This document shows, one piece after another, positions 1-64,000 of a stretch of DNA of 64,000 nucleotides. The DNA lies in the NCBI RefSeq assembly GCF_053078305.1, contig NZ_CP166879.1; one strand, written 5' to 3'. Numbering within the stretch: the first letter of the stretch is position 1; the number at the start of each line of letters is the position of its first letter. The translations under genes were made by a program, and so were the position numbers. Below the pieces are notes generated by a model, which saw only the letters and a program-made list of their open reading frames with translations, did no database searches and was not told where the DNA came from.

Positions 1-665
1 TCGCGCTCTGACTTCAGCCATGCCTCAAACAATCGCCCGAACTGAACGGCAAGCCGGATTTCATTAATCAGATTACATGTGAATATAACTGTCAGAAATA
101 TCATGATAAAATAAACGAGGGAAAATAACATAAATAAAACTGTATTACCCCCCGACAGAAATGGCATGGTTGTAAATATCCCTCCCGTAAACTGAACACA
201 TAAAGAAAACACCGCAAACACTGCTATCATCCGGTAACCTTTATGCACACGACGAGTATTAACAGTAAATTTGCCATCTGAAAATATACCGACAAAAGAA
301 TATTTAAGAAAACAATGCAGTCTGTTATCCACTGAACTGACATTTCTGTCGGATATAAAACAAATCAGCTTATTACAACACCATATCGGAAGATATATCC
401 CCATCTGTTCATAACAGTATTTTATTCTTACCAGTGTATTTTTCGTTGTTGGCTCTTTTGTCAGTTTGTCAATACGGGCAAGAATGGACTCCTTTTCAGA
501 TACAGGAATTTTCTCAAATCTGTATTTCCTGATATTCGGCGCATAGCCATAATGCTGCACAAACCATTTGACAAGAGGAATAATAATGCCCGACAGAAGC
601 GGTAACACCAGATTTTTAACTATATCCTGAAATGTTTTGTCCTGAAGATAATGCATGACAGACAT
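1..665 (-). CDS. hypothetical membrane protein, partial (3' end beyond window start)
   Basis: Reverse frame is open from 665 to position 1 with no stop (checked triplet by triplet); ATG at 665-663 lies 1 nt after the tssA stop (TGAGATG). Translation begins MSVMHYLQDKTFQDIVKNLVLPLL and is hydrophobic; region is AT-rich. Absent from the ORF track because it runs off the window. Confidence 0.4.
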   Translation of the reverse strand, partial: MSVMHYLQDKTFQDIVKNLVLPLLSGIIIPLVKWFVQHYGYAPNIRKYRFEKIPVSEKESILARIDKLTKEPTTKNTLVRIKYCYEQMGIYLPIWCCNKLICFISDRNVSSVDNRLHCFLKYSFVGIFSDGKFTVNTRRVHKGYRMIAVFAVFSLCVQFTGGIFTTMPFLSGGNTVLFMLFSLVYFIMIFLTVIFTCNLINEIRLAVQFGRLFEAWLKSER

Positions 666-666
666 C

Positions 667-2265
667 TCATGAGCTCCCCGGATTGCACAACACAGCAGCT
701 CTGGCAGCATCAATGGCGATGAGCCCGGCAAGAAGATGTTCCATATCAGGCTGCAGACGCACCCTGTCACTTTCAGTTTTTGCGGACTTCATACGTAACA
801 GTTTCAGGCGGCGGGCTTTTACCTCAAATACCAGTTCAGGTTCCCATTGTGACAGGGTCAGCCGGGTTGCACGTTCATCCAGCTCCACAAGCAGATGCAG
901 GGCAAGGTCATTTTTTCCAGTCTGTTCGGCAACACGGGCCATCAACAGGCGCAGTAGCCAGTTGCTGCGGTCAGACTGAATACCGGGACGTGCCTGTAAC
1001 CAGCTTAAAGCGGCTTCTGTTCCTTCATTATCCGCAATCTGCAGGGCTTCCGGCTCAAGAGATAAAATGTCGTTATCTCCGGGAGCTGCCGTTATCGTTA
1101 CAGAAGGTTCTTCCGCCCAGCGTTCACCACACTCCATCACCTGCTGCTGTATCCAGCTCAGCGTCACGTCATCGGCAAACGGCATGCCGTCGTTAAAAGC
1201 CAGTGTCTCAAGCCCCGGCAGGCGCAGAAGCAATCCTTTCAGGTCATACTGAATAATGGCAGCATAATTTTCTTTTCCGGTCTGCAACAGCGCCTGATGA
1301 ATATACCACTGCAGGTCCAGCCACAGATGACTGGCTCCCCGGGCAAACATATCGTCACACTGTTCAAGCAGTGACAACCAGTTCTGCTGCAGATACAACC
1401 GTTTCAGTGACGCACGCCGGTCCGGCCCCGGTGGGGCAATACGGGTCCGTCCATCAGCAGATAACGGCGGTAACTGATGCAGCGTGTCATGCCGGACGCT
1501 TTTCATCAGTCGATGAGCCGCCAGCCAGCCCTCAGGCTGGTCACGCAGATATTTTGCCAGAACACGGGCCTGTGACAGCAGTTCCTGTCCGGAGGTGATG
1601 GCAGATAATGCCATGACGCTGCCGGATGTTACCGTCGGTGCCGGCGCGGCAGCCTCCTGAGGCACCACTGCATCAACACCACCGGCCTTCATCAGGCGAT
1701 TTTCAAGTGCCTGATATAACCCGTTCAGCACCGGGGCGGAAGCCTCATCCGTAAAGGTCTGTTCTGCCAGCCACAGCGCCCCGGCAATGCGCAGGGTATC
1801 CGCCTTCACCACCTCCGGATACAGAGACAGACTGTCCAGTATGCGGGCGCTGCATAACCACTCCAGCGCCGCCTTCCTGGCCCGTGACCGTTGTGGATGC
1901 AGGTGCTCTCCAAAACGCTGCAACAAACCGGTCAGCAGCTCCAGACCGTCGGCCAGACCTTTTTCACCATCCTGCCGCAGACGGGCCCAGATATACCAGG
2001 TCGCCACCCGGATATCTTTGGTTCTGGTGGTCAGTAATTTTTCTGCAAGCTGGCTGACAATTCCGGCATCGGCTCCGGAGAGTTTATTGACCTCTTCACG
2101 CATCTGCTGAAAATCATCATCGTACCCCGCATCATCACCTGCGGGATTATCTGGCGTCACGGGAGCAAGCCATTTATCCCACAGCGCAATACGCACCTGA
2201 GCCGGTTCAGCCACATCCCGGGGTGTCGTCTGGCATGCACTGAGGAGCGAATGAATGGAAGCCAT
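667..2265 (-). CDS. tssA: type VI secretion system protein TssA (ImpA N-terminal domain family)
   Basis: 532 aa ORF; N-terminal region resembles ImpA_N/TssA; ATGA start/stop overlap with tssM; sits in a T6SS cluster. Confidence 0.75.
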   Translation of the reverse strand: MASIHSLLSACQTTPRDVAEPAQVRIALWDKWLAPVTPDNPAGDDAGYDDDFQQMREEVNKLSGADAGIVSQLAEKLLTTRTKDIRVATWYIWARLRQDGEKGLADGLELLTGLLQRFGEHLHPQRSRARKAALEWLCSARILDSLSLYPEVVKADTLRIAGALWLAEQTFTDEASAPVLNGLYQALENRLMKAGGVDAVVPQEAAAPAPTVTSGSVMALSAITSGQELLSQARVLAKYLRDQPEGWLAAHRLMKSVRHDTLHQLPPLSADGRTRIAPPGPDRRASLKRLYLQQNWLSLLEQCDDMFARGASHLWLDLQWYIHQALLQTGKENYAAIIQYDLKGLLLRLPGLETLAFNDGMPFADDVTLSWIQQQVMECGERWAEEPSVTITAAPGDNDILSLEPEALQIADNEGTEAALSWLQARPGIQSDRSNWLLRLLMARVAEQTGKNDLALHLLVELDERATRLTLSQWEPELVFEVKARRLKLLRMKSAKTESDRVRLQPDMEHLLAGLIAIDAARAAVLCNPGSS

Positions 2266-5200
2266 CAGTCAGTCTCCTCCACGGAATCCCCGGCATCTTC
2301 GTCATTGCCTGTAAACGCTGACGTACCGGAGAGTTCGAAAACCATTTCCGGCAGAACAAAATTGCGGAGTTTCAGCAATACAAGCGGCCCTTCCCCCGCT
2401 TCAGTTCGCAGTGTGTAATTCAGCATACGACCGTCCTGCGCCTGCCAGCTCAGGCTCCAGCCACTGGCAACGCCCGGTGCGGCTTTCCGTCGGGCCATCT
2501 CAAGCAGACGTATCAGCCCCCAGCTTCCCGGCAGGTCTGCATACTGACGGGTACCGGCCTGAGTGCTTACCCAGCTTAAACTGGCGCCAGGTGCTTCCGT
2601 ATCAGCCGGCCAGGTAAATCGCTTCCATACCGGCATCTGATTAACATAAATCAGTTTCTGATTATCGGTTATCAGCGTCGTCTGCATCACACCGGCAGCA
2701 GTTCCCGGGCGCAGCTCAAAATGCAGCCCCGCGTTACCTGTGGTGAACGCCACATCCGCTATTTCACTCAGGGTATTGATGGCTTTCAGAAACGCAGGGT
2801 TGAATGTCAGCCCCCGGGTATTAATGGTATCCGGTACCCAGCGACTGCCTTCACTGTGCAACACACCACTCAGGTTATTCTGCAGGAAACGGGCAATACG
2901 TCCCGTGTCCGTATTCAGGTATTTTGCCAGCAGGGGAAGCGAAGCATCGCTGCTGACATTTTTAAACGGATAACGCCCGGAAAATGCATTATTCCAGCCA
3001 TCCACCACCGCAGTACGCCACCGGGCATTCAGACTTTCTGCCGCGGGCGTAAGAACCTGCTGCCACGCCTGCTCCATCGGGCGAACAAAGACCGTCTGTC
3101 CGAAGCCATACCACTCCTGTCCGAGTCCGGCAGCGGTCAGGCTACCGTAATCCCGGGTATCGGTTAAATCAACCGATTTCCCCTGCAATACTGTCTGTGC
3201 CAGCATCTGCATCATGGCCTGCGGGTCAGAAGAGCCGGCAATCTGTTGCAGACGCAGACGAACCTGTGTCACCCGGGTCAGATATGTCTGCAGATTCAGC
3301 ATATCCGCACTGTTGTTCTGATTATCCATCAGTGCAAGCACCGGCCCGAAAGTCGTCGCCAGAGGACCGTGAAGCCGGCTTTCCGGTACTGCCACTGGCT
3401 GTTTTTCCTGTGAAAGCAGGTTTCTGGCAGATTTAACCAGTGAATCAGTAACCGCTTCCCGGGGCTGGCCAGTACGCCCCTGAACCGCCAGCGTATTCAT
3501 CAGAGCAACCAGGGGGGACTGGCGCACATCAGCCATCAGCGTCAGTTGCTCTGTCACATCAGACAGCGTCTGAGCTTTACGCAGGTGCAGACTGTTCAGA
3601 AAATTCAGCCAGGCATTACCAAAATCAGCAAAATAGCGCGTTGTCAGGCGCTGTCTGAGTGCTTCCGGCGATACCGGTGACGGTGCCTTCTGCCTGCCAT
3701 CCGTCAGTACCCAGTCCATTTCTTCACGACGCTCATTAATCACGGTGTCTATCGCCGGCAATACGGCCTCTTCCCAGGCCTGGCGGGTGAACATACCGGG
3801 AACCACTTCATCCGTAAAAAAGAGGCGGGAGACATCAGTATCACCGGTCATATCCGTCAGACGCATATCCGCAAACTGATGTGCCACCCGTGCCAGCATT
3901 TTCTGATACAGCATGGCATCGCTGTTCTGTGTCCCCAGATGGCGAAGCAGCAGAGTTCTGCTCTGGCTGACCAGCTCTTCATCAGCCGTCAGCTTCCACT
4001 GAGGATGAGTAATAATCCCGGAGGCATAATACGCCAGCAACGTCGGGCCATTAGCCTGCCAGAAAACGGCACTCACACCGTCACGCTGTGGCCATTCCCG
4101 CATGAGCGTACGACTGAACCAGGCGGGCTCCATATGTTGCGGTTGCGCCAGCATCAGATACAGTCTGAGCTGGTCATATGCGGCTTTTGCCATTTTCCCC
4201 CGCTGCGGGCTGTCCGGAGGAAGACGAATAAATGTCCTGAGCTGCTGCTCAAGATGAGCAGCAGCGGCATCACGCAGTAAAAGATGTGCATTTTGTGCAT
4301 AAAGGGGCATTACGACCGCGAGCAGGTCTGCATTCTGATTCATACCGGCCCGCAGGTACCATGGCGCCCCGTGCTCCTCCCGGTACTGAAGGCGGGCCAG
4401 GGATTTCTGCAGATTCAGCAACGCCTGCAGACGTTCTGCAGGAGACAGTTGCTGGTTCTGAGCCGGACGAATCTGTTCCTGTACTTCAGCAACCAGACTC
4501 CGGTTTGCCAGAAAGGAAACCACCATTCCTGTTCCCTGAGCCATCATCAGTATGGCCGCCATAACGGCCAGACTTCTGCGCCAGTGATGACCTGTGCGGG
4601 AAGGCTGTAGCCGGACAGGTAATTGCTGCACTGTCTCCGGCAACGCCTCCCAGCGGTTATCCATTCGCCAGCGATGTCTGACACTTCGTTCACCGCCGAC
4701 AGTTGCCGGACTGAAAACAATACCCGCCAGCAACAACTGACGGTATGGACGGAGTAATACGGATAATGGCTCCACCACAGCATCAATATTTCGTCTGAAT
4801 CGCTCTGCCAGCGACAACAAAAAATAATACCGAGGGGCACAGCATATCTGCTGTATCCCCTGAGCAACAAGCCCGGGGAGCATGGCCTGTAGTTGTGCTT
4901 TCAGTTTGTCAGAACTACATTCTGCCGGCAGAAGGCATCCCACGGGCTGAGTAATACGCCCTCGCTCATCCGGACTCTCCTGCAGTGACCAGACATACAG
5001 CGGCAGACGCCAGCCAAGGCGCTCACAACATGAACTGACCGCACGGGAAACCCTGTCCAGGGCATCTTCTGTCAATGGTGCGGATAATGTTTCACTCAGT
5101 CCGGAAGTTACCCAGACAATGCCATCAACAGGCCGGTAACGCAGACGGCGTAACGCAGCCAGCCAGTCTGCGTTTTCCGGCTGCGAGGGGTCTCCTCCCC

Positions 5201-5654
5201 AGAGAAGCAATGTCCCCTGCTCTTCCTGCCAGAACTGTTCTGTCAGGCCCGGGGTCAGCAACTCAACCTCAGAGGCAGTACCTGTTATCAACAGAATGCG
5301 TATTTTACGTCCCCAGAATCTGCCATACTGGCGCCGCAGAGTATGACGAATATCCTGAACAGTAACATAGCGCGGTGGCGTCTGAGCCAGTCGCTCTTCA
5401 TCGTCAGGTAACCTTTGCTCCTTCCGGGCCCGACGTCGATATGTCAGTTCCTGAACATATTTTTTCATCACAGGCAGGTAACAGACAAAGAGCAACCCCA
5501 GACTCAGCAATATCAGCAGTAGTATTTGATCCCGGCGTGTTTCTGCCCCCAGAAATGCTCCATATCGGGTTATCAGCCACCAGAGCGCAGCCACACCAAT
5601 AAATACAATCCCCGGTCGTCCAAAGCGACCAGACAGACAGGCCAGTTTATTCAT
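2265..5654 (-). CDS. tssM: type VI secretion system membrane subunit TssM (IcmF family)
   Basis: 1129 aa ORF with N-terminal transmembrane segments and IcmF-like size and architecture; T6SS context. Confidence 0.85.
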   Translation of the reverse strand: MNKLACLSGRFGRPGIVFIGVAALWWLITRYGAFLGAETRRDQILLLILLSLGLLFVCYLPVMKKYVQELTYRRRARKEQRLPDDEERLAQTPPRYVTVQDIRHTLRRQYGRFWGRKIRILLITGTASEVELLTPGLTEQFWQEEQGTLLLWGGDPSQPENADWLAALRRLRYRPVDGIVWVTSGLSETLSAPLTEDALDRVSRAVSSCCERLGWRLPLYVWSLQESPDERGRITQPVGCLLPAECSSDKLKAQLQAMLPGLVAQGIQQICCAPRYYFLLSLAERFRRNIDAVVEPLSVLLRPYRQLLLAGIVFSPATVGGERSVRHRWRMDNRWEALPETVQQLPVRLQPSRTGHHWRRSLAVMAAILMMAQGTGMVVSFLANRSLVAEVQEQIRPAQNQQLSPAERLQALLNLQKSLARLQYREEHGAPWYLRAGMNQNADLLAVVMPLYAQNAHLLLRDAAAAHLEQQLRTFIRLPPDSPQRGKMAKAAYDQLRLYLMLAQPQHMEPAWFSRTLMREWPQRDGVSAVFWQANGPTLLAYYASGIITHPQWKLTADEELVSQSRTLLLRHLGTQNSDAMLYQKMLARVAHQFADMRLTDMTGDTDVSRLFFTDEVVPGMFTRQAWEEAVLPAIDTVINERREEMDWVLTDGRQKAPSPVSPEALRQRLTTRYFADFGNAWLNFLNSLHLRKAQTLSDVTEQLTLMADVRQSPLVALMNTLAVQGRTGQPREAVTDSLVKSARNLLSQEKQPVAVPESRLHGPLATTFGPVLALMDNQNNSADMLNLQTYLTRVTQVRLRLQQIAGSSDPQAMMQMLAQTVLQGKSVDLTDTRDYGSLTAAGLGQEWYGFGQTVFVRPMEQAWQQVLTPAAESLNARWRTAVVDGWNNAFSGRYPFKNVSSDASLPLLAKYLNTDTGRIARFLQNNLSGVLHSEGSRWVPDTINTRGLTFNPAFLKAINTLSEIADVAFTTGNAGLHFELRPGTAAGVMQTTLITDNQKLIYVNQMPVWKRFTWPADTEAPGASLSWVSTQAGTRQYADLPGSWGLIRLLEMARRKAAPGVASGWSLSWQAQDGRMLNYTLRTEAGEGPLVLLKLRNFVLPEMVFELSGTSAFTGNDEDAGDSVEETD

Positions 5655-6795
5655 TCTGGTTTCCTGATGTAACAGTACTGATAAAATGTTCTTCTCCGGA
5701 TGAGAATAAAGTCAGGAGAGAATCATTACCAAGACAGACCAGATCGGCTGCCAGAGCAGTAAGCAGCCACGGAGCAGCAGGTCCCGGGATACCGCACCAT
5801 TTTTCCAGTAACATACGTCCGGACGGTTCCCATCCGGCACCATACTGGTTTCCAATAGTCATCAGCGGTGCAGCAATCTTTTCCCAGTGATAACAGTCCC
5901 CCAGTACACGAGCGGTACGACAGGCAGCTGTCTGGGTTTCAAGGAAAAGTGTGAATTCATCATTAAACTTGTTGATATCCAGCGACATCGGGCGTAGCAG
6001 ACGGGCTGGATGCGGCAGGTTATATTTTTGCGCAACATCATCGCTGGTCAACAAAAGTGCAGCCAGTCCGTCAGAGTATGCATTCCCCCCATTTAGCTGT
6101 ATTACCAGCATCAAATCCACAGTCAGCACTGGTTGTTTCAGACGCTCATCAACCCACCCCATGGAAAAGTCGGGAGTAACCTCGATATTGTCAGGAACGA
6201 CGCGTTGGGGAAATAACGCTTCCCATGCTGAAACAAAAGCAGATCTGATTTCAGAATCAGGCTGATCGGTTATCAGCGTCACATTTACAGGGAGAGCGGC
6301 AGGTAACTGACAAAATTTATCCGTTATCTCCCTTAGCAAGACACGTAAAGAGGCTTCAACCTTATGCCCACTGTCAGAAAGATAATCTATTTTCTTTACA
6401 AGGCCGTACTGCAGAGGCAATTCATCACAAAGAGTAGCTACCGTTATTTTATCAGGCAAATAAACACAACTGGCAGTAATAACAAGATACCTTTCGGCCC
6501 AGGATTCCCACTGTTTCTGAGCATACTCCCCCTCTTTTTTAAGAAACAAATGTTCATCCATCTGGTTGCTCCACTGCCAGTGTCGCAGGCAAAACAGGAA
6601 AAACCAGCACCCCGAAGGAGTCAATGCAAGCCACCAGATACTGAAATCATTTAATACTTTCACATATCCTGATGCCCGGATAATAAACAACAGAGTACCA
6701 ACAACAGCCATAAATGCCCCTGTCATAAACCACAACATCATTGATGGTTTATGAGGTAATTCTGTTGATAAAGATTTTGTTCTGCTCCATCCCAT
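5647..6795 (-). CDS. T6SS-associated membrane protein, function unknown
   Basis: 382 aa ORF with two N-terminal hydrophobic helices; ATG start confirmed; 3 nt downstream of the PAAR stop and overlapping the tssM start. No family recognised. Confidence 0.55.
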   Translation of the reverse strand: MGWSRTKSLSTELPHKPSMMLWFMTGAFMAVVGTLLFIIRASGYVKVLNDFSIWWLALTPSGCWFFLFCLRHWQWSNQMDEHLFLKKEGEYAQKQWESWAERYLVITASCVYLPDKITVATLCDELPLQYGLVKKIDYLSDSGHKVEASLRVLLREITDKFCQLPAALPVNVTLITDQPDSEIRSAFVSAWEALFPQRVVPDNIEVTPDFSMGWVDERLKQPVLTVDLMLVIQLNGGNAYSDGLAALLLTSDDVAQKYNLPHPARLLRPMSLDINKFNDEFTLFLETQTAACRTARVLGDCYHWEKIAAPLMTIGNQYGAGWEPSGRMLLEKWCGIPGPAAPWLLTALAADLVCLGNDSLLTLFSSGEEHFISTVTSGNQNE

Positions 6796-6798
6796 GGT

Positions 6799-7065
6799 TT
6801 ATCCTATTGCACATTCCGGTGCACTGGATATAACCTTACACCCACACAGACATTTACATCCATCAATCACAACAGCTCTTCCATCAGATATCCATTCAGG
6901 AGAGCCCTCCACAATAGGATTGGTACCATGTCCGGAAACAGGGCAACTAACCATATCTCCAACAAGAGCTACTTTTTTACCATCGACAATCATGGTTGAA
7001 GATGCCGAAATAACTTTACCACCATGTGTGGTATTATCACCAAGCAATACAAAACCTTTAGACAT
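6799..7065 (-). CDS. PAAR domain protein (T6SS spike tip)
   Basis: 88 aa, Gly/Cys-rich with PAAR-like repeats (VISASSTMIVDGKKVALVGDMVSCPVSGHG...GCKCLCGCKV); located downstream of vgrG/effector. Confidence 0.8.
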   Translation of the reverse strand: MSKGFVLLGDNTTHGGKVISASSTMIVDGKKVALVGDMVSCPVSGHGTNPIVEGSPEWISDGRAVVIDGCKCLCGCKVISSAPECAIG

Positions 7066-7096
7066 AAAACTCTCAAAAATAAATTTTCACTTTGAG

Positions 7097-7774
7097 TCAC
7101 CAGTTACCGTAAGGATAAGTTTTATCTTTGATAAATTCCTTAATATCTTCATCATATCCATATGTGAAATCACTTTTAGTAACCCCCTTACACATATTCA
7201 TTTTATCACCCGATACTGTAGTAATTTTAGCATCCAACTGAGGTACCACCGGATTACCGCGATCTCCCAGCCAGACTCTTACCTTCCCTTCAGGTGCCAG
7301 ACCAATAATCATCGTTGAACGATAATAGGTTTCGTTCCAGCGGTTGTCTGTGTAAGGCGTAACCATCTGCTCCCAGGTTCCTTTTTTAAAAAAAATCAGA
7401 GTTTCATAACTCTTTTTATCAATTATCGAATCCCAGCAAAAACGCAACATCAGAGGTAATGCTTTCCCCTTGTTATAATACGACTCAGTCGCGCCCAGAT
7501 GCTCATTCCAGCGCCCTACACTGACCTGACTCGGTCTTGTGGTATCAAGATACTGATAAGTCGTCTTATAACCTTCCCCGTCCACCATCAATGCCTGAGT
7601 GGCCAGCGCAGGCAGAGCCTTTGGATAAATAAAGAGAAATTTCCATTCATCATAGGGTAATTTTTTATAACCCCATTCAGTCTTATCCGAATCAGCATAC
7701 TGTGAGCTAACAGAATTACACCCAGTTAACAATGCCAATAATGGTGCGATAAAAATGATTTTATCTCTGGTCAT
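7097..7774 (-). CDS. tli1: lipoprotein, putative Tli1-type immunity protein for the adjacent lipase effector
   Basis: 225 aa; signal peptide with lipobox LLTGC; immediately downstream of the DUF2235 effector, the usual effector-immunity order. Confidence 0.55.
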   Translation of the reverse strand: MTRDKIIFIAPLLALLTGCNSVSSQYADSDKTEWGYKKLPYDEWKFLFIYPKALPALATQALMVDGEGYKTTYQYLDTTRPSQVSVGRWNEHLGATESYYNKGKALPLMLRFCWDSIIDKKSYETLIFFKKGTWEQMVTPYTDNRWNETYYRSTMIIGLAPEGKVRVWLGDRGNPVVPQLDAKITTVSGDKMNMCKGVTKSDFTYGYDEDIKEFIKDKTYPYGNW

Positions 7775-7793
7775 GTATTGTCATCCTGTAGCG

Positions 7794-9476
7794 TTAAACA
7801 CCAGACATCATAACTTTAGTATTTTTTACTGCGTTATCATTCAATCGCTGCTGATCATCCATGTACCATACAGAACGAATCCAGCGATCATTTGGTTTAT
7901 TCGGAAAAACGAACGCCTTATTACCTTTAGGACCAAAGCGATGGATAAAAATCTCTCCCGTTGTAGGATCCACCCATAAATTACCATCAGACTCAATATT
8001 CCAGTTGGCAGAACAATGGGTGTATTTTCCGATAATATACAACTCTTCCTCAGTAAAAGCCTGAGGCTCTTGCCCCAAACGTACCGCTTTTCCCTGAGCA
8101 ATGGCTTTATCAACAAAAGGAATTAATTCAGGAGATAAATTCATATCTGGATTTTTGGGGTCAATTGGAGCAAACAATACCCCTGCTTCCTGAGCAGCAT
8201 CCAGCATCACACGCAGGCAAACATTAGCCCAGTCATTAGGTACTGCCATACGCTCAAAAAATACTGCGGCTCCCACCTGCTTTTGTATCACGCCAGCCCG
8301 ACGTTGATTGCTGTTGTTCACACCTACGGAACGAATTTTGGTGGTTAGTTTTCCATGAGGCAAAATATGTTTTAAGGCTGGCAGAGTCATCAACATTTTT
8401 CTGGCTTGCTCTGCATTACGGTATACTCGCGTATCTGTTTCTCTGGTATCGTCACTGACAATTTCAAATGCCGGGCAACTCAGAAACAGACTTTCATTTT
8501 CCTGCAGAGGTGAACCTACCGGATTGTAACCACCTCCAATATCTGAATGCGCCCCTGGTAAAGCCAGTTCGGGCCACATACCTTTAATACTGTTCAGGCT
8601 GAAATTATATCGGTATTCATTCATTGCAGTAATCTGGAAAACTTTCTTCGCGATGGAAGGACGCAATTCCAGCTTTACTCCCGGGTTGCTACGTCCATTA
8701 ATATCGAAGAAATTACTGATTCCACCAATAGCTGCGACAGTATCAAAAAGCCCCAGAAAACGGACTTCACCCGAAGGTTTACCATCATAAAAATCGCCTC
8801 TGAGCCCTTTAGCAATAGCTCTGGCTATAGCAGGATCCTGTTCCATAACCCGATTAGCAAAGTGCCTTGCCGCCGCTGCTCCCCGGCTAAAACCAAAAAC
8901 ATCAAACTGGATTTTTGCGATACAAAAATCAGGATTTAAATTGAACCCCATAAATTCTGATAACGCTTGGGTGATTCGTTCCATTGCCTCGTCGGTTTTC
9001 GTCACCACACCTTCAAATATATCCAGAATACTGGTGCCTAATCCCATGCCAATGACTGAATCTGCTTCACCAGCCGCAGTCCCTATCCCGGAAATGTAAG
9101 TCTGAATTTGTGCTTCAACCTGACTTTCCAACAAAGTCTGATCTGCTACGTAAAGTGAATTTAGCCAGTGGATATTGGAATAATATCCACGATAACTGCC
9201 ATTCGAGATACTGTTCTTGTTAATTTCTTCAAGAAAGTCCTCACAGCTTTGTGCATCTTTTTGATTTACCCCCTGTCTGGCTGCACTACACTCATTAAAT
9301 TTCATCAGACGAGATGCTGTATTCTCCCGATTGTTTCCGGTACCATCGAAAAATATACCAATGGTTAAAGTCACACCCCGCGCCGGTTTTTTCTTTGCAA
9401 CAACAACTTTCCAGTCATTATGAATACTGGTTTTATGGGTGGCATCTGTTACATCATATCCCTGATATTTTGTCAT
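7794..9476 (-). CDS. tle1: T6SS phospholipase effector, Tle1 family (DUF2235 alpha/beta hydrolase)
   Basis: 560 aa; GxSxG motif GFSRG; directly downstream of vgrG with ATGA overlap; matches the vgrG-tle1-tli1 layout described for EAEC sci-1. Confidence 0.7.
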   Translation of the reverse strand: MTKYQGYDVTDATHKTSIHNDWKVVVAKKKPARGVTLTIGIFFDGTGNNRENTASRLMKFNECSAARQGVNQKDAQSCEDFLEEINKNSISNGSYRGYYSNIHWLNSLYVADQTLLESQVEAQIQTYISGIGTAAGEADSVIGMGLGTSILDIFEGVVTKTDEAMERITQALSEFMGFNLNPDFCIAKIQFDVFGFSRGAAAARHFANRVMEQDPAIARAIAKGLRGDFYDGKPSGEVRFLGLFDTVAAIGGISNFFDINGRSNPGVKLELRPSIAKKVFQITAMNEYRYNFSLNSIKGMWPELALPGAHSDIGGGYNPVGSPLQENESLFLSCPAFEIVSDDTRETDTRVYRNAEQARKMLMTLPALKHILPHGKLTTKIRSVGVNNSNQRRAGVIQKQVGAAVFFERMAVPNDWANVCLRVMLDAAQEAGVLFAPIDPKNPDMNLSPELIPFVDKAIAQGKAVRLGQEPQAFTEEELYIIGKYTHCSANWNIESDGNLWVDPTTGEIFIHRFGPKGNKAFVFPNKPNDRWIRSVWYMDDQQRLNDNAVKNTKVMMSGV

Positions 9477-11992
9477 TCTGTTTCTCCATGAATTTTTACC
9501 TTCCCAAACTCAACTTTTACTACTGACGGAATGGAGGTGTTGACTGGCGCTGTTTTACCATTTTCATCGGTGATCCCCTGTAGAATATCACCTTCAGCCG
9601 TTGTTAATCGATAAGGCGTCGAAGGTTGCGGCACTCCCGCTTCATCGGTAAGAATAAAACCGCCACCAAACCCTCGCGGCATTTCAACAGACGCAATATC
9701 AAGACTTGTTGGTCCCATCTTCTGCATATTCGTGCTTTTTAACAGGATCTGTCCCGGGCATCCCAGCTCAATATTTCCACCGCTTAGTTTGATATAAGCT
9801 CCACCACATGCCAGTATCAGTTCCTGATTAGCAGAAACAGTCACTTTGCCCTCAGAACTTTGAATATCAAGATTCTGTTGGGAACTCATTGACAAATCGT
9901 CACTTTGAGCCTGAATATTTACCCGCCCTTTTGCTGCTAACAGTTGCATCCCCTGGTTTCTGCTCAACAGGCTAACAGCACCTTCTGCTACAACTGTAAA
10001 TGACTGCCCGGCACTAATATCAGTGTTATCTCCCGACATTATGCCCACGCTTTCACTACCCGAAGCAATTCGTAACGCCCGTGCACTAACCATGCCAATC
10101 CCATCAGGAGCATGCAACAGCATTCCCGGCGCAGTGAGATCTGTTAGCGATGAATTCAACCGTTGCTGACAACTTATATCTCCCTGAGTAGCATTTGCAG
10201 CAGTTGCGGCCTTCGCCATACTTCGGGCCAGAGATAATGCCAGCTCCAGTTGGCGGATAGCTTCATTCATATCCAGCATCTTTCCTTGTGCCTGAGGCTG
10301 CATATCTGCACTGATAAATATTCCTTTTCCTCCCCGGATACTTATCCAGTCATCAGTCCTCAGCTCAGCGCCTTCTCCCCTGAGTTTCCGGGAGGCATTA
10401 ACGTTATGACCAAGATTAAGTTGTGTCTTACCGCCAAACTCGGTACTGATCTTGATATGCTCCTCACCGCGTTTGTCCTCCATCCGCAACTTGTTATTTG
10501 CCGGCGTACGGATAACATTGCGCGTACCGTTCTTATCGGTAACGTGATCAACATGACGTGAATCATGCAGGGCATGCGCGATATAGGGGCGATCCGGATC
10601 ACCTTCCTCAAAGGCAATGGCCACTTCCGTTCCCTGAATCAGCGGAAAATGAAAACCATAAGCATCACCACTGTAGGGTTTGGCCAGACGTACCGGCATG
10701 CTTTCCTGTCCCGGATTTTTATCATCACGGTCAGCATCAAATTTCACCCGGTACATACCTGATGCATCCTGCCAGGCGTAGATATCCCCTTCTTTTGCAC
10801 TGGTCACACGGGCCGTCATGGTACCGGTAACTTTCGGACGCGGCAGTAAAGGAGGACGCCAGCAGATAACTTCACTGTAAGGAACGCCCTTCAGTACAAC
10901 CTGCAGGGCATCCTTGCGACTTGCAGAAAAACCGACACAGGTAAGCAACACCGGATTGCGCAGCAGCGCAGGCAACGTCGGCGGAAGACTGTCGGTGATA
11001 GTCAGAACCTGAGCAGGTGCCAGCGTGGCGTCTGTACTGTTGCCGGTTATCCGCACCTGCTCCGCCAGATAACGTTCATGACCAAGGCGGGCATAAAAAT
11101 TGGCCGTCTCCGGCACCGGGTCGATTTTATCCCCCCGTTCCAGATGACGGAAATGGTAGTGGTACACCTCACCATAGTTAATTCCGTCACCATCACCATG
11201 CGTCATGTCTGCCGGGGCGGACTGCAACAGATATTGTGCTTCACGATGGTTATAAGCCTTTGTGGTGACACTGGCCTCTGCCACATTGTGCGTCACATTC
11301 AGCCCCCACACTGAATCCGCTCTGTTATCATTCATTCCGGACGGACTGTTTATCGCCAGCGTCTTATCAAACGTCAGCGCAGCCTGGCTGTCACCAAAAT
11401 GCACTACTTCCGTCTGCGTGTCCGGTTGCAGGGTGAAAAAATAAAAAATCCCCACTTCAGCCAGCAAACGCTGAATAAATTGCAGGTCACTTTCCTGATA
11501 CTGGTTAATTTGTTCACGCTTCGGATACGTTTTTTTGAGACGGAACTCAAACTCCCAGCCTTTCAGGCCGTGCTCCTGGAGAACCTCTGTCACCACCTCC
11601 GGCACCGATTTGTTAACGAAAAATCGGTGAGAACGATGCTGCCTGTCCAGTAGTTTAATAAATGGTTCCAGTATCACCTGGTATTTTGCCTGGTCGGCGG
11701 AGCCCGATATACGACGAAAATCTGTAATGACACCATGTACTACTTTCTGGCTCACCTGCTCCTTAAGCCCTCCCGTACCCATTGTAAATGTGGCTGATTT
11801 ACGCAGCAGCAGCCCGGCATCCAGGTCGTTGTCAGTACTGGTAAAATTGATGATGTAATAATAGGTCTGACTCATCTCCTCCCTGCCGCTGAAATGCTCA
11901 ACATCCAGTGGTGACGGGCAGGAGGGAATAATTAAATGGTAACGATTCAGGGAAGCAGAGATAGTTTTTGAAAGTGTATCTGTCAGACTCAT
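9473..11992 (-). CDS. vgrG: T6SS spike protein VgrG (TssI) with C-terminal extension
   Basis: 839 aa; VgrG-like N-terminal gp27/gp5 architecture; C-terminal tail beyond the spike core; start codon overlaps next gene. Confidence 0.9.
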   Translation of the reverse strand: MSLTDTLSKTISASLNRYHLIIPSCPSPLDVEHFSGREEMSQTYYYIINFTSTDNDLDAGLLLRKSATFTMGTGGLKEQVSQKVVHGVITDFRRISGSADQAKYQVILEPFIKLLDRQHRSHRFFVNKSVPEVVTEVLQEHGLKGWEFEFRLKKTYPKREQINQYQESDLQFIQRLLAEVGIFYFFTLQPDTQTEVVHFGDSQAALTFDKTLAINSPSGMNDNRADSVWGLNVTHNVAEASVTTKAYNHREAQYLLQSAPADMTHGDGDGINYGEVYHYHFRHLERGDKIDPVPETANFYARLGHERYLAEQVRITGNSTDATLAPAQVLTITDSLPPTLPALLRNPVLLTCVGFSASRKDALQVVLKGVPYSEVICWRPPLLPRPKVTGTMTARVTSAKEGDIYAWQDASGMYRVKFDADRDDKNPGQESMPVRLAKPYSGDAYGFHFPLIQGTEVAIAFEEGDPDRPYIAHALHDSRHVDHVTDKNGTRNVIRTPANNKLRMEDKRGEEHIKISTEFGGKTQLNLGHNVNASRKLRGEGAELRTDDWISIRGGKGIFISADMQPQAQGKMLDMNEAIRQLELALSLARSMAKAATAANATQGDISCQQRLNSSLTDLTAPGMLLHAPDGIGMVSARALRIASGSESVGIMSGDNTDISAGQSFTVVAEGAVSLLSRNQGMQLLAAKGRVNIQAQSDDLSMSSQQNLDIQSSEGKVTVSANQELILACGGAYIKLSGGNIELGCPGQILLKSTNMQKMGPTSLDIASVEMPRGFGGGFILTDEAGVPQPSTPYRLTTAEGDILQGITDENGKTAPVNTSIPSVVKVEFGKVKIHGETE

Positions 11993-12070
11993 ATTGTTAA
12001 CTCCATGTCTGTACCGGTATTGAACTGCAATTATATAATGATGACCGTTAAGCTTTATTTTCAGAGAGAA

Positions 12071-12298
12071 TTACTGATAATCATCCCATTCATCGTAAAT
12101 ATATGCATATGCAAATCGATACATCAGATAACCGACAAAAAATAACGCAACAGAGAGCCCTCCCCACAGATATTTAAATTCAGCAGATGAGAGAAAAAAG
12201 AACCAGACTGTAAATACAATACCCGACGCACCTAACCCCATACCTGCGCCACGGATAAATCGGGAAAGCATTATAAGTAATGTTCTTTTTATCTTCAT
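12071..12298 (-). CDS. small membrane protein, unknown function
   Basis: 75 aa from the ATG at 12298, which overlaps the upstream gene stop (ATGA); two predicted hydrophobic helices. Confidence 0.4.
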   Translation of the reverse strand: MKIKRTLLIMLSRFIRGAGMGLGASGIVFTVWFFFLSSAEFKYLWGGLSVALFFVGYLMYRFAYAYIYDEWDDYQ

Positions 12299-12936
12299 AA
12301 ACCACCGAAAAAATATTCGCATATCCGGTCAAACTCAGCCGAATTTCGGTCTGCGACAATACAGGCTCGTTCAAACGGGCGCACAATATCTTCAACAAGA
12401 AAGTACAAAAGATCCAAATCCCCCTGAGCTTTCAGCTTATCATGCAACACCGGATTTCTGTCTTTCAGAAAACGGGATGTGTAAATCGCACGCGATGTCT
12501 CTGCGCCAACAGATAATAACAACCCGGCAAAACTCCCTGCAAAAAAAGCAGCCAGCCCTCTGGATACCAGAACCTCTCCCAGTTTAACCCCGGTCAATTC
12601 AGCAAATGCCATTCTACCTGCCAGATCTCCTGAAACGTTCTTCACAATGGAGCCTGTTTTTTCCATATTGATCCGGGATACAAAGTCTTCAAGACAAATA
12701 CTGATAATTTTCCCAATAATATCACGGCTGAAAATGCCTTTTTCTACCAGTCTGGCCATTCTGAATTTGTCATTCTGGTTTTCCCGCCTATGCCCGGTAT
12801 CTATAAAATCATATCCCATATAACCGAGACTGACTGGCAAAGATATGAGTCCCTTCCCGACGGCCCCCAGAAACCCATCCCCATTAATATTTACGGCCTC
12901 CAGCATATCCCGGGCAATTTCTTTAGCACTGTCCAT
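12295..12936 (-). CDS. hypothetical protein between clpV and vgrG
   Basis: 213 aa from the ATG at 12936 preceded by AGGAAA; 14-nt overlap with the clpV 3' end; no family recognised. Confidence 0.45.
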   Translation of the reverse strand: MDSAKEIARDMLEAVNINGDGFLGAVGKGLISLPVSLGYMGYDFIDTGHRRENQNDKFRMARLVEKGIFSRDIIGKIISICLEDFVSRINMEKTGSIVKNVSGDLAGRMAFAELTGVKLGEVLVSRGLAAFFAGSFAGLLLSVGAETSRAIYTSRFLKDRNPVLHDKLKAQGDLDLLYFLVEDIVRPFERACIVADRNSAEFDRICEYFFGGL

Positions 12937-15610
12937 ATATGCTTTCCTGCGGATAATCGCTATTGATTCCATCAAACGCTATCACAATACCATCCTCATC
13001 ATTCCACGTCAGAGACAGGTACGTCGGATGCTGTCTGGCAGCAAGATAGCTGAGCAACTGCCGGCTCAGTACCGGCAGCAGTTGCTGGTTCAGCAGACTC
13101 TCCACATTCCGGGCGCCCGTATCCGGCAGCAGGCAGGCGGATGTCAGGGCATCGTACACACGTTCATCAACCGATGTGCTCAGCCCATAATGGCAGTGCA
13201 GGCGTTCGCAGACCTGTGCAAGCTTCATCTCCACAATGGTGCGCATGGCAGACTGCGTCAGCGGACGGTAAATCACGGTCCGGAAACGGGCAAGCAGTGC
13301 TGGCTGGAAGTGGTCGCGCAGCAGTGGACGGATAAGCTCATGCAGCTCCGATTCCGTTGTCTCCGGCTTTTCGCTAAGTTGCTGCATCAGAAGGTCACTG
13401 CCCAGATTGGAGGTCATCAGAATGACCGTATTACGGAAGTCAATTTCACGCCCCTCACCGTCGCGCATAAAGCCCCGGTCAAACACCTGGTAGAACAGAT
13501 TCAGCACATCCCGGTGGGCCTTTTCCACTTCATCCAGCAGCACCACGCTGTAAGGGCGTTTACGCACAGCCTCCGTCAGAATACCGCCCTGACCGTATCC
13601 CACGTACCCGGGCGGTGACCCCTTAAGCTGGGAAACCGTATGGGGCTCCTGGTATTCCGACAGATTGATGGTAATCAGTGATTTTTCGCCGCCGTACATC
13701 ACGTCTGCCAGCGCCAGTGCCGTTTCGGTTTTTCCCACACCACTGGGACCGACCAGCAGGAACACCCCCTGGGGGCCGTTACCGGATGTCAGACCCGTTT
13801 TCGCCGCACGCAGACGCTGCGCAATGGATTCCAGTGCCACGTCCTGTCCGACCACCCGTCTGCCGATATCCTTTTCCAGATGCAGCAGTTCCGTCTGTTC
13901 GTCCTTCATCAGGGAAGATAACGGCACCCCGGTCCGGTCCGCGACCACACCGGCAACGGTGCGTACGTCAACATCCACACTGAGCAGGGGCTGATTCTGC
14001 TGAATGTCGTGCAGTGCCTGCTGCAGGTGATGTGTCTCACTCTGGCGGGAAATATCGCTGCGGCTTTCAAGTAACTCACCGGTGAGTTCGCACTCCCGGG
14101 CGTACTGCTGCTCCAGGTCATCACGTGCTGTCATCAGCTCGTTCTCTTCCTGCTCAATGGCAGACAGACGTTCGCCGTGATTCTGATGACCAACGGCAAT
14201 ATCTTCCAGCAGTGCCTGTTTTTCCATACCGAGGGAAGCGAGCTGTGAACGGATACGGGTCAGCTGTTCCGGCACCGTGTCGAGGCTCATACGCACACGG
14301 GCAGCAGCAGTATCGAGCAGGTCAACAGCCTTGTCCGGTAACTGGCGTTCTGTCAGATAACGGCGCGACAGCGTGACGGCAGCACGTACCGCCTCATCGG
14401 TGATATGCACGTTATGATGTTCCGCATAACGGGATTTCAGGGAGCGCAGCATCAGACAGGCCGTCTCATCATCCGGCTCGTCCACTCTGACCATCTGAAA
14501 ACGCCGCTCCAGAGCCGCGTCACGTTCCAGGTATTGTTTGTACTCAGACCAGGTGGTGGCGGCAATGGTACGCAGTTCACCCCGCGCCAGCGCAGGCTTC
14601 AGCAGGTTGGCCGCATCCGCGCCGCCGGCCTGATTACCGGCCCCGATAAGGGTATGGGCTTCATCTATAAACAACAGTACAGGAGCCGGTGACTGCTGCA
14701 CGGCATCAATCACGTTTTTCAGGCGCTGTTCAAATTCACCCTTCACGCCGGCACCGGCCTGCAGCAGGCCGAGGTCAAGGGTGCGCAGGGTGACGGGTCT
14801 GAGTGATTCCGGTACGTTACCTTCCGCAATACGCAGGGCGAGCCCTTCCACCAGAGCCGTTTTCCCCACACCAGGGTCCCCCACCAGAATCGGGTTGTTC
14901 TTGCGGCGGCGGGAGAGAATATCCACCATCTGACGGATTTCCGTATCGCGTCCCGATACCGGGTCAATTTTCCCCTCTCTCGCGCTGGCCGTGATGTCCC
15001 GGGTGAATTTATCCAGAGCACTCTGTAACACAGGCGGCAGGTCACCTGACGGTATACCCGCCGTATCCGCACCGACGGGACGCCCGATAAAGGTCACATT
15101 GTCTCCCTGAGGCAGCACAGGCTCTGCATCCTGTAATCTCTCCGGACACTCATCAGACTGCGCATCCAGCAGCGGGGACAGACGCTGCAACTGGCTATGA
15201 CTCAGTGTCAGCAGCGGCCACAGCCCGTCACAGCGAACCAGGTGCGGATTTTCCGTCAGGGCACCCAGCAGATGCACGCTGCGGATATGTTCTTCTCCCT
15301 GTAATGAGGCCACCATCCAGGCCTGTTTCAGCAGGGCATTCAGGGACGGCGCAAGCTGCGGGCAGCTGCGTACGCTACGGGGCTGGTTATCCAGCCAGCC
15401 GAGCAGCGACTGCCATATCGCGTCCATATCCCAGTCATAACGCCGGCCCAGCACGGTAAGGTCTCCTTCGCCCTGCTCCAGCAGTTTCAGTAACCAGTGC
15501 TCCGGGGTGATTTCCGCATGGGCCCGGGTCTGGCAAAGGGAGGCTGCGCCTTCCAGTGCACGGGCACAGTAATGATTAAGACGGCGTAACAGAGCTGCCG
15601 GATTTTCCAT
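12923..15610 (-). CDS. clpV: T6SS AAA+ ATPase ClpV (TssH)
   Basis: Two Walker A motifs ([16 protein letters not shown]), ClpB-like N-domain and size; track start at 15619 is GTG, the in-frame ATG at 15610 is preferred. Confidence 0.9.
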
Positions 15611-15778
15611 GTTATTCACTCACTGTCAGAAGACCTTCAGACACGCTACCGCCCTTCGCCATAACCCGGGCGCATCAGGTCTGTGTTCAGGACTGAGAAT
15701 TCTTTCTTCAGCACCCGCCAGCAGATACTGAAGAAAAAAGAAAAATGACGGACAGGATACCCTGCCCGTCCGGGAGAA

Positions 15779-16270
15779 TTACGCAGTGGTACGTTCATTC
15801 CACGCGTCAGAATGAATGATGTTACCGTCCTTATAAGTCCAGGTGATTTTCTCGTAGCGCAGCTCCACCTGCTCAAGGTGGTTATGCTTCTCGTAGGCGG
15901 GATTCTTGATGTCGTGCATGACCGGGTTAACCTTCACCACCTTCACGTTCTCAAGCTTCGTATTGAAATACTCCACTTCCTGACCGGCATCATTGATTCT
16001 GTACCACTTAAACTCAGCAGACTTCAGGGTCTGCCCCGTGGTCACCGCCTTGTAAAGGTAGGGGCTGGAAGAATCAATTTCCTTGGTAAACAGGAACGGC
16101 GTGTGAATACGGGTACCGGTCAGCTTACCGGTATTGTTATCCGTCGGAATGTAAAGGCAGTGCTCCTGAGCCACCACTTCAATACTGCCCTCACGGTCCT
16201 TCACATCCACGGAGCCTTTAATATCCGCTCCGCCATCATCCTGCAGCCACAGATAAACAGGAATTGCCAT
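15779..16270 (-). CDS. hcp: Hcp (TssD) tube protein
   Basis: 163 aa from the internal ATG at 16270 (MAIPVYLWLQDDGGADIKGS...), typical Hcp length and N-terminus; the longer track ORF carries an implausible basic leader. Confidence 0.85.
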   Translation of the reverse strand: MAIPVYLWLQDDGGADIKGSVDVKDREGSIEVVAQEHCLYIPTDNNTGKLTGTRIHTPFLFTKEIDSSSPYLYKAVTTGQTLKSAEFKWYRINDAGQEVEYFNTKLENVKVVKVNPVMHDIKNPAYEKHNHLEQVELRYEKITWTYKDGNIIHSDAWNERTTA

Positions 16271-16304
16271 AAAGTTACTCCCTCTCGTTGTCTTACGCGC
16301 CCTG

Positions 16305-18005
16305 TTACGGCGCCCGGGTGATGTCCGGCAGACGACAGGCATCGGCCTGCGGTACCAGACTGATTTCAACACGGCGGTTACGCGCTCGCCCTTCCGCCGT
16401 CTCATTCGGAGCCACGGGACGACTCTCACCATATCCCTGTACGGCAAAACAGCTTTGAGGGATATCGCCCGTATCCCGCATCCAGTCGCGAACGGCCTCT
16501 GCGCGCTTCAGTGACAGGGCCTGGTTGCGCTGCGGGTCACCCGTATTGTCCGTGTGACCACTGACCACAATCAGCCAGCCCGCTTTTGCCTTAATATCCA
16601 CCAGGGCATTCACCAGCCATTTTGTGGCGCCCGGTTTCAGCGTCCATTTACCGGCATCAAACAGCGCCAGGCTGTTAAGGCGAACCGTTTTCGGCGTCTG
16701 AGTAACTTTCTGTATCACCGGACGGGGAGGCAGTGGTGCAACCCACTCACCAGTCGCTCGCTCAACCGGCGGTATCAGCCACATTCCCTGATACAATCCC
16801 AGTCCGTAACGCTGCGGCACACCATGTTGCTGCCAGTCGTTCAGTAACTGGCTGTCAGCCTGAAGACGTTGCAGTGCAGTTTTTTTCGATTCAGATGAAT
16901 ATCCGCGCATCCGGTGCCAGGCCGTCAGGTGTTCCCCCACACTGCGAACCAGTCGCTGGTTATTCATAAAAGACGCCAGCATAGCCAGCAGAAGAAAAAC
17001 ACCGACAATCAACCCCGTCTGGCGACAAAGTCTGTGCCAGTGACTGAGTCCTCGATGACGGGGGATACCGGACAGCAGAATATCCGGCAACGGCAGTACC
17101 TGTGATGACACGCCGGCAGACGGTGGCAGTGCAGTGAGGGACGTCAGTTGTTGTTGCCAGATATTACCGGGTCGGGCAGCAACCGACGTCAGACAGAATC
17201 CGACGGCAACCGGCCGGAAATAAAGGTGCTCCTGCCGGCAAATATCTGTCAGGGCATCAGTAACCCGGTTGTACCAGGACAACATGGCATTCAGCCATAA
17301 CAGTTCACTGACGCACCGGAGCCTGGACGCTGCATCACACGCCAGCAGCCATTCCTCTGCCGGAATGGCTCCGGCTTCCGTCAGGCGTATGTGCATTCCC
17401 GACAGGTCCGGTGTCAGTGAAAACCAGTGTGCAGAGTGCTTATTTAAGGATGTGTTTTGTGGTGACGGCCCTGAAACCATCAATGTCACCAGCACCGGCG
17501 GCATGGTATTCAGCCACTGCCGGCACTGCATGACTGCACGCTGCCAGTTCCGCAACCACGACAGGAAAGCTTCATCTGAGGTATGCTGCTCCGGTAAAAG
17601 TCCCAGCATGACCACGACCTGGCCACACAGGGCCGGACGGCTGTACGACAACCGCTCTGCCAGTATTCTCATCTGCTCCGGCGTATCCACACGAAGATAC
17701 CATCCCGATGCTGTTTCCCGGTATGCCTGACCGGGTTCGAACCACGCATCTGAGTTTCCGGCAACAAGCAGCACATGCCCCTGAAAATACTCAGGCGGCA
17801 GACCGTCATCGCCGGCATTCTCCGGGATATCACGACGGGAAGACAGACAACGCCACTGATACCACAGCACAAGCCCCGCCACCACGACTGAAACCAGGGT
17901 CAGTATTATCTGGTTTACTGCAGACAGTGGCAGGAATCCCGAAATCAGCCACAGTGTCAGGAACAGACTCAGTATTGTCAGCCAGAGACGGGAACGTACG
18001 TGCAT
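16305..18005 (-). CDS. tagL: T6SS membrane protein with C-terminal OmpA-like peptidoglycan-binding domain (TagL-like)
   Basis: Transmembrane N-terminus; C-terminal OmpA-family motif (GHTDNTGD...NRRVEI); between tssL and hcp. Start taken at the ATG at 18005, just after the tssL stop. Confidence 0.7.
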   Translation of the reverse strand: MHVRSRLWLTILSLFLTLWLISGFLPLSAVNQIILTLVSVVVAGLVLWYQWRCLSSRRDIPENAGDDGLPPEYFQGHVLLVAGNSDAWFEPGQAYRETASGWYLRVDTPEQMRILAERLSYSRPALCGQVVVMLGLLPEQHTSDEAFLSWLRNWQRAVMQCRQWLNTMPPVLVTLMVSGPSPQNTSLNKHSAHWFSLTPDLSGMHIRLTEAGAIPAEEWLLACDAASRLRCVSELLWLNAMLSWYNRVTDALTDICRQEHLYFRPVAVGFCLTSVAARPGNIWQQQLTSLTALPPSAGVSSQVLPLPDILLSGIPRHRGLSHWHRLCRQTGLIVGVFLLLAMLASFMNNQRLVRSVGEHLTAWHRMRGYSSESKKTALQRLQADSQLLNDWQQHGVPQRYGLGLYQGMWLIPPVERATGEWVAPLPPRPVIQKVTQTPKTVRLNSLALFDAGKWTLKPGATKWLVNALVDIKAKAGWLIVVSGHTDNTGDPQRNQALSLKRAEAVRDWMRDTGDIPQSCFAVQGYGESRPVAPNETAEGRARNRRVEISLVPQADACRLPDITRAP

Positions 18006-18007
18006 GG

Positions 18008-18661
18008 TTATCCCTGCCCGGTAAGCCGTGCCACCTGGTCTGCGAGCACAGAAGAAAGCACACACCAGAGACCAGCCAGCGTCATAATACCCGCCACCCA
18101 TGACAACCAGTACATCGTTCTGCCAGCACGGTACCCCGGTGCACGCACCACCACCGGCGCATCCTGTGCGAAAGTAAATGCAGGAACACGCGCTGTCAGT
18201 GCGCGTATTACATCTTCGCGACGCTCATCATCCTGCGACCGGTACTGACCGGTAAAACCGAGCTGAAGCGTACGGCAGAGGCATGTCAGTACCGCCACAT
18301 CCGGCGCTGGTAATTTCAGTTGCTCACGAATACGCTCCCAGAGCTCTTCACCGGCATTGAGCGTACCAAAAAAATGAGCCTGCAGCGGGTCCTGCTGCCA
18401 GGTGTGCCAGCCATCGTCTGTTTTTTCGCGGTTCAGCACACTCTCGTCCAGCAGGGCACAGAAGGCATACAACATGGTGTCACTGTTTTCCTGACTGAAT
18501 CCTGCTTCGGCCAGCTCTTCACGCGCCTGCGTCACCAGCTGACAGGCACGGCGATACAGGGCCTTACCATCCTCAACCGGTTGTCCGCTGCGCAGCTGGC
18601 AGACCATCAGCCAGCCGGGATAAAAAATCTGTTCAGCCCGGGAAATAACTGGTTTATTCAT
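18008..18661 (-). CDS. tssL: T6SS membrane subunit TssL (DotU family)
   Basis: 217 aa from the ATG at 18661, which overlaps the tssK stop (ATGA); cytoplasmic DotU-like domain plus a single C-terminal TM helix. Confidence 0.8.
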   Translation of the reverse strand: MNKPVISRAEQIFYPGWLMVCQLRSGQPVEDGKALYRRACQLVTQAREELAEAGFSQENSDTMLYAFCALLDESVLNREKTDDGWHTWQQDPLQAHFFGTLNAGEELWERIREQLKLPAPDVAVLTCLCRTLQLGFTGQYRSQDDERREDVIRALTARVPAFTFAQDAPVVVRAPGYRAGRTMYWLSWVAGIMTLAGLWCVLSSVLADQVARLTGQG

Positions 18662-19995
18662 GTCCGCAGCACCGCAAAAAGTTCCAGTTTCACATCTCCC
18701 AGCGATGCCGGGGTGTAGAAAGTACAACGCCCCGCGTCCAGCATCGCCCGGGCCGCATCCGTACTTAAATCCAGCGCGAAATACTGGTTTTCCAGCCGGA
18801 GCGGAATGGCCGCCGGTACATGCGTAACCGGACGGATAATGACCCCGCTCAGCGCCACATTCACCACCTCAGACACATCATCGGGGCTCCCGGCTTTGCA
18901 TAGCTGCGGAAACTTCGTCTGCAGTTCATGCCCGGGCATGGAAGAGCGCACTGAAAGCCAGAAATCCGCTCCTTCGCGCAGGCGCGCATCGTGTAATGCC
19001 CCCTCCCACATCACACCTTTTTGTTTCAGTTCAATGAAGACCACACGGGAAGGCAGGCTTGCCTCCAGCAGCTGGTTCAGCAAAGAAAGCAAGGGTGGAA
19101 ACACATTTTCAGGTGTTTCATGACGGTATGCCGGAACCGCATCCACATTATGCTCAAGCGAGAATGTGAGCAGGGAGCCTGCCAGCCGGGCAAGCTCCCT
19201 GTACAACAGTTCCGGGTGGCGGTAAGGCATGTCAAGCAACTCTTTCAGAACAGGCTCCGCACTGTTCAGGGCATTCAGCAACCAGAACAACGACACGTCC
19301 GCCACTGCAAAATCCGCAAGACGGGCATTGTTCTCCCGACGCATGGACATCAGTCGCTGGCGACGCGCCTGCAGGTGATGAAGCAACTCCGCAAGCTCAG
19401 TCATCAGCGAAGGACTGGCAGACAGCGTCAGCAGAGGGGGAATAAAACGCGGGTCCCTGCACCACTGTCCCTGTGCATCACGAACAAGACGGGTAACGGG
19501 ACAGGTCAGCCAGGCAGCATTTTCCTGATGAGCCATGCGCAGAGTCAGGTTATGCCGCAATACCGCCACTTCGCTTTGCTCATGCCCGGCCAGCTCCTGC
19601 ACATTCACCCTTTCTGATTTCCAGCGACGCGGACGCCCGCTCTCACGGCCATCATCAAGGTTGCCACCGTTAGCATTCAGTAACGGTAGCGCCAGCACAA
19701 TATCCACCAGGGAACGATCAGAAACCGTCGATAAATCACAGACCGGAGGCAGATTATCCGCACGTTCCGTATCAATAAGCGTTCCGTCCGGGAAACGAAC
19801 AATCAGACGGGTGGCATTCAACCGTGAAAGCGGTAACAGAGAGTCATCAAACTCTGCAGCCACCACGCCCCAGGGATGCGCCAGCCCCATTCGGGCAACG
19901 CTGTCTGCCAGATGAACATCCCAGGCAGCCTGCTGCTGAAACTGCTGGGGCATCAGAAAAGCCCCGTCTTCCCACAGTGGACGATAAATCTTCAT
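18658..19995 (-). CDS. tssK: T6SS baseplate subunit TssK
   Basis: 445 aa; N-terminus MKIYRPLWEDGAFLMPQQFQQQ is TssK-like; gene order tssC-tssK-tssL. Confidence 0.85.
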   Translation of the reverse strand: MKIYRPLWEDGAFLMPQQFQQQAAWDVHLADSVARMGLAHPWGVVAAEFDDSLLPLSRLNATRLIVRFPDGTLIDTERADNLPPVCDLSTVSDRSLVDIVLALPLLNANGGNLDDGRESGRPRRWKSERVNVQELAGHEQSEVAVLRHNLTLRMAHQENAAWLTCPVTRLVRDAQGQWCRDPRFIPPLLTLSASPSLMTELAELLHHLQARRQRLMSMRRENNARLADFAVADVSLFWLLNALNSAEPVLKELLDMPYRHPELLYRELARLAGSLLTFSLEHNVDAVPAYRHETPENVFPPLLSLLNQLLEASLPSRVVFIELKQKGVMWEGALHDARLREGADFWLSVRSSMPGHELQTKFPQLCKAGSPDDVSEVVNVALSGVIIRPVTHVPAAIPLRLENQYFALDLSTDAARAMLDAGRCTFYTPASLGDVKLELFAVLRT

Positions 19996-20010
19996 TTCCC
20001 GACGCCTGCC

Positions 20011-30561: not shown

Positions 30562-31014
30562 CTACGTTTTATGCAGCCGCTCAGGGATGTATGTCACAAT
30601 TTTCTTTCGCCTGCTTAACCATCGTACTTCTCCTTCTCCCCATGGCTGAAGCTGTATGAGATAGTCAATAACTTTTCGACCAAAGCCTGGTTTACAACAG
30701 AAATCCAGAATCCAAATCCTTCCATCTTCATTCCATTCAGACGGATGCAACCTGAATTCTGGATCCCTGAGCAGGCGCGCTTCTGTATCAGCCTCAAGAT
30801 ATGCCCAGGTAATATACGCCAGTGGAAAACCTCGTGAATCAAACAGGAATTTAATCTGATTATGCTGTATCGCATATTCAGTCCAGTATTGAATGGTTAA
30901 CACCGGATACAGACTGTAATTACGATTGTAGAGCATACAACTGACCGCAAAACCGATCTGTTCATAAACAGTCCATTCATCTTTTCCTCTGATGGTTTCC
31001 CTTATATAAGACAT
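30562..31014 (-). CDS. mchD: microcin maturation protein MchD/MceI-like (HlyC-like acyltransferase family)
   Basis: 150 aa; position between mchC and mchE matches the H47 system; family assignment from recollection. Confidence 0.65.
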   Translation of the reverse strand: MSYIRETIRGKDEWTVYEQIGFAVSCMLYNRNYSLYPVLTIQYWTEYAIQHNQIKFLFDSRGFPLAYITWAYLEADTEARLLRDPEFRLHPSEWNEDGRIWILDFCCKPGFGRKVIDYLIQLQPWGEGEVRWLSRRKKIVTYIPERLHKT

Positions 31015-31039
31015 GATTACTATTTCCCTTATATATTTT

Positions 31040-32590
31040 TTACACTGTGTTTCTTATCGGTTCAAGATATCCAAATGCATCTCTGGAAAACTTAAGCATA
31101 AAATTTTTCATATCAGAAATTGCTTCTTGTAAAAAAAGGGGATCATCGCCATGATTATCCAGCAGGATGGCAATTTTTTCGCACATATTTTCTTTCCTCA
31201 GCTCTTCCCTGGGTTGCAGCCTTTTCATGGTATGATGTTCAATTTCTTTCAGGAGTAATGAGGCATTTATCTGACGTCTGGTACTGCCTTGCGTCAGCCA
31301 GTGGATGGCCTGGGAAAAACACTGTTGTGCAACGGTGAAATGAACATCATTCTTGATGCTACTATTCAGTGCCTGCTTTTGATTATGCCTATGATGGATT
31401 AGCGTCACAACCAACTTTTGCAATGGTGAACCATCCTGATTGACAATATCTTGGGCATGTGATTTCTCGCAGTATTGATTGAGTAATGCAACAAAACTGT
31501 TAACCAGTTCTTTCAATATATCAGGTATCTCTTTTTGTGTTATAAATTCTCCAGGAATACCCAACAGTTCTAGATAACAGTAATAACATGCTTCATGAAA
31601 AGTTTTCTGAAATATCTCCTCAACCTTCAAACGGGCTGCAAGAGTGAAGTCAGGGTCAAACATATATTTTCCGATATACAAGCAGAGATCAGACAGCCCT
31701 TGCATAAGTACCATCGGTTCTTTTGCCAGTTCAGCTAATCTTAGTTTATACCCAAAATCAGCTGGGGAATCTCCCGGAAACAGACAACTGAGTCCGTTAA
31801 AATCCATTAATCTGCCATCCATTGCAATATTAGAAGGAGAAGTTGTCAATCTCAGGAAACGTGTTCGACAAAATGCCATTTGCCAGGCCTCACGACGTGC
31901 CAGTTCACATAACCCCTCAATGCAATAAATCCGGGGATCAGTTCGTGCTTCAGCATCAATTTCTTCCGGTGGTACAGGTAGATATCCTGGCAGCTTGTGG
32001 ATCACAGATCTAACCCGACAGGCATCGTGAATTAACAGACTGGAATACTCCGGTTTTACTTGGAAGTAAGGTGCCCGTTCAAAATGCGCCGGACGAACAA
32101 CAGGCTCACGTACCAACAGGGCTCTTCGTGATTTCCTACCGGAGCGCTCAAATGCCTTTTCAGTATAGAGATCTGTAAGTAAAACCGCCCGAACCCGCAC
32201 AGCACTATAAGGTAATATTTGAGCCAGTACTTCTCCCCACAAAGCCTCATATATTGCATGAACAGCGCCGAGTGCACCATTAGAATGACGTTCGTCAGTA
32301 CCTTCGCCAACCAACGGATTACTTCCTATTCCTTTAACCTGGTAGTTACCATCAAACCCACAACGTGCACCACCTCCATTACGCTGAATACCACTGCCAC
32401 CATAGCGCTCTGCATGGAACACTTTGGCAGAAGCTGTACTGCCAGGATCGATAATATAACTGCAGGCATTTTGCAGCTCGTCTGGATTTCTGACATCCTC
32501 TGCACACCAGATTAATGAGGCCTTGATCTGCCTGGCAGTGAAAGGCACCAGGTTTTCATTCAGTTCAGAAAGTGAACACTGATGACTCAT
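31040..32590 (-). CDS. mchC: microcin maturation protein MchC/MceJ-like
   Basis: 516 aa; immediately downstream of mchB, as in the mchXIBCDEF arrangement. Confidence 0.7.
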   Translation of the reverse strand: MSHQCSLSELNENLVPFTARQIKASLIWCAEDVRNPDELQNACSYIIDPGSTASAKVFHAERYGGSGIQRNGGGARCGFDGNYQVKGIGSNPLVGEGTDERHSNGALGAVHAIYEALWGEVLAQILPYSAVRVRAVLLTDLYTEKAFERSGRKSRRALLVREPVVRPAHFERAPYFQVKPEYSSLLIHDACRVRSVIHKLPGYLPVPPEEIDAEARTDPRIYCIEGLCELARREAWQMAFCRTRFLRLTTSPSNIAMDGRLMDFNGLSCLFPGDSPADFGYKLRLAELAKEPMVLMQGLSDLCLYIGKYMFDPDFTLAARLKVEEIFQKTFHEACYYCYLELLGIPGEFITQKEIPDILKELVNSFVALLNQYCEKSHAQDIVNQDGSPLQKLVVTLIHHRHNQKQALNSSIKNDVHFTVAQQCFSQAIHWLTQGSTRRQINASLLLKEIEHHTMKRLQPREELRKENMCEKIAILLDNHGDDPLFLQEAISDMKNFMLKFSRDAFGYLEPIRNTV

Positions 32591-32861
32591 CTGGCAGTAT
32601 TCTCCGTTTCAATTTTCATAAAAGAGTGTTCATAAAAGAGCAAGTAAGTGTCCTGACAGCTTCTTCCTTATTACAGTAAAACTCTATTAATTACACATAA
32701 ATTAAAAAATTATTTATCAACGACTGTAAATCATATCTTCATCAGTAAAGTGTTGAACATAAAAACACACTTATAAATGGATCTTCTATCTGTTTTAAAC
32801 AAAAAGGATATATTTTACAGGTACTACCGAAAAAGTGCCTGTAAAATAAATAAAAATATAA

Positions 32862-33089
32862 TTAGCTACCGCCACCAGCAGAAGAACTGGCACTACCACT
32901 TCCCACGGTCGAGCCAATTGCTGTTGTCAAACCGGCAGATACGGCTCCAACTACAACCCCAAGTGGACCACCAGGTATTCCGGCGAGAGCTCCAACAATA
33001 GCTGCAGCACCTGCAGCATTAGCTGAAGTAGCTGGCGCACCTCCCGCCCCGGAAATATATCTTAACTGTGATTCTGTTATTTCTCGCAT
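32862..33089 (-). CDS. mchB: microcin H47 precursor
   Basis: 75 aa; leader MREITESQLRYISGAG; Gly/Ala-rich core; C-terminal SASSSAGGGS; matches my recollection of MchB. Confidence 0.85.
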   Translation of the reverse strand: MREITESQLRYISGAGGAPATSANAAGAAAIVGALAGIPGGPLGVVVGAVSAGLTTAIGSTVGSGSASSSAGGGS

Positions 33090-33116
33090 ATAAACTGCAT
33101 ATAAACTCCATCATAT

Positions 33117-33326
33117 TTAACTTCCGTTTTTCCAGCCTGACCAGACCAGAATCCTTCGAATCCCATGAATCAGCTCAATAAAACCAAGAAATATTATAAA
33201 GCTTAGAAAAACGTCAACATAAGAATTCCCTTCGCCAACAATCCGAAGGGATGAAAGTGAAACCAATAAGATAGTAATAGGTAAACTGAATATAGCCGTC
33301 AATTGGGACAGTTTTTTATAACTCAT
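33117..33326 (-). CDS. mchI: microcin H47 immunity protein
   Basis: 69 aa two-helix membrane peptide (MSYKKLSQLTAIFSLPITILLV...) directly upstream of mchB. Confidence 0.8.
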   Translation of the reverse strand: MSYKKLSQLTAIFSLPITILLVSLSSLRIVGEGNSYVDVFLSFIIFLGFIELIHGIRRILVWSGWKNGS

Positions 33327-33738
33327 TAATCCCTACCTGTTGCTTTATTTTCATTATGAAAAGTTACCAAATCTTAGCACCTCAGTCAGGAGAGTCAGGT
33401 CATCGATAAAGAATATTCCAGTAGAGTGGCGCTCATGATCAAAGATAACAGCAAAGTTGATGACAGCGCTGACCGACTGTCATTTACAGAAACCCTGTTT
33501 GTAGCACATTCCATCTTACCTGACCTCACCCAGACAAAGACAAAAGAGAATGATTGTTATTTACTTTTCAAAAAAAAGTGTCATATTGTCCATATAAAGT
33601 CAAGAGGTATTTTACGTTATGTCACTGATGCAATTGTTAGTCAGGATCTCATGGTTGTCGCTCATGTATAACCTGAGACTTGAACGCACACTAATAGCAC
33701 TGACGGTCATACATCGGGAAATGTGAGGAGGCATAAGA

Positions 33739-33984
33739 ATGAATTGTGATAATAATCACAGAAATGAAGAATTCATTGTTACCTTTGATAAAGGCAACAA
33801 GCAAGACAATTCAAGACGAAAACACGATAATTTTCCTATAGAGGTAGAATCCTCCGTAGAGCAGGAGACACACTGTATCACAAATAATAAGTCGGCTTCC
33901 GGTATAGTAACACATGACTATGATGCCGATTATATTTGTGGTTGTGGTGAAATTATGTGTCCTGGTTGCGGTCATGACCTATAA
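33739..33984 (+). CDS. small cysteine-rich protein, unknown function
   Basis: 81 aa; strong GAGGAGG site 8 nt upstream; C-terminal CGCGEIMCPGCGHDL cluster; lies where mchS4 is reported in the H47 system, but identity unverified. Confidence 0.45.
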   Translation: MNCDNNHRNEEFIVTFDKGNKQDNSRRKHDNFPIEVESSVEQETHCITNNKSASGIVTHDYDADYICGCGEIMCPGCGHDL

Positions 33985-34139
33985 CAAACATTTTTGCAAA
34001 CTGATACCTGATCAGGTACAAGCCTGTTGATTATTATGCTGAATATTTCATGTTATAAAACCATCGATATAAACATTAACAAGAAAAAACATATATTGTT
34101 TATCTGAACATTTATCGATGGAAAACCAAAGGGGAAAGT

Positions 34140-34574
34140 ATGTATCTTACGAAAAAGATTATAATAAGTATGATGTTTATATTACCATCTGCTGCATTTT
34201 CATCAGATCCACCTCCCCTTCAACAATCGTTAGAAAAAACAACCTATTTTTCTATAGGTATGAATGGGTTTATAGGCTATCAGAGCGAAGGGGAAAAATT
34301 ATACACACACATTCTTACATTAGATAATCCCGAAGAGATATTTAAAAATATAATAAAAAATAGAAAGTCAACTAAGGAGTCTAAAATTTATGCTGCTTGT
34401 GGGCTATATTATTTAAACGTAGAAAATATAGAGTCATTGTTTAATGAAAATGATAAACAAGAATATGTGTCTGTCTTAAGAGGGGATATTTTAACAAAAA
34501 TAAAACTGAATGATATTCTGAATTCTGTGATAATAAATGGTTGCAACACCAAATTAATATCTGAACATAAATGA
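34140..34574 (+). CDS. secreted/membrane-anchored protein, putative immunity protein for the adjacent precursor (MchS3-like)
   Basis: 144 aa with N-terminal signal/anchor; AAAGGGGAAAG upstream; 16 nt before the precursor gene; size and position fit MchS3. Confidence 0.5.
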   Translation: MYLTKKIIISMMFILPSAAFSSDPPPLQQSLEKTTYFSIGMNGFIGYQSEGEKLYTHILTLDNPEEIFKNIIKNRKSTKESKIYAACGLYYLNVENIESLFNENDKQEYVSVLRGDILTKIKLNDILNSVIINGCNTKLISEHK

Positions 34575-34590
34575 GCAGGAGGTCTTTAAA

Positions 34591-34824
34591 ATGAGAGAAA
34601 TATCAGATCACATGCTTGATTTCGTGAAAGGAGGGATGAATCTTAATGGATTACCTAGTTCTACTAATGTAATAGATCTACGAGGAAAAGATATGGGAAC
34701 ATATATTGATGCTAATGGAGCATGCTGGGCTCCGGGTACTCCATCCATCATCATGTATCCGGGGGGAAGTGGACCTTCTTATAGTATGAGTAGTTCCACA
34801 TCCAGTGCAAACAGCGGCAGTTAA
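34591..34824 (+). CDS. class IIb microcin precursor, probably microcin I47 (MchS2-like)
   Basis: 77 aa; leader MREISDHMLDFVKGG; C-terminal SSSTSSANSGS; AGGAGG upstream; terminator hairpin follows. Identity with I47 is from recollection only. Confidence 0.65.
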   Translation: MREISDHMLDFVKGGMNLNGLPSSTNVIDLRGKDMGTYIDANGACWAPGTPSIIMYPGGSGPSYSMSSSTSSANSGS

Positions 34825-34828
34825 ATAA

Positions 34829-34860
34829 ATACCCTCCGGCATGGCCGGAGGGTATTTATG
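34829..34860 (+). terminator. rho-independent terminator after the precursor gene
   Basis: Inverted repeat ACCCTCCGGC / GCCGGAGGGT with a 3-nt loop, followed by ATTTAT. Confidence 0.5.
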
Positions 34861-35112
34861 ATGTGCCTGTAAGACTCTACTTCTGTCGTCTCTTTACAAA
34901 GGCATATGATCTGTCATTTTGTACCAGACATCTTAACGAGAGCCTTTTCATATATTACTTACATACGTGAAATCTACAGTATAAAGCAAAAATTTTATTA
35001 AACCTGTTTTATATTTATCATCAATACAACAGATTTAATTCCGGAAAGTCACTCATCATCCCTTGAATGAACGTCATTTGATGTATTATTCTTACACTTG
35101 GATTAATTTAAG

Positions 35113-36387
35113 ATGATACCTATGAAAAACTATCTTTTCCAGACACCCGAAGATATTTGTGTACAGTTAAAAAAAATGACACATCCTGTCACAATAAGAA
35201 CAACAGATATTGCTAATTTCTGGCACTATCTTGAGTCAGCAACACTTCCAGTGATCACAAAAAGCACCACTACAGAAAATCGGGAGGTTACATTTCTGTG
35301 GCGCTCAGAGAAAGCACTGCAAGGCGTATATCTTCGCCTGAATCGTGTAACAGATAAAAAAGACGTCAAAAAAGGACTAATGACTCATATCCCTTCGACA
35401 GATATCTGGATGCTGACACTGGTGTTACCAGCTTCATATCGGGGCTCATACTCATTTATAGAAATTCCCACAGATATGACACAAAAAGACATATTTCAAC
35501 TAGGAAGTCGCTTCTCTCCATTACCCGGTAAATCTGATCCATTTAACAAAACAGCAGAAATAAATATACGAGGATTCGGAGAATCAGTCCTTTCTCTTGA
35601 TATGGCTCCTGAACAAAAGGAATGGGATGATACTTCCCATAAATGTACAGGTATTCTTTCAACATTACATTCCTTTGTTGCAGGATATCAACGCCGGATT
35701 CGTTTATATTTTCCCCTGAATCCAACATCAGTACCTCTTGGATTACTTGTGTTACCTGATGCTGAAACATGGTTTGACCGGATAGATATTACCCGGGCAT
35801 TAGATATGGCCATCACCACTGGTCGTATCACGCCAATGGCAATTATGGGGATAGACAATATTAATGAATCTGATCGTATGAATATACTGGGAGGCAATAA
35901 AGAACTCATCTTTGATATAGCGGAAAATCTGATACCCCAGTTATACAGAGACTATCCGGATATCGTATGGGCTGGTCGCTCTAATACTGTACTGGCCGGG
36001 CAGAGCCTCGGTGGAGTGACAGCACTGATGGCAGCTATATATGCGTCGACAACATTTGGTACAATCATTAGTCACTCACCTTCAATGTGGTGGAACCCTG
36101 ACCAGGGCAGCCCGATCTTGTTTACTGAGAATAATACCTCCTGGGTAAGTGAGCAGATACTTTCAGCGCCTCCGAAAGATGTAAATATTCGACTTGGAGT
36201 CGGTTCTTTAGAAGGTACAACCGTCTCACATGTTCAGCGATTGCATCATTCGTTAATCGCAGCTGGTTTGGAAAGTAACCTCACTGTCTATACCGGTGGT
36301 CACGATTATGCTTGGTGGCGCGGAGCAATTATTGATGAATTAGCAAATTATAATTGCAGGAAGGTATCAAATAATAACTCTGTGTAA
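35113..36387 (+). CDS. mchS1: enterobactin/salmochelin esterase family protein (IroD/Fes-like; MchS1/McmK)
   Basis: 424 aa; serine hydrolase motif GQSLGG; role in processing the siderophore moiety of class IIb microcins is established for this family. Confidence 0.8.
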   Translation: MIPMKNYLFQTPEDICVQLKKMTHPVTIRTTDIANFWHYLESATLPVITKSTTTENREVTFLWRSEKALQGVYLRLNRVTDKKDVKKGLMTHIPSTDIWMLTLVLPASYRGSYSFIEIPTDMTQKDIFQLGSRFSPLPGKSDPFNKTAEINIRGFGESVLSLDMAPEQKEWDDTSHKCTGILSTLHSFVAGYQRRIRLYFPLNPTSVPLGLLVLPDAETWFDRIDITRALDMAITTGRITPMAIMGIDNINESDRMNILGGNKELIFDIAENLIPQLYRDYPDIVWAGRSNTVLAGQSLGGVTALMAAIYASTTFGTIISHSPSMWWNPDQGSPILFTENNTSWVSEQILSAPPKDVNIRLGVGSLEGTTVSHVQRLHHSLIAAGLESNLTVYTGGHDYAWWRGAIIDELANYNCRKVSNNNSV

Positions 36388-36456
36388 AATATCTTTTTAT
36401 CGTCCGATAACTCTTTCTGCAATATTATTATGGGAGACTATCTCATTTATTTAGTG

Positions 36457-36492
36457 ATGTCCTTCATTTATGTGATGAAGGACATTATATTA
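36457..36492. terminator. hairpin between convergent mchS1 and mchA
   Basis: Inverted repeat ATGTCCTTCAT / ATGAAGGACAT with a 7-nt loop. Confidence 0.35.
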
Positions 36493-36528
36493 CTCATAAC
36501 ATTTCTCGTTGAAAATTTCAGCAATACG

Positions 36529-37653
36529 CTACAATTGTTTCCCGTTGTTTTTTAATTTTCTCATCAAAACCTCTGCAATCTCTGCAGGACTGGGTTGTTC
36601 AGCCATTTCAGCGGCTACCTGATCTGAACAGAAGCGTAGTGAATCATCATAAAGCAGGCGATTTACCAAATCACTAGTCAGTCCATGCTTGTCCGGAATA
36701 ATCCCACACCCACGCTTCGCAACAATTTCTGCATTAACAGAGCGATCTGCACCTTCGCCAAACACAATCTGTGGTATTCCACTATACAGCGCTGTCAGGG
36801 TATTACCTGCGCCACCGTGATGAATAAATCCATCAGCTCCATTAAGGAATACACCCATAGGTATCCAGTCAACCAGACGTACATTTGATGGTAGTTTTCG
36901 TAAACCAGTACGAGCATTTATTGCAAGTTGCAAAATGATATCAGCATCAACTTCATTTGCAGAATCCATAACCCATGAAATCAGCTCCAGACCATCAACC
37001 ATTGGTTTTACAGTGCCAAGGCTGATAAGTAAACGTTTCCGATCAGAATCCCTGTCCCACCATGTTTCCTTTACAGCACCTCCGTTATAAGGAATATATC
37101 TCATTGAGATAACCGGTTCTCCAGCATTTTTAAGAATGCTCATACTTGGGGGAGCAACATCAATCCATGCTAAATCACATAGTGGACCGCTGACTCCATG
37201 CCGCCTGTAAGCATTGCTTAAAGAACGGTTTAACATCTGAATATGGGCAGATGTATGCGCGAATCCAACAGCCAGCATCACTGAAGGAATTCTATATTTA
37301 GCAGCAACCAATGGGCCTGCCGGACCAAGAGGGGGATAGACTATTAAATCTGGCCTCCATTTTCCTGCAAAATTGATGAGGTTATCTGCCATTTCATCGC
37401 TAAAAAAAGAGAAATGACCAATAATATTACTTTTTTTCCTCAACTCTTCCTGATGGCGATATCCAGCCTCTGAATCTAAACCTGGAACTGCATCAAAAAC
37501 AACCAGTCCAGCTTCTGCTGCTTTATTCGCGAATTTGCCAGCGCTACTAATTACTACATCATGTCCAATTACACGAAAGGCCTGAGCCAGAGAAATCAAT
37601 GGGTATAACAAACCGTACAGCGGTGGGCCAATAAAAAGAATACGTTTTCGCAT
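36529..37653 (-). CDS. mchA: IroB-like glycosyltransferase (MchA/McmL)
   Basis: 374 aa GT-B type glycosyltransferase with C-terminal HHGGAGNT motif; convergent with the esterase gene. Confidence 0.8.
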   Translation of the reverse strand: MRKRILFIGPPLYGLLYPLISLAQAFRVIGHDVVISSAGKFANKAAEAGLVVFDAVPGLDSEAGYRHQEELRKKSNIIGHFSFFSDEMADNLINFAGKWRPDLIVYPPLGPAGPLVAAKYRIPSVMLAVGFAHTSAHIQMLNRSLSNAYRRHGVSGPLCDLAWIDVAPPSMSILKNAGEPVISMRYIPYNGGAVKETWWDRDSDRKRLLISLGTVKPMVDGLELISWVMDSANEVDADIILQLAINARTGLRKLPSNVRLVDWIPMGVFLNGADGFIHHGGAGNTLTALYSGIPQIVFGEGADRSVNAEIVAKRGCGIIPDKHGLTSDLVNRLLYDDSLRFCSDQVAAEMAEQPSPAEIAEVLMRKLKNNGKQL

Positions 37654-38381
37654 TAAAAAAGTCCGTCTTCTGCTTACCTGTTTATTTTTCTATCTCTAAG
37701 AAAACATAATTAATATTATTTTTATGTGAGCTTATGCACAAAAATAACCAAGTATATTATCTTCTGGTAGAGATACAGGATACAGTTTGTAGGAGCTTTC
37801 TTTTTTGAACAATGATTTGCAGGACAGTTATGCTAAACTAGCGGAATCAGTATCACAACAATAAATGACTGTTCATACCTGAAATTTGAATTAACAGGCA
37901 TCATGAATGTCAATAGTCTAAGCGGTGACTACTTATATCGCTTGCATAAATACTAAACACTGACTAGAAAAGTATTGGATAACCCCGTCACTAAAAGTAA
38001 CGCTTCGGTTATTTGCTCGGAATGTATTAACGCCAAGATTGTTAGCCGTTACGCCTTATATCACTGGCGCTGACAAATGTTTCTTTTCTAATTTACTGAA
38101 CCGGCGCAGACACGCAGGAAAGCACGCCGGCACCGGTGTAATGCCAGTTCTAATCAATAAGAATGGAATGACGAATCAGTCAGGAAGGGATAACAACCCG
38201 CTGCTGAACGGAAGGTATCAGCAGGAAGATGAACGGGAATATCGCCAGCACCAAGGGCAGGGCCGGGTTCCACAATACCAGCGCTGGCATTTTGCACATT
38301 GCCAGCGTACCGGCATTACAACACGTTTCATGCTGCTGCCCCCAGGATTCCTCGATTCGTTGCTACATCCACTGCTCTACT

Positions 38382-38579
38382 TCACTTCCACTGCTCCACT
38401 TCACTTTTGTACCAGCGGCTGCTGCGCCCCAGTTTGATGGGTTTAGGGAAATGGCCTTCACTGATCAACTTGTAAAACCATTTGTCGGTCATACCGGTGA
38501 AACTGGTGATATAGTTCATGTCGATCAGGGAATTATCGGCACGCAGAAATACGCTGTCGTGGCTTGTTGTAGTCAACAT
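38382..38579 (-). CDS. alpA: AlpA-family phage/island regulatory protein (copy 1)
   Basis: 65 aa; C-terminal TDKWFYKLISEGHFPKPIKLGRSSRWYKSEVEQW closely parallels the second copy at 43373-43579. Confidence 0.65.
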   Translation of the reverse strand: MLTTTSHDSVFLRADNSLIDMNYITSFTGMTDKWFYKLISEGHFPKPIKLGRSSRWYKSEVEQWK

Positions 38580-38964
38580 GGTCAGAATGTCCTGTGAGAT
38601 TTATGAAGATTGTGCGAATGCGGGGAATCTGCTGAGCTGTGCTTTCAGAACTGGCCTGTTACGGGATACCAGGGATTACCGGCGGGGTAACGGGCTTCCG
38701 GATCATACACACCACGATTATCGCGGACAAAATCACTGAACGCCCATATCACCTCTTTAAGTATGTCTTCGCAGTCCGGTAAATGACGATCCAGCGCCAC
38801 ATCCCGGGTGGTACAGCTTTGATGCGCCCGGTGACACAAAGCCCGGATTGTTCCAGACATCCTGAATCAAACGCCCCAGATTAGGGGCGTCGAAATATGC
38901 CTCTCTGACCATTATATTCCGGCGTACAGGTAGCAGGTCTGAAGTGACAATGCGTCACCTGACG

Positions 38965-39531
38965 TTAAAAGTCACTACACCCAAGATGACGTTCAATGGC
39001 ACCATAGGATTCAATGTAAGCCCGGGCCGTCTGTTCCAGTACACCAGGCTCAGCGTTGTATGTGTTAGCTGCATCAAATACCAACGACAACACTTCAGGA
39101 TACACAACCAGATGTGTAATGGAGTTATCTTCACTCAATACTTTTCCCCACGCCTGCTCAATCAGATTTCTTAGAACCACCACCTCACGACTCTTACACC
39201 AGACATCGTTATTAAGTAGCAGCACCATAAGATAAGGAGTGGTATCGTTAGCCACAGCTTCCCTACTCCAGAGATAATATAAAGGGGTGGGCTCAACAGA
39301 TTGATCTTTACGTCGCTTACACTGCAAATATTCAGAAATGAGTCTATGCAGTTCACCAGTAAAATCAGCCATCAGAGAGGGAATGGCCTTATTAATACCC
39401 TGCCCTGGTATTAATTTAAATTGTAATAATTTAATTTCAGGATGTGTGGCTGCAGCCCGATACAGAGTTGCAAGGACACACTTTTGCCAGAGGGCGTTAC
39501 AGGAAAGCTTAACATTTGATTCTGTATACAT
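38965..39531 (-). CDS. YagK/YfjJ-family (inovirus Gp2-like) protein, copy 1
   Basis: 188 aa; shares the LLLL(N/V)(N/R)D(V/T)WC block with the copy at 41076-41645; typical of CP4-like islands. Confidence 0.6.
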   Translation of the reverse strand: MYTESNVKLSCNALWQKCVLATLYRAAATHPEIKLLQFKLIPGQGINKAIPSLMADFTGELHRLISEYLQCKRRKDQSVEPTPLYYLWSREAVANDTTPYLMVLLLNNDVWCKSREVVVLRNLIEQAWGKVLSEDNSITHLVVYPEVLSLVFDAANTYNAEPGVLEQTARAYIESYGAIERHLGCSDF

Positions 39532-40009
39532 AATAAATCACCTTACAGTTACAACAGGTCAAAAACCGCTGTAGCCAGAGTTACGCTGGCCTGATGCTTT
39601 AGCATCGGGCTTCGTCAAATAATCCAGAATCCAGACGTGCCAATAAGCGCTGATACTGCTCAGGGAAATCAGGAGCATTAATATCCTGGATGTCACGTCC
39701 ATTAGCAGGGAAATGAACAATGCAGCCCCCTGGATTAACTATGCAGAAATCATCCTGAGGCACTGATAAATACGGAGAGGACTCTCGCGTATGGTTGATT
39801 GACACCACAGTGCGAATTCGGCGGATGCGAGATCACGGTACGATTCCGCACCACACTACCAATCAATACCCCGGGTTTTATTCAGGTAAGCAGGACTGCG
39901 GATATCCGGTGTCGCGCCGTTGTGTCACGAACGGGGTGGGTGCGAAACACCGGATAAAATACAGGTTGGCAATACCTCTGAACGCCCTGCGCAGAGCGGG
40001 GATTTCGGA

Positions 40010-40816
40010 TTAAGTACTCGCACCTCCGCAGTCCTCAAACAAGTCTGGCTGGTAGCTGTAAACAGACTTCGTACATACCGCTCTGCAATAAATCCCCGTA
40101 CCACAGGCCTCACAGAACTTCTTCCCATGAAAAAACTGCTCACACATCACACAATGCCACTCCAGCACGACCGATAATGGCGATAAAAACATCGCCATAT
40201 CCTCAATGTAAGGGTGGGACTTTTCCGGATTCAGCACCACACAGTCCGCCTTCTGTTGCTCACTCAGGGCATGTAAATCATGCTCAAACCATGCCCCCTG
40301 AGCATCTGTCTGCAGAATCAACCGGCCATGGCAGGAAAGGCAGAAACAATGCCGGATATTTCTGCTGAGCGCAGAGTCGGCACTGATAATGTGTTCACCC
40401 GGCGTGATCCCCAGCCCCGTTTTTATACCGTTCATTCTGCTACCCCCCTCCTCACTGAAGCGTCCGGTCTGGCAGTGTGTGCAGTACCGCTCCCCATAAT
40501 AATCGTGGTGACATTGTCTGCAGTGCCAGCTGGCTTTACGCACCACGGGTAAGGCATCCGGGACGAATTGCTGCAGACGTTTAATCAACTGTATTTCTCT
40601 GCGTTCCGGCCTGACATAAGGACATTGCTGCGCGTGCTCCGTCAGCCCTTCGTCAGCGTGTTCAAACCAGGGCCGTTCAGTGTCGTATTGCGGGTGGTAT
40701 CTGAGTGCACTGCCGCAAAGGTGGCAGGTGTAGCGGTCGTAAGGCGCAGTCTGTGCGGTACGGGCCCCCGTCAGACGTCCGTTGCCATCAAGAGCGAGAA
40801 AGGATTTTGCGTACAT
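40010..40816 (-). CDS. cysteine-rich protein with multiple CxxC pairs (putative zinc-ribbon protein)
   Basis: 268 aa; at least eight CxxC pairs (CHLCG, CRQCHH, CTHCQ, CLSCHG, CVMCE, CEACG and others) with conserved spacing. Confidence 0.5.
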   Translation of the reverse strand: MYAKSFLALDGNGRLTGARTAQTAPYDRYTCHLCGSALRYHPQYDTERPWFEHADEGLTEHAQQCPYVRPERREIQLIKRLQQFVPDALPVVRKASWHCRQCHHDYYGERYCTHCQTGRFSEEGGSRMNGIKTGLGITPGEHIISADSALSRNIRHCFCLSCHGRLILQTDAQGAWFEHDLHALSEQQKADCVVLNPEKSHPYIEDMAMFLSPLSVVLEWHCVMCEQFFHGKKFCEACGTGIYCRAVCTKSVYSYQPDLFEDCGGAST

Positions 40817-41075
40817 AGTATATATTCCTCAGCCGCCAGACGACACGCAGGCAACAGCCGTCCAGGTACGGGCAGCGTGGTCAGGTGTGAATGGCGGTTC
40901 AGTTAAAATCTGGACTGGAGTTTGGGTAAAGCAGGCTGGTTGCTGTTACAGCACTGTGGTTGTCACACAATGGCCCACTGACGTAAAAAACAGTCAGTGG
41001 GCGAGTGGATACATCGTTGCCGCCAGACAACAACCCATACTTTTGGTTTGCCGGGTATTGGTGCGCCTGTCGTGT

Positions 41076-41645
41076 TCAACTCCGGCTACAGCCAAAATTG
41101 CGCTCACCGGTGCCGCGAGCTTTGGTATGCTCCTTCGCCAGATAGCCAGAACGTTCCAGCACCTGCTGAAAGCCGGTTTCATCATCGCGTTCCAGCCACA
41201 CCGCTGGCTTGTCAGGAAAATGTGCCAGCGTGTCATAACGTCCGGCATCCACTCCCAGGGCACTGCACCAGGCCTGTTTAATAATCCCGGCCAGTGACCC
41301 CGGAGCGCGGTAATCGCCGGCACGACACCAGGTATCCCGGTTGACCAGCAGCAGCAGGTGATAGTGTTTTTTGCCTTTAAGCTCCCCGAACTCCCGGGCC
41401 CAGGCGTAATGCAGGGTCGAGGAATGCACGCGTTTACCTTCCCGATGCTTACGTTTCTGGTAAGCGTCGATTCGGGCTTTCAGGGCATTGATGAAGCGGG
41501 ATATCACAGCCGCGTCCGTTGCTGCCGGTACATCCGGGAGACGCAGATCAACCCGCAATGCCGTCAGACGGGGATGAACATCCAGTGCGTGCCGCACCGT
41601 CTCACGAATACGTTGCTGCCAGAAGGGGTTGTATTTGTAGGTCAT
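41076..41645 (-). CDS. YagK/YfjJ-family (inovirus Gp2-like) protein, copy 2
   Basis: 189 aa; paralog of 38965-39531. Confidence 0.6.
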   Translation of the reverse strand: MTYKYNPFWQQRIRETVRHALDVHPRLTALRVDLRLPDVPAATDAAVISRFINALKARIDAYQKRKHREGKRVHSSTLHYAWAREFGELKGKKHYHLLLLVNRDTWCRAGDYRAPGSLAGIIKQAWCSALGVDAGRYDTLAHFPDKPAVWLERDDETGFQQVLERSGYLAKEHTKARGTGERNFGCSRS

Positions 41646-41849
41646 GGTTAAATCTCCGTATGGTTTCGTTCATACGGATTAACCACGCCGTAAAAAATGC
41701 GCAGAGTCCCTGAAGTGATCTCCAACCAGGCAATATCTCAGGCACTCTGAGATAACCCGAACGGTCGTCTCCGGACTGACGGTTGAATTTTCAGCGTTGT
41801 TTTTTTAATGTAAAAAACCGATTACGGATAAGGCTGTGAGGAGGGAGTT

Positions 41850-42050
41850 ATGGTGATACGCAAAAAGAAGTGCTGGGACTGTGGAAACGCGATTACTCAT
41901 AATACTGTGTGTTGCCCGTATTGTGGTTCTGTCGACCCCTTCGGCTATTACCGGAATACAGACCGTATCGTTACTATACTGCTGGCACTGATTATTGTGG
42001 TCCTGCTGACTACTGTCAGCGTCAGTGTGTATATACTGTGTAGCTGGTGA
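41850..42050 (+). CDS. small zinc-ribbon membrane protein
   Basis: 66 aa; CWDCG...CCPYCG motif followed by one hydrophobic helix; GAGGAGGGAG upstream. Confidence 0.4.
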   Translation: MVIRKKKCWDCGNAITHNTVCCPYCGSVDPFGYYRNTDRIVTILLALIIVVLLTTVSVSVYILCSW

Positions 42051-43372
42051 GATAACGGTTCATGTATCCCCTGAGCTGACAGTGTACCGGGTATATTAAG
42101 CGTAACCGACAGGTTCTCCTTCATACCATATTAAATTTTTCCAGGTATTGCCGCTGCCTTATTTCGTCTCATACAGGAAAACTCGTCTGGGTTTCTGACA
42201 AATACGTGAAACTCACAGCCCCTCAATATCAACCACACGCTGTAAGCCGGTAATACCTGAAAATCAGCCCATTACCGCCCACGCCTCCGGCACCATTCCC
42301 TTTAGATTTCGAATTCTTTGTTGTCGCTATACCGCTTAACGTTCCCGGTATTATCCTGGTTCCCGACAACAGGAACATATTCAGCTTTTAATAACCTGAG
42401 AAGAGCCAATAAGAATCACAAAGCGGATAACACCTGGCGCGATGCAGTTGTGATTACCGAACGCTCAGATGACATATTTCCAGACTGAAGCGGGAACACG
42501 ATCGTAAAGCTTGTTCATTGTCAGTTCTGCCAGCCAGTGATCAACCACAGAGTTGAAGGCTTCCAGTTCCGCAGAGGTAAGTTTATAACGCGTGTGGGAA
42601 ATCACTTTTTCCAGCGTCTCCCGGGATGAACAACGACGGAACTGCTTTGGTTTTAACTTCCATTAGCCTCTCATCACTTTATGCTGCAATTAACGTGATA
42701 CTGTCAGCATACCGCCAGACTGGCATTCTGGTACCCACCCCAAACTCATTACTCCCGAGCCACCACTTAACCGGTCTCTCAGACTGTCACTCACCAGGTC
42801 GGATATGTTTACCGCTCAGACGGATGCTTAATGCACTCTGTTCACGTACATTGCAGATACGTTTTATATACGCGGGTTATACGCCAGCTATCAGGGATAG
42901 CGCAGTCTGTTGCTACTGCGTTCTCATCATGCCCACTGATCACACTCACCGTGTTTATTTCACATATATGAACTCATGTATTTGATCTCATGTGTTTGAT
43001 CTCTCTTATATATTTATAATACCAATCAGACAGTCTTATCCCATCGGTGATACCTGTCACCTGCCCACCGGACACGGTCTGCCCCATCGTAACCGCCCCG
43101 TAAATAACTCTGCAATTATCAGAACGCCAGTTTTCCCCTCTTCCTCACGAAAATCATCCCTTCTTTATCGCGCGCGCGTGCGGAAGCATCGTTTCGTAAC
43201 AACCACCCGGCATACCGGTACGGCTCAGCCACCGTAACCTCCCCGTTTATCTCCTGGCGGTCACATTCCCGATTATTTTTTACGTTTCTCCCCGGTTGTT
43301 ATGCCGGTGAAGGTGGTGCGTTGTTTTCATGACCACACCGGCTGGTTTAACAACATCCGGAGGAACATTCTC

Positions 43373-43579
43373 ATGATCACCCCAGTTTCACTGATGGATG
43401 ACCAGATGGTCGACATGGCATTTATCACTCAACTGACCGGCCTGACCGATAAGTGGTTTTACAAACTCATCAAGGATGGTGACTTTCCTGCGCCCATCAA
43501 AATGGGCCGCAGCTCCCGATGGCTGAAAAGCGAAGTGGAAGCCTGGCTGCAGGCGCGTATTGCACAGTCCCGTCCGTAA
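43373..43579 (+). CDS. alpA: AlpA-family phage/island regulatory protein (copy 2)
   Basis: 68 aa from the ATG at 43373 with GGAGG upstream; TDKWFYKLIKDGDFPAPIKMGRSSRWLKSEVEAWL. Confidence 0.7.
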   Translation: MITPVSLMDDQMVDMAFITQLTGLTDKWFYKLIKDGDFPAPIKMGRSSRWLKSEVEAWLQARIAQSRP

Positions 43580-43659
43580 TTCTTAACCGTTCATCTGCAG
43601 CAGACGCAGTCTCCGGCCTGCCGGCGGCGTTCTGCTGCCTGTTATCCCCCGTGAGGAAT

Positions 43660-44268
43660 ATGAAAATGAAACCACAGTATCAGACCCGTTACGAGCTGCT
43701 CCACGAAAGCTACCAGAAATGGCTGACCGGCTTCACCCGGCACGCCGTATCCTGGGGCGTGTGTCATCCGAATATCTACTACTTCCATAATCTGACGCCC
43801 GGGTGGGTGTCATTCAATGGTGAAAAACCGGAGATTGCCATCGTACCCCAGAGTCTGCACCGGCTGATGTATGGTCCGGACAAACGGACCACGCCGCCCC
43901 TGGATGATGATCTGATAGTGAATTTATGCACCAGTGAACATCTGCTGGTTCATCATCCGATGCTGGAAGGCATTCTCCTGTCTGAATGTGAACGTCTGAG
44001 GCAGCGTTCGCTGGCAAATAAACTGATCAGCCTCTTCCGTCAGTTTGGTGGCACGGAGTTGCGCCTCAAACTGGTCTGGCTTTGCTGGCTTGATTTAATG
44101 ACCGGAAACTGCCTTGACGACTGGACGGAGAATCTGAAACGGAAATCAGAAAAAGAGCTGGAGGAATGGATCATCAACCGTCAGAAGCAGAGCGCAGCAC
44201 TGACGGATCTGATGGATCAGTACGTGCTCCTGGCATACCGCACAACGGTTGACGATAAGCGCACCTGA
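43660..44268 (+). CDS. hypothetical protein
   Basis: 202 aa from the ATG at 43660 with GAGGAA upstream; no family recognised. Confidence 0.45.
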   Translation: MKMKPQYQTRYELLHESYQKWLTGFTRHAVSWGVCHPNIYYFHNLTPGWVSFNGEKPEIAIVPQSLHRLMYGPDKRTTPPLDDDLIVNLCTSEHLLVHHPMLEGILLSECERLRQRSLANKLISLFRQFGGTELRLKLVWLCWLDLMTGNCLDDWTENLKRKSEKELEEWIINRQKQSAALTDLMDQYVLLAYRTTVDDKRT

Positions 44269-44589
44269 TGCCAGTTGTTTCAGGGAAGCTGGTATCCGGG
44301 CAGGGTGCCAGGGCTGACTGAACGGCCTGTCTGCCTGCCGTTTCGCTCTCCGTGCGTTCTGTCACACGCTGCACCTGAACGCCGGACTGCGGGCACGCAG
44401 ACAGGAAAGACGCAGGCTGGAACTTCTGACCGGCGGGTATCAGTTATATGCCTGTTGATTCATCACCACCACGCAGTTCCTGAGCTTTAGTTCATCACCG
44501 ATATTCATACATCTGAATATCGGTGATGAAATCCCCATAATAATCAATCATCTAAGTCTGAAGCATAATAGAGAAAAACTGCTCACCGG

Positions 44590-46143
44590 TTACTTCGCTC
44601 TCAGCTTATTGTAGTGATAACCCGAGGTAAAAATACCAGAGACATCAGACAACTTTAAACTGGCTATCTGGGGAAGCAGAACATACATGGTTTTTCCTTC
44701 CGGCACGACAGAAAGCCTGAACTGAGATTCAAGAATGTTCAGCAATGCGTTCAGTTTTTTCCTGTTTCTGAACCGGCCCGGGCCACACTGGAGAATATAA
44801 TTTTTCCTGACACGGGGCGGGCATTCTCCGCGGCACTCCTCAATGAGCCAGTCGAACAGCTCCTCGGCGTCCTTCTGCTGCAGTTCAGATTCATTAGGTA
44901 ACGCAAATAATTTTTTATATTCATCTGTGTACCACGAACTTATTACGACAGCAGACGTCATGATATCGGCAGAGATTTTCCCTTCACCATAGCTGAAATA
45001 CTGAAATAACGCTGCAATTCTTGCAATGTTTTCTGTTTTTTTTGAAACATGTCCCCGAAACGGGCTTAAGGGTCCGGAAGGGGATAAATCCTGCTCCAGA
45101 ACATTATAGTGCTCAATAAATATTTTTTGCGCTTCAGGCGAAAAATGCAGACAATACCGTTCATCCTCACTGGATTTTTCAATACTGCCTCTGGCCAGTT
45201 CCATTAATCGTTCATGAAATGCCGTTAATGATCCTCCCGGAATCACAGCTCCATTAATAAAGCGTTTCCCCTGCGTGGTTGCAGGTTTACTGATAAGACA
45301 ACGGGCAAGAAAACCACTGTCCCTGGCAACAGAACCTTTTCGCTCCATATATCGGTCAAAAAGACCGGGTTGCACCATGAGGGATAACGTCATTCTGGCA
45401 TTTTCAATCATCTGTTCGGGTTCATTCTTTCTGTCCACAGACAATACAGAGCCATCCCACATTTTGTTAATAAAAGGCAACTCAGACAGGGTATATCCAT
45501 CAAATATAATACCGGCTTCATCTGACATAATACCCACTGAACGCCATTTACCACAAAGCTGATTCTTAATTGCCGCAGTCGTGGCATCATTAAAAATGAA
45601 TTTATACCTCACAGGTTCTTCCGCACTGTTTTTCTGAAGTACTTCCAGTTGTCTGAGGGTTTCTGACTCATCCGCGCCTTTGCGGAGTTCTTTATTCAGT
45701 TTTGACAACAATGCTTTTTTCTGAGCCTTTAAAAGCTCTTCCTTGTTTTTCCAGACAGCCAGTTCACTTTTGTATCTGGAATATAACTGCATCTCCTGCT
45801 GGTACAGGGGCTTCATTAATAATTTGTCCACTGCGGTTTTTCGTTCTCCGGACTCGGCAAGCGTCAGGAAAAAAAGAGAGACCGGCCCCCGCAGTGTATT
45901 CAGTCTGCAGACATCAATCAGATTCTGGCAGACAAGTGAAACAGCGCCCAGGGCAGACGCTGCCACAAGCCCAAGGGGAGCCTGCGTAATTTGCTGAGCT
46001 TCAATAACGGCATCACGAATGAGTGGAGGCAGCGAACTCAGGGGAAACTCATCACAAGGCTGACCGAATGACATAGTAACCTCACTACACACAGATATAA
46101 AAGTACTGCAATTCTGGCTATTAATAGCAAAAATAGCAGTCAA
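44590..46143 (-). CDS. hypothetical protein (possibly YfjI-like island protein)
   Basis: 517 aa ORF (494 aa if started at the internal MSFGQP); convergent with the preceding gene; family unverified. Confidence 0.5.
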   Translation of the reverse strand: MTAIFAINSQNCSTFISVCSEVTMSFGQPCDEFPLSSLPPLIRDAVIEAQQITQAPLGLVAASALGAVSLVCQNLIDVCRLNTLRGPVSLFFLTLAESGERKTAVDKLLMKPLYQQEMQLYSRYKSELAVWKNKEELLKAQKKALLSKLNKELRKGADESETLRQLEVLQKNSAEEPVRYKFIFNDATTAAIKNQLCGKWRSVGIMSDEAGIIFDGYTLSELPFINKMWDGSVLSVDRKNEPEQMIENARMTLSLMVQPGLFDRYMERKGSVARDSGFLARCLISKPATTQGKRFINGAVIPGGSLTAFHERLMELARGSIEKSSEDERYCLHFSPEAQKIFIEHYNVLEQDLSPSGPLSPFRGHVSKKTENIARIAALFQYFSYGEGKISADIMTSAVVISSWYTDEYKKLFALPNESELQQKDAEELFDWLIEECRGECPPRVRKNYILQCGPGRFRNRKKLNALLNILESQFRLSVVPEGKTMYVLLPQIASLKLSDVSGIFTSGYHYNKLRAK

Positions 46144-47303
46144 ATCAATATGAGGTAAAAATTTTTGTTGCTTTAATGGTTAAATAATAACCACAGTGTG
46201 TTTTGCTGCTGAAGAAAGACAAAATGAATCTGTGTGTCCCCTCCTTCCCTTCAGAGCACATCCACTATTCAAATTTTACACAACCACGTACGAACAAAAA
46301 GCATCATCCCGGGTATTGCAGATACCGGTTTCCTGCCGGGAAGAATCATAAACAGAACACCGGGAATAACGCCTTCAGGAATCCCCCCCTCCTGAAGAAG
46401 AATAAAATAAAGAAGACTACAGTTCCTGCACTGAATGCTGAGTACAATATTCTATGGACAGGATGACATATTTATAAATAACAAAAACCATTTAATACTG
46501 ATACATCAATAAAATACTTCCTCCCTGCTGACGCAGATAAAATGCACCATTTTTTCTTCAAATACTTCTGTATAATCGCCAGCCAATGATGAGAATGGAT
46601 TAAAATAACACTTCTTCGACAAACACAAAAACAGCCTTCATTTTACATCATCATCCAGTTTCAGTTAACCCCGGACGAGCGACAGCGTTTCAGTACAGGA
46701 ATTAAAAGCCAGCTTTTGCTCAGTAAAAACACACTCAACTAATAATATCTCAGCAGATATTATCCTGACCAGGACACCTCACATTACTGAATTCTCTTCC
46801 GACAGTATCACTGCACAAATAAAAAAGAACTGGATAAATATTCAGACCGGAAGAATGGTGTCACAAAAGCATTTAATCATTACGCATGACCAGGAAGGGA
46901 AACACTTAACCACATGGTATCAACAGATATCATTACGTGTGCACTCTTATAAAAAACACACAGAAGAAGTAAGATAATTATAAACGTAAATTTAATATCT
47001 CCCACTGACATCTCCCCCACAATACACTGAAAAATACTCACAGCAGTAAACACAGACACACCTGATAATCATGCAGCCGATAAATATTTTCCCCTTTACG
47101 GAGAAATCAGCCTGCTGTTTAACAATAACGGCGTATTTTCATGGAAGGAGATCACCCAGTAACGGATAAGTCCTGATCTCCTTCATGTTAATACGCAACA
47201 ATCCCATCGATTCAAAACAATTTCAGACAGATATTATCTCCGTGAATCCCCCGCCACCTTTCCGGTGCGCGGGGTTTTGTCTTTTTTCACCGGGAATACA
47301 TGT

Positions 47304-48176
47304 ATGAATCCGTCTGATGCCATTGAGGCAATTGAAAAACCGCTCTCCTCCCTGCCTTACTCGCTTTCCCGTCACATCCTGGAACATCTGCGCAAACTCA
47401 CCCGTCACGAACCAGTGATTGGCATTATGGGTAAAAGCGGGGCCGGTAAATCCTCACTCTGTAATGCACTGTTTCAGGGGGAGGTCACCCCGGTCAGTGA
47501 TGTTCACACCGGCACCCGGGAAGTACGGCGCTTCCGTCTGAGTGGCCACGGTCACAGCATGGTTATCACTGACCTGCCCGGGGTGGGCGAGAGCCGGGAC
47601 AGGGATGCAGAGTATGAGGCCCTGTACCGTGACATTCTGCCTGAACTGGACCTGGTACTGTGGCTGATTAAAGCCGATGACCGTGCCCTGTCTGTGGATG
47701 AGTATTTCTGGCGACACATCCTGCACCGGGGACATCAGCGGGTACTGTTTGTGGTGACGCAGGCCGACAAAACGGAGCCCTGCCATGAATGGGATATGGC
47801 CGGTATTCAGCCTTCTCCTGCACAGGCACAGAATATTCGCGAAAAAACGGAGGCGGTATTCCGTCTGTTCCGGCCCGTACATCCGGTTGTGGCCGTATCG
47901 GCCCGCACCGGCTGGGAACTGGATACGCTGGTCAGTGCGCTCATGACAGCGCTTCCCGACCATGCCGCCAGTCCCCTGATGACCCGACTGCAGGACGAGC
48001 TGCGCACGGAATCTGTCCGGTCTCAGGCCCGTGAACAGTTTACCGGTGCGGTGGACCGGATATTTGACACGGCGGAGAGCGTCTGTATTGCCTCTGTTGC
48101 ACGCACGGTTCTGCGTGCCGTCCGTGACTCGGTGGTCTCTGTTGCCCGCGCTGTATGGAACTGGATTTTCTTCTGA
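47304..48176 (+). CDS. yeeP: YeeP/YkfA-family GTPase
   Basis: P-loop GKSGAGKSS and DxxG-type motif (DLPGVGE); track start is GTG, ATG at 47304 preferred; gene directly upstream of flu as in CP4-44. Confidence 0.7.
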   Translation: MNPSDAIEAIEKPLSSLPYSLSRHILEHLRKLTRHEPVIGIMGKSGAGKSSLCNALFQGEVTPVSDVHTGTREVRRFRLSGHGHSMVITDLPGVGESRDRDAEYEALYRDILPELDLVLWLIKADDRALSVDEYFWRHILHRGHQRVLFVVTQADKTEPCHEWDMAGIQPSPAQAQNIREKTEAVFRLFRPVHPVVAVSARTGWELDTLVSALMTALPDHAASPLMTRLQDELRTESVRSQAREQFTGAVDRIFDTAESVCIASVARTVLRAVRDSVVSVARAVWNWIFF

Positions 48177-48289
48177 ACACTCTGCCAGGGGAAATGCCTG
48201 ATTACATTGCGTTAACCAACTGAAAACATGACACAAACCCCTCATCCCCCTCCTGTTTCTCTTGCGTGACCGCTCTGCTGTCAATAGAA

Positions 48290-48335
48290 TAAAACGATCG
48301 ATAAAACAGGTATCGATCGTTACTATCGATCGTTT
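48290..48335. promoter_or_regulatory. antigen 43 phase-variation switch region (three GATC sites; expected OxyR-binding region)
   Basis: GATC at 48296, 48315 and 48328 in the sequence ACGATCGATAAAACAGGTATCGATCGTTACTATCGATCG, about 220-250 bp upstream of the flu start. Confidence 0.6.
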
Positions 48336-48548
48336 ATAGTGGTTAATGGTCTGCGAAAAGGCAGCTGAATCTCTTCATCATGCAGAACGGAATTGCACAC
48401 AACGGACTGATACTTCTCTGGCGGATGAGAGAGGGGAAGCATTTATGTCCGGGAAAAACCACTTTATCTGACCATGCTGTTTTGTACCTGCCGGTATCCA
48501 CATTTGTGGGTACCGGCTTTTTTATTCACCCTCTGTAAGGAAAAGCTG

Positions 48549-51500
48549 ATGAAACGACATCTGAACACCAGCTACAGGCTGGTATGGAATCACATTACGG
48601 GCACCCTGGTGGTGGCCTCCGAACTGGCCCGCTCACGGGGAAAACGCGCCGGTGTGGCGGTTGCGCTGTCTCTTGCTGCTGTCACATCAGTCCCGGCACT
48701 GGCTGCTGACACGGTTGTACAGGCGGGAGAAACCGTGAACGACGGAACACTGACAAATCATGACAACCAGATTGTCTTCGGTACGGCCAACGGAATGACC
48801 ATCAGTACCGGGCTGGAACTGGGGCCGGACAGTGAAGAAAACACCGGTGGGCAATGGATACAGAATGGCGGGATAGCCGGAAACACCACTGTCACCACAA
48901 ATGGTCGTCAGGTCGTGCTGGAGGGGGGAACAGCCAGTGATACGGTTATTCGTGACGGCGGGGGACAGAGCCTGAACGGGCTGGCGGTGAACACCACGCT
49001 GAATAACAGAGGCGAGCAGTGGGTTCATGAGGGCGGGGTTGCCACCGGTACAATTATCAACCGCGACGGTTACCAGAGCGTTAAAAGTGGCGGGCTGGCA
49101 ACAGGAACCATCATCAACACCGGCGCAGAAGGCGGCCCGGATTCTGACAACTCGTACACGGGTCAGAAGGTCCAGGGAACAGCAGAATCCACCACCATCA
49201 ACAAAAATGGACGGCAGATTATCTTATTTTCCGGGATAGCCCGTGACACTCTCATTTACGCAGGTGGTGACCAGTCGGTACACGGAAGGGCCCTGAATAC
49301 CACACTGAATGGCGGTTACCAGTATGTGCACAAGGACGGACTTGCGCTGAACACGGTAATTAACGAGGGGGGCTGGCAGGTTGTTAAGGCAGGTGGTGCT
49401 GTCGGTAACACCACCATAAATCAGAACGGTGAACTGAGGGTACATGCCGGCGGGGAAGCCACTGCAGTCACCCAGAACACGGGCGGTGCACTGGTTACCA
49501 GTACGGCTGCAACCGTTACCGGCATAAACCGCCTTGGAGCATTCTCGGTTGTGGAGGGTAAAGCTGATAATGTCGTACTGGAAAATGGCGGACGCCTGGA
49601 TGTGCTGACCGGACACACAGCCACTAATACCCGCGTGGATGATGGCGGAACGCTGGATGTCCGCAACGGTGGTACCGCCACCACCGTATCCATGGGAAAT
49701 GGCGGTGTACTGCTGGCCGATTCCGGTGCCGCTGTCAGTGGTACACGGAGCGACGGAAAGGCATTCAGTATCGGAGGCGGTCAGGCGGATGCCCTGATGC
49801 TGGAAAAAGGCAGTTCATTCACGCTGAACGTCGGTGATACGGCCACGGATACCACGGTAAATGGCGGACTGTTCACCGCCAGGGGCGGCACACTGGCGGG
49901 CACCACCACGCTGAATAACGGCGCCATACTTACCCTTTCCGGGAAGACGGTGAACAACAATACCCTGACCATCCGTGAAGGCGATGCACTCCTGCAGGGA
50001 GGCTCTCTCACCGGTAACGGCAGCGTGGAAAAATCAGGAAGTGGCACACTCACTGTCAGCAACACCACACTCACCCAGAAAGCCGTCAACCTGAATGAAG
50101 GCACGCTGACGCTGAACGACAGTACCGTCACCACGGATGTCATTGCTCAGCGCGGTACAGCCCTGAAGCTGACCGGCAGCACTGTGCTGAACGGTGCCAT
50201 TGACCCCACGAATGTCACTCTCGCCTCCGGTGCCACCTGGAATATCCCTGATAACGCCACGGTGCAGTCGGTGGTGGATGACCTCAGCCATGCCGGACAG
50301 ATTCATTTCACCTCCACCCGCACAGGGAAGTTCGTACCGGCAACCCTGAAAGTGAAAAACCTGAACGGGCAGAATGGCACCATCAGCCTGCGTGTACGCC
50401 CGGATATGGCACAGAGCAATGCTGACAGACTGGTCATTGACGGCGGCAGGGCAACCGGAAAAACCATCCTGAACCTGGTGAACGCCGGCAACAGTGCGTC
50501 GGGGCTGGCGACCAGCGGTAAGGGTATTCAGGTGGTGGAAGCCATTAACGGTGCCACCACGGAGGAAGGGGCCTTTGTCCAGGGGAACAGGCTGCAGGCC
50601 GGGGCCTTTAACTACTCCCTCAACCGGGACAGTGATGAGAGCTGGTATCTGCGCAGTGAAAATGCTTATCGTGCAGAAGTCCCCCTGTATGCCTCCATGC
50701 TGACACAGGCAATGGACTATGACCGGATTCTGGCAGGCTCCCGCAGCCATCAGACCGGTGTAAATGGTGAAAACAACAGCGTCCGTCTCAGCATTCAGGG
50801 CGGCCATCTCGGTCACGATAACAACGGCGGTATTGTCCGTGGGGCCACGCCGGAAAGCAGCGGCAGCTATGGCTTCGTCCGTCTTGAGGGTGACCTGCTC
50901 AGAACAGAGGTCGCCGGTATGTCTCTGACGACAGGGGTGTATGGTGCTGCAGGCCATTCTTCCGTTGATGTTAAGGATGATGACAGCTCCCGTGCCGGCA
51001 CGGTCCGGGATGATGCCGGCAGCCTGGGCGGATACCTGAATCTGATACACAACGCCTCCGGACTGTGGGCTGACATTGTGGCCCAGGGAACCCGCCACAG
51101 CATGAAAGCCTCATCGGACAATCACGACTTCCGCGCACGGGGCCGGGGCTGGCTGGGCTCACTGGAAACCGGTCTGCCCTTCAGTATCACTGACAACCTG
51201 ATGCTGGAGCCACAACTGCAGTACACCTGGCAGGGACTTTCCCTGGATGACGGTAAGGACAACGCCGGTTATGTGAAGTTCGGGCATGGCAGTGCACAAC
51301 ATGTGCGTGCCGGATTTCGTCTGGGCAGCCACAACGATATGAACTTTGGTAAAGGCACCTCATCCCGTGACACCCTGCGCGGCAGTGCCAAACACAGTGT
51401 GCGTGAACTGCCGGTGAACTGGTGGGTACAGCCTTCTGTTATCCGCACCTTCAGTTCCCGGGGGGACATGAGCATGGGTACAGCCGCAGCCGGCAGTAAC

Positions 51501-51671
51501 ATGACGTTCTCACCGTCACAGAATGGTACGTCACTGGACCTGCAGGCCGGACTGGAAGCCCGTGTCCGGGAAAACATCACCCTGGGCGTTCAGGCTGGTT
51601 ATGTCCACAGCGTCAGCGGCAGCAGCGCTGAAGGCTATAACGGTCAGGCCACGCTGAATGTGACCTTCTGA
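48549..51671 (+). CDS. flu: antigen 43 self-associating autotransporter
   Basis: 1039 aa from the ATG at 48549; extended signal peptide MKRHLNTSYRLVWNHITGTL...ALAADTVV; beta-helical repeat passenger; C-terminal beta-barrel ending QATLNVTF. Confidence 0.9.
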   Translation: MKRHLNTSYRLVWNHITGTLVVASELARSRGKRAGVAVALSLAAVTSVPALAADTVVQAGETVNDGTLTNHDNQIVFGTANGMTISTGLELGPDSEENTGGQWIQNGGIAGNTTVTTNGRQVVLEGGTASDTVIRDGGGQSLNGLAVNTTLNNRGEQWVHEGGVATGTIINRDGYQSVKSGGLATGTIINTGAEGGPDSDNSYTGQKVQGTAESTTINKNGRQIILFSGIARDTLIYAGGDQSVHGRALNTTLNGGYQYVHKDGLALNTVINEGGWQVVKAGGAVGNTTINQNGELRVHAGGEATAVTQNTGGALVTSTAATVTGINRLGAFSVVEGKADNVVLENGGRLDVLTGHTATNTRVDDGGTLDVRNGGTATTVSMGNGGVLLADSGAAVSGTRSDGKAFSIGGGQADALMLEKGSSFTLNVGDTATDTTVNGGLFTARGGTLAGTTTLNNGAILTLSGKTVNNNTLTIREGDALLQGGSLTGNGSVEKSGSGTLTVSNTTLTQKAVNLNEGTLTLNDSTVTTDVIAQRGTALKLTGSTVLNGAIDPTNVTLASGATWNIPDNATVQSVVDDLSHAGQIHFTSTRTGKFVPATLKVKNLNGQNGTISLRVRPDMAQSNADRLVIDGGRATGKTILNLVNAGNSASGLATSGKGIQVVEAINGATTEEGAFVQGNRLQAGAFNYSLNRDSDESWYLRSENAYRAEVPLYASMLTQAMDYDRILAGSRSHQTGVNGENNSVRLSIQGGHLGHDNNGGIVRGATPESSGSYGFVRLEGDLLRTEVAGMSLTTGVYGAAGHSSVDVKDDDSSRAGTVRDDAGSLGGYLNLIHNASGLWADIVAQGTRHSMKASSDNHDFRARGRGWLGSLETGLPFSITDNLMLEPQLQYTWQGLSLDDGKDNAGYVKFGHGSAQHVRAGFRLGSHNDMNFGKGTSSRDTLRGSAKHSVRELPVNWWVQPSVIRTFSSRGDMSMGTAAAGSNMTFSPSQNGTSLDLQAGLEARVRENITLGVQAGYVHSVSGSSAEGYNGQATLNVTF

Positions 51672-51691
51672 CAGAACCATCGCCTCTCTGT

Positions 51692-51716
51692 GGTCCCGGT
51701 CATCATGACCGGGACC
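51692..51716 (+). terminator. GC-rich palindrome downstream of flu
   Basis: GGTCCCGGTCAT / ATGACCGGGACC near-perfect palindrome 20 nt after the flu stop; no clear T-tract, so terminator function is uncertain. Confidence 0.3.
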
Positions 51717-51785
51717 CGGACCGGCGCAACGGATATTCAACGCCACATTCGCTGGCATTAACAATAACATGATATTCATCACGGA

Positions 51786-54308
51786 GTGACTATGTTACAG
51801 ATAGTCGGCGCGCTGATCCTGCTGATCACAGGATTTGCCATTCTTCGCCTTTTGTTCAGAGCATTAATCAGCACGGCTTCTGCGCTGGCAGGGCTCATAT
51901 TGCTGTGTCTGTTCGGCCCGGCCTTACTGGCTGGCTATATCACCGAACGCATAACCCGGTTGTTCCATATTCGCTGGCTGGCAGGCGTATTTCTGACGAT
52001 TGCCGGAATGATCATCAGCTTCATGTGGGGACTTGATGGTAAACATATCGCGCTGGAGGCTCACACCTTTGACTCTGTGAAATTTATTCTGACCACTGCT
52101 CTCGCCGGTGGTCTGCTGGCTGTTCCCCTGCAGATCAAAAACATTCAGCAGAACGGGATCACACCAGAAGATATCAGCAAGGAAATTAACGGGTATTACT
52201 GCTGTTTTTATACTGCCTTTTTCCTTATGGCGTGTTCTGCATGCGCACCATTGATCGCGTTACAGTACGATATTTCACCGTCACTGATGTGGTGGGGCGG
52301 GTTGTTGTACTGGCTGGCTGCATTAGTGACGCTGCTATGGGCGGCCAGCCAGATCCAGGCGCTGAAAAAACTGACCTGTGCCATCAGCCAGACACTGGAA
52401 GAACAACCGGTGCTCAACAGTAAATCGTGGCTGACCAGTTTGCAAAACGATTACAGCCTTCCTGACTCACTGACGGAGCGCATCTGGCTGACGCTCATTT
52501 CTCAACGGATTTCCCGGGGAGAGCTGAGGGAATTTGAACTGGCAGACGGAAACTGGTTACTGAACAATGCCTGGTATGAAAGAAACATGGCAGGGTTTAA
52601 CGAACAGTTGAAAGAGAACCTGTCATTCACACCTGATGAACTGAAAACGCTCTTCCGGAACCGCCTGAATTTATCACCGGAAGCGAATGACGATTTTCTC
52701 GATCGTTGCCTGGACGGCGGTGACTGGTATCCCTTTTCAGAAGGTCGCCGTTTTGTATCATTCCATCACGTGGATGAGCTTCGTATCTGTGCCTCCTGCG
52801 GGCTGACAGAAGTACATCATGCCCCGGAAAATCATAAGCCGGATCCGGAATGGTACTGCTCCTCTCTTTGTCGCGAAACAGAAACACTGTGTCAGGAAAT
52901 TTATGAACGCCCTTACAACAGCTTTATTTCCGATGCAACGGCGAATGGTCTGATTCTCATGAAACTGCCGGAAACCTGGAGTACAAATGAGAAAATGTTT
53001 GCTTCCGGAGGGCAGGGACATGGGTTTGCCGCTGAACGGGGAAACCATATTGTCGACAGAGTCCGTCTGAAAAACGCACGGATCCTCGGTGATAATAATG
53101 CCAGAAATGGAGCAGACAGACTGGTCAGCGGAACAGAAATCCAGACGAAATATTGTTCAACTGCAGCCCGTAGCGTCGGTGCGGCATTCGACGGACAAAA
53201 CGGACAGTATCGTTACATGGGAAATAATGGCCCCATGCAACTGGAAGTCCCCCGTGATCAGTATGCCGGCGCTGTTGAAACCATGAGGAATAAGATCCGC
53301 GAAGGTAAAGTACCCGGTGTAACCGATCCCGCAGAAGCGTCCCGGCTGATTCGTCGGGGACATCTGACTTATACTCAGGCCCGTAATATCACCCGGTTCG
53401 GGACCATCGAATCGGTCACTTATGATATTGCCGAGGGGTCGGTTGTCAGTCTGGCGGCCGGAGGGATCAGTTTTGCCCTGACGGCATCGATCTTCTGGCT
53501 CAGCACCGGCGATCGCGATGCTGCCCTGCAGACAGCTGCTGTCCAGGCAGGAAAAACCTTCACCCGCACACTGGCTGTCTACGTCACAACCCAGCAACTT
53601 CACCGGCTCACTGTTGTTCAGGGTATGCTGAAGCATATTGATTTTTCGACGGCCAGCCCGACTGTCCGGCAGGCGCTTCAGAAGGGGACCGGTGCAGGAA
53701 ATATCAGTGCCCTGAACAAAGTGATGAAGGGTACGCTGGTGACATCTCTGGCACTGGTAGCTGTCACAACCGGCCCTGACATGATCAAAATGTTGCGGGG
53801 ACGGATCTCCGGTGCGCAGTTCATCAGGAATCTTGCCGTGGCATCTTCCGGTGTGGCAGGTGGTGCTGTCGGGTCAGTGGCGGGCGGGATATTGTTCAGT
53901 CCACTGGGACCATTTGGTGCACTGACAGGGCGTGTGGTTGGCGGTGTTCTGGGGGGAATGATTGCCTCCGCTGTATCAGGAAAAATTGCCGGAGCGCTGG
54001 TTGAAGAAGATCGCGTCAAAATTCTGGCAATGATTCAGGAGCAGGTGACATGGCTTGCCGGCAGTTTCCTGCTGACCGGACATGAGATTGAAAATCTGAA
54101 CGCGAATCTGGCCCGTGTTATCGATCAGAATGCTCTGGAGATCATTTTCGCCGCCGGTATACAACAACGGGCCGCGACCAATATGTTAATCAAACCACTG
54201 GTGGTCAGTATCATCAGGCAACGCCCCGTCATGGAATATGATGCATCCCATCTCGGCAATATGGTTAACCGACTGGAAGAAGCATTACCCCCGGAGTTAC
54301 CGGCATAA
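51786..54308 (+). CDS. yeeR: inner membrane protein, YeeR-like
   Basis: 840 aa with multiple N-terminal TM helices and a Gly-rich C-terminal membrane region; position after flu corresponds to yeeR of CP4-44. Confidence 0.55.
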   Translation: MTMLQIVGALILLITGFAILRLLFRALISTASALAGLILLCLFGPALLAGYITERITRLFHIRWLAGVFLTIAGMIISFMWGLDGKHIALEAHTFDSVKFILTTALAGGLLAVPLQIKNIQQNGITPEDISKEINGYYCCFYTAFFLMACSACAPLIALQYDISPSLMWWGGLLYWLAALVTLLWAASQIQALKKLTCAISQTLEEQPVLNSKSWLTSLQNDYSLPDSLTERIWLTLISQRISRGELREFELADGNWLLNNAWYERNMAGFNEQLKENLSFTPDELKTLFRNRLNLSPEANDDFLDRCLDGGDWYPFSEGRRFVSFHHVDELRICASCGLTEVHHAPENHKPDPEWYCSSLCRETETLCQEIYERPYNSFISDATANGLILMKLPETWSTNEKMFASGGQGHGFAAERGNHIVDRVRLKNARILGDNNARNGADRLVSGTEIQTKYCSTAARSVGAAFDGQNGQYRYMGNNGPMQLEVPRDQYAGAVETMRNKIREGKVPGVTDPAEASRLIRRGHLTYTQARNITRFGTIESVTYDIAEGSVVSLAAGGISFALTASIFWLSTGDRDAALQTAAVQAGKTFTRTLAVYVTTQQLHRLTVVQGMLKHIDFSTASPTVRQALQKGTGAGNISALNKVMKGTLVTSLALVAVTTGPDMIKMLRGRISGAQFIRNLAVASSGVAGGAVGSVAGGILFSPLGPFGALTGRVVGGVLGGMIASAVSGKIAGALVEEDRVKILAMIQEQVTWLAGSFLLTGHEIENLNANLARVIDQNALEIIFAAGIQQRAATNMLIKPLVVSIIRQRPVMEYDASHLGNMVNRLEEALPPELPA

Positions 54309-54383
54309 CGGCTATTCTGCGCCTTTTACGCTTTATCACCTGATTTGTCAGTGTCATCGTCATGACTCAGAGAGGTAAATACC

Positions 54384-54839
54384 ATGATTCACCTGTTCAA
54401 AACCTGCATGATTACCGCCTTCATTCTGGGGTTAACGTGGTCTGCCCCACTCCGGGCACAGGATCAACGTTACATCAGTATACGCAATACAGATACGATA
54501 TGGCTCCCGGGAAATATTTGTGCTTACCAGTTCCGGCTGGATAATGGCGGAAACGATGAAGGATTTGGCCCCCTCACCATCACTCTGCAACTCAAAGACA
54601 AATATGGTCAGACGCTGGTGACCAGAAAAATGGAAACGGAAGCTTTTGGTGACAGTAATGCCACGCGAACCACAGACGCATTTCTGGAAACGGAGTGCGT
54701 GGAAAATGTCGCCACAACCGAAATCATTAAAGCAACTGAAGAAAGTAACGGCCATCGTGTCAGTCTGCCGTTATCGGTTTTCAATCCCCAGGACTACCAT
54801 CCACTGCTGATTACCGTTTCCGGAAAAAACGTTAACTGA
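54384..54839 (+). CDS. putative periplasmic protein
   Basis: 151 aa with N-terminal signal peptide (MIHLFKTCMITAFILGLTWSAPLRA). Confidence 0.45.
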   Translation: MIHLFKTCMITAFILGLTWSAPLRAQDQRYISIRNTDTIWLPGNICAYQFRLDNGGNDEGFGPLTITLQLKDKYGQTLVTRKMETEAFGDSNATRTTDAFLETECVENVATTEIIKATEESNGHRVSLPLSVFNPQDYHPLLITVSGKNVN

Positions 54840-54917
54840 TCCCTGAAGTCAGTTTCATGCTTCAGCCTCTGTCACAACGCGTGGCAGAGGCTTTTTATTT
54901 ATCAGGAGAAAACAGAT

Positions 54918-55151
54918 ATGCCGGGTTACACAGAGTATGTCCTGGCTGAAGGATCTTTCTCATACGGGCAGGCGGTTGCTGTCATAACCGCTTACCGCAA
55001 TGTGTTTATCCAGGATGACCCGGGAATGCATTTCCGTCGGGTTATCCGCAACGCGGAAGGTCAGCGACGCTGGCGCTGCCGGAATTCTGAACCCGATGCC
55101 GGAAAGGTGCTTAATACGCGGCTCGCCAGTGACGGTCTTCTCAGACAATAA
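54918..55151 (+). CDS. hypothetical small protein (DUF905-like island protein)
   Basis: 77 aa ORF at the position where small DUF905-type genes occur in CP4-like islands; assignment from recollection. Confidence 0.4.
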
Positions 55152-55250
55152 ACGTCATTCATTTCACCCATCAGGCCGCGTCTTCTCCGGGAGACGTGGC
55201 TTTTTCATTTATTACACCAGTAAATCTTAACCACCGATAAGGAGCAAATT

Positions 55251-56069
55251 ATGCGACTAGCCAGTCGTTTTGGTTATGCGAACCAGATACGCCGTGACCA
55301 TCCGCTGACACACGAAGAACTGATGCACTATGTGCCGGGGATTTTCGGGGAAGATAAACACACGTCCCGAAGCCAGAACTATACGTACATCCCCACCATC
55401 ACCGTACTGGAAAGCCTGCAGCGGGAAGGCTTTCAGCCATTCTTCGCCTGCCAGACCCGTGTGCGCGACCCGGGCCGCCGGGGATACACAAAACACATGC
55501 TGCGTCTGCGGCGGGCCGGAGAGATAAACGGAGAACATGTCCCTGAAATTATTCTGCTCAACTCTCATGACGGTACCTCCAGCTACCAGATGCTGCCGGG
55601 TTACTTCAGGTTCGTCTGCCAGAACGGATGCGTCTGTGGTCAGTCTCTGGGGGAAGTGCGTGTTCCGCACCGGGGAAATGTGGTGGACAGAGTCATTGAA
55701 GGGGCTTACGAGGTGGTGGGGGTTTTTGACCGGATTGAGGAAAAGCGTGATGCCATGCAGTCGCTGATTCTGCCGCCACCGGCACGCCAGGCGCTGGCAC
55801 AGGCGGCACTGACTTACCGTTATGGTGACGAACATCAGCCCGTCACCACCGCCGACATTCTGACGCCACGACGCCGGGAGGATTACGGTAAGGACCTGTG
55901 GAGTGCTTATCAGACCATTCAGGAGAATATGCTGAAAGGCGGAATTTCAGGTCGCAGCGCTAAAGGAAAACGTATCCATACCCGTGCCATTCACAGCATT
56001 GACACTGACATTAAGCTCAACCGCGCATTGTGGGTGATGGCGGAAACGCTGCTGGAGAGCCTGCGCTGA
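55251..56069 (+). CDS. YafZ-like (DUF932) protein
   Basis: 272 aa; size and position (before the antirestriction and radC-like genes) match yafZ-type genes. Confidence 0.6.
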   Translation: MRLASRFGYANQIRRDHPLTHEELMHYVPGIFGEDKHTSRSQNYTYIPTITVLESLQREGFQPFFACQTRVRDPGRRGYTKHMLRLRRAGEINGEHVPEIILLNSHDGTSSYQMLPGYFRFVCQNGCVCGQSLGEVRVPHRGNVVDRVIEGAYEVVGVFDRIEEKRDAMQSLILPPPARQALAQAALTYRYGDEHQPVTTADILTPRRREDYGKDLWSAYQTIQENMLKGGISGRSAKGKRIHTRAIHSIDTDIKLNRALWVMAETLLESLR

Positions 56070-56123
56070 TTCAGCCATTACCCTGAAAACCACGCATTTA
56101 TTTGTCCTTTAAGGAGTCATTTC

Positions 56124-56609
56124 ATGAAAACCATTTCACATAATTCCACCACATCTTCTGTTTCCGTAACCGCTGCATCAGGGAATGACCAGCCTCAGTT
56201 GGTTGCCAGCCTCGTCCCTGATGAACAGCGCATCAGCTTCTGGCCGCAGCATTTTGGCCTCATTCCACAGTGGGTGACCCTGGAGTCCCGGGTCTTCGGC
56301 TGGATGGACCGTCTGTATGAAGACTACTGCGGTGGTATCTGGAATCTGTACACCCTGAACAACGGTGGCGCATTTATGGCACCCGAACCGGATGACGATG
56401 ATGACGAAACATGGGTGCTGTTTAACGTCATGAACGGTAACCGCGCTGAAATGAGCCCGGAAGCCGCCGGCATTGCCGCCTGTCTGATGGCGTACAGCCA
56501 TCACGCCTGTCGTACAGAGAATTATGCCATGACGGTTCATTATTACCGGCTGCGGGATTATGCCCTGCAGCATCCGGAATGCAGCGCCATTATGCGCATC
56601 ATCGACTGA
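56124..56609 (+). CDS. antirestriction protein (KlcA/ArdB-like; YfjX/YafX family)
   Basis: 161 aa; acidic stretch EPDDDDDETW; canonical position upstream of the radC-like gene. Confidence 0.65.
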   Translation: MKTISHNSTTSSVSVTAASGNDQPQLVASLVPDEQRISFWPQHFGLIPQWVTLESRVFGWMDRLYEDYCGGIWNLYTLNNGGAFMAPEPDDDDDETWVLFNVMNGNRAEMSPEAAGIAACLMAYSHHACRTENYAMTVHYYRLRDYALQHPECSAIMRIID

Positions 56610-56624
56610 ATGGAGGCAGGGACA

Positions 56625-57101
56625 ATGCAGCAGCTTTCCTTTCTGCCCGGAGAGATGACGCCCGGCGAGCGCAGCCTCATTCAGCGGGCCCTGAAAACCC
56701 TGGACCGCCATCTTCATGAACCCGGCGTGGCCTTCACCTCCACCCGTGCGGCACGGGAATGGCTGATTCTGAACATGGCGGGACTGGAGCGTGAAGAATT
56801 CCGGGTGCTGTATCTGAATAACCAGAATCAACTGATTGCCGGTGAAACCCTCTTCACCGGCACCATCAACCGCACGGAAGTCCATCCCCGGGAAGTGATT
56901 AAACGCGCCCTGTACCACAATGCCGCTGCCGTGGTGCTGGCGCACAATCACCCGTCCGGTGAAGTCACACCCAGCAAGGCAGACCGCCTTATCACGGAAC
57001 GTCTGGTACAGGCACTGGGCCTGGTGGATATCCGGGTGCCGGACCATCTGATAGTCGGTGGCAACCAGGTTTTCTCCTTTGCCGAACATGGTCTGCTTTA
57101 A
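56625..57101 (+). CDS. yeeS: RadC-like JAB-domain protein (YeeS/YfjY/YkfG family)
   Basis: JAMM-type motif HNHPSG preceded by a conserved Glu; about 158 aa from the ATG at 56625. Confidence 0.8.
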   Translation: MQQLSFLPGEMTPGERSLIQRALKTLDRHLHEPGVAFTSTRAAREWLILNMAGLEREEFRVLYLNNQNQLIAGETLFTGTINRTEVHPREVIKRALYHNAAAVVLAHNHPSGEVTPSKADRLITERLVQALGLVDIRVPDHLIVGGNQVFSFAEHGLL

Positions 57102-57163
57102 CCCGTCACAACCACATCACGCTTGTTTTCACTTTTATCTTCTGTCTTCAGAGGTATCACACT

Positions 57164-57385
57164 ATGAAAATCATCACCCGTGGTGAAGCCATGCGTATTC
57201 ACCAACAACATCCGGCATCCCGTCTTTTTCCTTTCTGTACCGGCAAATACCGCTGGCACGGCAGTGCTGAGGCGTATACCGGTCGTGAAGTGCAGGATAT
57301 TCCCGGTGTGCTGGCCGTGTTTGCTGAACGCCGTAAGGACAGTTTTGGCCCGTATGTCCGGCTGATGAGCGTCACCCTGAACTGA
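57164..57385 (+). CDS. yeeT: YeeT-like (DUF987) protein
   Basis: 73 aa; position between the radC-like gene and the cbeA/cbtA pair. Confidence 0.6.
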   Translation: MKIITRGEAMRIHQQHPASRLFPFCTGKYRWHGSAEAYTGREVQDIPGVLAVFAERRKDSFGPYVRLMSVTLN

Positions 57386-57403
57386 ATCAGGACGGGCATT
57401 CAG

Positions 57404-58048
57404 ATGAGCAGAATTATCACCTCCACCGTGTATACACTGAATGAGCTATCCGCCACCGCACGGGAAAAAGCCCGCGACGGGTACCGTCAGCATCATGCTG
57501 ACAGCAACTGGTATGAAAACGTGTATGAAGACTTCAGGAAGGTCTGTGACATTTTCGGGATTGACCTCCGCCAGCGCGTTTTCCAGCTCAGCAACGGCAG
57601 GTTTATGGAAGAGCCGTGCATCTGGTTCAGCGGATTCTGCAGCCAGGGGGACGGAGCCTGTTTTGAAGGACGCTGGCACTGGCAGTCAGCAACAGCCAGG
57701 ATAATCCGGGAGTATGCCCCGCAGGACCGTGAGCTTCATCGTATCGCGGATGCCCTGCAGGCGGTGCAGAAGCGTAACTTCTGGCAACTGCAGGCTGAAA
57801 TCCACCACCGGGGACGCTACTGCCATCCGTACAGCATGGATATCACCGTCACCCGGAACAGTCCGACTGGTCAGATAATGACAACCGATGCGGAAGCCGC
57901 TGTCAGCGAAGCCCTGCGCGACCTGGCCTTCTGGCTGTACCGTCAACTGGAAAACGAGTACGACTGGCTGACCTCAGATGCCACTGTGGATGAGGCCCTT
58001 CTCATCAACGAATACACCTTTACCGAAGCCGGTCTGCGCGCCGGCTGA
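57404..58048 (+). CDS. hypothetical protein inserted between yeeT and cbeA
   Basis: 214 aa ORF with ATG start 18 nt after the yeeT stop; codon usage like its neighbours; not recognised by me as part of the canonical yeeS-yeeT-cbeA-cbtA set. Confidence 0.45.
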   Translation: MSRIITSTVYTLNELSATAREKARDGYRQHHADSNWYENVYEDFRKVCDIFGIDLRQRVFQLSNGRFMEEPCIWFSGFCSQGDGACFEGRWHWQSATARIIREYAPQDRELHRIADALQAVQKRNFWQLQAEIHHRGRYCHPYSMDITVTRNSPTGQIMTTDAEAAVSEALRDLAFWLYRQLENEYDWLTSDATVDEALLINEYTFTEAGLRAG

Positions 58049-58097
58049 CCCGTCATCGTTAAACTATCATTCACCGATTTTCTGTGAGGATTTTATC

Positions 58098-58466
58098 GTG
58101 TCAGACACACTCTCCGGGACAACGCATCCTGACGACAATCACGACCGCCCCTGGTGGGGACTCCCCTGCACAGTGACGCCCTGTTTCGGGGCACGTCTGG
58201 TGCAGGAGGGTAACCGGTTGCATTACCTTGCAGACCGCGCCGACATCAGAGGCCGGTTCAGCGATGCGGATGCATACCATCTGGACCAGGCCTTTCCGCT
58301 GCTGATGAAACAACTGGAACTCATGCTCACCAGCGGTGAACTGAATCCCCGCCATCAGCATACCGTCACGCTGTATGCAAAAGGGCTGACCTGCGATGCC
58401 GATACCCTGGGCAGTTGTGGTTACGTGTATATCGCCATTTATCCGACACCCGGAACGAAAACATAA
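58098..58466 (+). CDS. cbeA: CbeA (YeeU) antitoxin of the CbtA/CbeA system
   Basis: 122 aa from the GTG at 58098 with GAGGA upstream; begins [24 protein letters not shown], matching YeeU as I recall it. Confidence 0.85.
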
Positions 58467-58555
58467 ACCACCAGAATAAACCTCTGCTACTGCCCGGTGC
58501 ACCACAGCACCATTCTCCTCAAAATTTAATCGCTCATATCAGGAAAATCTTCATT

Positions 58556-58933
58556 ATGAAAACATTACCCGACACACACGTACGGGCGGCATCGCGCTGC
58601 CCGTCTCCGGTTGAAATCTGGCAGACACTGCTCACCCGACTGCTGGACCAGCACTACGGCCTCACGCTGAATGACACACCGTTCGCCAATGAACGTGTGA
58701 TTGAGCAGCATATTGAGGCAGGCATTTCACTGTGTGATGCGGTGAACTTTCTCGTGGAAAAATACGCGCTGGTACGAACTGACCAGCCAGGATTCAGCGC
58801 CTGTACCCGCTCTCAGTTAATAAACAGCATCGATATCCTCCGGGCTCGCCGGGCAACAGGCCTGATGACCCGCGACAATTACAGAATGGTAAATAACATT
58901 ACCCAGGGTAAGCATCCGGAGGCGCAACAATGA
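58556..58933 (+). CDS. cbtA: CbtA (YeeV) toxin
   Basis: 125 aa from the ATG at 58556 ([30 protein letters not shown]...), matching YeeV. Confidence 0.85.
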
Positions 58934-59418
58934 AACTGGCCCTGACACTGGAAGCCGACAGCATTAACGTGCAGGCACTGAACATGGGGCGCATTGTCGT
59001 TGACGTCGATGGCATTGAGCTCGCTGAACTGATTAACAAAGTCGCTGAAAACGGTTATTCACTCCGTGTGGTGGACGACTCCGACCAACAGTCAACCTGC
59101 ACACCACCACCGTTAACAACCCTTACCGGCATACGCTGCAGCACCGCACATATCACGGAAACAGACAACGCCTGGTTGTACTCGCTGTCACACCAGACCA
59201 GTGACTTCGGCGAATCAGAATGGATTCATTTTACAGGTAGCGGATATCTGTTACGTACCGATGCGTGGTCATACCCGGTTCTGCGGCTTAAACGCCTGGG
59301 GCTGTCAAAAATGTTCCGCCGTCTGGTTGTCACACTTATCCGGCGTTATGGCGTCAGTCTCATTCATCTGGATGCCAGCGCTGAATGCCTGCCGGGTTTA
59401 CCCACTTTCGACTGGTAA
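58930..59418 (+). CDS. yeeW: YeeW-like protein
   Basis: 162 aa; ATGA overlap with cbtA; position matches yeeW. Confidence 0.5.
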
Positions 59419-59429
59419 CCAGAAACAAC

Positions 59430-59627
59430 ATGAAATCATTAACCACTGAAACAGCGCTGGATATCCTCATTGCGTGGCTGCAGGACAATATCGACTGCGA
59501 ATCGGGAATTATCTTTGACAACGATGAGGATAAAACGGATTCGGCAGCACTGTTGCCCTGTATCGAACAGGCCCGGGAGGATGTCCGTACTCTTCGTCAT
59601 CTGCAGCTTCTGCACCAGAACCGGTAA
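59430..59627 (+). CDS. hypothetical small protein
   Basis: 65 aa from the ATG at 59430; typical small island-end ORF. Confidence 0.35.
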   Translation: MKSLTTETALDILIAWLQDNIDCESGIIFDNDEDKTDSAALLPCIEQAREDVRTLRHLQLLHQNR

Positions 59628-59711
59628 ATATCACTCACCAGACTTCATTCCACTGACGCCAGCCTGAACAGGGCTGGCGTTTTCATTTATCTGCAAAAAG
59701 GAATATCGATT

Positions 59712-60578
59712 ATGTCAGGTATCACAATCTCCCGTCCTGAAGTGGTCAACGGGCATACGGACGTTATCTGTTCCACCTCAATCGGACACATTCTGGCTGT
59801 ACGAAAGACCACACTGATGCAAATCGACACACTTATCCGGCAACTGACAGAAATCTCAGCAATGACAGAAAGTATTGGAGGTAAAACCGCCCCGGACTGG
59901 GCCATAAAACAGAATTTTCGCTGCGGTTGCTGGCTGATGGAGAAACCCGAAACAGCAATGAAAGCCATTACCCGGAATCTTGACCGCGAAATCTGGCGTG
60001 ACCTGATGCAACGTTCCGGGATGCTGTCATTAATGGATGCACAGGCACGTGATACATGGTACCGGTCACTGGAATACGATAATTTTCCGGAAATCAGTGA
60101 AGAGAATATACTGAGTACGTTTGAGCAGCTACACCAGAATAAGGATGAAGTGTTTGAGCGTGGGGTCATCAACGTCTTCAGGGGACTGAGCTGGAATTAC
60201 AAAACCAACTCACCCTGTAAATTTGGCAGTAAAATTATCGTCAACAACCTGGTGAGGTGGGACCGGTGGGGGTTTCATTTTATCACCGGGCAACAGGCAG
60301 ATCGACTTGCCGATCTGGAAAGAATGCTACACCTGTTCAGCGGCAAACCGATCCCCGACAACCGGGAAAACATCACCCTTCGTCTGGATGATCATATCCA
60401 GTCTGTTCAGGGTAAAGAGAACTATGAAGACGAGATGTTCAGTATTAAATACTTTAAGAAAGGCTCAGTACACATCACGTTCAGGAAACCAGAACTGGTT
60501 GACAGGCTTAATGATATTATTGCCAGACACTACCCGGAAGCCCTGGCAAGCACAGTGAACAAAAGCCGCAAGGCATAA
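59712..60578 (+). CDS. DUF4942-like protein (island-end family)
   Basis: 288 aa; family commonly follows cbtA/yeeW in CP4-like islands; assignment from recollection. Confidence 0.55.
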   Translation: MSGITISRPEVVNGHTDVICSTSIGHILAVRKTTLMQIDTLIRQLTEISAMTESIGGKTAPDWAIKQNFRCGCWLMEKPETAMKAITRNLDREIWRDLMQRSGMLSLMDAQARDTWYRSLEYDNFPEISEENILSTFEQLHQNKDEVFERGVINVFRGLSWNYKTNSPCKFGSKIIVNNLVRWDRWGFHFITGQQADRLADLERMLHLFSGKPIPDNRENITLRLDDHIQSVQGKENYEDEMFSIKYFKKGSVHITFRKPELVDRLNDIIARHYPEALASTVNKSRKA

Positions 60579-60649
60579 AAGAGGTATTTTACAATTCGCG
60601 AATATTAACTATTATTAATTGATAGCAATCAATCGGCGAGAAAATCACC

Positions 60650-60913
60650 ATGCCTACCAGTGTATCCCTCAGTCCTTACTTTGAAACGTTTATCCGCGAA
60701 CAAATAGAAAGTGGTCGGTATAACAATACAAGTGAAGTCATTCGTGCCGGACTTCGTGCTCTGGAAGAACGGGAACAGCAGATAAAGCTTGAATCACTCC
60801 AGAGCGCCGTTACCGCAGGCATCAACAGCGGTGAAAGTAAAAGTGCTGAAGAGGTATTCGGGCGACTGACGCACAAATACAAAAAGATGGCAGAAGGTGA
60901 ACAGCCAATATGA
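60650..60913 (+). CDS. parD: ParD-family type II antitoxin
   Basis: 87 aa; ribbon-helix-helix-type N-terminus (SLSPYFETFIREQIESGRYNNTSEVIRAGLRALEE); ATGA overlap with the toxin gene. Confidence 0.75.
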   Translation: MPTSVSLSPYFETFIREQIESGRYNNTSEVIRAGLRALEEREQQIKLESLQSAVTAGINSGESKSAEEVFGRLTHKYKKMAEGEQPI

Positions 60914-61236
60914 AACTGACTGTTTCACCATTAGCAGAACACGATCTTGAAGCTATAGGTGACTGGATCGCTCAGGATAATCCTGTCCGTGCAATCAGTT
61001 TTACCGAAGAGCTTTACCAACAATGTCTGTTGATAGCCGAATCGCCAGTACTCTACAGAGAAAGACCCGAATTAGGGGCTGGGATCAGAGGTTGTTCGTA
61101 TGGTCGTTACCTTCTGCTGTTCAGGGTACTGGATACTGAAGTTCGTATCGAACGTATCGTTCATGGTTCCCGGGATATCAACAGGGTACTTGCAGAGCCA
61201 GACGACAAACCATCAGATCATTTCTGGCAGCCATAA
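60910..61236 (+). CDS. parE: ParE/RelE-family type II toxin
   Basis: 108 aa; ParE-like; translationally coupled to the upstream antitoxin. Confidence 0.75.
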   Translation: MKLTVSPLAEHDLEAIGDWIAQDNPVRAISFTEELYQQCLLIAESPVLYRERPELGAGIRGCSYGRYLLLFRVLDTEVRIERIVHGSRDINRVLAEPDDKPSDHFWQP

Positions 61237-61480
61237 ACAAAATCTGTGCGTTAACGCTCCCTAACACAGGTAGCCAGGTATTTTATAAATCTCTGTATTT
61301 TGTTGTTACTTCGATTCCGCAATTCAGCATATCGAACCAGACAAAATGATTACAGCAAAGCACAAAAAAGAGGGATTATAGCGTCAAAAGAATTCGAATT
61401 GCACATGGGGGCCTCATTGGTGGCCTCGAAAACAACAAAGACAAAACAATCAATACAAAACAATTGGTTATATAACCAGT

Positions 61481-61503
61481 TTCATTCCGAGTCCGGGCAC
61501 CAA
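61481..61503 (+). repeat. 3' remnant of tRNA-Phe (pheU), putative island attachment-site repeat
   Basis: ATTCCGAGTCCGGGCACCA at 61484-61502 matches the last 19 nt of E. coli tRNA-Phe; the upstream sequence is not tRNA-like; it lies 617 bp before the cadC start, the pheU-cadC spacing I recall for K-12. Confidence 0.6.
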
Positions 61504-62118
61504 ATTCATATAAACGGACCTCCACGGAGGTCCGTTTTTCGTTTCAGGACGCCACGATTTAAGCGTTCTGCCTCCAAATCAATTCTACCGATCTCAACCA
61601 GATTCTCCCCACATCACCAGTAATTTGCGGGCATATCCCAATTCGGGAAAATTAGTTCCTGAGCTATAGCACTGACTGACGTGAAATGTCGTGCGGCCCC
61701 GTGATGCTGTTGAACGTCAAATGACGTCATCAGGAGCGTAACGCATCCATAAAGCACAACACCGGTCTGAACGGCGACTGATGAGATTTTCTGAATGAGA
61801 ACAAAGAGAAATGTATCAGTCCGCTTGCTCATGCAAAGACTAACAATCCATTAAAATAGTAAGCGCTCCGGACAATTTTCCATGGATTATTTTCTGAACA
61901 TTTTTCTTTGGCAAAGATGATGAATTTTGATGGTAAGGAATATTACTTCTGGTTCTCAGTAAAATCCTTTCGTAATACCATGTAATCAAGAAGTTTATGG
62001 CTGGTAAAAATAACGTCTTGCATTCACCAATAATATGTAAATAAACCCATCTATAGATGGTAAAAATAGGTTGTGGCAATTATCATTGCATCATTCCCTT
62101 TTCGAATGAGTTTCTATT

Positions 62119-64000: not shown

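Follow-up and report, generated by a model that had tools for sequence, protein, structure and literature searches.

Between tssA and tssF of a Sci-1-type type VI secretion system (T6SS) cluster lies a gene, hereafter X, which is a real, non-core gene for a membrane protein and belongs to a small family that we saw only in Enterobacterales. These points are firmly supported, as is the conclusion that X recombines, is shaped by diversifying or balancing selection, and is optional for its host. Our preferred reading, which is tentative (probability about 0.4), is that X encodes a dispensable, diversifying cargo protein of the immunity type that resides in the inner membrane. Sci-1 of enteroaggregative Escherichia coli (EAEC) is a main model type VI system, and X is a gene in the middle of its operon without a described role. 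The gene itself is already known, being present in databases as a hypothetical protein; what is new here is that the X family is defined, that its slot is shown to be fixed, and that X is described as hypervariable, mosaic, and often deleted in populations. X is best filed among the uncharacterized T6SS-associated cargo or accessory genes, and it is not surprising in kind.

An AT-rich gene between tssA and tssF

X lies at the left edge of the window, that is, the whole stretch of 64,000 nucleotides that was analyzed (table 1). As the preliminary description had stated, a reverse-strand frame is open across the first 665 bp: translation from position 665 to position 1 gave 221 codons without a stop, and the remaining five frames of this interval contain 7–19 stops each. 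The random chance of 221 open codons at the base composition of X is 1.8e-7, and none of 20,000 shuffled X sequences had an open frame. The start codon was correctly placed one nucleotide past the tssA stop codon (the single base 666 separates them), and the position of a GGGGAG motif within the end of tssA suggests that translation of X may be coupled to that of tssA. The gene does run off the window, as had been proposed. In genomes that are 98–99% identical over window positions 1–1200, the complete gene has 693 bp and encodes 230 amino acids; since these matching genomes carry the 693-bp gene, the part of X beyond the window edge consists of nine codons (ESPEQLALF) and the stop, after which tssF follows.

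Table 1. Positions within the window of X, its predicted parts, and neighboring features
Feature	Position	Strand	Basis or remark
tssA, 532 aa, ImpA_N and T6SS_VasJ domains	667..2265	-	Pfam and RefSeq annotation of matching genomes; directly 5' of X
GGGGAG, Shine-Dalgarno-like motif	674..679	-	within the 3' end of tssA, 8 nt 5' of the X ATG
tssA stop codon TGA	669-667	-	1 base before the X ATG
X start codon ATG	663..665	-	read from the sequence
X, codons 1–221 of 230	1..665	-	open frame and near-identical annotated genomes
Membrane helix 1, residues ~19–37	555..611	-	hydropathy; allelic types a and b in E. coli
Predicted cytoplasmic helical domain, residues ~38–145	231..554	-	family alignment, AlphaFold2, charge counts
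Membrane helices 2 and 3, residues ~146–166 and 175–200	66..230	-	hydropathy and model; short periplasmic loop of ~8 residues
Hypervariable core, codons ~127–187	105..287	-	sliding-window nucleotide identity 56–57%, no indels
568-bp internal deletion	91..658	-	between CAGA microhomologies; alignment of loci L002 and L004
tli1 (DUF2931 lipoprotein)	7097-7774		

Among 5,426 complete E. coli genomes, 65 matched window positions 1–1200, most closely strains 04-00955 and VG38-53E1 (99.3%), followed by EAEC 042 and 55989 (98.1%). The orthologs of X are EC042_RS24255 (WP_000115357.1) in E. coli 042 and WP_044706302.1 in 04-00955, the proteins being 95–99% identical, and orthology to EC042_RS24255 holds both by sequence and by the position between tssA and tssF. 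RefSeq names these products either "hypothetical protein" or "type VI secretion protein." Because TssA of EAEC is Ec042_4540 (PMC6232143) and TssF is EC042_4542 (PMC4604203), X is by position EC042_4541 of EAEC 042, that is, the same gene with the same neighbors (tssA 5' and tssF 3') and no material difference. No mention of this locus tag or of the protein accessions was found in the searched literature.

The gene order in the matching genomes is tssM-tssA-X-tssF-tssG-tssJ-tssE, with 7 nt between the stop of X and the start of tssF, and the T6SS genes present in the window make up the standard Sci-1 set (vgrG, tle1, tli1, PAAR, a 382-aa protein, tssM, and tssA). The view that the tss genes expected after tssA had been displaced therefore does not hold, as tssF, tssG, tssJ, and tssE, whose whereabouts had been in question, all lie directly 3' of X. 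X was rightly taken to be none of these four proteins. Its product did not match the Pfam families GPW_gp25, T6SS_TssF, T6SS_TssG, and T6SS-SciN; the partial product gave nothing at E<=0.01, and the full-length product gave chance-level matches only in Pfam at E<=10. Given this result and the real tssF, tssG, tssJ, and tssE found downstream, X was rejected as a core Tss subunit. Because the gaps on both sides are only 1 nt and 7 nt and promoter and terminator signals are not in excess, X is presumably produced together with the T6SS machine. Shuffled sequences contain promoter-like and terminator-like sites at least as often as this AT-rich gene does. A known internal promoter of sci1, P4532, is named after EC042_4532, nine locus tags before EC042_4541 (PMC13262931).

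X was also described as markedly more AT-rich than the T6SS genes, which the measured values bear out: the GC content is 37.4% for X, compared with 56.2% for tssA, 55.2% for tssM, and 53.6% for the downstream tssF. The third-position GC content (GC3) of X is 38%. In overall GC content X resembles tle1 and tli1 (41–43%), unlike the core genes (52–58%). This composition is persistent, as GC3 of X is 36–46% in all six T6SS-linked loci compared, with 51–74% in the flanking core genes.

Predicted architecture and distribution of the X family

The hydrophobic character reported for the product was confirmed, with a GRAVY value of +0.33 and three Kyte-Doolittle membrane segments (table 1). The mean number of basic residues is 6.1 after helix 1, 3.8 before helix 2, and 3.5 after helix 3, whereas it is 0.8 in the N-terminal tail and 0.9 in the loop between helices 2 and 3. 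X is thus predicted to be a three-pass inner-membrane protein in which, from the clustering of basic residues in the former three segments, the N-terminus would be outside and both the domain between helices 1 and 2 and a C-terminal amphipathic helix would be in the cytoplasm. The predicted periplasm-facing part would then comprise just two segments of ~11 and ~8 residues. A cleavable signal peptide, with a "GYA" site after helix 1, was considered and rejected, as the next segment is strongly basic across the family.

Using AlphaFold2 with a 24-sequence family alignment, we obtained a confident model (pLDDT 83, pTM 0.69); E. coli sequences only gave a poor one (pLDDT 57). In the model, the cytoplasmic domain consists of four helices and a beta-hairpin, and a long helical hairpin comes next. 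The best-conserved motif of the family lies in this ~100-residue domain (F50, I65, Y85, E86, G89, P93, F119, and L120), and the C-terminal amphipathic helix contains F209, F213, and W216 (F..F..W); the domain and this helix are the most conserved parts of the family. X has the complete family architecture, i.e., a transmembrane helix, a ~100-residue domain with the pattern LYE.xGxxxP, a two-helix hairpin, and the amphipathic C-terminal helix. Foldseek comparison of the model with PDB and BFVD yielded nothing at E<=0.001, and a sequence-profile search of PDB with X yielded nothing either.

No significant family match to X was found in Pfam, NCBIfam, PADLOC, or PHROGs. When 1.8 billion representative proteins were searched exhaustively with HMMER, 28 matches were obtained. 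The full-length ones have 200–275 amino acids and the same layout; the others include a few fragments and one eukaryotic repeat protein that is a false positive. A second, k-mer-based profile search added three further relatives and revealed no domain fusions, and a scan of GTDB representative genomes detected X in Cedecea neteri only. All relatives with a named source are from Enterobacterales (Escherichia, Salmonella, Klebsiella, Citrobacter, Kluyvera, Cedecea, Enterobacter, Serratia, Raoultella, Pantoea, and Yersinia). The homology search of the full product that had been recommended thus pointed to a small Enterobacterales family and to no known core Tss family. Within this family the frame and the architecture of X are kept down to 17–20% identity.

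In seven T6SS clusters, a member of the family is located directly upstream of tssF. The order is tssM-tssA-X-tssF in E. coli Sci-1, C. neteri, Enterobacter ludwigii, and Salmonella serovar Concord, and it is tssM-X-tssF, with tssA not in between, in three distant clusters whose X proteins are ~20% identical. TssF identity among the seven clusters ranges from ~50% to 94%, so the linkage of X to core genes is conserved across divergent clusters. Frames overlap or nearly abut at all but one of the X junctions (overlaps of 4 and 1 nt with tssM and of 8–13 nt with tssF, and gaps of 0–11 nt elsewhere), and a block consisting of PAAR, a ~385-aa protein, and tssM is common to all seven.

Other relatives stand alone, with no T6SS genes nearby, in Salmonella, Klebsiella, Serratia, Raoultella, and Yersinia. 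A fimbrial/regulator island containing an X relative is shared, at >90% identity, by Salmonella, Klebsiella, Citrobacter, and Kluyvera. The stand-alone copy of Klebsiella adjoins genes for Mrr, type I restriction-modification, and GmrSD, and those of Serratia and Raoultella are found among housekeeping genes. Copies in integrase- or IS-rich islands occur in Yersinia (with integrase, HicB, and helicase genes) and in one other genome. Plasmids and phages yielded no copies except a single deletion remnant of X, which belongs to a Sci-1-like cluster carried by an IncF plasmid of Citrobacter; a mobile pool of X on such elements was rejected for this reason.

Some of these neighborhoods recall defence systems, and X might be a membrane-acting effector of an anti-phage, abortive-infection, or other conflict system that hitch-hikes in both T6SS operons and defence islands. 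The Klebsiella and Yersinia surroundings fit such a role, as do the genes found downstream of tssJ in two of the distant clusters (encoding a KAP NTPase together with QatB in L027 and, in L025, an Mrr-like nuclease) and the combination of diversifying selection and frequent loss described below, which is typical of defence genes. We consider it improbable, however, as neither PADLOC nor PHROG models match X, the gene is situated in the middle of a structural operon in T6SS clusters rather than at the edge of an island, the Serratia and Raoultella copies have housekeeping neighbors, and no partner gene is conserved.

Variation at the tssA–tssF slot

The interval between tssA and tssF varies in content. 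In a sister cluster of E. coli GMM060 (~69% DNA identity) the slot is empty, with a tssA–tssF gap of 33 nt. In ExPEC-type clusters it contains a gene for a 418-aa PAAR protein, whose C-terminus is a hydrophobic stretch rich in Gly, Ala, and Val, and then a gene for a three-helix DUF1240 membrane protein. In T6SS-2 of Pantoea ananatis, the same interval is a variable region encoding PAAR proteins (PMC3942780).

The suggestion that X is an inserted cargo gene stood in part. Its cargo character is supported, as X is present, deleted, or frameshifted in strains with operons 96–100% identical, and the contents of the slot vary. A recent or random insertion is not, as the family occupies the same position upstream of tssF in E. 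coli, Cedecea, Enterobacter, Salmonella, and the three distant clusters. If foreign DNA unrelated to type VI secretion had recently entered between tssA and tssF, one could account for a GC content of X 18 points under that of its neighbors, for the presence of this DNA in just 65 of the 5,426 complete E. coli genomes, and for the relatives in islands unrelated to T6SS. Yet the whole Sci-1 cluster is rare, not X alone, and this accounts for the low prevalence. The slot is filled in four genera in addition to the three distant clusters, foreign intergenic DNA, repeats, and mobility genes are absent there, and the one remnant recovered from a plasmid is itself part of a plasmid-borne T6SS cluster. 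This explanation is largely refuted by the conserved position, and we regard it as highly improbable.

X diverges much faster than its neighbors. Across genera its identity is 28–38%, compared with ~60% for TssA and 76–94% for TssF; between Cedecea and Salmonella Concord, TssF is 94%, TssM 85%, and X 38% identical. A similar pattern was observed within E. coli, where strains 04-00955 and STEC719 are 96–100% identical in tssA and tssF and differ most strongly in a core of X (table 1), identity returning to 100% over its last 25 codons. For this pair of strains, dS and dN/dS are 0.37 and 0.67 for the whole X gene and 0.71 and 0.75 for its hairpin region, against 0.063 and 0.13 for tssA and 0.038 and 0.12 for tssF. 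The synonymous divergence of X within E. coli is thus 6–10 times that of its flanks, and therefore its alleles are much older than their surroundings, which implies allele import or long-term balancing selection and not simply fast drift.

The alleles are also mosaic: helix 1 and the center/hairpin each occur in two types, and every one of the four combinations was found. Among the 65 E. coli carriers, 41 have full-length X DNA, at least two of them with a 1-nt frameshift, and the other 24 (~37%) have a deletion allele. Deletion strains keep only the last ~134 nt of X; the final ~125 bp are always retained and are conserved like the flanks. In two deletion strains examined fully, every core gene is intact, as are PAAR and the 382-aa gene, and one of the two has intact tle1 and tli1 as well. 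At the population level, these data show that X is an optional cassette which diversifies fast and whose alleles are swapped by recombination in a nearly clonal operon. Old recombining alleles together with frequent deletion are the signature of a gene involved in inter-strain conflict.

The same loss could be read as decay, or X could be AT-rich DNA whose protein is unimportant, e.g., a spacer that is bound by H-NS or contains a promoter and modulates the expression of tssFGJE. Consistent with this, ~40% of the E. coli carriers have lost the ORF, dN/dS is high (0.6–0.75), and the last ~125 bp are the part which is never lost. On the other hand, the ORF has stayed open and constant in length across a dS of ~0.4–0.7 despite a stop-prone AT-rich sequence, the three-helix-plus-domain architecture persists at 17–20% identity, the family alignment yields a confident AlphaFold2 fold, and the promoter- and terminator-like sites are no commoner than in shuffles. 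We therefore find decay or a spacer role highly improbable.

Possible function and the search for a partner

An immunity-type role of X is suggested by its composition, polymorphism, frequent loss, and stand-alone relatives and by the use of the slot for toxin/immunity cargo in related clusters. Strain polymorphism, presence/absence variation, and orphan copies elsewhere are traits of the immunity class, and the stand-alone copies outside T6SS loci resemble orphan immunity genes. X would act inside the inner membrane; it might, for instance, bind the helices that a pore-forming toxin from a rival bacterium has inserted there. Specificity might be set by the variable hairpin of helices 2 and 3 (and by helix 1), for which the conserved cytoplasmic domain may serve as a scaffold. 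Because almost nothing of X faces the periplasm, only a membrane-inserting or cytoplasmic toxin could be countered, and the predicted location, inner membrane plus cytoplasmic domain, fits toxins of these two kinds only.

We hold this reading at about 0.4 because no cognate toxin was found in any context. The adjacent cognate effector that characterizes the immunity class was absent, with a toxin gene beside the family member in none of the 14 distinct genomic contexts examined. The cluster's own effector, Tle1, has a separate immunity protein, Tli1, and since X-deleted strains keep intact effector genes, X is not immunity to this known effector. The 382-aa protein was considered as a hidden toxin partner in E. 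coli and rejected, as it is 98.4–98.9% identical whatever the X allele; its intact gene in the two X-deletion strains also contradicts such a partnership. In six strains, X of center type 1 accompanies Tle1, and X of type 2 accompanies another lipase. A tie between the X allele and the vgrG-linked effector is broken, however, by STEC313, whose degraded second cluster (B) has an intact type-1 X with a third effector module.

Several known proteins were compared with X. The DUF1240 protein of the ExPEC-type T6SS-1 (E. coli 22KM0354) is, like X, small, has three predicted membrane helices, and occupies the same slot, at the position after a PAAR toxin where an immunity gene would be expected. It differs in having no detectable sequence similarity to X and no ~100-residue soluble domain, and its gene neighbors that of a candidate toxin, whereas X is never found next to one. 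The immunity proteins that protect against pore-forming colicins pass the inner membrane three to four times and neutralize the toxin within the bilayer. X is like them in being small, multi-pass, barely exposed to the periplasm, and polymorphic among strains, with variability in the membrane helices; unlike them, it has an extra conserved cytoplasmic domain and no adjacent toxin gene, and no sequence or fold match to them was found. Tli1, a proven immunity protein, is likewise low-GC cargo in the same operon, but it is a periplasmic lipoprotein encoded beside its toxin Tle1, whereas X is embedded in the membrane, has a predicted cytoplasmic domain, and is encoded 7 kb from tle1. In Pfam, X matched neither DUF2931, the family of Tli1 (which the tli1 of the window does match), nor DUF1240, and no similarity to known immunity families was found by sequence or by fold.

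Two further features count against an immunity role. The conserved cytoplasmic domain of ~100 residues would be superfluous for a simple intramembrane immunity protein, and the fixed position upstream of tssF, with overlapping frames and in clusters whose TssF proteins are only ~50% identical, is at least equally compatible with a role in the machine. The main rival explanation regards X as an accessory ("Tag") protein of the T6SS that is specific to certain lineages, either a small subunit in the inner membrane or a regulator. Such a protein would contact the membrane complex, the baseplate, or TssA through its cytoplasmic domain and would help or tune assembly without being essential. In support of such a role, the family member is directly upstream of tssF in all seven clusters, in three of them right after tssM, the frames are tightly packed, the same PAAR, ~385-aa protein, and tssM block recurs, and the cytoplasmic domain and C-terminal helix are the best-conserved parts.

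TagF is the usual product of ~230 amino acids encoded after tssM, and tagF often sits there. TagF and TagA resemble X in being products of non-core genes in T6SS operons, and X itself directly follows tssM in the three distant clusters. The Pfam families of TagF (DUF2094-type), ImpA_N, VasL, and OmpA were unmatched by X even at E<=10, so that X differs from TagF, from TagL, and from TagA, which has ImpA_N and VasL domains; TagA-like genes are separately present downstream of tssE in related clusters (Cedecea, Enterobacter, and Salmonella). X is neither retained along with the machine nor does it evolve at a machine-like rate. It outpaces any machine part (38% identity where TssF has 94%, and the dS excess over both flanks), it is deleted in 24 of the 65 E. 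coli carriers, with all core genes intact in the two such strains examined fully, and tssA directly abuts tssF in sister clusters. Relatives that stand alone away from T6SS genes, and a persistent AT-richness unlike that of the core genes, also speak against an accessory subunit, which we consider somewhat doubtful.

A broader proposal is that the X family is an unrecognized class of T6SS-linked inner-membrane proteins under balancing selection. Such a class might be a new immunity family, the toxin being encoded elsewhere or in rivals, or a variable "identity" subunit. In the latter version, X would couple to the block of PAAR, ~385-aa membrane protein, and TssM and alter how, or against whom, a Sci-1-type machine fires. 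We regard this proposal as unlikely.

X would be a useful target for groups which study Sci-1. Identification of a partner of X might reveal a new immunity family, perhaps together with a new toxin, or else an optional membrane subunit of a well-studied machine; if X is just another orphan immunity gene, the result would be an ordinary one. The X alleles and the deletion are possible markers for typing Sci-1 clusters.

In our comparisons of clusters, X and the vgrG-linked effector/immunity module appeared as the two strongly divergent spots.

Content of the tssA-tssF interval and relatives of the EC042_4541 counterpart

In the ExPEC-type T6SS-1 of Escherichia coli 22KM0354, the interval between tssA and tssF, which is occupied by the EC042_4541 counterpart in Sci-1 of E. 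coli, contains genes for a PAAR protein (418 aa) and a DUF1240 membrane protein (153 aa). The PAAR protein ends in a hydrophobic segment rich in Gly, Ala and Val, which looks like a membrane-inserting toxin. The two genes probably form an effector/immunity pair located in the same slot as the EC042_4541 counterpart. In three distant clusters (L025, L027 and L029) this counterpart immediately follows tssM, and there is no tssA between tssM and tssF.

A stand-alone relative of the EC042_4541 counterpart is common to Salmonella, Klebsiella, Citrobacter and Kluyvera at >90% identity. In two comparison loci (L006 and L007) it lies at the end of a conserved module; besides fimbrial genes, this module encodes a CaiF/GrlA-like regulator, a ParB-like protein of 152 aa and another protein of 280-286 aa. 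The cargo flanking the module differs between the two loci, with arsenic resistance at one and restriction and GmrSD genes for defence at the other; this points to a mobile island.

Locations of the features discussed
Feature	Sequence	Position	Strand	Context
382-aa protein gene	window	5647-6795	-	between PAAR and tssM
tli1 (immunity gene, one copy)	window	7097-7774		follows tle1
tle1	window	7794-9476		precedes tli1
TagA-like gene (ImpA_N and VasL domains)	L001; L002; equivalents	518-832 (L001); 3401-4765 (L002)		downstream of tssE
tssA-tssF slot, ExPEC-type T6SS-1	L005	3176-4878		E. coli 22KM0354
Stand-alone relative and module	L006 and L007	5000-8741

The 382-aa protein

The gene for a 382-aa protein overlaps the start of tssM by 8 nt in the window. 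By the same Kyte-Doolittle hydropathy criterion as used for the EC042_4541 counterpart, this protein has a single broad hydrophobic segment near the N-terminus; its relatives have two. No match was detected in Pfam or NCBIfam. A counterpart of the same size and position was found in all related clusters examined, with identities of 98.4-98.9% within E. coli, just 37-39% across genera and 18-24% to more distant clusters. In the sister cluster, RefSeq annotates it as 'KPHS_23130 family T6SS system protein'.

Variation among Sci-1 clusters

The single tli1 of the window is shared with STEC2018-553, whereas E. coli 042, 04-00955, RM14721 and 1105 carry two copies in tandem. For many E. coli Sci-1 clusters, RefSeq splits the TagA-like gene, whose position is just past the window's left edge, into several incomplete pieces; in Cedecea, Enterobacter and Salmonella Concord the gene is intact and undivided (~460 aa).

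E. coli STEC313 (NZ_CP041433.1; L034 and L035) has two Sci-1-type clusters separated by ~250 kb. The intact one contains a lipase effector and a type-2 allele of the EC042_4541 counterpart. The other is heavily degraded, with truncated or frameshifted tssC, hcp, clpV, vgrG and tssA and with tssM absent from the annotation; it retains PAAR, the EC042_4541 counterpart, tssF, tssG, tssJ and tssE, together with genes for a 743-aa protein and two FGE-family proteins.

Positions 22000-46000 of the window, which match strain 04-00955 at 99.9%, include microcin genes (mchF and an HlyD-family exporter). In STEC719, mcmA and mchF are located just upstream of tssB. The T6SS cluster therefore adjoins a second bacterial-competition locus.

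What the first reader, a model, noticed from the sequence alone, without database searches (positions are those of the whole stretch)
5647..6795. Unassigned 382-aa membrane protein tightly packed between the PAAR gene and tssM
It starts 3 nt after the PAAR stop and overlaps tssM, so it is clearly co-expressed. It has two N-terminal TM helices and a large C-terminal domain, with no match to core Tss components as I recall them. It could be an accessory (Tag) protein or a membrane-anchored immunity factor.
Basis: inference. Interest (0 to 1): 0.4.

Follow-up and report, generated by a model that had tools for sequence, protein, structure and literature searches.

The report
Membrane-anchored thiolase-fold T6SS accessory protein
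The gene is real and is the unstudied EC042_4538 gene of the model E. coli type VI secretion cluster: it encodes an inner-membrane protein whose cytoplasmic part looks like an inactive fatty-acid/polyketide condensing enzyme and most resembles a known secretion adaptor (Tla3), so it is probably a machine-building helper, not an immunity protein.

Summary
A 382-aa ORF lies at 5647-6795 on the minus strand, 3 nt after the PAAR stop and overlapping tssM by 8 nt. It has an N-terminal two-helix membrane hairpin.

It is the ortholog of EC042_4538 of the EAEC Sci-1 T6SS (98.4% nt identity). RefSeq calls it "hypothetical" or "KPHS_23130 family T6SS system protein". No searchable paper names its E. coli locus tag; the Klebsiella tag occurs once, in a gene list.

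The family is small: 226 representatives among 1.84 billion proteins. In 79 Enterobacterales and Pseudomonas loci the order PAAR-X-TssM is almost invariant, with a 2-4 nt spacer in 76/80 and an overlap with tssM in 68/73. This holds whichever effector is encoded upstream.

Best reading: a lineage-specific, membrane-tethered, Tla3-like assembly factor at the cytoplasmic face of TssJLM. It probably couples the PAAR-VgrG spike and baseplate to TssM. That mechanism is inferred. The immunity, effector and core-component readings are not supported.

The parts
5647..6795 (-). CDS of the target protein 'X' (382 aa plus stop). It is the ortholog of E. coli 042 EC042_4538 / EC042_RS24240 / WP_001403985.1.
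   Evidence: ORF list and translation; 98.4% nt identity to strain 042, in the same position between PAAR and TssM.
6739..6795 (-). N-terminal tail, residues 1-19, predicted cytoplasmic. W3 is conserved in 96% of 113 sequences.
   Evidence: Mean K+R count is 2.4 in the tail against 0.8 in the inter-helix loop, and W3 is 96% conserved. The topology is inferred from the positive-inside rule.
6571..6738 (-). Transmembrane hairpin: TM1 at about residues 20-42, a short loop at 43-52 with an HASG motif, and TM2 at about residues 53-75.
   Evidence: Hydropathy; AlphaFold helices 19-42 and 53-100 with pLDDT of 90 or more; W22, P60 and R71 are at least 82% conserved; TM1 is as conserved as the globular domain.
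6496..6570 (-). Stalk: the cytoplasmic continuation of the TM2 helix, residues 76-100, with near-invariant W96 and W99.
   Evidence: One continuous helix 53-100 in both models; W96 is 96% and W99 is 99% conserved.
5650..6495 (-). Ketosynthase/thiolase-fold domain, residues 101-382, with a variable insert at about 114-145. No catalytic Cys/His is conserved.
6796..6798 (-). 3-nt spacer between the PAAR stop and the X start (translational coupling).
   Evidence: Sequence; the spacer is 3 nt in 67 and 2-4 nt in 76 of 80 loci.
5647..5654 (-). 8-nt overlap (ATGAATAA) between the X stop and the tssM start.
   Evidence: Sequence; the X stop overlaps an in-frame TssM start codon in 68 of 73 loci.
6799..7065 (-). 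PAAR spike-tip protein (88 aa, no toxin extension), the upstream partner gene.
   Evidence: Pfam PAAR_motif E 8e-24; equals EC042_4537 (PMC10715212).
2265..5654 (-). TssM (1129 aa), the downstream partner gene. Its cytoplasmic domain lacks a Walker A motif.
   Evidence: Pfam IcmF-related, IcmF_helical and IcmF_C; TIGR03348 matches only from model position 427 onward; 0 of 48 X-linked TssM proteins have a Walker A motif.
7097..11992 (-). Upstream spike/cargo module: VgrG (9473-11992), Tle1 phospholipase (7794-9476) and Tli1 lipoprotein immunity (7097-7774).
   Evidence: Pfam; RefSeq annotation of the orthologous E. coli loci.
667..2265 (-). TssA, which follows TssM. It is part of the conserved PAAR-X-TssM-TssA-TssF-TssG-TssJ block.
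   Evidence: Pfam and NCBIfam; synteny.

Best explanation
X is the EC042_4538-type accessory subunit of Sci-1-type (EAEC-like) type VI secretion systems. It inserts in the inner membrane through an N-in/C-in helical hairpin. A roughly 25-residue stalk helix then holds a catalytically inactive ketosynthase/thiolase-fold domain in the cytoplasm. That domain is structurally closest to the T6SS adaptor Tla3 (DUF2875). X is made by translational coupling between the PAAR tip protein and TssM. I propose it acts as a membrane-tethered, cargo-independent adaptor or docking factor at the cytoplasmic face of the TssJLM membrane complex. In this model the hairpin associates with the TssM/TssL/TagL transmembrane region, and the pseudo-enzyme domain binds the PAAR-capped VgrG spike or baseplate, helping to recruit or orient it under the membrane complex. 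Shown here: the gene, its topology elements, its fold, the loss of catalytic residues, the synteny and coupling, and the independence from cargo. Inferred: the cytoplasmic orientation, the binding partners and the docking role.

For: Pseudo-enzyme: no Cys or His column reaches 50% in 113 family members.

Genomic linkage: PAAR lies 2-4 nt upstream in 76/80 loci. An in-frame TssM start overlaps the X stop in 68/73 loci. Counting adjacency, 75/79 loci have PAAR next to X and 72/77 informative loci have TssM next to X, across Enterobacterales and Pseudomonas. More distant members keep the same arrangement.

Cargo independence: Tle1/Tli1, a PLD-type effector or no vgrG/cargo gene at all can precede PAAR-X. 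X proteins that are 89% identical follow different cargo.

Link to the spike: intact homologs follow PAAR in orphan VgrG islands that lack TssM (L002, L038, L039).

The anchor is constrained: TM1 and the stalk are at least as conserved as the globular domain.

Precedents: Tla3 binds VgrG2b and its cargo in the cytoplasm (PMC6560169). A thiolase-like protein, PA0098, precedes the PAAR toxin in the VgrG1b island (PMC7970981 and PMC11872809). In EAEC, PAAR is needed for baseplate (TssK) localisation but not for TssM foci (PMC10715212).
Confidence: 0.4

Rival explanations
1. X is a TssM-dedicated partner. It would be an inner-membrane chaperone, stabiliser or regulator of membrane-complex biogenesis that contacts only TssM (or TssL/TagL) and has no role with the spike. 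It might compensate for the degenerate NTPase domain of this TssM lineage.
For: The X stop overlaps the TssM start in 68/73 loci. TssM is adjacent in 72/77 informative loci, including loci with no PAAR next to X (L010, L016, L062, L089). All 48 X-linked TssM proteins lack a Walker A motif. The hairpin-plus-cytoplasmic-domain layout parallels the TssM N-terminus, and TM1 and the stalk are well conserved. Some orphan PAAR-X islands are decayed clusters.
Against: PAAR adjacency is equally strict: 75/79 loci, with a 3-nt spacer in 67/80. Intact, diverged homologs persist next to PAAR without TssM (L002, L038, L039). The closest structural relative is a VgrG-binding adaptor. Loss of Walker A is a lineage trait and not a tested dependency.
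Confidence: 0.27
2. X is a cargo-specific adaptor or chaperone in the strict Tla3 sense. It would load one effector, here Tle1, onto VgrG/PAAR.
For: The fold is closest to Tla3, which loads Tle3 onto VgrG2b. X lies at the end of the VgrG-Tle1-Tli1-PAAR module in the window. A variable insert (residues 114-145) could confer specificity.
Against: The same X subtype (89% identity) follows different cargo. X is present where no vgrG or cargo gene lies between clpV and PAAR (L005) and where the cargo is a PLD-type effector (L006). Tle1 is present in only a minority of the 79 loci. From my own knowledge of the literature, EAEC Tle1 binds the VgrG C-terminus directly without an adaptor.
Confidence: 0.08
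3. X is an active membrane-bound acyl-transfer or condensing enzyme of the thiolase superfamily that modifies a lipid or a T6SS component.
Against: No conserved Cys-His-His/Asn set exists; the only polar residues that are at least 80% conserved are R71, Q233, S241, R268 and Q288. No Pfam ketoacyl-synthase or thiolase model matches even at E of 10 or less. The domain is about 280 aa, against roughly 400 aa for active ketosynthases.
Confidence: 0.05
4. X is an immunity protein or a secreted membrane-targeting effector associated with PAAR.
For: Transmembrane helices are common in immunity proteins. X evolves faster than the neighbouring core genes: about 44% identity, against 59-76% for TssM, TssA, VgrG and PAAR over the same loci. 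It sits last in some VgrG-cargo-PAAR islands.
Against: The slot and a single copy are conserved regardless of cargo. The adjacent PAAR has no toxin domain. No candidate cognate toxin or immunity gene is adjacent, since tssM follows with an overlap. The family is confined almost entirely to one T6SS lineage and diverges along with it.
Confidence: 0.04

Closest known systems
Tla3 (PA0259, DUF2875) of the Pseudomonas aeruginosa H2-T6SS; crystal structure 8yz3
   Different: Tla3 is soluble, has two DUF2875 Pfam domains, and is specific for one cargo (Tle3) and one VgrG. It is dispensable for Hcp2b secretion. X has a membrane hairpin and stalk and no detectable DUF2875 sequence signal. It is cargo-independent and is fixed between PAAR and tssM inside the core cluster.
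PA0098-type 'thiolase-like' proteins of VgrG1b-type islands (VgrG / OB-fold / DUF2169 / thiolase-like / PAAR-toxin)
   Same: A thiolase-like protein is encoded immediately beside a PAAR-type tip protein in a VgrG module (PMC7970981 and PMC11872809).
   Different: PA0098 precedes the tip gene instead of following it, accompanies a toxin-bearing tip and a DUF2169 chaperone, and is not described as membrane-anchored. No sequence or structure comparison with PA0098 could be made here.
DUF2169 chaperones of PIPY (DUF4150) spike tips
   Same: They show that an accessory protein genetically locked to the tip protein can be required for spike assembly and for whole-machine activity (PMC11883445).
   Different: The fold is unrelated and the proteins are soluble. 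They serve hydrophobic PIPY tips, and the same paper states that canonical PAAR binds VgrG unaided.
TagL and TagA, the known lineage-specific accessory proteins of the EAEC Sci-1 T6SS
   Same: They are encoded in the same cluster type, are restricted to this lineage, and are membrane-associated helpers of assembly. Their functions are from my own knowledge of the field.
   Different: TagL carries an OmpA-type peptidoglycan-binding domain, and TagA is an ImpA_N/VasL-type protein that caps the distal sheath end. X shares no domain with either.
Ketosynthases and chain-length factors of the thiolase superfamily
   Different: There is no sequence similarity and no conserved Cys/His. X is shorter, membrane-anchored and embedded in a secretion-system operon.

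Membership tests
DUF2875 / Tla3 adaptor family (Pfam PF11394) | Sequence match to the DUF2875 profile | tested here: not met
   There was no Pfam hit for the target or for 48 diverse family members, even at E of 10 or less. A family profile did not retrieve 8yz3 from PDB sequences at E of 10 or less.
DUF2875 / Tla3 adaptor family (Pfam PF11394) | Tla3-like three-dimensional fold | tested here: met
DUF2875 / Tla3 adaptor family (Pfam PF11394) | Soluble cytoplasmic protein dedicated to one neighbouring cargo effector | tested here: not met
   X has a two-helix membrane hairpin. Its subtype does not follow the cargo type.
DUF2875 / Tla3 adaptor family (Pfam PF11394) | Physical binding to VgrG and to the effector | not testable with these tools
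   This needs two-hybrid, pull-down or complex prediction, and none was available.
Thiolase superfamily condensing enzymes (ketosynthase / thiolase) | Five-layer alpha-beta-alpha-beta-alpha thiolase fold | tested here: met
Thiolase superfamily condensing enzymes (ketosynthase / thiolase) | Conserved catalytic Cys plus His/His or His/Asn | tested here: not met
   No Cys or His column reaches 50% in the 113-sequence alignment; the best are H40 at 47% (in the transmembrane loop) and C110 at 38%.
Thiolase superfamily condensing enzymes (ketosynthase / thiolase) | Match to the Pfam ketoacyl-synthase, thiolase or ACP_syn_III profiles | tested here: not met
   None at E of 10 or less in 48 members.
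TssM (core membrane-complex subunit), as an N-terminal paralog | Homology to the TssM transmembrane hairpin and cytoplasmic domain, or to the IcmF domains | tested here: not met
   No IcmF Pfam domains. BLASTP gave E of 0.37 or worse. hhalign of the X family against 48 TssM N-termini gave probability 1.5%. The weak hmmsearch hits are confined to the hydrophobic hairpin.
Known Tag accessory families (TagF/DUF2094, TagJ/ImpE, TagH/FHA, TagL/OmpA, TagA/ImpA_N-VasL) and adaptor families (DUF4123, DUF1795, DUF2169) | Match to the family profile | tested here: not met
   No Pfam or NCBIfam family at E of 0.01 or less, and none in 48 members.
T6SS immunity proteins | Encoded next to, and co-varying with, a cognate toxin; protects against it | tested here: not met
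   The slot is conserved irrespective of cargo and the adjacent PAAR has no toxin domain. Protection itself is not testable here.
'KPHS_23130 family T6SS system protein' (RefSeq placeholder name) / EC042_4538 orthologs | Orthology: high identity and the same genomic slot | tested here: met
   98.4% nt identity to E. coli 042 EC042_RS24240, between PAAR (EC042_4537) and TssM (EC042_4539). One RefSeq genome carries the KPHS_23130 name on the ortholog. NCBIfam release 20 itself gave no HMM hit. The name carries no functional information.

The most novel reading that the evidence does not exclude
X is an unrecognised structural subunit of Sci-1-type T6SSs. It would be a membrane-embedded pseudo-ketosynthase that acts as the inner-membrane 'receptor' for the PAAR-tipped spike. 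This would physically explain why PAAR is required for baseplate docking onto TssJLM in EAEC. It would also show that the thiolase fold has been recruited repeatedly (Tla3, PA0098, X) as a spike-binding module.
Probability: 0.25. Interest if true: 0.7.

Novelty: new variant of a known kind. Interest (0 to 1): 0.5.

Why it matters
The EAEC Sci-1 system is one of the most closely studied T6SS models, yet I found no searchable paper that names EC042_4538, the gene between PAAR and tssM. If it is a membrane-tethered Tla3-like docking factor, it would add a component at the least understood interface of the machine, where the spike and baseplate meet the cytoplasmic face of TssJLM. It could account for the PAAR-dependent baseplate recruitment reported in 2023. 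It would also extend the thiolase-fold adaptor idea from cargo loading to machine assembly. The prediction can be tested directly with strains and reporters that already exist (TssB-, TssK- and TssM-sfGFP). If the deletion has no phenotype, the gene is a dispensable lineage-specific passenger and of little interest.

Tried and rejected
1. Paralogy with the TssM N-terminus. A diverse X profile gave weak hmmsearch hits to TssM residues 17-91 (E 0.001-0.09). hhalign against 48 TssM N-termini gave probability 1.5%, and BLASTP gave nothing. I rejected this as hydrophobic-hairpin composition.

2. Sequence homology to DUF2875/Tla3. Pfam scans at E of 10 or less and a profile search of PDB sequences were negative. 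I could not obtain a DUF2875 sequence for a profile-profile test. A bulk Pfam scan of 35 representative neighbouring ORFs showed no DUF2875 among the 25 families listed out of 58.

3. Genome scan with the very diverse alignment A2.

4. The AFDB50 fold library was unavailable.

5. Literature. 'EC042_4538' occurs in 0 papers. 'KPHS_23130' occurs in 1 paper, only within a virulence-gene list. Phrase searches for genes between PAAR and tssM found nothing relevant. The 2025 EAEC evolution preprint and the 2023 PAAR paper do not mention the gene.

6. Cargo-specific adaptor, immunity or effector readings. I rejected these on comparative grounds.

7. 'X travels with PAAR' as a strong argument. I downgraded it after finding that two orphan islands are decayed clusters.

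8. Promoter and terminator scan of the PAAR-X-tssM junctions. It found nothing above the shuffle expectation.

9. One protein (P0257) had no contig on record, and one locus had no DNA available.
Full report
OBSERVATION

The window carries a 382-codon ORF on the minus strand at 5647..6795. It begins 3 nt after the TAA stop of an 88-aa PAAR gene (6799..7065), in the context GGATAAACCATG. Its own stop lies inside the start of tssM (2265..5654), read as ATGAATAA, an 8-nt overlap. Pfam and NCBIfam identify the neighbours on the same strand as VgrG, Tle1, Tli1 (a DUF2931 lipoprotein), PAAR, the target, TssM and TssA. Upstream lie TssB, TssC, TssK, TssL, TagL (OmpA), Hcp and ClpV. Hydropathy shows two hydrophobic stretches at about residues 20-42 and 52-72.

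WHICH GENE IT IS

The DNA is 98.4-99% identical to a chromosomal gene in 57 of 5,426 complete E. coli genomes. These include enteroaggregative strain 042, where it is EC042_RS24240 (WP_001403985.1), flanked by the PAAR gene and the 'ImcF-related' TssM. PAAR is EC042_4537 (PMC10715212) and TssM is EC042_4539 (PMC4374921), so the target is the ortholog of EC042_4538 of the Sci-1 T6SS.

The matching TssM gene occurs in 69 genomes, 53 of them at full length, so the two genes co-occur. RefSeq calls the protein 'hypothetical protein', 'type VI secretion protein' or, in one recent genome, 'KPHS_23130 family T6SS system protein'. That last name is a placeholder derived from a Klebsiella locus tag that appears in virulence-gene lists. 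No paper in the searchable library mentions EC042_4538. The papers on the neighbouring genes do not discuss it.

FAMILY AND DISTRIBUTION

The protein matches no Pfam, NCBIfam or PADLOC model and no PDB sequence. A word-indexed search found 213 clusters, all about 380-390 aa and without Pfam domains, from Escherichia, Enterobacter, Klebsiella, Cronobacter, Yersinia, Pantoea, Erwinia, Salmonella and others. An exhaustive profile search of 1.84 billion representatives found only 226 proteins at E of 0.001 or less. The full-length hits among the 150 listed are 330-480 aa (most 370-480) and are matched along most of their length; the rest are fragments. This is a small, compact family. Scanning 48 diverse members against Pfam gave only spurious transmembrane matches, even at E of 10 or less.

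STRUCTURE

A first AlphaFold model built from 33 sequences was of moderate quality (pLDDT 70). A second model built from 113 sequences is of high confidence (pLDDT 94.9, pTM 0.88). Both show the same architecture:
- helix 19-42 (TM1);
- a short loop;
- one long helix 53-100 (TM2 continuing as a stalk of about 25 residues);
- a compact alpha/beta domain, residues 101-378.

The domain is therefore a ketosynthase-type thiolase fold. Tla3 is its nearest solved relative, but only by a small margin. In the 113-sequence alignment no Cys or His column reaches 50%. The residues that are at least 80% conserved are W3, W22, P60, R71, W96, W99, A100, P114, L228, Q233, S241, L248, R268, P269, M270, Q288, G335, G338, W343 and L361. 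The Cys-His-His/Asn catalytic set of condensing enzymes is thus absent, and the domain is best read as a pseudo-enzyme scaffold.

Charge counts (K+R 2.4 in the N-tail, 0.8 in the inter-helix loop, with R71 and a basic juxtamembrane segment after TM2) favour an N-in/C-in hairpin with the domain in the cytoplasm. This orientation is inferred and was not demonstrated. TM1 and the stalk are at least as conserved as the globular domain. The insert at 114-145 and the loop are the most variable parts.

GENOMIC CONTEXT ACROSS GENOMES

A scan of one genome per species returned 79 loci from Enterobacterales and the Pseudomonas fluorescens/putida groups.
- By tblastn with the window's proteins, PAAR lies immediately upstream in 75 of 79 loci.
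- TssM lies immediately downstream in 72 of 77 informative loci, followed by TssA.
- The PAAR-stop to X-start spacer is exactly 3 nt in 67 loci and 2-4 nt in 76 of 80.
- The X stop overlaps an in-frame TssM start codon in 68 of 73 loci.

The spacing and overlap argue for translational coupling of the three genes. More distant family members show the same PAAR-X-TssM-TssA-TssF-TssG-TssJ block.

The genes between vgrG and PAAR differ among loci. They are Tle1/Tli1 in the window and a minority of loci, a PLD-type effector in L006, and none in L005, where clpV abuts PAAR. X proteins that are 89% identical (L041 and L044) follow different cargo. X is thus independent of effector type.

X diverges faster than its neighbours. 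Across typical Enterobacterales loci it is about 44% identical to the window protein, against about 59% for TssM, 61% for TssA, 64% for VgrG and 75% for PAAR. Among close E. coli alleles pN/pS is 0.3-0.6.

EXCEPTIONS

Five loci have PAAR-X, or cargo-X, without TssM: L038, L039, L055, L058 and L065. A distant 472-aa homolog with an extra C-terminal transmembrane pair ends an orphan VgrG-?-?-PAAR-X island in L002. At least two of these are decayed clusters. In L055, X is followed by a TssF C-terminal fragment. In L058, X has an internal stop.

Conversely, L010, L016, L062 and L089 keep X-TssM without an adjacent PAAR. One full-length relative (P0205) stands alone between an aas-like gene and glnD, with no T6SS genes nearby. 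Linkage to PAAR and linkage to TssM are therefore about equally strong, and the family has at least one branch outside T6SS loci.

INTERPRETATION

The data establish X as a lineage-specific accessory gene of Sci-1-type T6SSs. They exclude membership of any core Tss family or of the TagF/TagJ-type families. The immunity and effector readings fail on several counts:
- the slot is conserved whatever the cargo;
- there is only a single copy;
- the adjacent PAAR is bare;
- there is no adjacent cognate gene.

The strict Tla3-like, cargo-specific adaptor reading fails on cargo independence.

Two readings remain.

(i) X is a membrane-tethered docking factor or adaptor that links the PAAR-capped spike and baseplate to the cytoplasmic face of TssJLM. 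Several observations support this. The fold resembles a VgrG-binding adaptor. Thiolase-like proteins recur beside PAAR-type tips (PA0098). Intact homologs persist beside PAAR without TssM. The stalk would place the domain some tens of angstroms below the membrane, where the spike tip arrives. In EAEC, PAAR is needed for TssK localisation but not for TssM foci.

(ii) X is a partner of TssM only. This is supported by the gene overlap, by the X-TssM loci that lack PAAR, and by the uniform loss of the Walker A motif in all 48 X-linked TssM proteins.

The two readings are not exclusive. I rank (i) first at about 0.4 and (ii) at about 0.27. No interaction could be tested here.

COMPARISON WITH KNOWN SYSTEMS, AND NOVELTY

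X works most plausibly like a Tla3-type adaptor, but it is not a DUF2875 family member by sequence. It is also membrane-anchored, cargo-independent and embedded in the core operon. It is not an active thiolase-superfamily enzyme. As a lineage-specific helper it parallels TagL and TagA of the same cluster, but it shares no domain with them.

The family is catalogued under placeholder names, and I found no functional study. The fold assignment and the near-invariant PAAR-X-TssM coupling are the new information. I classify it as a new variant of a known kind: T6SS-associated thiolase-fold accessory proteins. Interest is moderate (0.5). This is an untouched gene in a flagship model system with a clear, cheap experimental test, but the proposed mechanism rests on inference.

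Noticed in passing
window 12071-12975 (minus strand): Two further ORFs lie between clpV and vgrG: 226 aa at 12295-12975 and 83 aa at 12071-12322. Neither has a Pfam match. By position they are the equivalents of EC042_4531/4532, and RefSeq also annotates them as hypothetical.
   Followed up: partly
window 27040-30409 (minus strand): A C39-peptidase ABC exporter (706 aa) and a HlyD-type membrane-fusion protein (424 aa) lie a few kb from the T6SS cluster. Together they form a bacteriocin/microcin-type export pair.
   Followed up: no
window 2265-5654 (TssM) and the TssM genes of 47 related loci: All 48 TssM proteins encoded directly after an X homolog lack a Walker A motif. The P-loop position reads LLITGTASEVE or similar. 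TIGR03348 matches the window TssM only from model position 427 onward.
   Followed up: partly
P0003 (E. coli, 379 aa) compared with window 5647-6795: A second E. coli allele is about 99% identical from residue 166 to the end. Over the hairpin, stalk and variable insert (residues 1-165) it is only about half identical. This indicates a recombination breakpoint inside the gene, perhaps from swapping of the upstream spike/cargo module.
   Followed up: no
L055:5706-6365 and L058:4331-5479: Some 'orphan' PAAR-X islands are decayed clusters. In Rosenbergiella (L055), X is followed by a TssF C-terminal fragment. In Pantoea sp. 1.19 (L058), X carries an internal stop codon.
   Followed up: partly
L007:8001-9176 and L008:4020-5195 (protein P0205): A full-length family member (391 aa, with the same hairpin plus domain) stands alone between an aas-like acyltransferase/acyl-ACP synthetase gene and glnD, with no T6SS genes nearby. 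This hints at a non-T6SS branch or origin of the family.
   Followed up: partly
L002:8001-9419 (protein P0223, 472 aa): This variant has an additional pair of C-terminal transmembrane helices. It is encoded last in an orphan VgrG / 123 aa / 338 aa / PAAR / X island. The 123-aa and 338-aa proteins have no Pfam match.
   Followed up: partly
window 7066-7096 compared with L001:19022-19699 and L091:3022-3699: The window has a single tli1 immunity gene, whereas E. coli 042 and 2013C-3033 carry two tandem copies before PAAR.
   Followed up: no
L041, L044, L045, L056, L087, L090 (upstream of PAAR): Several related clusters have an extra ORF of about 165-197 aa with no recorded Pfam match between the immunity gene and PAAR. 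It is absent from the window.
   Followed up: no
L009:16-2116 and L090:1144-2253: DUF6708 proteins lie just upstream of PAAR-X or X in two distant loci. Their role (effector or immunity) was not examined.
   Followed up: no

Follow-up and report, generated by a model that had tools for sequence, protein, structure and literature searches.

A four-gene spike-cargo module of the sci-1 type

Does the vgrG locus at positions 6799-11992 of contig NZ_CP166879.1, within the 64,000-nucleotide stretch analyzed here (termed the window, to which all coordinates refer), encode the antibacterial phospholipase system known from EAEC, and does its gene content set it apart from what has been described? An earlier note, made from the letters alone, had read the locus as a Tle1/Tli1 arrangement matching that of EAEC sci-1. 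Evaluation of the genetic architecture revealed four intact ORFs on the minus strand, in the order vgrG-tle1-tli1-PAAR, occupying exactly this interval. The stop codon of vgrG and the start codon of tle1 overlap in an ATGA, and the following spacers are short (19 nt from tle1 to tli1, 31 nt from tli1 to PAAR, and 3 nt from PAAR to the next gene). The locus is a tightly packed T6SS spike-cargo module, and a search of it for promoter-like and terminator-like sites gave no enrichment compared with shuffled sequences. It is flanked by the T6SS core genes tssA, tssM, clpV, hcp, tagL, tssL, tssK, and tssC.

Gene order and flanking core genes are alike in the sci-1/T6SS-1 cluster of EAEC 042 (EC042_4533, EC042_4534, EC042_4535, and EC042_4537; PDB 6SJL, 6SK0, and 6SKI), and the encoded proteins are nearly identical in the two strains, so the proposed match to EAEC was sound. 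From the gene order, domains, motifs, and near-identity observed here, we are highly confident that the locus is the E. coli T6SS-1 (sci-1 type) vgrG-tle1-tli1-PAAR operon, in an allelic variant of the one carried by EAEC 042. The module is already known and annotated in public databases, and it is in this respect an ordinary finding: in RefSeq, 72 of the 5426 complete E. coli genomes carry genes under the names Tle1-EAEC and Tli1-EAEC, and the same DNA is annotated thus.

VgrG carries a divergent base and the Tle1 docking extension of EAEC 042

We then analyzed the sequences of the four proteins. VgrG (839 aa; 9473..11992, minus strand) comprises a gp27-like base, a gp5 OB-fold with a beta-helix, a DUF2345 domain, and a C-terminal extension. 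Both the gp27/gp5 VgrG core and DUF2345 were recovered with Pfam models (Phage_GPD, E = 3.5e-52; T6SS_Vgr, E = 1.9e-30; DUF2345, E = 1e-44; also Phage_base_V), and the protein matched TIGR01646 (E = 9.5e-100, 334.8 bits). Its overall identity to the EAEC 042 VgrG (PDB 6SJL_A) is 85.5%, but this value averages two very different parts. The 5' part of the gene (10823..11992, minus strand), encoding the gp27-like base (∼aa 1 to 390), is a divergent allele: as far as gene nt ∼1170, the 90-nt bins show ∼28% nucleotide mismatch each, and amino acid identity to 042 is ∼72%. Beyond that point, mismatch falls to ≤3%, and residues 401 to 839 are ∼98.6% identical.

The extension consists of the 78 residues that follow DUF2345 (aa 762 to 839; 9476..9709, minus strand). 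No Pfam model covers it, and the last 139 residues of VgrG (701 to 839) are 100% identical to the 042 chain that was solved together with Tle1 (6SJL_A). In EAEC, this region is a TTR docking domain for Tle1 (PMC10715212, PMC9860674), onto which the effector docks via an N-terminal strand (PMC10715212). The matching part of Tle1 is likewise conserved, with residues 1 to 82 identical to 042 (6SJL_D), and its first 26 aa (9399..9476, minus strand) are predicted to complement the TTR fold. Judged by identity to the complexed 042 chains, the VgrG extension is a predicted TTR-like docking domain for the Tle1 N terminus, in agreement with the docking site expected by the earlier note; the docking role itself comes from the literature. 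Additional Tle1 contacts at the VgrG base have been reported in the papers, and since the base is only ∼72% identical to that of 042, this contact surface may differ.

Tle1, Tli1, and PAAR retain the signature residues of the EAEC proteins

The gene downstream of vgrG, tle1 (7794..9476, minus strand), encodes a 560-aa protein, predicted to be a Tle1-EAEC-type cargo effector with phospholipase A1/A2 activity. An HMM search confirmed its proposed assignment to the DUF2235 lipase family (PF09994, the Tle1-like catalytic domain T6SS_Tle1-like_cat, formerly DUF2235; E = 9e-16, 58.4 bits, cutoff 27). The protein is 94.5% identical to EC042_4534 (PDB 6SJL chain D), and from this identity to Tle1-EAEC, whose activity is published, we infer phospholipase A1/A2 activity and periplasmic toxicity. 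It sits beside vgrG in a T6SS cluster and is devoid of a signal peptide, TM, or hydrophobic segment, as befits a cargo effector that lacks a Sec signal. The GFSRG nucleophile elbow noticed earlier (aa 195 to 199; 8880..8894, minus strand) is the sole GxSxG motif of the protein and contains the predicted catalytic Ser197. S197, D245, and H310 are all present, and their numbering agrees with the Ser197/Asp245/His310 triad of bioRxiv 10.1101/2024.03.05.583533, which also contains the S197A result. Among 41 distant relatives (26 to 51% identity), neither the motif residues G195 to G199 nor H310 vary, and at least 90% keep D245.

Pseudomonas aeruginosa Tle1 (PDB 4O5P) and other DUF2235 Tle1 effectors have the DUF2235 alpha/beta-hydrolase core with GxSxG in common with the window protein. 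The resemblance to P. aeruginosa Tle1 is only a local match (E = 1.4e-7, residues 186 to 252), and the accessory domains differ. The P. aeruginosa enzyme has a Ser-Asp-His triad (bioRxiv 10.64898/2025.12.24.696360) and, according to the title of a 2025 preprint, relies on an adaptor protein instead of docking directly on a TTR domain. Within E. coli T6SS-1, the VgrG-Tle3-Tli3 module of AIEC LF82 and the Tle4 module of APEC follow the same vgrG-tle-tli-PAAR logic at the same cluster position, but with lipase and immunity families other than those of the window.

The single tli1 copy of the window (7097..7774, minus strand) encodes a 225-aa DUF2931 protein (PF11153, E = 2e-28, 99.8 bits, cutoff 22.2), a predicted outer-membrane lipoprotein and putative immunity protein to Tle1. 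Its identity to EC042_4535 is 96% and that to EC042_4536 91.6%, and its exact sequence is public under the name Tli1-EAEC, in line with the earlier identification of this lipobox lipoprotein as Tli1. The lipobox LTGC spans residues 16 to 19 (7718..7729, minus strand), with Cys19 followed by Asn20 at position +2; the match to LPAM_1 is weak (17 bits, under the cutoff of 20). Under the Lol rule, a residue other than Asp at +2 fits outer-membrane sorting, and Tli1 complies because it has Asn there. The 042 Tli1 is an outer-membrane lipoprotein immunity protein, published for the 042 pair to bind Tle1 1:1 and to inhibit it. We found no solved structure of Tli1.

PAAR (88 aa; 6799..7065, minus strand) is a class-1 tip protein that stands alone, as had been proposed: PF05488 covers residues 8 to 80 (E = 8e-24), with no toxin or other extension domain. 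Its sequence matches that of EC042_4537, a protein shown to cap the VgrG-Tle1 complex, at 100% identity and contains all four Zn ligands, H14, C41, H46, and C74 (positions from PMC10715212). EAEC 042 and the window thus agree in catalytic triad, lipobox, and Zn ligands.

Proposed function of the module

Activity, loading, delivery, and immunity are carried over from work on EAEC (PMC10715212, PMC6730261, PMC9860674). We propose that each Tle1 lends its N-terminal strand to the C-terminal TTR extension of VgrG, whose fold is thereby completed, and that PAAR would bind zinc and cap the VgrG beta-prism, being required for baseplate and sheath assembly. The loaded spike would be fired into an adjacent Gram-negative cell by sheath contraction. 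In the periplasm of the target, Tle1 would cleave membrane phospholipids via Ser197/Asp245/His310, as a PLA1 with weaker PLA2 activity. Tli1 at the outer membrane would bind Tle1 1:1 and block it, sparing the producer and its kin.

When purified, Tle1-EAEC lysed ∼50% of RAW264.7 macrophages, an effect that Tli1 blocked (PMC9860674), so that Tle1 could act mainly across kingdoms, against eukaryotic cells rather than bacterial rivals. We consider this highly improbable as the main role, given that the phenotype documented for EAEC and the presence of a dedicated immunity lipoprotein for the outer membrane both point to antibacterial use and that the same island bears other antibacterial weapons, namely an Ssp6-like effector (see below) and microcin H47. 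Host-directed and antibacterial roles of Tle1 are in any case not mutually exclusive.

Whether the antibacterial operon is used in this strain is a separate matter. The module could be silent or undeliverable if the cluster were repressed or incomplete or if the divergent VgrG base were incompatible with loading. Part of the T6SS core (tssE, tssF, tssG, and tssJ) lies past the left edge of the window, from which alone the completeness of the machine is not readable; the VgrG base is the ∼72% identical one described above, and the module sequence offers no readable expression signal. Yet the four ORFs are intact and keep all catalytic and Zn-binding residues, and remaining core genes are annotated beside the module in related genomes (tssF and tssG in the near-identical complete genome of O22:H8 strain 154, tssF in 042). 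Moreover, the exact VgrG sequence occurs on 611 contigs and the exact Tle1 sequence on 304 public contigs, under the name Tle1-EAEC, which argues that these genes are maintained. We therefore regard silence or failed delivery as very unlikely.

Mosaic Tle1 patches and Tli1 cassettes among T6SS-1 clusters

Besides the VgrG base, the window differs from 042 in Tle1, where 23 of the 31 differing positions fall within two patches (residues 107 to 125 and 436 to 455). At the nucleotide level, these are two short tracts of ∼25% divergence in an otherwise 97 to 99% identical gene. The second patch reads L-S-P-E-L here, versus L-P-x-E-L in 042 and in at least 90% of relatives. Tli1 also varies: at residues ∼201 to 219, two alternative C-terminal cassettes exist, S-type and H-type, and many strains carry two tli1 copies of different type. 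EAEC 042 itself has two copies (EC042_4535 and EC042_4536), compared with one in the window.

Also close to the window are STEC-type T6SS-1 clusters, for example those of O22:H8 strain 154 (NZ_CP067426.1) and strain 04-00955 (NZ_CP035498.1), with 98.6 to 98.9% nucleotide identity over the whole cluster. They share with the window the 839-aa VgrG and the Ssp6-like pair. Strain 154, whose cluster has been described bioinformatically (bioRxiv 10.1101/2024.03.05.583533), has a single tli1, like the window, and mosaic alleles that combine an 042-type Tle1 patch 1 with an H-type Tli1 C terminus. In strain 04-00955, there are two tli1 copies, both H-type, as opposed to the one S-type copy of the window.

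The bunching of the Tle1 differences, the existence of two cassettes, and the retention of unlike tli1 copies in many strains raise the idea that the Tle1/Tli1 pair of the window forms a distinct compatibility group, in which the Tle1 patches and the Tli1 cassette alter immunity and strains with the 042 allele would be killed. We judge this unlikely. In a comparison of five strains, the cassette type tracks neither Tle1 patch. Tle1 with the same patch alleles, A/A, is accompanied by S-type Tli1 only in the window and by H-type copies only in 04-00955; for both strains to be self-immune, each cassette would have to neutralize this Tle1. In the alignment of the 41 relatives, patch 1 lies in a poorly conserved stretch and patch 2 is mostly variable, so that most variable positions fit relaxed constraint, although two of the columns within patch 2, P448 and L451, are near-invariant. 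It is equally doubtful that the mosaic patches and the swappable cassette reflect ongoing effector-immunity diversification in E. coli T6SS-1, with no cross-immunity with 042 and with the second tli1 serving as stockpiled immunity against rival alleles that the window has lost. An allelic variant of the EAEC 042 operon remains our preferred reading, and none of the observations speaks against it.

An Ssp6-like pair adjoins the module

The slot upstream of vgrG holds a 188-aa protein and a DUF7480 lipoprotein in 042 and two "hypothetical" ORFs (12071-12936) in the window. The first (12295..12936, minus strand; 213 aa), which adjoins the module and lies outside it, encodes a homolog of the Ssp6 family of pore-forming effectors. 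As the Ssp6 reference, we used a 215-aa protein of L013, which is from Serratia bockelmannii and not from S. marcescens Db10; all peptides that the published ssp6 primers encode are present in this protein, and the primer sequence is identical to its DNA over 26 nt. Compared with it, the 213-aa ORF shows full-length homology (42% identity over 207 aa, E = 8e-57). One RefSeq record names this ORF "Ssp6 family T6SS pore-forming effector," and the clpV-to-vgrG slot with an Ssp6-like ORF is conserved in Enterobacter and Yersinia.

Directly downstream, and overlapping it in an ATGA stop/start, lies a small membrane ORF (12071..12298, minus strand; 75 aa) that has a hydrophobic segment and weak similarity to Sip6 (22% identity, E = 0.003); its product is a candidate for the protein that confers immunity to the Ssp6-like effector. 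By homology, the two ORFs between clpV and vgrG are a predicted second cargo module, composed of an Ssp6-like effector and a Sip6-like protein. Cation-selective pores and depolarization of target cells have been published for Ssp6 only (PMC6889166). The earlier note had omitted this pair, and the cargo region begins farther upstream than it had indicated.

The vgrG-tle1-tli1-PAAR module

We examined the T6SS cargo genes at 6799-11992, on the minus strand, where the earlier note had described a vgrG gene followed by a lipase effector, a lipoprotein immunity gene and a PAAR gene. Four consecutive ORFs are indeed found there in this arrangement: vgrG (9473-11992, 839 aa), tle1 (7794-9476, 560 aa), tli1 (7097-7774, 225 aa), and PAAR (6799-7065, 88 aa). 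The stop codon of vgrG overlaps the start of tle1 as ATGA, and spacers of only 19, 31, and 3 nt separate tle1 from tli1, tli1 from PAAR, and PAAR from the next gene. Promoter-like and terminator-like matches were not enriched in the module relative to shuffled sequence. The genes look like a single operon running on into a 382-aa ORF and tssM. This 382-aa ORF (5647-6795, minus strand) lies between PAAR and tssM, overlaps the start of tssM, and encodes a protein with 97.6% identity to its counterpart (presumably EC042_4538) in EAEC 042, the strain in which VgrG-Tle1-Tli1-PAAR was characterized. Pfam and NCBIfam searches with the 382-aa protein gave zero matches, and a literature search found no mention of EC042_4538. 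The N-terminus of the protein contains a hydrophobic segment.

We then analyzed the sequences of the four proteins. VgrG contains the Pfam domains Phage_GPD, Phage_base_V, T6SS_Vgr, and DUF2345 and was also confirmed by NCBIfam. The HMM search suggested in the earlier note for the 560-aa ORF returned PF09994 (T6SS_Tle1-like_cat, formerly DUF2235; E=9e-16, with a score exceeding the gathering cutoff), in agreement with a DUF2235 lipase effector, and GFSRG (residues 195 to 199) is the sole GxSxG motif of the protein. The 225-aa protein is, as proposed, a lipobox lipoprotein (LTGC, with Cys19 and an Asn at +2) and corresponds to DUF2931 (E=2e-28), while the 88-aa protein matches PAAR_motif (E=8e-24). 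An NCBIfam scan left Tle1, Tli1, and the Ssp6-like ORF described below without a match; the RefSeq names of Tle1 and Tli1 must therefore come via another rule, so that this blank is not evidence against family membership. Tle1 aligned end to end with chain D of PDB entry 6SJL and VgrG aligned with chain A, which are the EAEC 042 proteins solved as a complex. A search for solved-structure relatives of Tli1 found none.

We retrieved the EAEC 042 locus and compared it with the window gene by gene. Identity reached 100% for PAAR, 99.6% for TssA, 99.1% for TssM, 94.5% for Tle1, and 85.5% for VgrG, and Tli1 was closer to the proximal 042 copy (EC042_4535, 96.0%) than to the distal one (EC042_4536, 91.6%). 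This near-identity bears out the proposed match to the EAEC Tle1/Tli1 arrangement.

The catalytic triad of Tle1-EAEC is S197/D245/H310, and the S197A substitution abolishes activity, as cited in a preprint (bioRxiv 10.1101/2024.03.05.583533) on a STEC cluster that is 98.6% identical to the window. All three residues are present in the window Tle1. Since the numbering was drawn from the preprint, it was checked independently through family conservation, by aligning the window protein with 40 representatives (26 to 51% identity) out of 2358 relatives: G195 to G199 and H310 are invariant in this alignment, and D245 is conserved at 90% or more. The PAAR protein carries H14, C41, H46, and C74, the published Zn ligands (PMC10715212). 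In VgrG, residues 762 to 839 follow DUF2345 and are matched by no Pfam model. The corresponding TTR extension of the 042 VgrG binds the N-terminal strand of Tle1 (PMC10715212, PMC9860674), and VgrG residues 701 to 839 and Tle1 residues 1 to 82 are identical in the window and 042; the proposal that Tle1 docks on the C-terminal extension of VgrG thus appears correct.

RefSeq labels the effector "T6SS effector phospholipase Tle1-EAEC" and names the lipoprotein Tli1-EAEC, and the exact sequences of Tle1, Tli1, and VgrG are already public in 304, 27, and 611 contigs, respectively. Megablast against 5426 complete E. coli genomes recovered the module from 72 of them. Over its full extent, the cluster shares 98.9% identity with that of strain 04-00955 and about 95% with that of EAEC 042. 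The mechanism is also published: Tle1 has PLA1/PLA2 activity and acts in the periplasm (PMC6730261, PMC9860674), Tli1 is an outer-membrane lipoprotein that binds it 1:1 with nanomolar affinity (PMC6730261), and Tle1 loads directly on the VgrG TTR, with PAAR capping the assembly and being required for it (PMC10715212). Hence, the module is already known, and the earlier note correctly recognized a known system. As a discovery it carries little weight, being a named allele of one of the best-characterized T6SS cargo modules, for which biochemistry, cryo-EM structures, and PAAR function have been published. We infer the function of the window allele from its near-identity to the characterized proteins.

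A predicted second effector-immunity pair upstream of vgrG

Two further minus-strand ORFs, overlapping as ATGA, lie between clpV and vgrG and encode a 213-aa protein (12295-12936) and a 75-aa membrane protein (12071-12298). Most RefSeq records examined call them hypothetical. The alignment between the window and 042 is interrupted at this slot, where 042 encodes a 188-aa protein together with a DUF7480 "T6SS immunity periplasmic lipoprotein", both unrelated to the window pair. The family of the 213-aa protein is spread across Enterobacterales, and in Enterobacter and Yersinia it occupies the same clpV-vgrG slot, whatever cargo follows vgrG.

A relationship to Ssp6 was evaluated with a primer from the supplementary table of PMC6889166, used in an exact-match scan of genome contigs. 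The single match lies in Serratia bockelmannii, where the encoded 215-aa protein includes all of the peptides specified by the primers (MAKG…, QEMANA, VDVDKVKR, and …EKVSK), and the next ORF (67 aa) ends in KFHDGV, as does Sip6. The 213-aa protein shares 42% identity with this Ssp6 ortholog over 207 residues (E=8e-57), and the 75-aa protein weakly resembles Sip6 (E=0.003). On this similarity, the 213-aa protein is a predicted Ssp6-family pore-forming effector homolog, which gives the cargo region a predicted second effector-immunity module besides tle1-tli1. Megablast located the pair in 35 complete E. coli genomes out of 5426. Only 1 of the 12 matches listed is named "Ssp6 family T6SS pore-forming effector", and the hypothetical label in most of the E. 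coli records examined could be corrected.

Allelic mosaic and immunity specificity

Divergence from 042 forms a mosaic with sharp edges. In vgrG, nt 1 to 1170, encoding the gp27-like base (10823-11992, minus strand), contain 15 to 37 mismatches per 90 nt (mean of about 27, roughly 30%) and the bins beyond contain 0 to 5 (3% or less), which places a sharp recombination breakpoint near codon 390. The diverged base directly adjoins the upstream slot where the effector genes are swapped. In tle1, two tracts of ∼100 nt account for 23 of the 31 amino acid differences: the hypervariable patches at residues 107 to 125 (patch 1; 9102-9158, minus strand) and 436 to 455 (patch 2; 8112-8171, minus strand). 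Each patch has two alleles, which assort independently across strains. Patch 1 sits where conservation across the aligned family is low; patch 2 is likewise mostly variable yet covers two near-invariant columns, P448 and L451, and reads LSPEL in the window but LPxEL in 042 and in no less than 90% of relatives.

Tli1 varies in a C-terminal cassette (residues ∼201 to 219; 7118-7174, minus strand, at the 3' end of tli1) with two alternatives, S-type (SDFTYGYDEDIKEF…) and H-type (HPDGYVYYGDTPDF…), which are shuffled between proximal and distal tli1 copies from strain to strain. The single copy is S-type in the window and H-type in O22:H8 strain 154; proximal and distal copies are H and S in strain 1105 and S and H in 042, and both copies of 04-00955 are H-type. 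Such a mosaic might change effector-immunity specificity, but we consider this improbable: co-variation of cassette and Tle1 patches was absent in the five strains, and a cassette type that does not follow the patch alleles speaks against any straightforward switch in specificity. We also rejected the idea that the single tli1 is simply a collapsed form of the two copies seen in 04-00955, the nearest neighbor, because neither copy has an S-type C-terminus. Collapse from a 1105-like arrangement (proximal H, distal S) would fit, and the change may have run in either direction.

Island context

A complete-looking microcin H47 cluster (∼27040-37650; mchF, an HlyD-family mchE-like gene, mchB, mchI, mchS3, a glycosyltransferase, and an esterase-like hydrolase) lies in a low-GC stretch adjoining the T6SS cluster and is 99.9% identical to that of 04-00955. 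It is followed by a CP4-type island remnant (40000-64000) that ends at cadC and contains IS elements, YfjI, a GTPase, Ag43, antirestriction and JAB-domain genes, a CbtA/YeeU toxin-antitoxin pair, and an integrase fragment, which indicates that the T6SS and microcin genes all belong to an island. No tRNA genes were found in the window. On this one island the strain carries at least three predicted antibacterial weapons: Tle1, the Ssp6-like pore former, and microcin H47. At the other end, positions 1-660, with a low GC content (0.43), match a 230-aa hypothetical gene sited between tssA and tssF in 042; strain 154 lacks this gene, and its alignment begins at position 659.

Follow-up and report, generated by a model that had tools for sequence, protein, structure and literature searches.

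The window analysed here, a stretch of 64,000 nucleotides from Escherichia coli (contig NZ_CP166879.1), carries a T6SS gene cluster of the E. coli EAEC Sci-1 type (T6SS-1) that comprises tssB, tssC, tssK, tssL, the OmpA-family tagL, hcp and clpV, and further on vgrG, tle1, tli1, PAAR, tssM and tssA. On the minus strand, hcp (15779–16270) precedes clpV (12923–15619; tssH in the PGAP annotation), which encodes the sheath-recycling ATPase of the T6SS, and the spike gene vgrG (9473–11992), recognized through Pfam and NCBIfam matches, precedes its cargo gene tle1 (9476–7794) and the tle1 partner tli1 (7774–7097), named Tle1-EAEC and Tli1-EAEC by PGAP. A single tli1 follows tle1 in the window (7097–7774), whereas two tandem copies are found in several otherwise collinear E. 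coli strains, 504239 and BR1220 among them (compare locus L002, 10097–11595). Between clpV and vgrG, and also on the minus strand, lie two genes whose products are called 'hypothetical protein' by PGAP in most records. The ssp6-like gene (12295–12936; ATG at 12936, TGA at 12297–12295) encodes a 213-aa, 23.5-kDa protein, and the sip6-like gene (12071–12298; ATG at 12298, TAA at 12073–12071) encodes a protein of 75 aa. The overlap that a sequence-only reading had proposed for this pair is confirmed at the stated boundaries, the strand being minus: at the junction, ...GGT GGT TTA TGA AGA..., the four letters ATGA are common to the ATG of the small gene and the TGA of the large one. The start of the 213-aa ORF is itself overlapped by the last 14 nt of clpV, and a 78-nt spacer separates the 75-aa ORF from the vgrG start at 11992, directly downstream of the pair. 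Longer starts (TTG at 12975 for a 226-aa product and ATG at 12322 for an 83-aa product) were rejected because homologues, which begin with MDSAKEIA... in the 213-aa family and with M(K/N)IK... in the 75-aa family, and the PGAP models all begin at the shorter ones.

A perfect ops element (GGCGGTAGCGTG, 15642–15653, minus strand) is present between hcp and clpV. It is the single match in the 64 kb, for 0.09 expected by chance, and it occupies the position of ops1 in the EAEC sci-1 cluster. In EAEC, ops1 controls the transcription of everything downstream of hcp, and mutation of ops1 or loss of RfaH sharply lowered the signal of a reporter inserted just after clpV. By analogy, the pair is likely to be part of an RfaH-dependent transcription unit. 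A promoter and terminator scan of the coding strand detected no terminator-like site within the pair and one weak promoter-like match, at the vgrG start. The overlapping frames, co-oriented with the operon, further suggest that the two genes are translationally coupled.

Scans of Pfam, NCBIfam r20 and PADLOC gave no match for either protein, and Pfam at E≤1 returned no family for the two proteins or for 40 members of the larger protein's family. The 213-aa protein nevertheless has 196 relatives at the level of 90% clusters, all of about 210–215 aa and nearly all without a name, from Enterobacter, Klebsiella, Yersinia, Serratia, Kluyvera, Erwinia, Pantoea, Rahnella, Citrobacter and Salmonella, among others. 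An alignment of 40 sequences shows a mean column identity of 69% and 31 invariant positions, which include G134, G138, G144, E146, S148, R149 and an IYT-R motif, and every one of the family-invariant residues is kept in the window protein. The protein had been described from its sequence as soluble-looking, a description that does not hold as it stands because a stretch around residues 122–146, hydrophobic, rich in glycine and inclusive of the invariant G134, G138 and G144, shows the highest hydropathy of the whole protein (Kyte–Doolittle value of 1.77 over 19 residues). An AF2 model calculated with the family alignment is all-alpha and consists of 11 helices (pLDDT 74.8, pTM 0.74). In this model, helices 119–134 and 140–160 are linked by a low-confidence loop and form a helix-loop-helix (residues 119–160, GEVLVSRGLAAFFAGSFAGLLLSVGAETSRAIYTSR; 12457–12582, minus strand), delineated by hydropathy, invariant residues and the AF2 model, that is hydrophobic, glycine-rich and the most conserved part of the protein. 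These features are compatible with membrane insertion and make the region a candidate membrane-inserting hairpin. A sequence profile search of the PDB with the 213-aa protein returned noise only, without similarity to any chain, in agreement with the statement of Mariano et al. that the Ssp6 family has no recognizable structural homologue (PMC6889166). Structure comparison with the AF2 model was equally negative: neither the ten-helix globin-like bundle of colicin pore domains nor any other fold was matched.

The family to which the 213-aa protein belongs can be named by comparison with Ssp6 (SMDB11_4673) and Sip6 (SMDB11_4672A) of Serratia marcescens Db10, described by Mariano et al. in 2019 (PMC6889166). 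[quoted passage not shown] The activity of Ssp6 is limited to Enterobacterales targets. The authentic sequences were recovered by an exact-match scan with the ssp6/sip6 junction taken from the authors' cloning primers. The metagenome scan led to a contig (L055) with a 215-aa ORF (MAKGAKEI...VDVDKVKR...FEKVSK*) and a 67-aa ORF (MKVFSVLISR...KFHDGV*) that overlap by 4 nt and agree with all primer-derived tags of SMDB11_4673 and SMDB11_4672A; a scan of viral contigs for the same junction gave no match. Another 215-aa Serratia protein (P0300) is not Ssp6 itself, since the primer sequences identify it as a close allele.

The window protein (213 aa) aligns with authentic Ssp6 (215 aa) along essentially the entire length, with 42% identical and 63% positive positions over 207 aa (E=8e-57), and the identity to a second Serratia Ssp6 allele is 46%. 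The motifs FPV..GY..YDF..T..R, SRAI(Y/H)TSR and G(D/N)LDLLYFLVE are common to both proteins. The published homologue list provides an independent bridge. The Serratia PRI-2C homologue (P0012) gave no record when its exact sequence was looked up, and Yersinia aleksiciae 159 was used instead. Its entry in Supplementary Data 1, 'Yersinia aleksiciae 159 1' (NZ_CP011975.1:1174387-1175025, HMMER score 314.6; PMC6889166), is exactly the gene contained in locus L019, and its product shows 57% identity to the window protein in a full-length alignment (E=9e-86). In addition, one RefSeq record names the E. coli orthologue of strain MEW (WP_180562696.1, 98.5% identical) 'Ssp6 family T6SS pore-forming effector'. 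Other traits of the family are present as well: the window protein stands alone within the range of about 210–220 aa, is predicted to be all-alpha and has no recognizable domain; its host, E. coli, falls within the Enterobacterales, to which the Ssp6 family is confined; and the 75-aa ORF adjoins it through the ATGA overlap, just as every Ssp6 homologue is accompanied by a small downstream ORF of predicted immunity function (PMC6889166). Judged by its sequence, the 213-aa protein is a full-length member of the Ssp6 family and a predicted pore-forming T6SS effector. The two systems differ in their setting, ssp6 being unlinked to T6SS genes whereas the window pair is part of the main cluster itself, in the clpV–vgrG interval, and the T6SS of its host is of the EAEC Sci-1 type.

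The 75-aa product had been read as a two-helix membrane protein, and this stands: its length fits the roughly 65–75 aa of Sip6-type proteins, its hydropathy profile has two hydrophobic helices, and AF2 predicts with confidence a hairpin of helices 3–36 and 42–67 (pLDDT 89.7). There are 24 database relatives of this protein, and many more occur elsewhere as unannotated ORFs directly downstream of the large gene. Pairwise BLASTP similarity to Sip6 is weak (22% identity, E=0.003), but a family profile built from 25 members aligns with authentic Sip6 over 61 columns (hhalign probability of 95%, E=3.8e-8) and with a second Serratia Sip6 allele (hhalign 97.2%, E=3.2e-11). The gene architecture is also alike, since sip6 is a 204-bp gene with two predicted TMHs and a 4-nt overlap with ssp6 (PMC6889166), and the tiny two-TMH ORF of the window overlaps the effector stop in the same way. 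Besides the low identity, the two proteins differ in length (67 aa for Sip6) and in the acidic YDEWDDYQ tail of the window protein. Sip6 was reported to fractionate with the outer membrane (PMC6889166), a puzzling result for a protein with two TMHs. Taken with the kinship of its neighbour, the 75-aa protein is predicted to be the Sip6-type cognate immunity protein of the 213-aa effector. It diverges along with the effector, and faster: partners are 64–67% identical where the effectors are 73–75% identical, and 29–47% identical where the effectors are 57–69% identical. Because it has diverged so much faster than the toxin, immunity is probably allele-specific, and at 22% identity cross-protection between Serratia Sip6 and the window pair appears unlikely.

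The same gene order recurs in other enterobacteria. Among 40 species-representative loci, clpV lies immediately upstream in the 17 that show the order clpV, ssp6-like, sip6-like, vgrG; vgrG is downstream of the pair in 22, and the 4-nt overlap is retained in at least 12. The remaining loci include pairs unlinked to T6SS genes, as is the case for Ssp6 itself. Y. aleksiciae 159 shows exactly the window order from hcp through clpV and the pair to vgrG, at the 57% effector identity given above, whereas the in-cluster copy of E. cloacae EcWSU1 occupies a different hotspot, between tssC and hcp (PMC6889166). Ssp6 homologues in clinical isolates of E. coli and in-cluster copies in other genera had been noted previously (PMC6889166), and Ssp6-type toxins occur with the subtype i1 T6SS in a Salmonella survey (PMC12994826). 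The main text and supplementary table of PMC6889166, gene-context figures aside, do not describe the clpV–vgrG junction as a recurrent site. Three loci bear labels from outside the Proteobacteria. One of them (L005, CACSKA010000001.1, labelled Chryseobacterium sp. 18061) contains a typical enterobacterial T6SS cluster whose TssC and Hcp are 92% and 90% identical to those of E. coli; the other two, with Ssp6/Sip6-like genes, are labelled as MAGs of Lachnospiraceae (L029) and Bacillota (L032). Contamination, mislabelling or mis-binning is the likely origin of all three labels, rather than host range.

Several loci carry more small genes than effectors. Two or three tandem sip6-like genes are present in L008 (8920–9147), L010 (8893–9120), L011 (819–1616) and L012 (8639–9114), and in L016, L018 and L019, at about 8630–8890, a first copy survives as a remnant that is frameshifted or partly deleted, the hosts being Yersinia aleksiciae (L019), Y. 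alsatica and Enterobacteriaceae RIT714. The second sip6-like copy of E. cloacae DSM 26481 shows 82% identity to the 75-aa protein of E. coli, compared with 44% for the cognate copy, and from these values it looks like an orphan immunity gene directed against the E. coli-type toxin. By comparison with known arrangements, such tandem and decayed series behave as immunity arrays do.

Within E. coli, the pair is found in 35 of 5,426 complete genomes, always on the chromosome, in single copy and at least 98.5% identical. Translation of three other E. coli loci (L001, L002 and L043) shows both frames intact in each, the remaining E. coli records having been compared by DNA identity only; interruption in close relatives, which would have spoken against the proposed pair, is thus absent from all those translated. 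Comparison of orthologous loci, where dS is measurable and unsaturated, gives dN/dS values of 0.07–0.12 for the 213-aa gene and 0.07–0.36 for the 75-aa gene, and both genes are under purifying selection. With this constraint and their conservation in many enterobacterial genera, the two ORFs are no products of chance. In E. coli 2012EL-2448 (L001) the T6SS cluster is degraded, with ISEc8 splitting tssB, an IS1 after vgrG and IS debris in place of tle1, tli1 and tssM; the ssp6-like/sip6-like pair of this strain is 100% intact despite this. Annotation of the small gene is uneven. The 75-aa ORF appears to have escaped annotation in 21 of its 35 E. coli RefSeq records: in 20 of them the match is covered by one 'hypothetical protein', and the record of strain MEW has the named effector only. 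The ORF is intact in both records of this kind that were translated (L002, 15895–16119; L043, 6001–6228), and the omission is a gap typical of very small genes.

The content of the clpV–vgrG slot varies from one E. coli strain to another. About 120 complete E. coli genomes have this type of clpV, and the pair is present in 35 of those. In E. coli BR1220 the slot (L044, 5874–6976) is taken by an unrelated pair, a protein of 188 aa that has an HExxH motif (HEMAH) but no Pfam hit and a DUF7480 lipoprotein with the product name 'putative T6SS immunity periplasmic lipoprotein'. These two genes probably correspond to the EC042_4531/4532-type pair of EAEC and look like an uncharacterised metallopeptidase-like effector/immunity pair. 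In E. coli DSM 103246 (L045) the slot is empty, clpV overlapping vgrG directly, and a GH108 protein is encoded after vgrG. Such a choice between the Ssp6-like pair, another toxin with its lipoprotein and an empty slot is the pattern of cargo rather than of structural components. The base composition of the pair (43% GC) is that of tle1 (43%), compared with 49% for vgrG and 58% for clpV.

Taken together, these data make it very probable that the pair is an antibacterial T6SS effector–immunity module of Ssp6/Sip6 type and that the clpV–vgrG slot of a Sci-1-type cluster carries it as cargo. The effector/immunity character that had been suggested from gene order is thereby supported by the Ssp6 homology, the Sip6-type partner with its 4-nt overlap, the polymorphic slot and the tandem and orphan copies of the small gene. 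The assignment draws on homology of both proteins, architecture, purifying selection, a cargo-like distribution and co-orientation with the operon, and borrows its function from the Serratia system. In the mechanism that we propose, clpV, the pair and vgrG would be transcribed together, with the ops1/RfaH element ahead of them. The effector, 23.5 kDa in size and all-helical, would stay soluble in the producer and be loaded into the Hcp tube; the hcp product is its likely carrier by analogy with Ssp6, the effector gene being the second one after hcp in the T6SS operon. Once fired into the periplasm of neighbouring Enterobacterales, the toxin would insert its hydrophobic glycine-rich hairpin into the inner membrane and oligomerize into a small cation-selective pore, which would collapse the membrane potential and arrest growth but not lyse the cell. 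The 75-aa membrane protein, translated from the start codon within the ATGA overlap, would bind the incoming toxin directly and protect sister cells. The presumed outcome, depolarization of the inner membrane from the periplasmic side countered by a membrane-embedded immunity protein, is that of Ssp4, Tse4, Tse5-CT, Tke5 and the colicin pore domains, which are functional analogues and not relatives, there being no match in sequence or fold.

Membership of the Ssp6 family could also accommodate a pair that is silent or attenuated, effective as a weapon no more or under certain conditions only, and kept mainly because its small gene protects against the Ssp6-type toxins of neighbours. A precedent exists in S. 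marcescens Db10, where the paralogous pair SMDB11_0810/0809 has the same family and architecture as the window pair, including primer-derived fragments (…DMADAVNIDS…) that resemble DMLEAVNINGDG of the window protein, the comparison being limited to these fragments, and is unexpressed under laboratory conditions and weakly toxic when forced. The survival of an intact pair in the IS-broken cluster of 2012EL-2448 points the same way, as do the orphan sip6-like copies elsewhere, whose existence shows that immunity alone is selected. Unlike the silent Serratia pair, however, the window pair is embedded in a T6SS operon, where it directly follows clpV and has a consensus ops element upstream, a position from which it should be expressed whenever the T6SS machine is. 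The effector is moreover full length, retains all invariant residues and is under strong purifying selection (dN/dS of about 0.07–0.12), so that a silent or attenuated pair is considered unlikely.

Two further explanations detach the pair from toxicity altogether. Its place directly upstream of vgrG is a frequent site of adaptor genes, and the 213-aa protein might be imagined as an adaptor or chaperone for the loading of VgrG or Tle1, next to an unrelated small membrane protein. Yet the sequence-only alternative of an adaptor/immunity pair is left unsupported by the Pfam search, in which no known adaptor family, DUF4123/Tap-1, DUF1795/Eag and DUF2169 included, was matched; the protein is the full-length homologue of a demonstrated toxin; members of the family, Ssp6 among them, are encoded far from any vgrG; and EAEC-type clusters with the same vgrG-tle1-tli1 genes lack the pair, which indicates that Tle1 loading does not need it. 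A role as adaptor is accordingly highly improbable. Equally hard to sustain is the idea that the two genes encode conserved structural or accessory T6SS components of the Tag type. It would account for the filling of the same slot in 17 of 40 species-representative enterobacterial loci and for frames that overlap core genes, with the translational coupling that this suggests, but structural parts would be expected neither in so few of the genomes that have this type of clpV (35 of about 120) nor in a slot that, in E. coli, may be empty or hold an unrelated pair. Conserved accessory components, which the sequence-only reading had named as the outcome that would overturn it, are thus not what is observed: the genes are not universal and the slot is polymorphic. 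The GC content of the pair is also unlike that of core genes, and the small gene is duplicated and decayed in arrays, as is typical of immunity genes.

The Ssp6/Sip6-type effector–immunity module may have relatives well beyond the Enterobacterales. An exhaustive profile search against 1.84 billion representatives returned 152 clusters at 50% identity, nearly all of them stand-alone proteins of 200–225 aa. A few longer hits, significant but marginal, carry the Ssp6-like region at their C terminus: P0289 (L051, 9001–10752), P0292, P0276 (L052, 6001–7301) and P0273 (L053, 6001–7280). Two of the longer hits have an eCIS_core domain (PF13699), in one case together with LysM, and one has an N-terminal PG_binding_1 domain; eCIS_core is a marker of contractile-injection-system cargo. 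Their alignment to the family reaches hhalign probabilities of 96–97%, and the motif '...DLDL(L/M)YFLVE...' is common to the Ssp6 family. The contigs are of high GC content, with haloarchaeon-like or planctomycete-like neighbour genes, and a small two-TMH ORF follows two of the longer hits, one of these ORFs overlapping by 4 nt. It is conceivable, though we hold it somewhat more doubtful than probable, that the window pair represents the enterobacterial T6SS branch of an older and wider cassette of pore toxin and two-helix mini-immunity protein, reused by other delivery routes. If true, such a cassette would contradict the published restriction of Ssp6 homologues to the Enterobacterales and imply a module that is older and more widely deployed.

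The window pair is an uncharacterised member of the published Ssp6/Sip6 family, and a literature search for work characterising the E. coli pair found no paper. Since both the family and its mechanism have already been described, the advance is incremental. Mildly new are the assignment of both genes in a Sci-1-type cluster, the recurring use of the clpV–vgrG slot in different genera, its polymorphism within E. coli and the orphan-immunity arrays. An annotation gap is also exposed for the 75-aa immunity gene in E. coli RefSeq records. For the well-studied EAEC-type Sci-1 cluster, the assignment turns two 'hypothetical proteins' into a specific and testable second antibacterial cargo beside Tle1/Tli1, a predicted membrane-depolarizing toxin that would be expected to hit fellow Enterobacterales only, a property of relevance to competition among E. 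coli of the gut and STEC lineages. More generally, the clpV–vgrG junction emerges as a recurrent effector-exchange slot across enterobacterial genera.

What the first reader, a model, noticed from the sequence alone, without database searches (positions are those of the whole stretch)
34140..34860. Second precursor/immunity pair, probably microcin I47 (mchS2/mchS3)
A 77-aa precursor with leader MREISDHMLDFVKGG and tail SSSTSSANSGS is preceded by a 144-aa signal-peptide protein. Sizes and placement next to the esterase gene fit what I recall of mchS3-mchS2, but I cannot confirm the sequence.
Basis: partly seen in the sequence, partly recalled or inferred. Interest (0 to 1): 0.4.

Follow-up and report, generated by a model that had tools for sequence, protein, structure and literature searches.

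The report
Microcin I47 gene pair (mchS3–mchS2)
This is the already described E. coli gene pair for the antibacterial peptide microcin I47 and its self-protection protein, present as a common natural variant inside a complete microcin island; it is ordinary.

Summary
Both ORFs exist exactly as described: 34140-34574 (+, 144 aa) and 34591-34824 (+, 77 aa), 16 nt apart, each with a Shine-Dalgarno sequence. A strong hairpin follows at 34825-34859. The 144-aa protein passes NCBIfam's MchS3 model (139 bits, cutoff 100), and its exact sequence carries the UniRef name of Q712P9 (MchS3). The published MchS2, the microcin I47 precursor (Q712Q0), was recovered by exact look-up and from a paper supplement. 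The window peptide is 73/77 identical to it. The differences are N7H and S11F in the leader and A23S and D49G in the 62-aa core. This exact allele occurs on at least 1000 public contigs and is already listed as an I47 hit in a published survey. The pair sits where mchS3-mchS2 sit in the H47/CA46-type island: mchF-E-D-C, mchB, mchI, mchX, mchS4, mchS3, mchS2, mchS1 (esterase), mchA (glycosyltransferase). All of these are intact. Side observations: RefSeq leaves mchS2 unannotated or calls it 'hypothetical'. MchS3 looks like a secreted helical protein rather than a membrane peptide. A third pair in the island matches the description of microcin Ec W.

The parts
34140..34574 (+). mchS3 (= mciI), the microcin I47 immunity gene. 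It encodes 144 aa with an N-terminal signal-peptide-like segment (residues 1-21) and no other hydrophobic segment.
   Evidence: ORF. NCBIfam NF041432 MchS3, 139.3 bits against a cutoff of 100. The exact sequence is named under UniRef Q712P9_ECOLX. RefSeq annotates it as mchS3 in identical DNA. Hydropathy.
34591..34824 (+). mchS2 (= mciA), the microcin I47 precursor gene. It encodes 77 aa: a 15-aa double-glycine leader (MREISDHMLDFVKGG) and a 62-aa core ending in the serine-rich tail SSSTSSANSGS. Natural allele H7/F11/S23/G49.
   Evidence: ORF. 73/77 identical to Q712Q0. The exact allele is on at least 1000 contigs and is listed as an I47 hit in the PMC9746304 supplement.
34825..34859 (+). Perfect 16-bp stem-loop immediately after the mchS2 stop codon; probable transcription terminator of the mchS3-mchS2 unit. 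The U-tail is weak.
   Evidence: RNA fold of 34815-34875: -34.7 kcal/mol, z = -8.0 against shuffles. The consensus terminator scan did not call it because the T-run is short.
33739..33984 (+). mchS4, 81 aa, co-directional and immediately upstream of mchS3.
   Evidence: Falls in the 90% cluster that contains 'MchS4 protein Q712P8_ECOLX'.
35113..36387 (+). mchS1 (= mcmK), an enterobactin-esterase-like maturation gene, 424 aa.
   Evidence: Pfam Enterochelin_N + Esterase. NCBIfam enterochelin esterase 193 bits, below the equivalog cutoff.
36529..37653 (-). mchA (= mcmL), a glycosyltransferase that C-glucosylates enterobactin, 374 aa.
   Evidence: Pfam EryCIII-like_N and _C. The role is from the literature (PMC12999681).
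27040..32590 (-). mchF (C39 peptidase/ABC exporter), mchE (HlyD-type), mchD (HlyC-like acyltransferase family) and mchC. This is the shared maturation and export machinery, and all four ORFs are intact.
   Evidence: ORFs. Pfam Peptidase_C39 + ABC_membrane + ABC_tran, HlyD and HlyC. RefSeq names.
32862..33326 (-). mchB (microcin H47 precursor, 75 aa) and mchI (its 69-aa two-helix immunity peptide): the neighbouring first pair.
   Evidence: ORFs. RefSeq names for identical DNA. Hydropathy.

Best explanation
The two ORFs are mchS3 and mchS2 (also called mciI and mciA), the immunity gene and the structural gene of the class IIb siderophore-microcin I47. They lie in a complete chromosomal E. coli microcin island of the type that also carries microcin H47 and a pair matching the description of microcin Ec W.

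Inferred mechanism, from what is established for this family: the pair is transcribed as one unit, immunity gene first, and transcription probably ends at the hairpin at 34825-34859. The 77-aa precursor is recognised through its serine-rich C-terminus by MchC/MchD, which attach glucosylated, linearised enterobactin made by MchA and MchS1. The C39-peptidase ABC exporter MchF, with MchE and TolC, cleaves the leader after Gly14-Gly15 and secretes the 62-aa peptide-siderophore conjugate. Competing enterobacteria take it up through the catecholate receptors Cir, FepA and Fiu and are killed at a target that is still unknown. MchS3 protects the producer.

What is shown here: gene identity, allele, intactness of every island gene, and synteny. 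What is inferred from literature: modification, export, uptake and immunity. My own inference: MchS3 acts in the periplasm. It has a cleavable-looking Sec signal peptide, no other hydrophobic segment, and two conserved cysteines.
For: MchS3 HMM above its curated cutoff. The exact MchS3 sequence is named under Q712P9. MchS2 is 73/77 identical to Q712Q0 and in the same 90% cluster. The exact allele is already filed as an I47 hit in PMC9746304. The DNA is 100% identical to E. coli chromosomes in which RefSeq names mchS3, mchB, mchI and mchF around it. The gene order mchS4-mchS3-mchS2-esterase-glycosyltransferase equals the second cluster of NCTC10444. All four published class IIb criteria (PMC11634061) are met: a Ser-rich C-terminus ending in Ser, one Cys, a 15-aa leader ending in GG, and an adjacent ORF with a hydrophobic segment 16 nt away. 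The hydrophobic leader positions I4, L9 and V12 and the GG site are unchanged. F11 and G49 of this allele are also the residues in distant homologues. Experimental activity of MccI47 and the need for mciI are reported in 10.1101/2021.12.17.473159. Receptor use is tabulated in PMC10233263.
Against: Nothing contradicts the identification. Several caveats apply. The allele differs from the characterised one at two core residues, and D49G removes a negative charge, so potency or spectrum may differ. No Fur-box-like site of 13/19 or better lies in 33985-34139 upstream of mchS3, although I47 production is reported only under iron limitation (PMC3191183). Promoter-like matches are no more frequent than in shuffles. 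RefSeq does not annotate the 77-aa ORF in the identical strain. Reviews describe class IIb immunity proteins as membrane proteins with 2-3 helices (PMC7472721), which MchS3 does not resemble.
Confidence: 0.95

Rival explanations
1. The pair encodes a distinct, unassigned microcin that only resembles I47 in size and position.
For: There are four substitutions relative to Q712Q0, two of them in the mature peptide. Every database entry for the exact sequence is called 'hypothetical protein'.
Against: Full-length identity is 94.8%, and the two sequences share a 90% cluster. The immunity protein is an exact-sequence member of the Q712P9 UniRef entry. Synteny is identical. A published survey already files this allele under I47.
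Confidence: 0.02
2. The genes are I47 genes but this allele is silent or inactive: a decaying copy that is not exported or not toxic.
For: RefSeq's pipeline skips the ORF. mchS2 is the most polymorphic gene of the pair (16/234 nt against 8/435 nt compared with NCTC10444 cluster 1). Sister alleles that look defective are common: G14R in the GG cleavage site on at least 1000 contigs, and frameshifted 65-aa forms. IS insertions occur in other strains.
Against: In the window the ORF is full length, the GG site and the hydrophobic leader positions are intact, and the Ser-rich tail ends in Ser. The Shine-Dalgarno sequence is strong, and all maturation and export genes are intact. The variant residues F11 and G49 are shared with distant homologues. 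dN/dS is about 0.45, which is not neutral.
Confidence: 0.08
3. The 144-aa protein is not the immunity factor but an unrelated secreted protein that happens to sit upstream. Immunity would then come from elsewhere.
For: It is unlike other class IIb immunity peptides. Those are 69-95 aa with two or more transmembrane helices, such as MchI. It has only a signal-peptide-like segment. No Pfam family matches it, and no solved structure is informative.
Against: MchS3-like and I47-like genes stay adjacent, immunity-like gene first with a short gap (16 to 36 nt), in loci as distant as 37-57% identity that lack every other mch gene. That pattern is the signature of a toxin/immunity pair. The literature assigns immunity to mchS3/mciI (PMC6795089; preprint).
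Confidence: 0.05

Closest known systems
Microcin I47 precursor MchS2 / MciA of E. coli H47 and CA46 (UniProt Q712Q0)
   Same: Both are 77 aa with a 15-aa GG leader and a 62-aa core with one Cys. The C-terminal 28 residues, including SSSTSSANSGS, are identical. Overall identity is 73/77. Position in the island is the same.
   Different: N7H and S11F in the leader; A23S and D49G in the core. The core mass is 6232.8 Da against 6274.8 Da, and the net charge is one unit less negative.
MchS3 / MciI (UniProt Q712P9; NCBIfam NF041432)
   Same: The exact window sequence is filed under the Q712P9 UniRef entry. The HMM score is above the cutoff.
   Different: No difference detected. My reading of its topology, secreted and soluble, differs from the 'transmembrane immunity peptide' description in reviews.
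Second class IIb cluster of E. coli NCTC10444 (mcmM, Ec W pair, mchF..mchB/mchI, mciI/mciA, mcmK, mcmL; PMC12999681)
   Same: Gene content and order are the same, including the 107-aa ORF between mcmM and mchF that matches Ec W. The mchS3-mchS2 DNA is 99.8% identical.
   Different: The NCTC10444 cluster-2 mchS2 carries G14R in the GG cleavage site; the window has GG intact.
Microcin H47 pair mchI/mchB (same island)
   Same: Same class and shared maturation and export genes. The immunity gene precedes the precursor gene. The precursor has a Ser-rich tail.
   Different: The sequences are unrelated. MchI is a 69-aa peptide with two hydrophobic helices, whereas MchS3 is a 144-aa signal-peptide protein.

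Membership tests
Class IIb (siderophore) microcins, criteria of PMC11634061 | Serine-rich C-terminus ending in a serine | tested here: met
   ...SYSMSSSTSSANSGS*. The core is 21% Ser.
Class IIb (siderophore) microcins, criteria of PMC11634061 | Fewer than two cysteines | tested here: met
   One Cys, C45.
Class IIb (siderophore) microcins, criteria of PMC11634061 | Signal peptide within the first 15 residues ending in GG or GA | tested here: met
   MREISDHMLDFVKGG. The hydrophobic positions -12, -7 and -4 are I, L and V.
Class IIb (siderophore) microcins, criteria of PMC11634061 | An ORF with a predicted membrane-spanning segment within 200 bp (immunity gene) | tested here: met
   mchS3 ends 16 nt upstream. 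It has one N-terminal hydrophobic segment, which looks like a cleavable signal peptide rather than an anchor.
Class IIb (siderophore) microcins | Clustered with a glycosyltransferase, an esterase, MchC/MchD-type maturation genes and a C39-ABC exporter with an HlyD partner | tested here: met
   All are present and intact at 27040-32590 and 35113-37653.
Class IIb (siderophore) microcins | C-terminal attachment of a glucosylated enterobactin derivative; uptake through catecholate receptors | not testable with these tools
   Needs mass spectrometry and receptor mutants. Known for the reference peptide only from the literature.
Microcin I47 (MchS2, Q712Q0) | High full-length sequence identity to the published precursor | tested here: met
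   73/77 identical. BLASTP E 1e-39. Same 90% cluster.
Microcin I47 (MchS2, Q712Q0) | Preceded by mchS3, and located between mchS4 and mchS1 | tested here: met
Microcin I47 (MchS2, Q712Q0) | Antibacterial activity and specific protection by MchS3 | not testable with these tools
   Experimental. Reported for the reference allele.
MchS3 family (NCBIfam NF041432) | HMM score at or above the curated cutoff of 100 bits | tested here: met
   139.3 bits, with profile positions 1-105 of 105 covered.

The most novel reading that the evidence does not exclude
MchS3 may not be a membrane-embedded immunity peptide like those of other class II microcins. It may instead be a secreted, disulfide-containing, all-helical periplasmic protein that intercepts microcin I47 before it reaches its still unknown inner-membrane or cytoplasmic target. 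It would then belong to a broader, uncharacterised family: 96 clusters at 50% identity, with conserved motifs FSxGxxGFxG and LYAACGL and a C-terminal GC. Members of that family pair with I47-like toxins even where the toxin has no siderophore tail and no mch genes are nearby. The common H7/F11/S23/G49 allele would be the ancestral-like form, and the studied reference (D49) a derived one.
Probability: 0.4. Interest if true: 0.35.

Novelty: already known. Interest (0 to 1): 0.1.

Why it matters
It matters little for discovery. Microcin I47, its immunity gene and this island type are described, and the exact allele is already in a published survey table. It has some practical value. Standard annotation omits the microcin gene or labels it 'hypothetical', so I47 carriage is under-reported. 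The allele seen here is at least as common in public data as the reference allele used in the live-biotherapeutic work, yet differs from it by a charge change in the mature peptide. The likely periplasmic location of MchS3 is a testable lead to how I47 immunity works, and possibly to where its target lies.

Tried and rejected
1. Full-text searches for sequence fragments (MREISD, MNLNGLP, SSSTSSANSGS) gave only false matches.
2. The primary paper (Poey 2006) is not held. The supplements of PMC11195462 and PMC11634061 carry no I47 sequence. The reference sequence was finally obtained from the PMC9746304 supplement and by exact look-up.
3. Pfam gives nothing for either protein or for the MchS3 family as a whole; the only match is one noise-level Tai4 hit.
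5. The afdb50 library was unavailable.
6. The Fur-box scan found no site of 13/19 or better in the 155 nt upstream of mchS3. The only weak sites lie inside the coding sequence.
7. The promoter scan is not enriched over shuffles, and the terminator scan misses the hairpin.
8. ORFs on the opposite strand (34608..34754 and 34678..34842) were considered and dismissed. They overlap the conserved mchS2 frame and have no support.

Full report
**Observation.** The window holds an ORF at 34140..34574 (+, 144 aa) and an ORF at 34591..34824 (+, 77 aa). The 144-aa product begins MYLTKKIIISMMFILPSAAFSSDPPP, which is a positively charged N-terminus, a hydrophobic core and small residues at the likely cleavage site. 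The two ORFs are 16 nt apart. Each is preceded by a Shine-Dalgarno sequence (GGGGAAAGT-ATG and AGGAGGTCTTTAAA-ATG). Directly after the mchS2 stop codon lies a perfect 16-bp stem-loop at 34825-34859 (-34.7 kcal/mol for the 61-nt stretch, z = -8.0). The region is AT-rich: 35% G+C against 48% for the whole window.

**Identity of the 144-aa protein.** It scores 139.3 bits against NCBIfam NF041432 'MchS3 family protein', whose curated cutoff is 100 bits, and covers the whole profile. An exact-sequence look-up finds it on at least 1000 contigs under the UniRef name 'MchS3 family protein ... RepID=Q712P9_ECOLX'. RefSeq annotates the identical DNA as mchS3.

**Identity of the 77-aa peptide.** No Pfam or NCBIfam model matches it, and every database copy of the exact sequence is named 'hypothetical protein'. 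The published reference had to be recovered indirectly.
- The supplement of the cinful survey (PMC9746304) uses 'I47_tr_Q712Q0' as its verified microcin I47 and prints its alignment.
- An exact look-up of MREISDNMLDSVKGGMNLNGLPASTNVIDLRGKDMGTYIDANGACWAPDTPSIIMYPGGSGPSYSMSSSTSSANSGS returns 'MchS2 protein ... RepID=Q712Q0_ECOLX'.
- The 62-residue core of that sequence has an average mass of 6274.8 Da and 12.9% Gly. These are exactly the values (6.275 kDa, 12.9) tabulated for MccI47 in PMC10233263.

Against this reference the window peptide is 73/77 identical. The differences are N7H and S11F in the leader and A23S and D49G in the core. BLASTP aligns the part that is not low-complexity at 53/57, E 1e-39. 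Both sequences belong to one 90% cluster. The exact window allele already appears as an I47 hit in the cinful supplementary table.

**Context.** The 851 bp around the pair are 100% identical to the chromosomes of several E. coli strains. Matches occur in 293 of 5426 complete E. coli genomes, always on the chromosome. The surrounding genes in the window are:
- mchF 27040-29160 (-), mchE 29135-30409 (-), mchD 30562-31014 (-), mchC 31040-32590 (-)
- mchB 32862-33089 (-), mchI 33117-33326 (-)
- an mchX-like ORF at 33395-33529 (-)
- mchS4 33739-33984 (+; its 90% cluster contains 'MchS4 protein Q712P8')
- mchS3 and mchS2
- an enterobactin-esterase-like gene, 35113-36387 (+)
- a glycosyltransferase, 36529-37653 (-)

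These assignments rest. All of these ORFs are full length. This is the order described for the H47/CA46-type islands (PMC7472721; PMC3191183). It equals the second cluster of strain NCTC10444 (PMC12999681).

**Mechanism.** What is known about I47 comes from the literature.
- mchS2 encodes a 77-aa precursor, and mchS3 encodes its immunity function.
- Activity is seen only under iron limitation.
- The purified, enterobactin-linked peptide inhibits E. coli, Salmonella, Shigella, Klebsiella pneumoniae and others. Induced expression of leaderless mciA without mciI is lethal to the producer.
- Uptake uses Cir, FepA and Fiu, and the target is unknown.

The window has everything this pathway needs within the island. 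The ent genes and tolC lie elsewhere and could not be checked. The window peptide meets the four published recognition criteria for class IIb microcins. The leader substitutions do not touch the GG site or the hydrophobic positions I4, L9 and V12. F11 and G49 are also the residues found in distant homologues, so the reference D49 looks like the derived state. I therefore expect this allele to be functional. The D49G charge change in the core could alter potency or spectrum, and that is untested.

**Conservation of the pair.** An MchS3-like gene followed by an I47-like gene also occurs in three distant loci: Serratia (L006, 37% and 58% identity), a metagenomic enterobacterial contig (L008, 57% and 68%) and another contig (L009). 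The gap between the two genes is 16 to 36 nt. In those loci the peptides lack the Ser-rich tail. In L006 and L008 no mch genes are nearby; L009 is only about 1.1 kb, so its surroundings cannot be seen. The I47 toxin/immunity module is therefore older and wider than its siderophore-microcin form. One distant MchS3 homologue (L010) has no adjacent toxin ORF.

**Polymorphism.** Compared with NCTC10444 cluster 1, mchS2 differs at 16 of 234 nt (9 amino-acid changes). mchS3 differs at 8 of 435 nt (4 changes). dN/dS is about 0.45 for mchS2 and 0.33 for mchS3. Several alleles are each found on at least 1000 contigs (the look-up cap): the window allele, its S23G sibling, the reference, and a G14R form that destroys the GG cleavage motif. 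Frameshifted 65-aa forms and IS-interrupted copies also exist.

**Regulation remains open.** No Fur-box-like site of 13/19 or better lies between mchS4 and mchS3. The nearest better site (14/19) is at 33546-33564, just upstream of the mchX-like ORF. Promoter-like matches are not enriched over shuffles. Whether mchS4-mchS3-mchS2 form one transcript is undetermined.

**Verdict.** The pair is mchS3/mchS2 (mciI/mciA), a common natural allele of the known microcin I47 system in a known island type. Novelty: already known. Interest: low.

Noticed in passing
window 26418-26979 (+): A third precursor/immunity pair lies between the CPBP/McmM gene (25358-26044) and mchF. A small hydrophobic ORF (within 26418-26654) is followed by a 107-aa peptide (26656-26979), MRNITTDELALIHGA|GLDK...FNSSTSSSSSGS. 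It fits the published description of microcin Ec W (107 aa, GA leader, same position) in NCTC10444 (PMC12999681). The exact window allele is rare (3 contigs), while a sibling allele is on at least 1000 contigs.
   Followed up: partly
window 24309-24351 and 37983-38025 (wider: about 24250-24400 and 37925-38070): Imperfect direct repeats (84% over 43 nt) bracket the roughly 13.7-kb microcin island. They probably correspond to the attL/attR sites of the mobile 'H47 genomic island' (PMC3191183).
   Followed up: partly
window 34591-34824; NZ_CP035498.1 (L001 12542-12775); NZ_LR134092.1: RefSeq/PGAP does not annotate mchS2 in the identical strain 04-00955, where a locus-tag number is skipped, or in NCTC10444 cluster 2. 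It calls mchS2 'hypothetical protein' in cluster 1. mchS4 is likewise unannotated.
   Followed up: yes
L004 (NCTC10444 cluster 2), codon 14 of mchS2: A widespread sister allele (at least 1000 contigs) has G14R, which changes the GG leader cleavage motif to RG. It is probably not processed or exported. The window allele has GG.
   Followed up: partly
window 24680-24698: This is the best Fur-box-like site in the whole window (17/19 to GATAATGATAATCATTATC). It lies about 90 nt upstream of the 156-aa membrane-protein ORF at 24790-25260, at the left edge of the island.
   Followed up: no
window 33739-33984 (+): The 81-aa Cys-rich ORF (…DYICGCGEIMCPGCGHDL) belongs to the MchS4 cluster (Q712P8). It is followed by a small hairpin with a T-run at 34013-34036.
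   Followed up: partly
window 815-26755 and 44762-60531: The island is flanked on the left by a type VI secretion cluster (tssA-tssB, hcp, vgrG, tle1/tli1). On the right are CP4-type island genes (Ag43, CbtA/CbeA, antirestriction) and kps capsule genes. These regions are 98.6-99.8% identical to E. coli 04-00955 over most of this length, dropping to about 84-90% over the last ~2.6 kb on the right (57936-60531).
   Followed up: no
L006 5571-6222; L008 5554-6237; L009 94-797: I47-like toxin/immunity pairs without a serine-rich tail occur in Serratia and in metagenomic contigs. In L006 and L008 no mch genes are nearby (L009 is too short to tell). In Serratia the pair sits next to an MntR-like regulator and an Nramp transporter gene.
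   Followed up: partly

Follow-up and report, generated by a model that had tools for sequence, protein, structure and literature searches.

The segment from position 38380 to 46150 of the analysed window, a stretch of 64,000 nucleotides, is very probably, by both identity and architecture, the central control segment of a large CP4-44-like island at tRNA-Phe (pheU). The placement of the island backbone in the P4-integrase-type, CP4-44-like class is well supported. The stretch is an ordinary, previously sequenced part of a genomic island common in E. coli, with most of its genes in named families; E. coli 04-00955 has it at 99.8% identity and annotated alike. Positions 41064 to 48178 match, at 97.7%, a fuller CP4-44 element that strain M2 has at the same locus as K-12, and collinearity (~96-98%) extends to 59713, with zinc-ribbon, Gp2, hha, alpA, 200-aa, yfjI, GTPase and Ag43 genes as well as further backbone in the same order, while the K-12 copy of CP4-44, the Ag43 (flu) island, matches only from 47624 onwards (93-98% DNA collinearity up to 59713). 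The gene order is common to SYNB1934 (a Nissle derivative), UTI89 and AHB3. At least 80% of the right half (42100-46300) was found in 1072 of 5426 complete genomes, SYNB1934 among them, the left half in 104 and the entire region in 93. A sequence-only reading of this DNA had proposed a degenerate CP4-like backbone with two AlpA/YagK gene sets. Family matches and collinearity uphold the backbone and the two sets, but the expectation that no single known remnant would be collinear fails for CP4-44, which is collinear from 41064 onwards, and holds for CP4-57 and CP4-6. These two share with the island YfjI (53% identity to the K-12 protein), YfjJ/YagK (33-37%) and GTPase (49%) homologues and a backbone of DUF932, antirestriction, RadC and toxin-antitoxin genes, but their control segments are not collinear with the one described here and match it only in patches of 66-75% DNA identity. 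The K-12 AlpA is only 27% identical to AlpA of this island, homologues of the zinc-ribbon and 200-aa genes are absent from K-12, and alpA, yfjI and yfjJ of CP4-57 are co-directional and lie beside the integrase, unlike their counterparts here.

The order from left to right in the window is cargo made up of type VI secretion and microcin H47 clusters, the control segment, a conserved backbone with genes for GTPase, Ag43, DUF932, antirestriction, RadC, CbeA/CbtA, DUF4942 and ParDE, a pheU-end repeat and cadC. The repeat, a copy of the tRNA-Phe (pheU/pheV) 3' end at 61480-61502 (plus strand), differs from TTCGATTCCGAGTCCGGGCACCA by two mismatches (chance expectation 0) and lies as the distal direct repeat ~620 nt upstream of cadC (62119-63657), with the ParDE-cadC junction shared with RM10410. 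Since this repeat marks the distal island end, the integrase is expected to the left of the window; by analogy with related elements, it and pheU itself should both lie beyond the left window edge, and because both are outside the window the completeness of the element is likewise judged by analogy. CP4-44 is located between cobU and yeeA, whereas the island sits at pheU/cadC and has a further module on its left, made up of alpA1, the 188-aa YagK and the remnant of another YagK, together with the large type VI secretion and microcin cargo; K-12 CP4-44 has, in addition, lost everything left of yeeP. The earlier observation that no integrase is visible within 38380-46150 was confirmed, and no tRNA gene was found across the window. 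Its use as a sign of fusion was not borne out: in L020, an intact compact relative that stands for the tRNA-Leu islands of Klebsiella and relatives (tRNA-Leu, integrase, cargo, zinc-ribbon/AlpA/Gp2, backbone), the whole cargo lies between the integrase and the HUH-AlpA-zinc-ribbon genes. L020 resembles the island in its integrase, variable cargo, zinc-ribbon/AlpA/HUH genes and a backbone whose last genes are DUF4942 and a ParE toxin pair, and the core of Pseudomonas tmRNA islands consists of integrase, AlpA, RadC and a Gp2-like protein (bioRxiv 10.1101/2024.08.29.610337). Both kinds of element are, unlike the island, small, carry anti-phage defence cargo with one AlpA and one HUH gene, and lack YfjI and the 200-aa gene, the family of which is present in two other loci (L009 and L011). 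Transfer by a jumbo phage has been reported for the Pseudomonas islands only, not for the L020 type (bioRxiv 10.1101/2024.08.29.610337).

The segment contains two AlpA-family HTH genes (excisionase/transcription activator type) in opposite orientation, as first noticed, and both scored above the PF05930 cut-off of 21 bits. The 65-aa alpA1 (38382-38579, minus strand; 39.4 bits, E = 5.4e-10) matches the PHROG 'excisionase and transcriptional regulator' and is abutted by the microcin H47 cargo cluster; its junction with the mch glycosyltransferase gene recurs in O157:H7 at 99.4% identity. The 68-aa alpA2 (43373-43579, plus strand; 34.5 bits, E = 1.8e-8) leads the alpA2/200-aa pair and shares 75% identity with AlpA from locus L009. 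Two YagK/YfjJ-like paralogs on one strand were likewise verified through PF11726, a 189-aa 'inovirus Gp2'/YagK-YfjJ protein (41076-41645, minus strand; 154.9 bits) and a 188-aa protein (38965-39531, minus strand; partial match, 39.5 bits, E = 7e-10). A third YagK-like gene survives as a frameshifted C-terminal remnant at 39568-39769 (minus strand), where tblastn aligned residues 144-184 (45%) and 183-204 (55%) of K-12 YagK in two frames and RefSeq annotates a 65-aa 'YagK/YfjJ domain-containing protein'. The idea of a recent duplication was not sustained: identity between the two AlpA copies is 68% at the protein and 72% at the DNA level, that between the two YagK proteins only 27%, and the copies are old paralogues.

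Such deep divergence between the gene sets is what different lineages would show, and it enters the argument for a tandem accretion, in which two island control modules, independent at first, came together and the integrase and end of the inner element were deleted. The left module (alpA1, the 188-aa YagK and the truncated YagK) would have been brought in with the microcin and type VI secretion cargo, the right one would be of the CP4-44 type, the N-terminally truncated third YagK would be the deletion junction, and a seam of once-separate modules may lie near 39770-40010. Consistent with this, the left module occurs only about a tenth as often as the right, and in O157:H7 alpA1 accompanies microcin-cluster remnants without the remaining region. 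On the other hand, AHB3 has both modules in the same order beside wholly different cargo, an integrase-free region is normal for such an architecture, and a tandem AlpA (L024 of Salmonella) and a tandem 200-aa gene (L011) in single elements argue that paralogue expansion within an element is common. Insertion sequences left of the zinc-ribbon genes in UTI89, SYNB1934 and M2, moreover, hide the ancestral left end of CP4-44. We therefore regard accretion as possible but rather doubtful. The proposal of two fused or rearranged modules in the sequence-only reading keeps its two gene sets and gains the YagK remnant, but the absent integrase is no evidence for it and the alpA2/200-aa/YfjI order is canonical.

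The 189-aa protein is predicted, from its modelled HUH fold together with HUH and YxxK motifs, to be a Rep-like single-strand DNA nuclease. It shares fold and motifs with HUH initiators such as the parvovirus NS1/Rep nuclease domain, plasmid RepB and SIRV1 ORF119, but differs from them in its low sequence identity (10-18%) and in having no fused helicase, and the adjoining 188-aa paralogue lacks the motifs altogether. In the alignment the latter has 'PYL' where HUH is expected and no Tyr-x-x-Lys, and it is probably not catalytic; its exact protein was found on 942 contigs. The leader of the 189-aa gene contains a hairpin (41650-41690, minus strand; RNA fold -15.2 kcal/mol, z = -3.2) whose 3' arm holds the GGAG ribosome-binding site, and comparable hairpins precede orthologues in other genera (z at or below -2.3 at five of eight loci). 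An HUH or HUH-like gene was located directly upstream of AlpA at eight of nine loci from at least six named genera, a count that leaves out L012, which is too short to reveal the arrangement, and includes L009 by motifs only, without a Pfam hit; at the ninth locus (Salmonella L024) a 132-aa ORF separates the two genes.

Rep-like relaxases are used by many integrative mobilisable elements, and the 189-aa protein could in principle act as a mobilisation relaxase, nicking an oriT for single-strand transfer by a helper conjugative system, with no replication of the island. The predicted HUH fold, its one conserved Tyr and the wealth of conjugative leading-region genes (antirestriction, DUF932, RadC) in the backbone alongside would fit this role. 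The window, however, was without an origin of transfer, coupling protein or mating-pair genes, the closest structures were viral and plasmid replication initiators and transposases, with relaxases not among the best, and the nearby YfjI belongs to a replicative, MCM-like helicase family (YfjI/DUF3987; PMC4889955). We consider a relaxase unlikely.

Between the YagK/YfjJ paralogs a single CxxC-rich 268-aa protein with at least eight CxxC pairs had been described; the ORF is present (40010-40816, minus strand) but has six CxxC plus one CxxxC. It consists of two DUF7828 + Zn_ribbon_11 units of 29% mutual identity, the first at 40436-40816 (minus strand; PF25165 E = 6.3e-31, PF11682 E = 1e-8) corresponding to a 127-aa gene and the second at 40010-40432 (minus strand; PF25165 E = 2.8e-22, PF11682 E = 1.4e-14) to a 141-aa gene in other strains. 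The genes are separate in AHB3 and UTI89, overlapping by ATGA in AHB3, and DNA alignment revealed a run of six G here (the C-run at 40443-40448 of the plus strand) against five in AHB3. From this comparison the 268-aa ORF reads as tandem 127- and 141-aa genes fused by one added G, not as one ancestral gene. Only three of 1523 complete genomes matched the fused junction at 99% or above, while database records of exactly this fused protein cover 114 contigs.

This fusion, the truncated third YagK and an hha-like gene (H-NS co-regulator family; 42465-42664, minus strand) are signs of decay. The hha-like gene matches Pfam HHA over 42468-42644 (E = 1.8e-25) but has lost its in-frame start, with its ATG out of frame and a stop codon ahead of the Hha frame; RefSeq annotates a 49-aa protein here and flags the SYNB1934 and UTI89 copies as partial. 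Insertion sequences cut the segment in UTI89, SYNB1934 and M2, and it is gone from K-12 CP4-44. The segment might on these grounds be decaying, functionless debris retained through linkage to the microcin, type VI secretion and Ag43 cargo. Against this, dN/dS lay between 0.09 and 0.47 in every intact gene, including alpA1 (0.47) and the second zinc-ribbon unit (0.17), both relative to AHB3, the 188-aa paralogue (0.29), alpA2 (0.09-0.12) and a conserved 66-aa ORF with a zinc ribbon (weak Zn_ribbon_3 match) and a hydrophobic tail (41850-42050, plus strand; 0.15) annotated in 04-00955, UTI89 and SYNB1934, which points to purifying selection. Exact proteins recur on hundreds of contigs and the HUH-AlpA pairing is kept across genera, making inert debris quite improbable. 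Of the earlier term degenerate, the partial decay is retained, while the absent integrase says nothing on degeneracy. At 38645-38915 (minus strand) lies a further gene fragment, the equivalent of which in 04-00955 is annotated by RefSeq as a frameshifted, N-terminally incomplete hypothetical protein; Pfam searches of either reading frame returned no match.

To the right of alpA2, the convergent arrangement described for the 202-aa and 517-aa ORFs was found as stated (43666-44268, plus strand, and 44590 to 46074 or 46143, minus strand). That both were unassigned applies to the former alone, a 200-aa AlpA-linked protein ('Aec62' in one UniRef entry) for which searches yielded neither family nor fold match. 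The 517-aa ORF begins at an upstream TTG (46143); its real start is residue 24, giving a 494-aa YfjI homologue (44590-46074) of the DUF3987, MCM-like (SF6) helicase family (PF13148 E = 1.5e-95; PHROG 2373 'DNA helicase', E = 3e-82) with the Walker-type motifs GERKT (residue 76) and SDEAG (residue 184). Helicase activity has been demonstrated for one DUF3987-family member (PMC11724360). YfjI is missing in compact elements of Klebsiella, Pectobacterium, Serratia, Cedecea, Rouxiella and Salmonella; the HUH protein thus need not be accompanied by the helicase. The 200-aa family follows AlpA within its operon in all three other loci, and since AlpA precedes the gene at every locus examined, it belongs to the backbone rather than to the cargo. 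Defence-system searches identified nothing for the 268-, 202- and 517-aa proteins. That the convergent pair is cargo, for example for anti-phage defence, as its position beside alpA2, the lack of a family for the 200-aa protein and the defence cargo next to the module in other genera might suggest, is very improbable given no PADLOC match for either protein, a YfjI that is backbone in CP4-57 too, a 200-aa family present in the AlpA operon of distant elements and an arrangement that is canonical, collinear with M2 and, in more than 1000 genomes, fixed and not variable.

Two noncoding features flank yfjI. A perfect 17-nt inverted repeat with a 6-nt loop (44491-44530) between the convergent 200-aa and yfjI genes is shared by two close relatives only, 04-00955 and M2, and was not seen at the SYNB1934, UTI89 and AHB3 loci. 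Between yfjI and the divergently oriented GTPase (YeeP-like) gene, a 1.1-kb stretch (46144-47264) has no long ORF, is AT-rich (GC 38.4% compared to 48.3% for the window) and matched no Rfam family; four of the 14 promoter-like sites predicted in 38000-47400, a total not above shuffles, were on its minus strand.

The AlpA protein of K-12 is reported to activate IntA of CP4-57 and thereby to lead to excision. We tentatively propose for the pheU island that its AlpA proteins would turn on the distant integrase and cause excision, upon which the HUH protein would introduce a site-specific single-strand nick into the excised circle and the YfjI helicase would unwind the DNA starting at the nick. 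Rolling-circle copying could then save the circle from loss, or the single strand could be passed to the transfer or packaging machinery of a helper. The zinc-ribbon and 200-aa proteins may serve as DNA-binding or regulatory partners, because they are encoded in the AlpA operon in relatives. Taken jointly, a pheU-island control segment and this AlpA/HUH/YfjI mechanism form an explanation that we moderately favor as a whole. Dispensable to the host, since K-12 CP4-44 lost all of it, the segment would have its role in excision control plus replication or mobilisation of the island.

The segment at 38380-46150 is a widely distributed island backbone that is already known, its sequence, gene calls and family names being present in public genomes. 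Over window positions 38000-46500 the identity to E. coli 04-00955 is 99.8%, and RefSeq names the products there as YfjI family, inovirus Gp2 family, YagK/YfjJ domain-containing, putative zinc ribbon and Hha/YmoA family proteins. Each of the five proteins looked up has exact copies in public collections, on 114-942 contigs per protein. Among 5426 complete genomes, 93 contained the whole segment with at least 80% covered, while the right half of the segment (42100-46300) was found in 1072 and the left half (38300-42100) in 104. CP4-57 and CP4-6, which the sequence-only reading had put forward as dot-plot references, proved to be the wrong ones, since they shared only patchy DNA similarity of 66-75% with a different gene order, and collinearity of control segments did not assign the segment to either element. 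Collinear DNA similarity in the M2 and K-12 alignments places it in the CP4-44 type, and CP4-44 is the right reference element. The match to K-12 CP4-44 extends from window position 47624 (yeeP) to 59713 at 83-98%, and E. coli M2, with a fuller CP4-44 at the same cobU-yeeA locus as K-12, is 97.7% identical over 7117 bases from window position 41064, the match running on through the backbone at 95.7% over 8910 bases. The DNA alignment to both genomes breaks across 48178-48485. In contrast to CP4-44, which lies between cobU and yeeA, the element in the window ends at a pheU repeat beside cadC and is a CP4-44 relative at another site rather than the same insertion.

The order of genes recurs as well. 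In the Nissle derivative SYNB1934 it reads zinc-ribbon, Gp2, 66-aa ORF, hha, alpA, 200-aa gene, convergent yfjI, GTPase and Ag43, and UTI89 and AHB3 keep a large part of the order from zinc-ribbon to Ag43. The convergent 200-aa/yfjI pair had been assigned a cargo position; since its order is repeated across CP4-44-type loci (M2, SYNB1934 and partly UTI89/AHB3), it belongs to the fixed backbone.

The gene inventory, compiled from a six-frame ORF listing and family scans, bore out the earlier one but required several corrections. The two alpA genes do lie in opposite orientation, alpA1 (38382-38579) on the minus and alpA2 (43373-43579) on the plus strand, and both belong to the AlpA family (PF05930, 39.4 and 34.5 bits at a cut-off of 21). 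Similarly, two YagK/YfjJ paralogues share the minus strand, the 188-aa (38965-39531) and the 189-aa "inovirus Gp2"/YfjJ-like gene (41076-41645), and both are members of the family (PF11726, cut-off 25.8), the latter with 154.9 bits over the full profile and the former with 39.5 bits in a partial match. Also on the minus strand are a frameshifted gene fragment (38645-38915), what remains of a third YagK gene, a frameshifted C-terminal piece (39568-39769), the 268-aa ORF (40010-40816), an hha-like gene whose in-frame start is lost (42465-42664) and yfjI (44590-46074; PF13148, DUF3987), while the plus strand carries a conserved 66-aa zinc-ribbon ORF (41850-42050) and the 200-aa gene (43666-44268). 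The intact genes of the segment are under purifying selection (dN/dS 0.09-0.47). The 66-aa ORF is divergent from the 189-aa gene, and its product has a CxxC...CxxC zinc-ribbon at the N-terminus and a hydrophobic tail at the C-terminus. Several genomes have this ORF annotated, and its dN/dS of 0.15 versus UTI89 indicates purifying selection. To the right of yfjI, 1.1 kb without a long ORF (46144-47264, 38% GC) separates the divergent yfjI and GTPase genes and contains four promoter-like sites on the minus strand but no Rfam family. The only Rfam hit in the window is an IS102 RNA match (48294-48530, plus strand, 74.6 bits) just upstream of Ag43, in the position of IsrC in K-12 CP4-44.

The 189-aa protein is best read as a predicted HUH-type nuclease. 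Alignment of 24 members of the family showed H94-Y95-H96 and Y168-L-A-K171 (YxxK) to be nearly invariant. The AlphaFold2 model (mean pLDDT 86.6) shows the characteristic fold, with the HUH motif on predicted strand 93-102 and the tyrosine at the end of predicted helix 156-170, and there is a sub-threshold Pfam match to the Rep ORF2/G2P family; it is on these motifs, their placement in the model and this match that the assignment is based. The 188-aa paralogue, 27% identical to the 189-aa protein, has P-Y-L at the HUH position and no YxxK, yet is conserved. Sequence comparison of the 189-, 200-, 268- and 494-aa proteins and the 189-aa family profile with solved structures returned chance-level matches only, and a literature search yielded no functional study of YfjI, YfjJ or YagK. 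Directly upstream of the 189-aa gene, a hairpin on the minus strand (41650-41690; -15.2 kcal/mol, z = -3.2) has the GGAG ribosome-binding site paired into its 3' arm, and it might act in translational control or be a site of nicking or protein binding. Comparable hairpins precede orthologues in other genera (z <= -2.3 at five of eight loci, three weak); the 5' arm in E. coli is positioned differently from that in other genera, and TATGAAC is conserved in or beside the loop. A search for 9-mers common to the upstream regions of all YagK-type genes found nothing general.

In the 268-aa ORF each half comprises one DUF7828 and one Zn_ribbon_11 domain, and the halves are 29% identical. AHB3 encodes them as separate genes of 127 and 141 aa with stop and start overlapping in ATGA, and has GGGGG where the window and 04-00955 have GGGGGG, which brings both halves into one frame. 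Judged from these sequences, the ORF is a frameshift fusion of two genes. Of the 1523 complete genomes that have this junction, three match it at 99% or above, the others among the records listed being one base shorter. Six CxxC and one CxxxC were counted in place of the at least eight CxxC pairs claimed for this ORF. Both zinc-ribbon units are under purifying selection (dN/dS 0.12-0.23). A kinship of DUF7828 with CoiA, whose N-terminal zinc finger we had presumed it to resemble, was dropped, as Pfam gave no CoiA match at E <= 10, and the literature search retrieved no paper mentioning DUF7828 or Zn_ribbon_11. One 279-aa E. coli protein (P0016) combines YagK/YfjJ, DUF7828 and Zn_ribbon_11 domains; it may be a natural fusion or have arisen by another frameshift, and in either case it connects the HUH genes with the zinc-ribbon genes.

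The 200-aa protein matched no family in Pfam (even at E <= 10), NCBIfam, PHROGs or PADLOC, and an exhaustive search of 1.84 billion representatives retrieved 113 relatives, most of them fragments. Its model is mostly helical (pLDDT 86.9) and found no match among PDB and viral models. A relationship to K-12 YagJ was tested and ruled out, and no remnant of a 200-aa gene was found downstream of alpA1. In all three other loci examined, homologues (30-50% identical) directly follow an AlpA gene, one locus having a zinc-ribbon gene between the two and another having two tandem 200-aa paralogues; with this position recurring in every other locus examined, the 200-aa protein is an AlpA backbone partner and not cargo. 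Two adjacent genes of this family, 42% and 32% identical to that of the window, occupy 7273-8525 of locus L011, and two adjacent AlpA genes occupy 7080-7648 of the Salmonella locus L024. In the gap between the 200-aa gene and yfjI, which converge, lies a perfect inverted repeat (44491-44530) with 17-nt arms and a 6-nt loop; rich in AT, it does not resemble a typical terminator. It was weighed as a possible origin but, being found only in the closest relatives, 04-00955 and M2, and absent from the SYNB1934, UTI89 and AHB3 loci, is not regarded as a conserved functional site.

The 517-aa ORF, previously left unassigned, is YfjI (DUF3987, PF13148, 320.9 bits, E = 1.5e-95). Its identity to K-12 YfjI is 53%, and as the alignment begins at residue 24 the product is 494 aa long. 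GERKT at residue 76 and SDEAG at residue 184 stand in the expected places, and we presume the Walker A motif to be of the MCM-like kind. PHROGs describe the family as "DNA helicase" (E = 3e-82), and sequence match and Walker A/B motifs together place the product in the DUF3987/SF6 (MCM-like) helicase family. Profile analysis has placed DUF3987 among the MCM-like superfamily 6 helicases (PMC4889955), and AgaPH, one member, unwinds DNA 5' to 3' (PMC11724360). Compact relatives of the element have no YfjI. In K-12 CP4-6 (locus L003, 30430-30627), a short yfjI-like remnant (47% over 66 residues) lies beside ykgS and IS1C, which suggests that CP4-6 once also carried yfjI.

The 189-aa gene was found to have orthologues in Pectobacterium, Klebsiella, Serratia, Cedecea, Rouxiella and Salmonella. 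In five of these six genera the orthologue stands immediately before a co-oriented AlpA gene, a 132-aa ORF intervening in Salmonella. At a diverged locus without a Pfam match, the gene preceding AlpA still showed the LRVDF, HIH and YLSK motifs. In the six genera AlpA is often followed by a zinc-ribbon gene and then by variable cargo (including type I restriction-modification, TIR, OLD-nuclease with UvrD-helicase, and Dpd genes), and the other flank is conserved backbone (GTPase, WYL, DUF932, RadC, CbeA/CbtA, DUF4942 and a ParE toxin pair). Extension of one locus, the compact tRNA-Leu island L020, gave the whole element: tRNA-Leu(CAA), P4-type integrase, cargo, zinc-ribbon/AlpA/HUH genes and backbone. 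At L016, L017, L020 and L023, the interval from the HUH-AlpA(-zinc-ribbon) genes to the integrase is occupied by anti-phage defence genes, among them type I restriction-modification with TIR, an OLD-family nuclease with UvrD helicase, a methyltransferase with helicase, and Dpd. The equivalent position in the window is taken by the microcin and type VI secretion clusters.

The window follows the same plan, with type VI secretion and microcin H47 cargo on the left, the segment in the middle and the backbone on the right, ending in DUF4942 and ParDE. The distal end of an island inserted at pheU is marked, between the ParD/ParE pair (60650-61236) and cadC (62119-63657), by 23 nt that copy the 3' end of tRNA-Phe with two mismatches (61480-61502), none being expected by chance. 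A near-identical island in 04-00955 abuts kps capsule genes instead. Neither a tRNA nor an integrase was found anywhere in the window. Since the window fits the L020-type plan with the pheU-end repeat at its right, the integrase is expected beyond the left edge, beside pheU, where a complete pheU island would also hold the full copy of TTCGATTCCGAGTCCGGGCACCA. Its absence had been read as a sign of decay or fusion; in the L020 layout, cargo parts the integrase from the HUH-AlpA genes, and its absence from the segment does not point to decay.

That two once-separate AlpA/YagK modules were joined by an old fusion is a possibility we consider less likely than not. The two sets are real, and the truncated third YagK gene implies at least one deletion between them. 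The left set is rarer than the right, and alpA1 of O157:H7 accompanies microcin remnants while the rest of the region is missing, as a fusion would allow; however, insertion sequences interrupt the left end of CP4-44 in UTI89, SYNB1934 and M2, AHB3 keeps both sets together beside unrelated cargo, and tandem AlpA or tandem 200-aa genes occur within single elements elsewhere. The proposal of fused or rearranged modules holds as to the two sets but is weakened by such tandem paralogues and by an integrase absence that is to be expected. Fused or not, the AlpA and YagK copies are ancient paralogues rather than a recent duplication. In the tellurite/Iha island of O157:H7 (locus L007, 7230-9617), alpA1 and the adjacent fragment are joined to a microcin-cluster glycosyltransferase at 99.4% identity, the match ends at window position 38975, and neither the 188-aa YagK nor zinc-ribbon genes are present.

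The defence-system scan that had been recommended gave no PADLOC match for the 268-, 200- and 517-aa proteins; its only hits were the AlpA proteins, matched weakly as HTH, and the neighbouring GTPase, matched by generic GTPase models. As to phage satellites (PICI/P4-like), which join an integrase-alpA-primase/replicase module to capsid or packaging-redirection genes, the segment has AlpA and a helicase-family gene, and no primase, capsid or packaging family was detected among the nine proteins scanned against PHROGs.

From these assignments we infer a sequence of steps in which the AlpA proteins would trigger excision of the island via the distant integrase, the HUH protein would nick the excised circle, and YfjI would unwind from the nick, leading to rolling-circle copying or a transferable single strand, while the zinc-ribbon and 200-aa proteins may serve as accessory DNA-binding or regulatory partners. 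Weak points of this mechanism are that the compact relatives lack YfjI and that the segment has been lost from K-12. Tentatively, and well short of a favoured conclusion, the HUH (YagK/YfjJ)-AlpA pair, perhaps with the DUF7828 zinc-ribbon, 200-aa and, in E. coli, YfjI proteins, may constitute an uncharacterised excision-coupled replication or mobilisation module common to the P4-integrase islands of Enterobacterales, and perhaps to the Pseudomonas tmRNA islands moved by jumbo phages, that always lies at the border between variable virulence or defence cargo and the conserved backbone.

As a genomic object the segment is ordinary, its arrangement being found in more than 1000 complete E. coli genomes. 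Overall, what the sequence-only reading observed was partly confirmed and its interpretation partly supported, and the lead of unassigned cargo was removed as false. The genes of the segment are under purifying selection and adjoin the spot where these islands hold their virulence or defence cargo. If the proposed module were true, such "cryptic prophages" would not be dead phages but islands of a class of their own, able to replicate themselves or to be mobilised.
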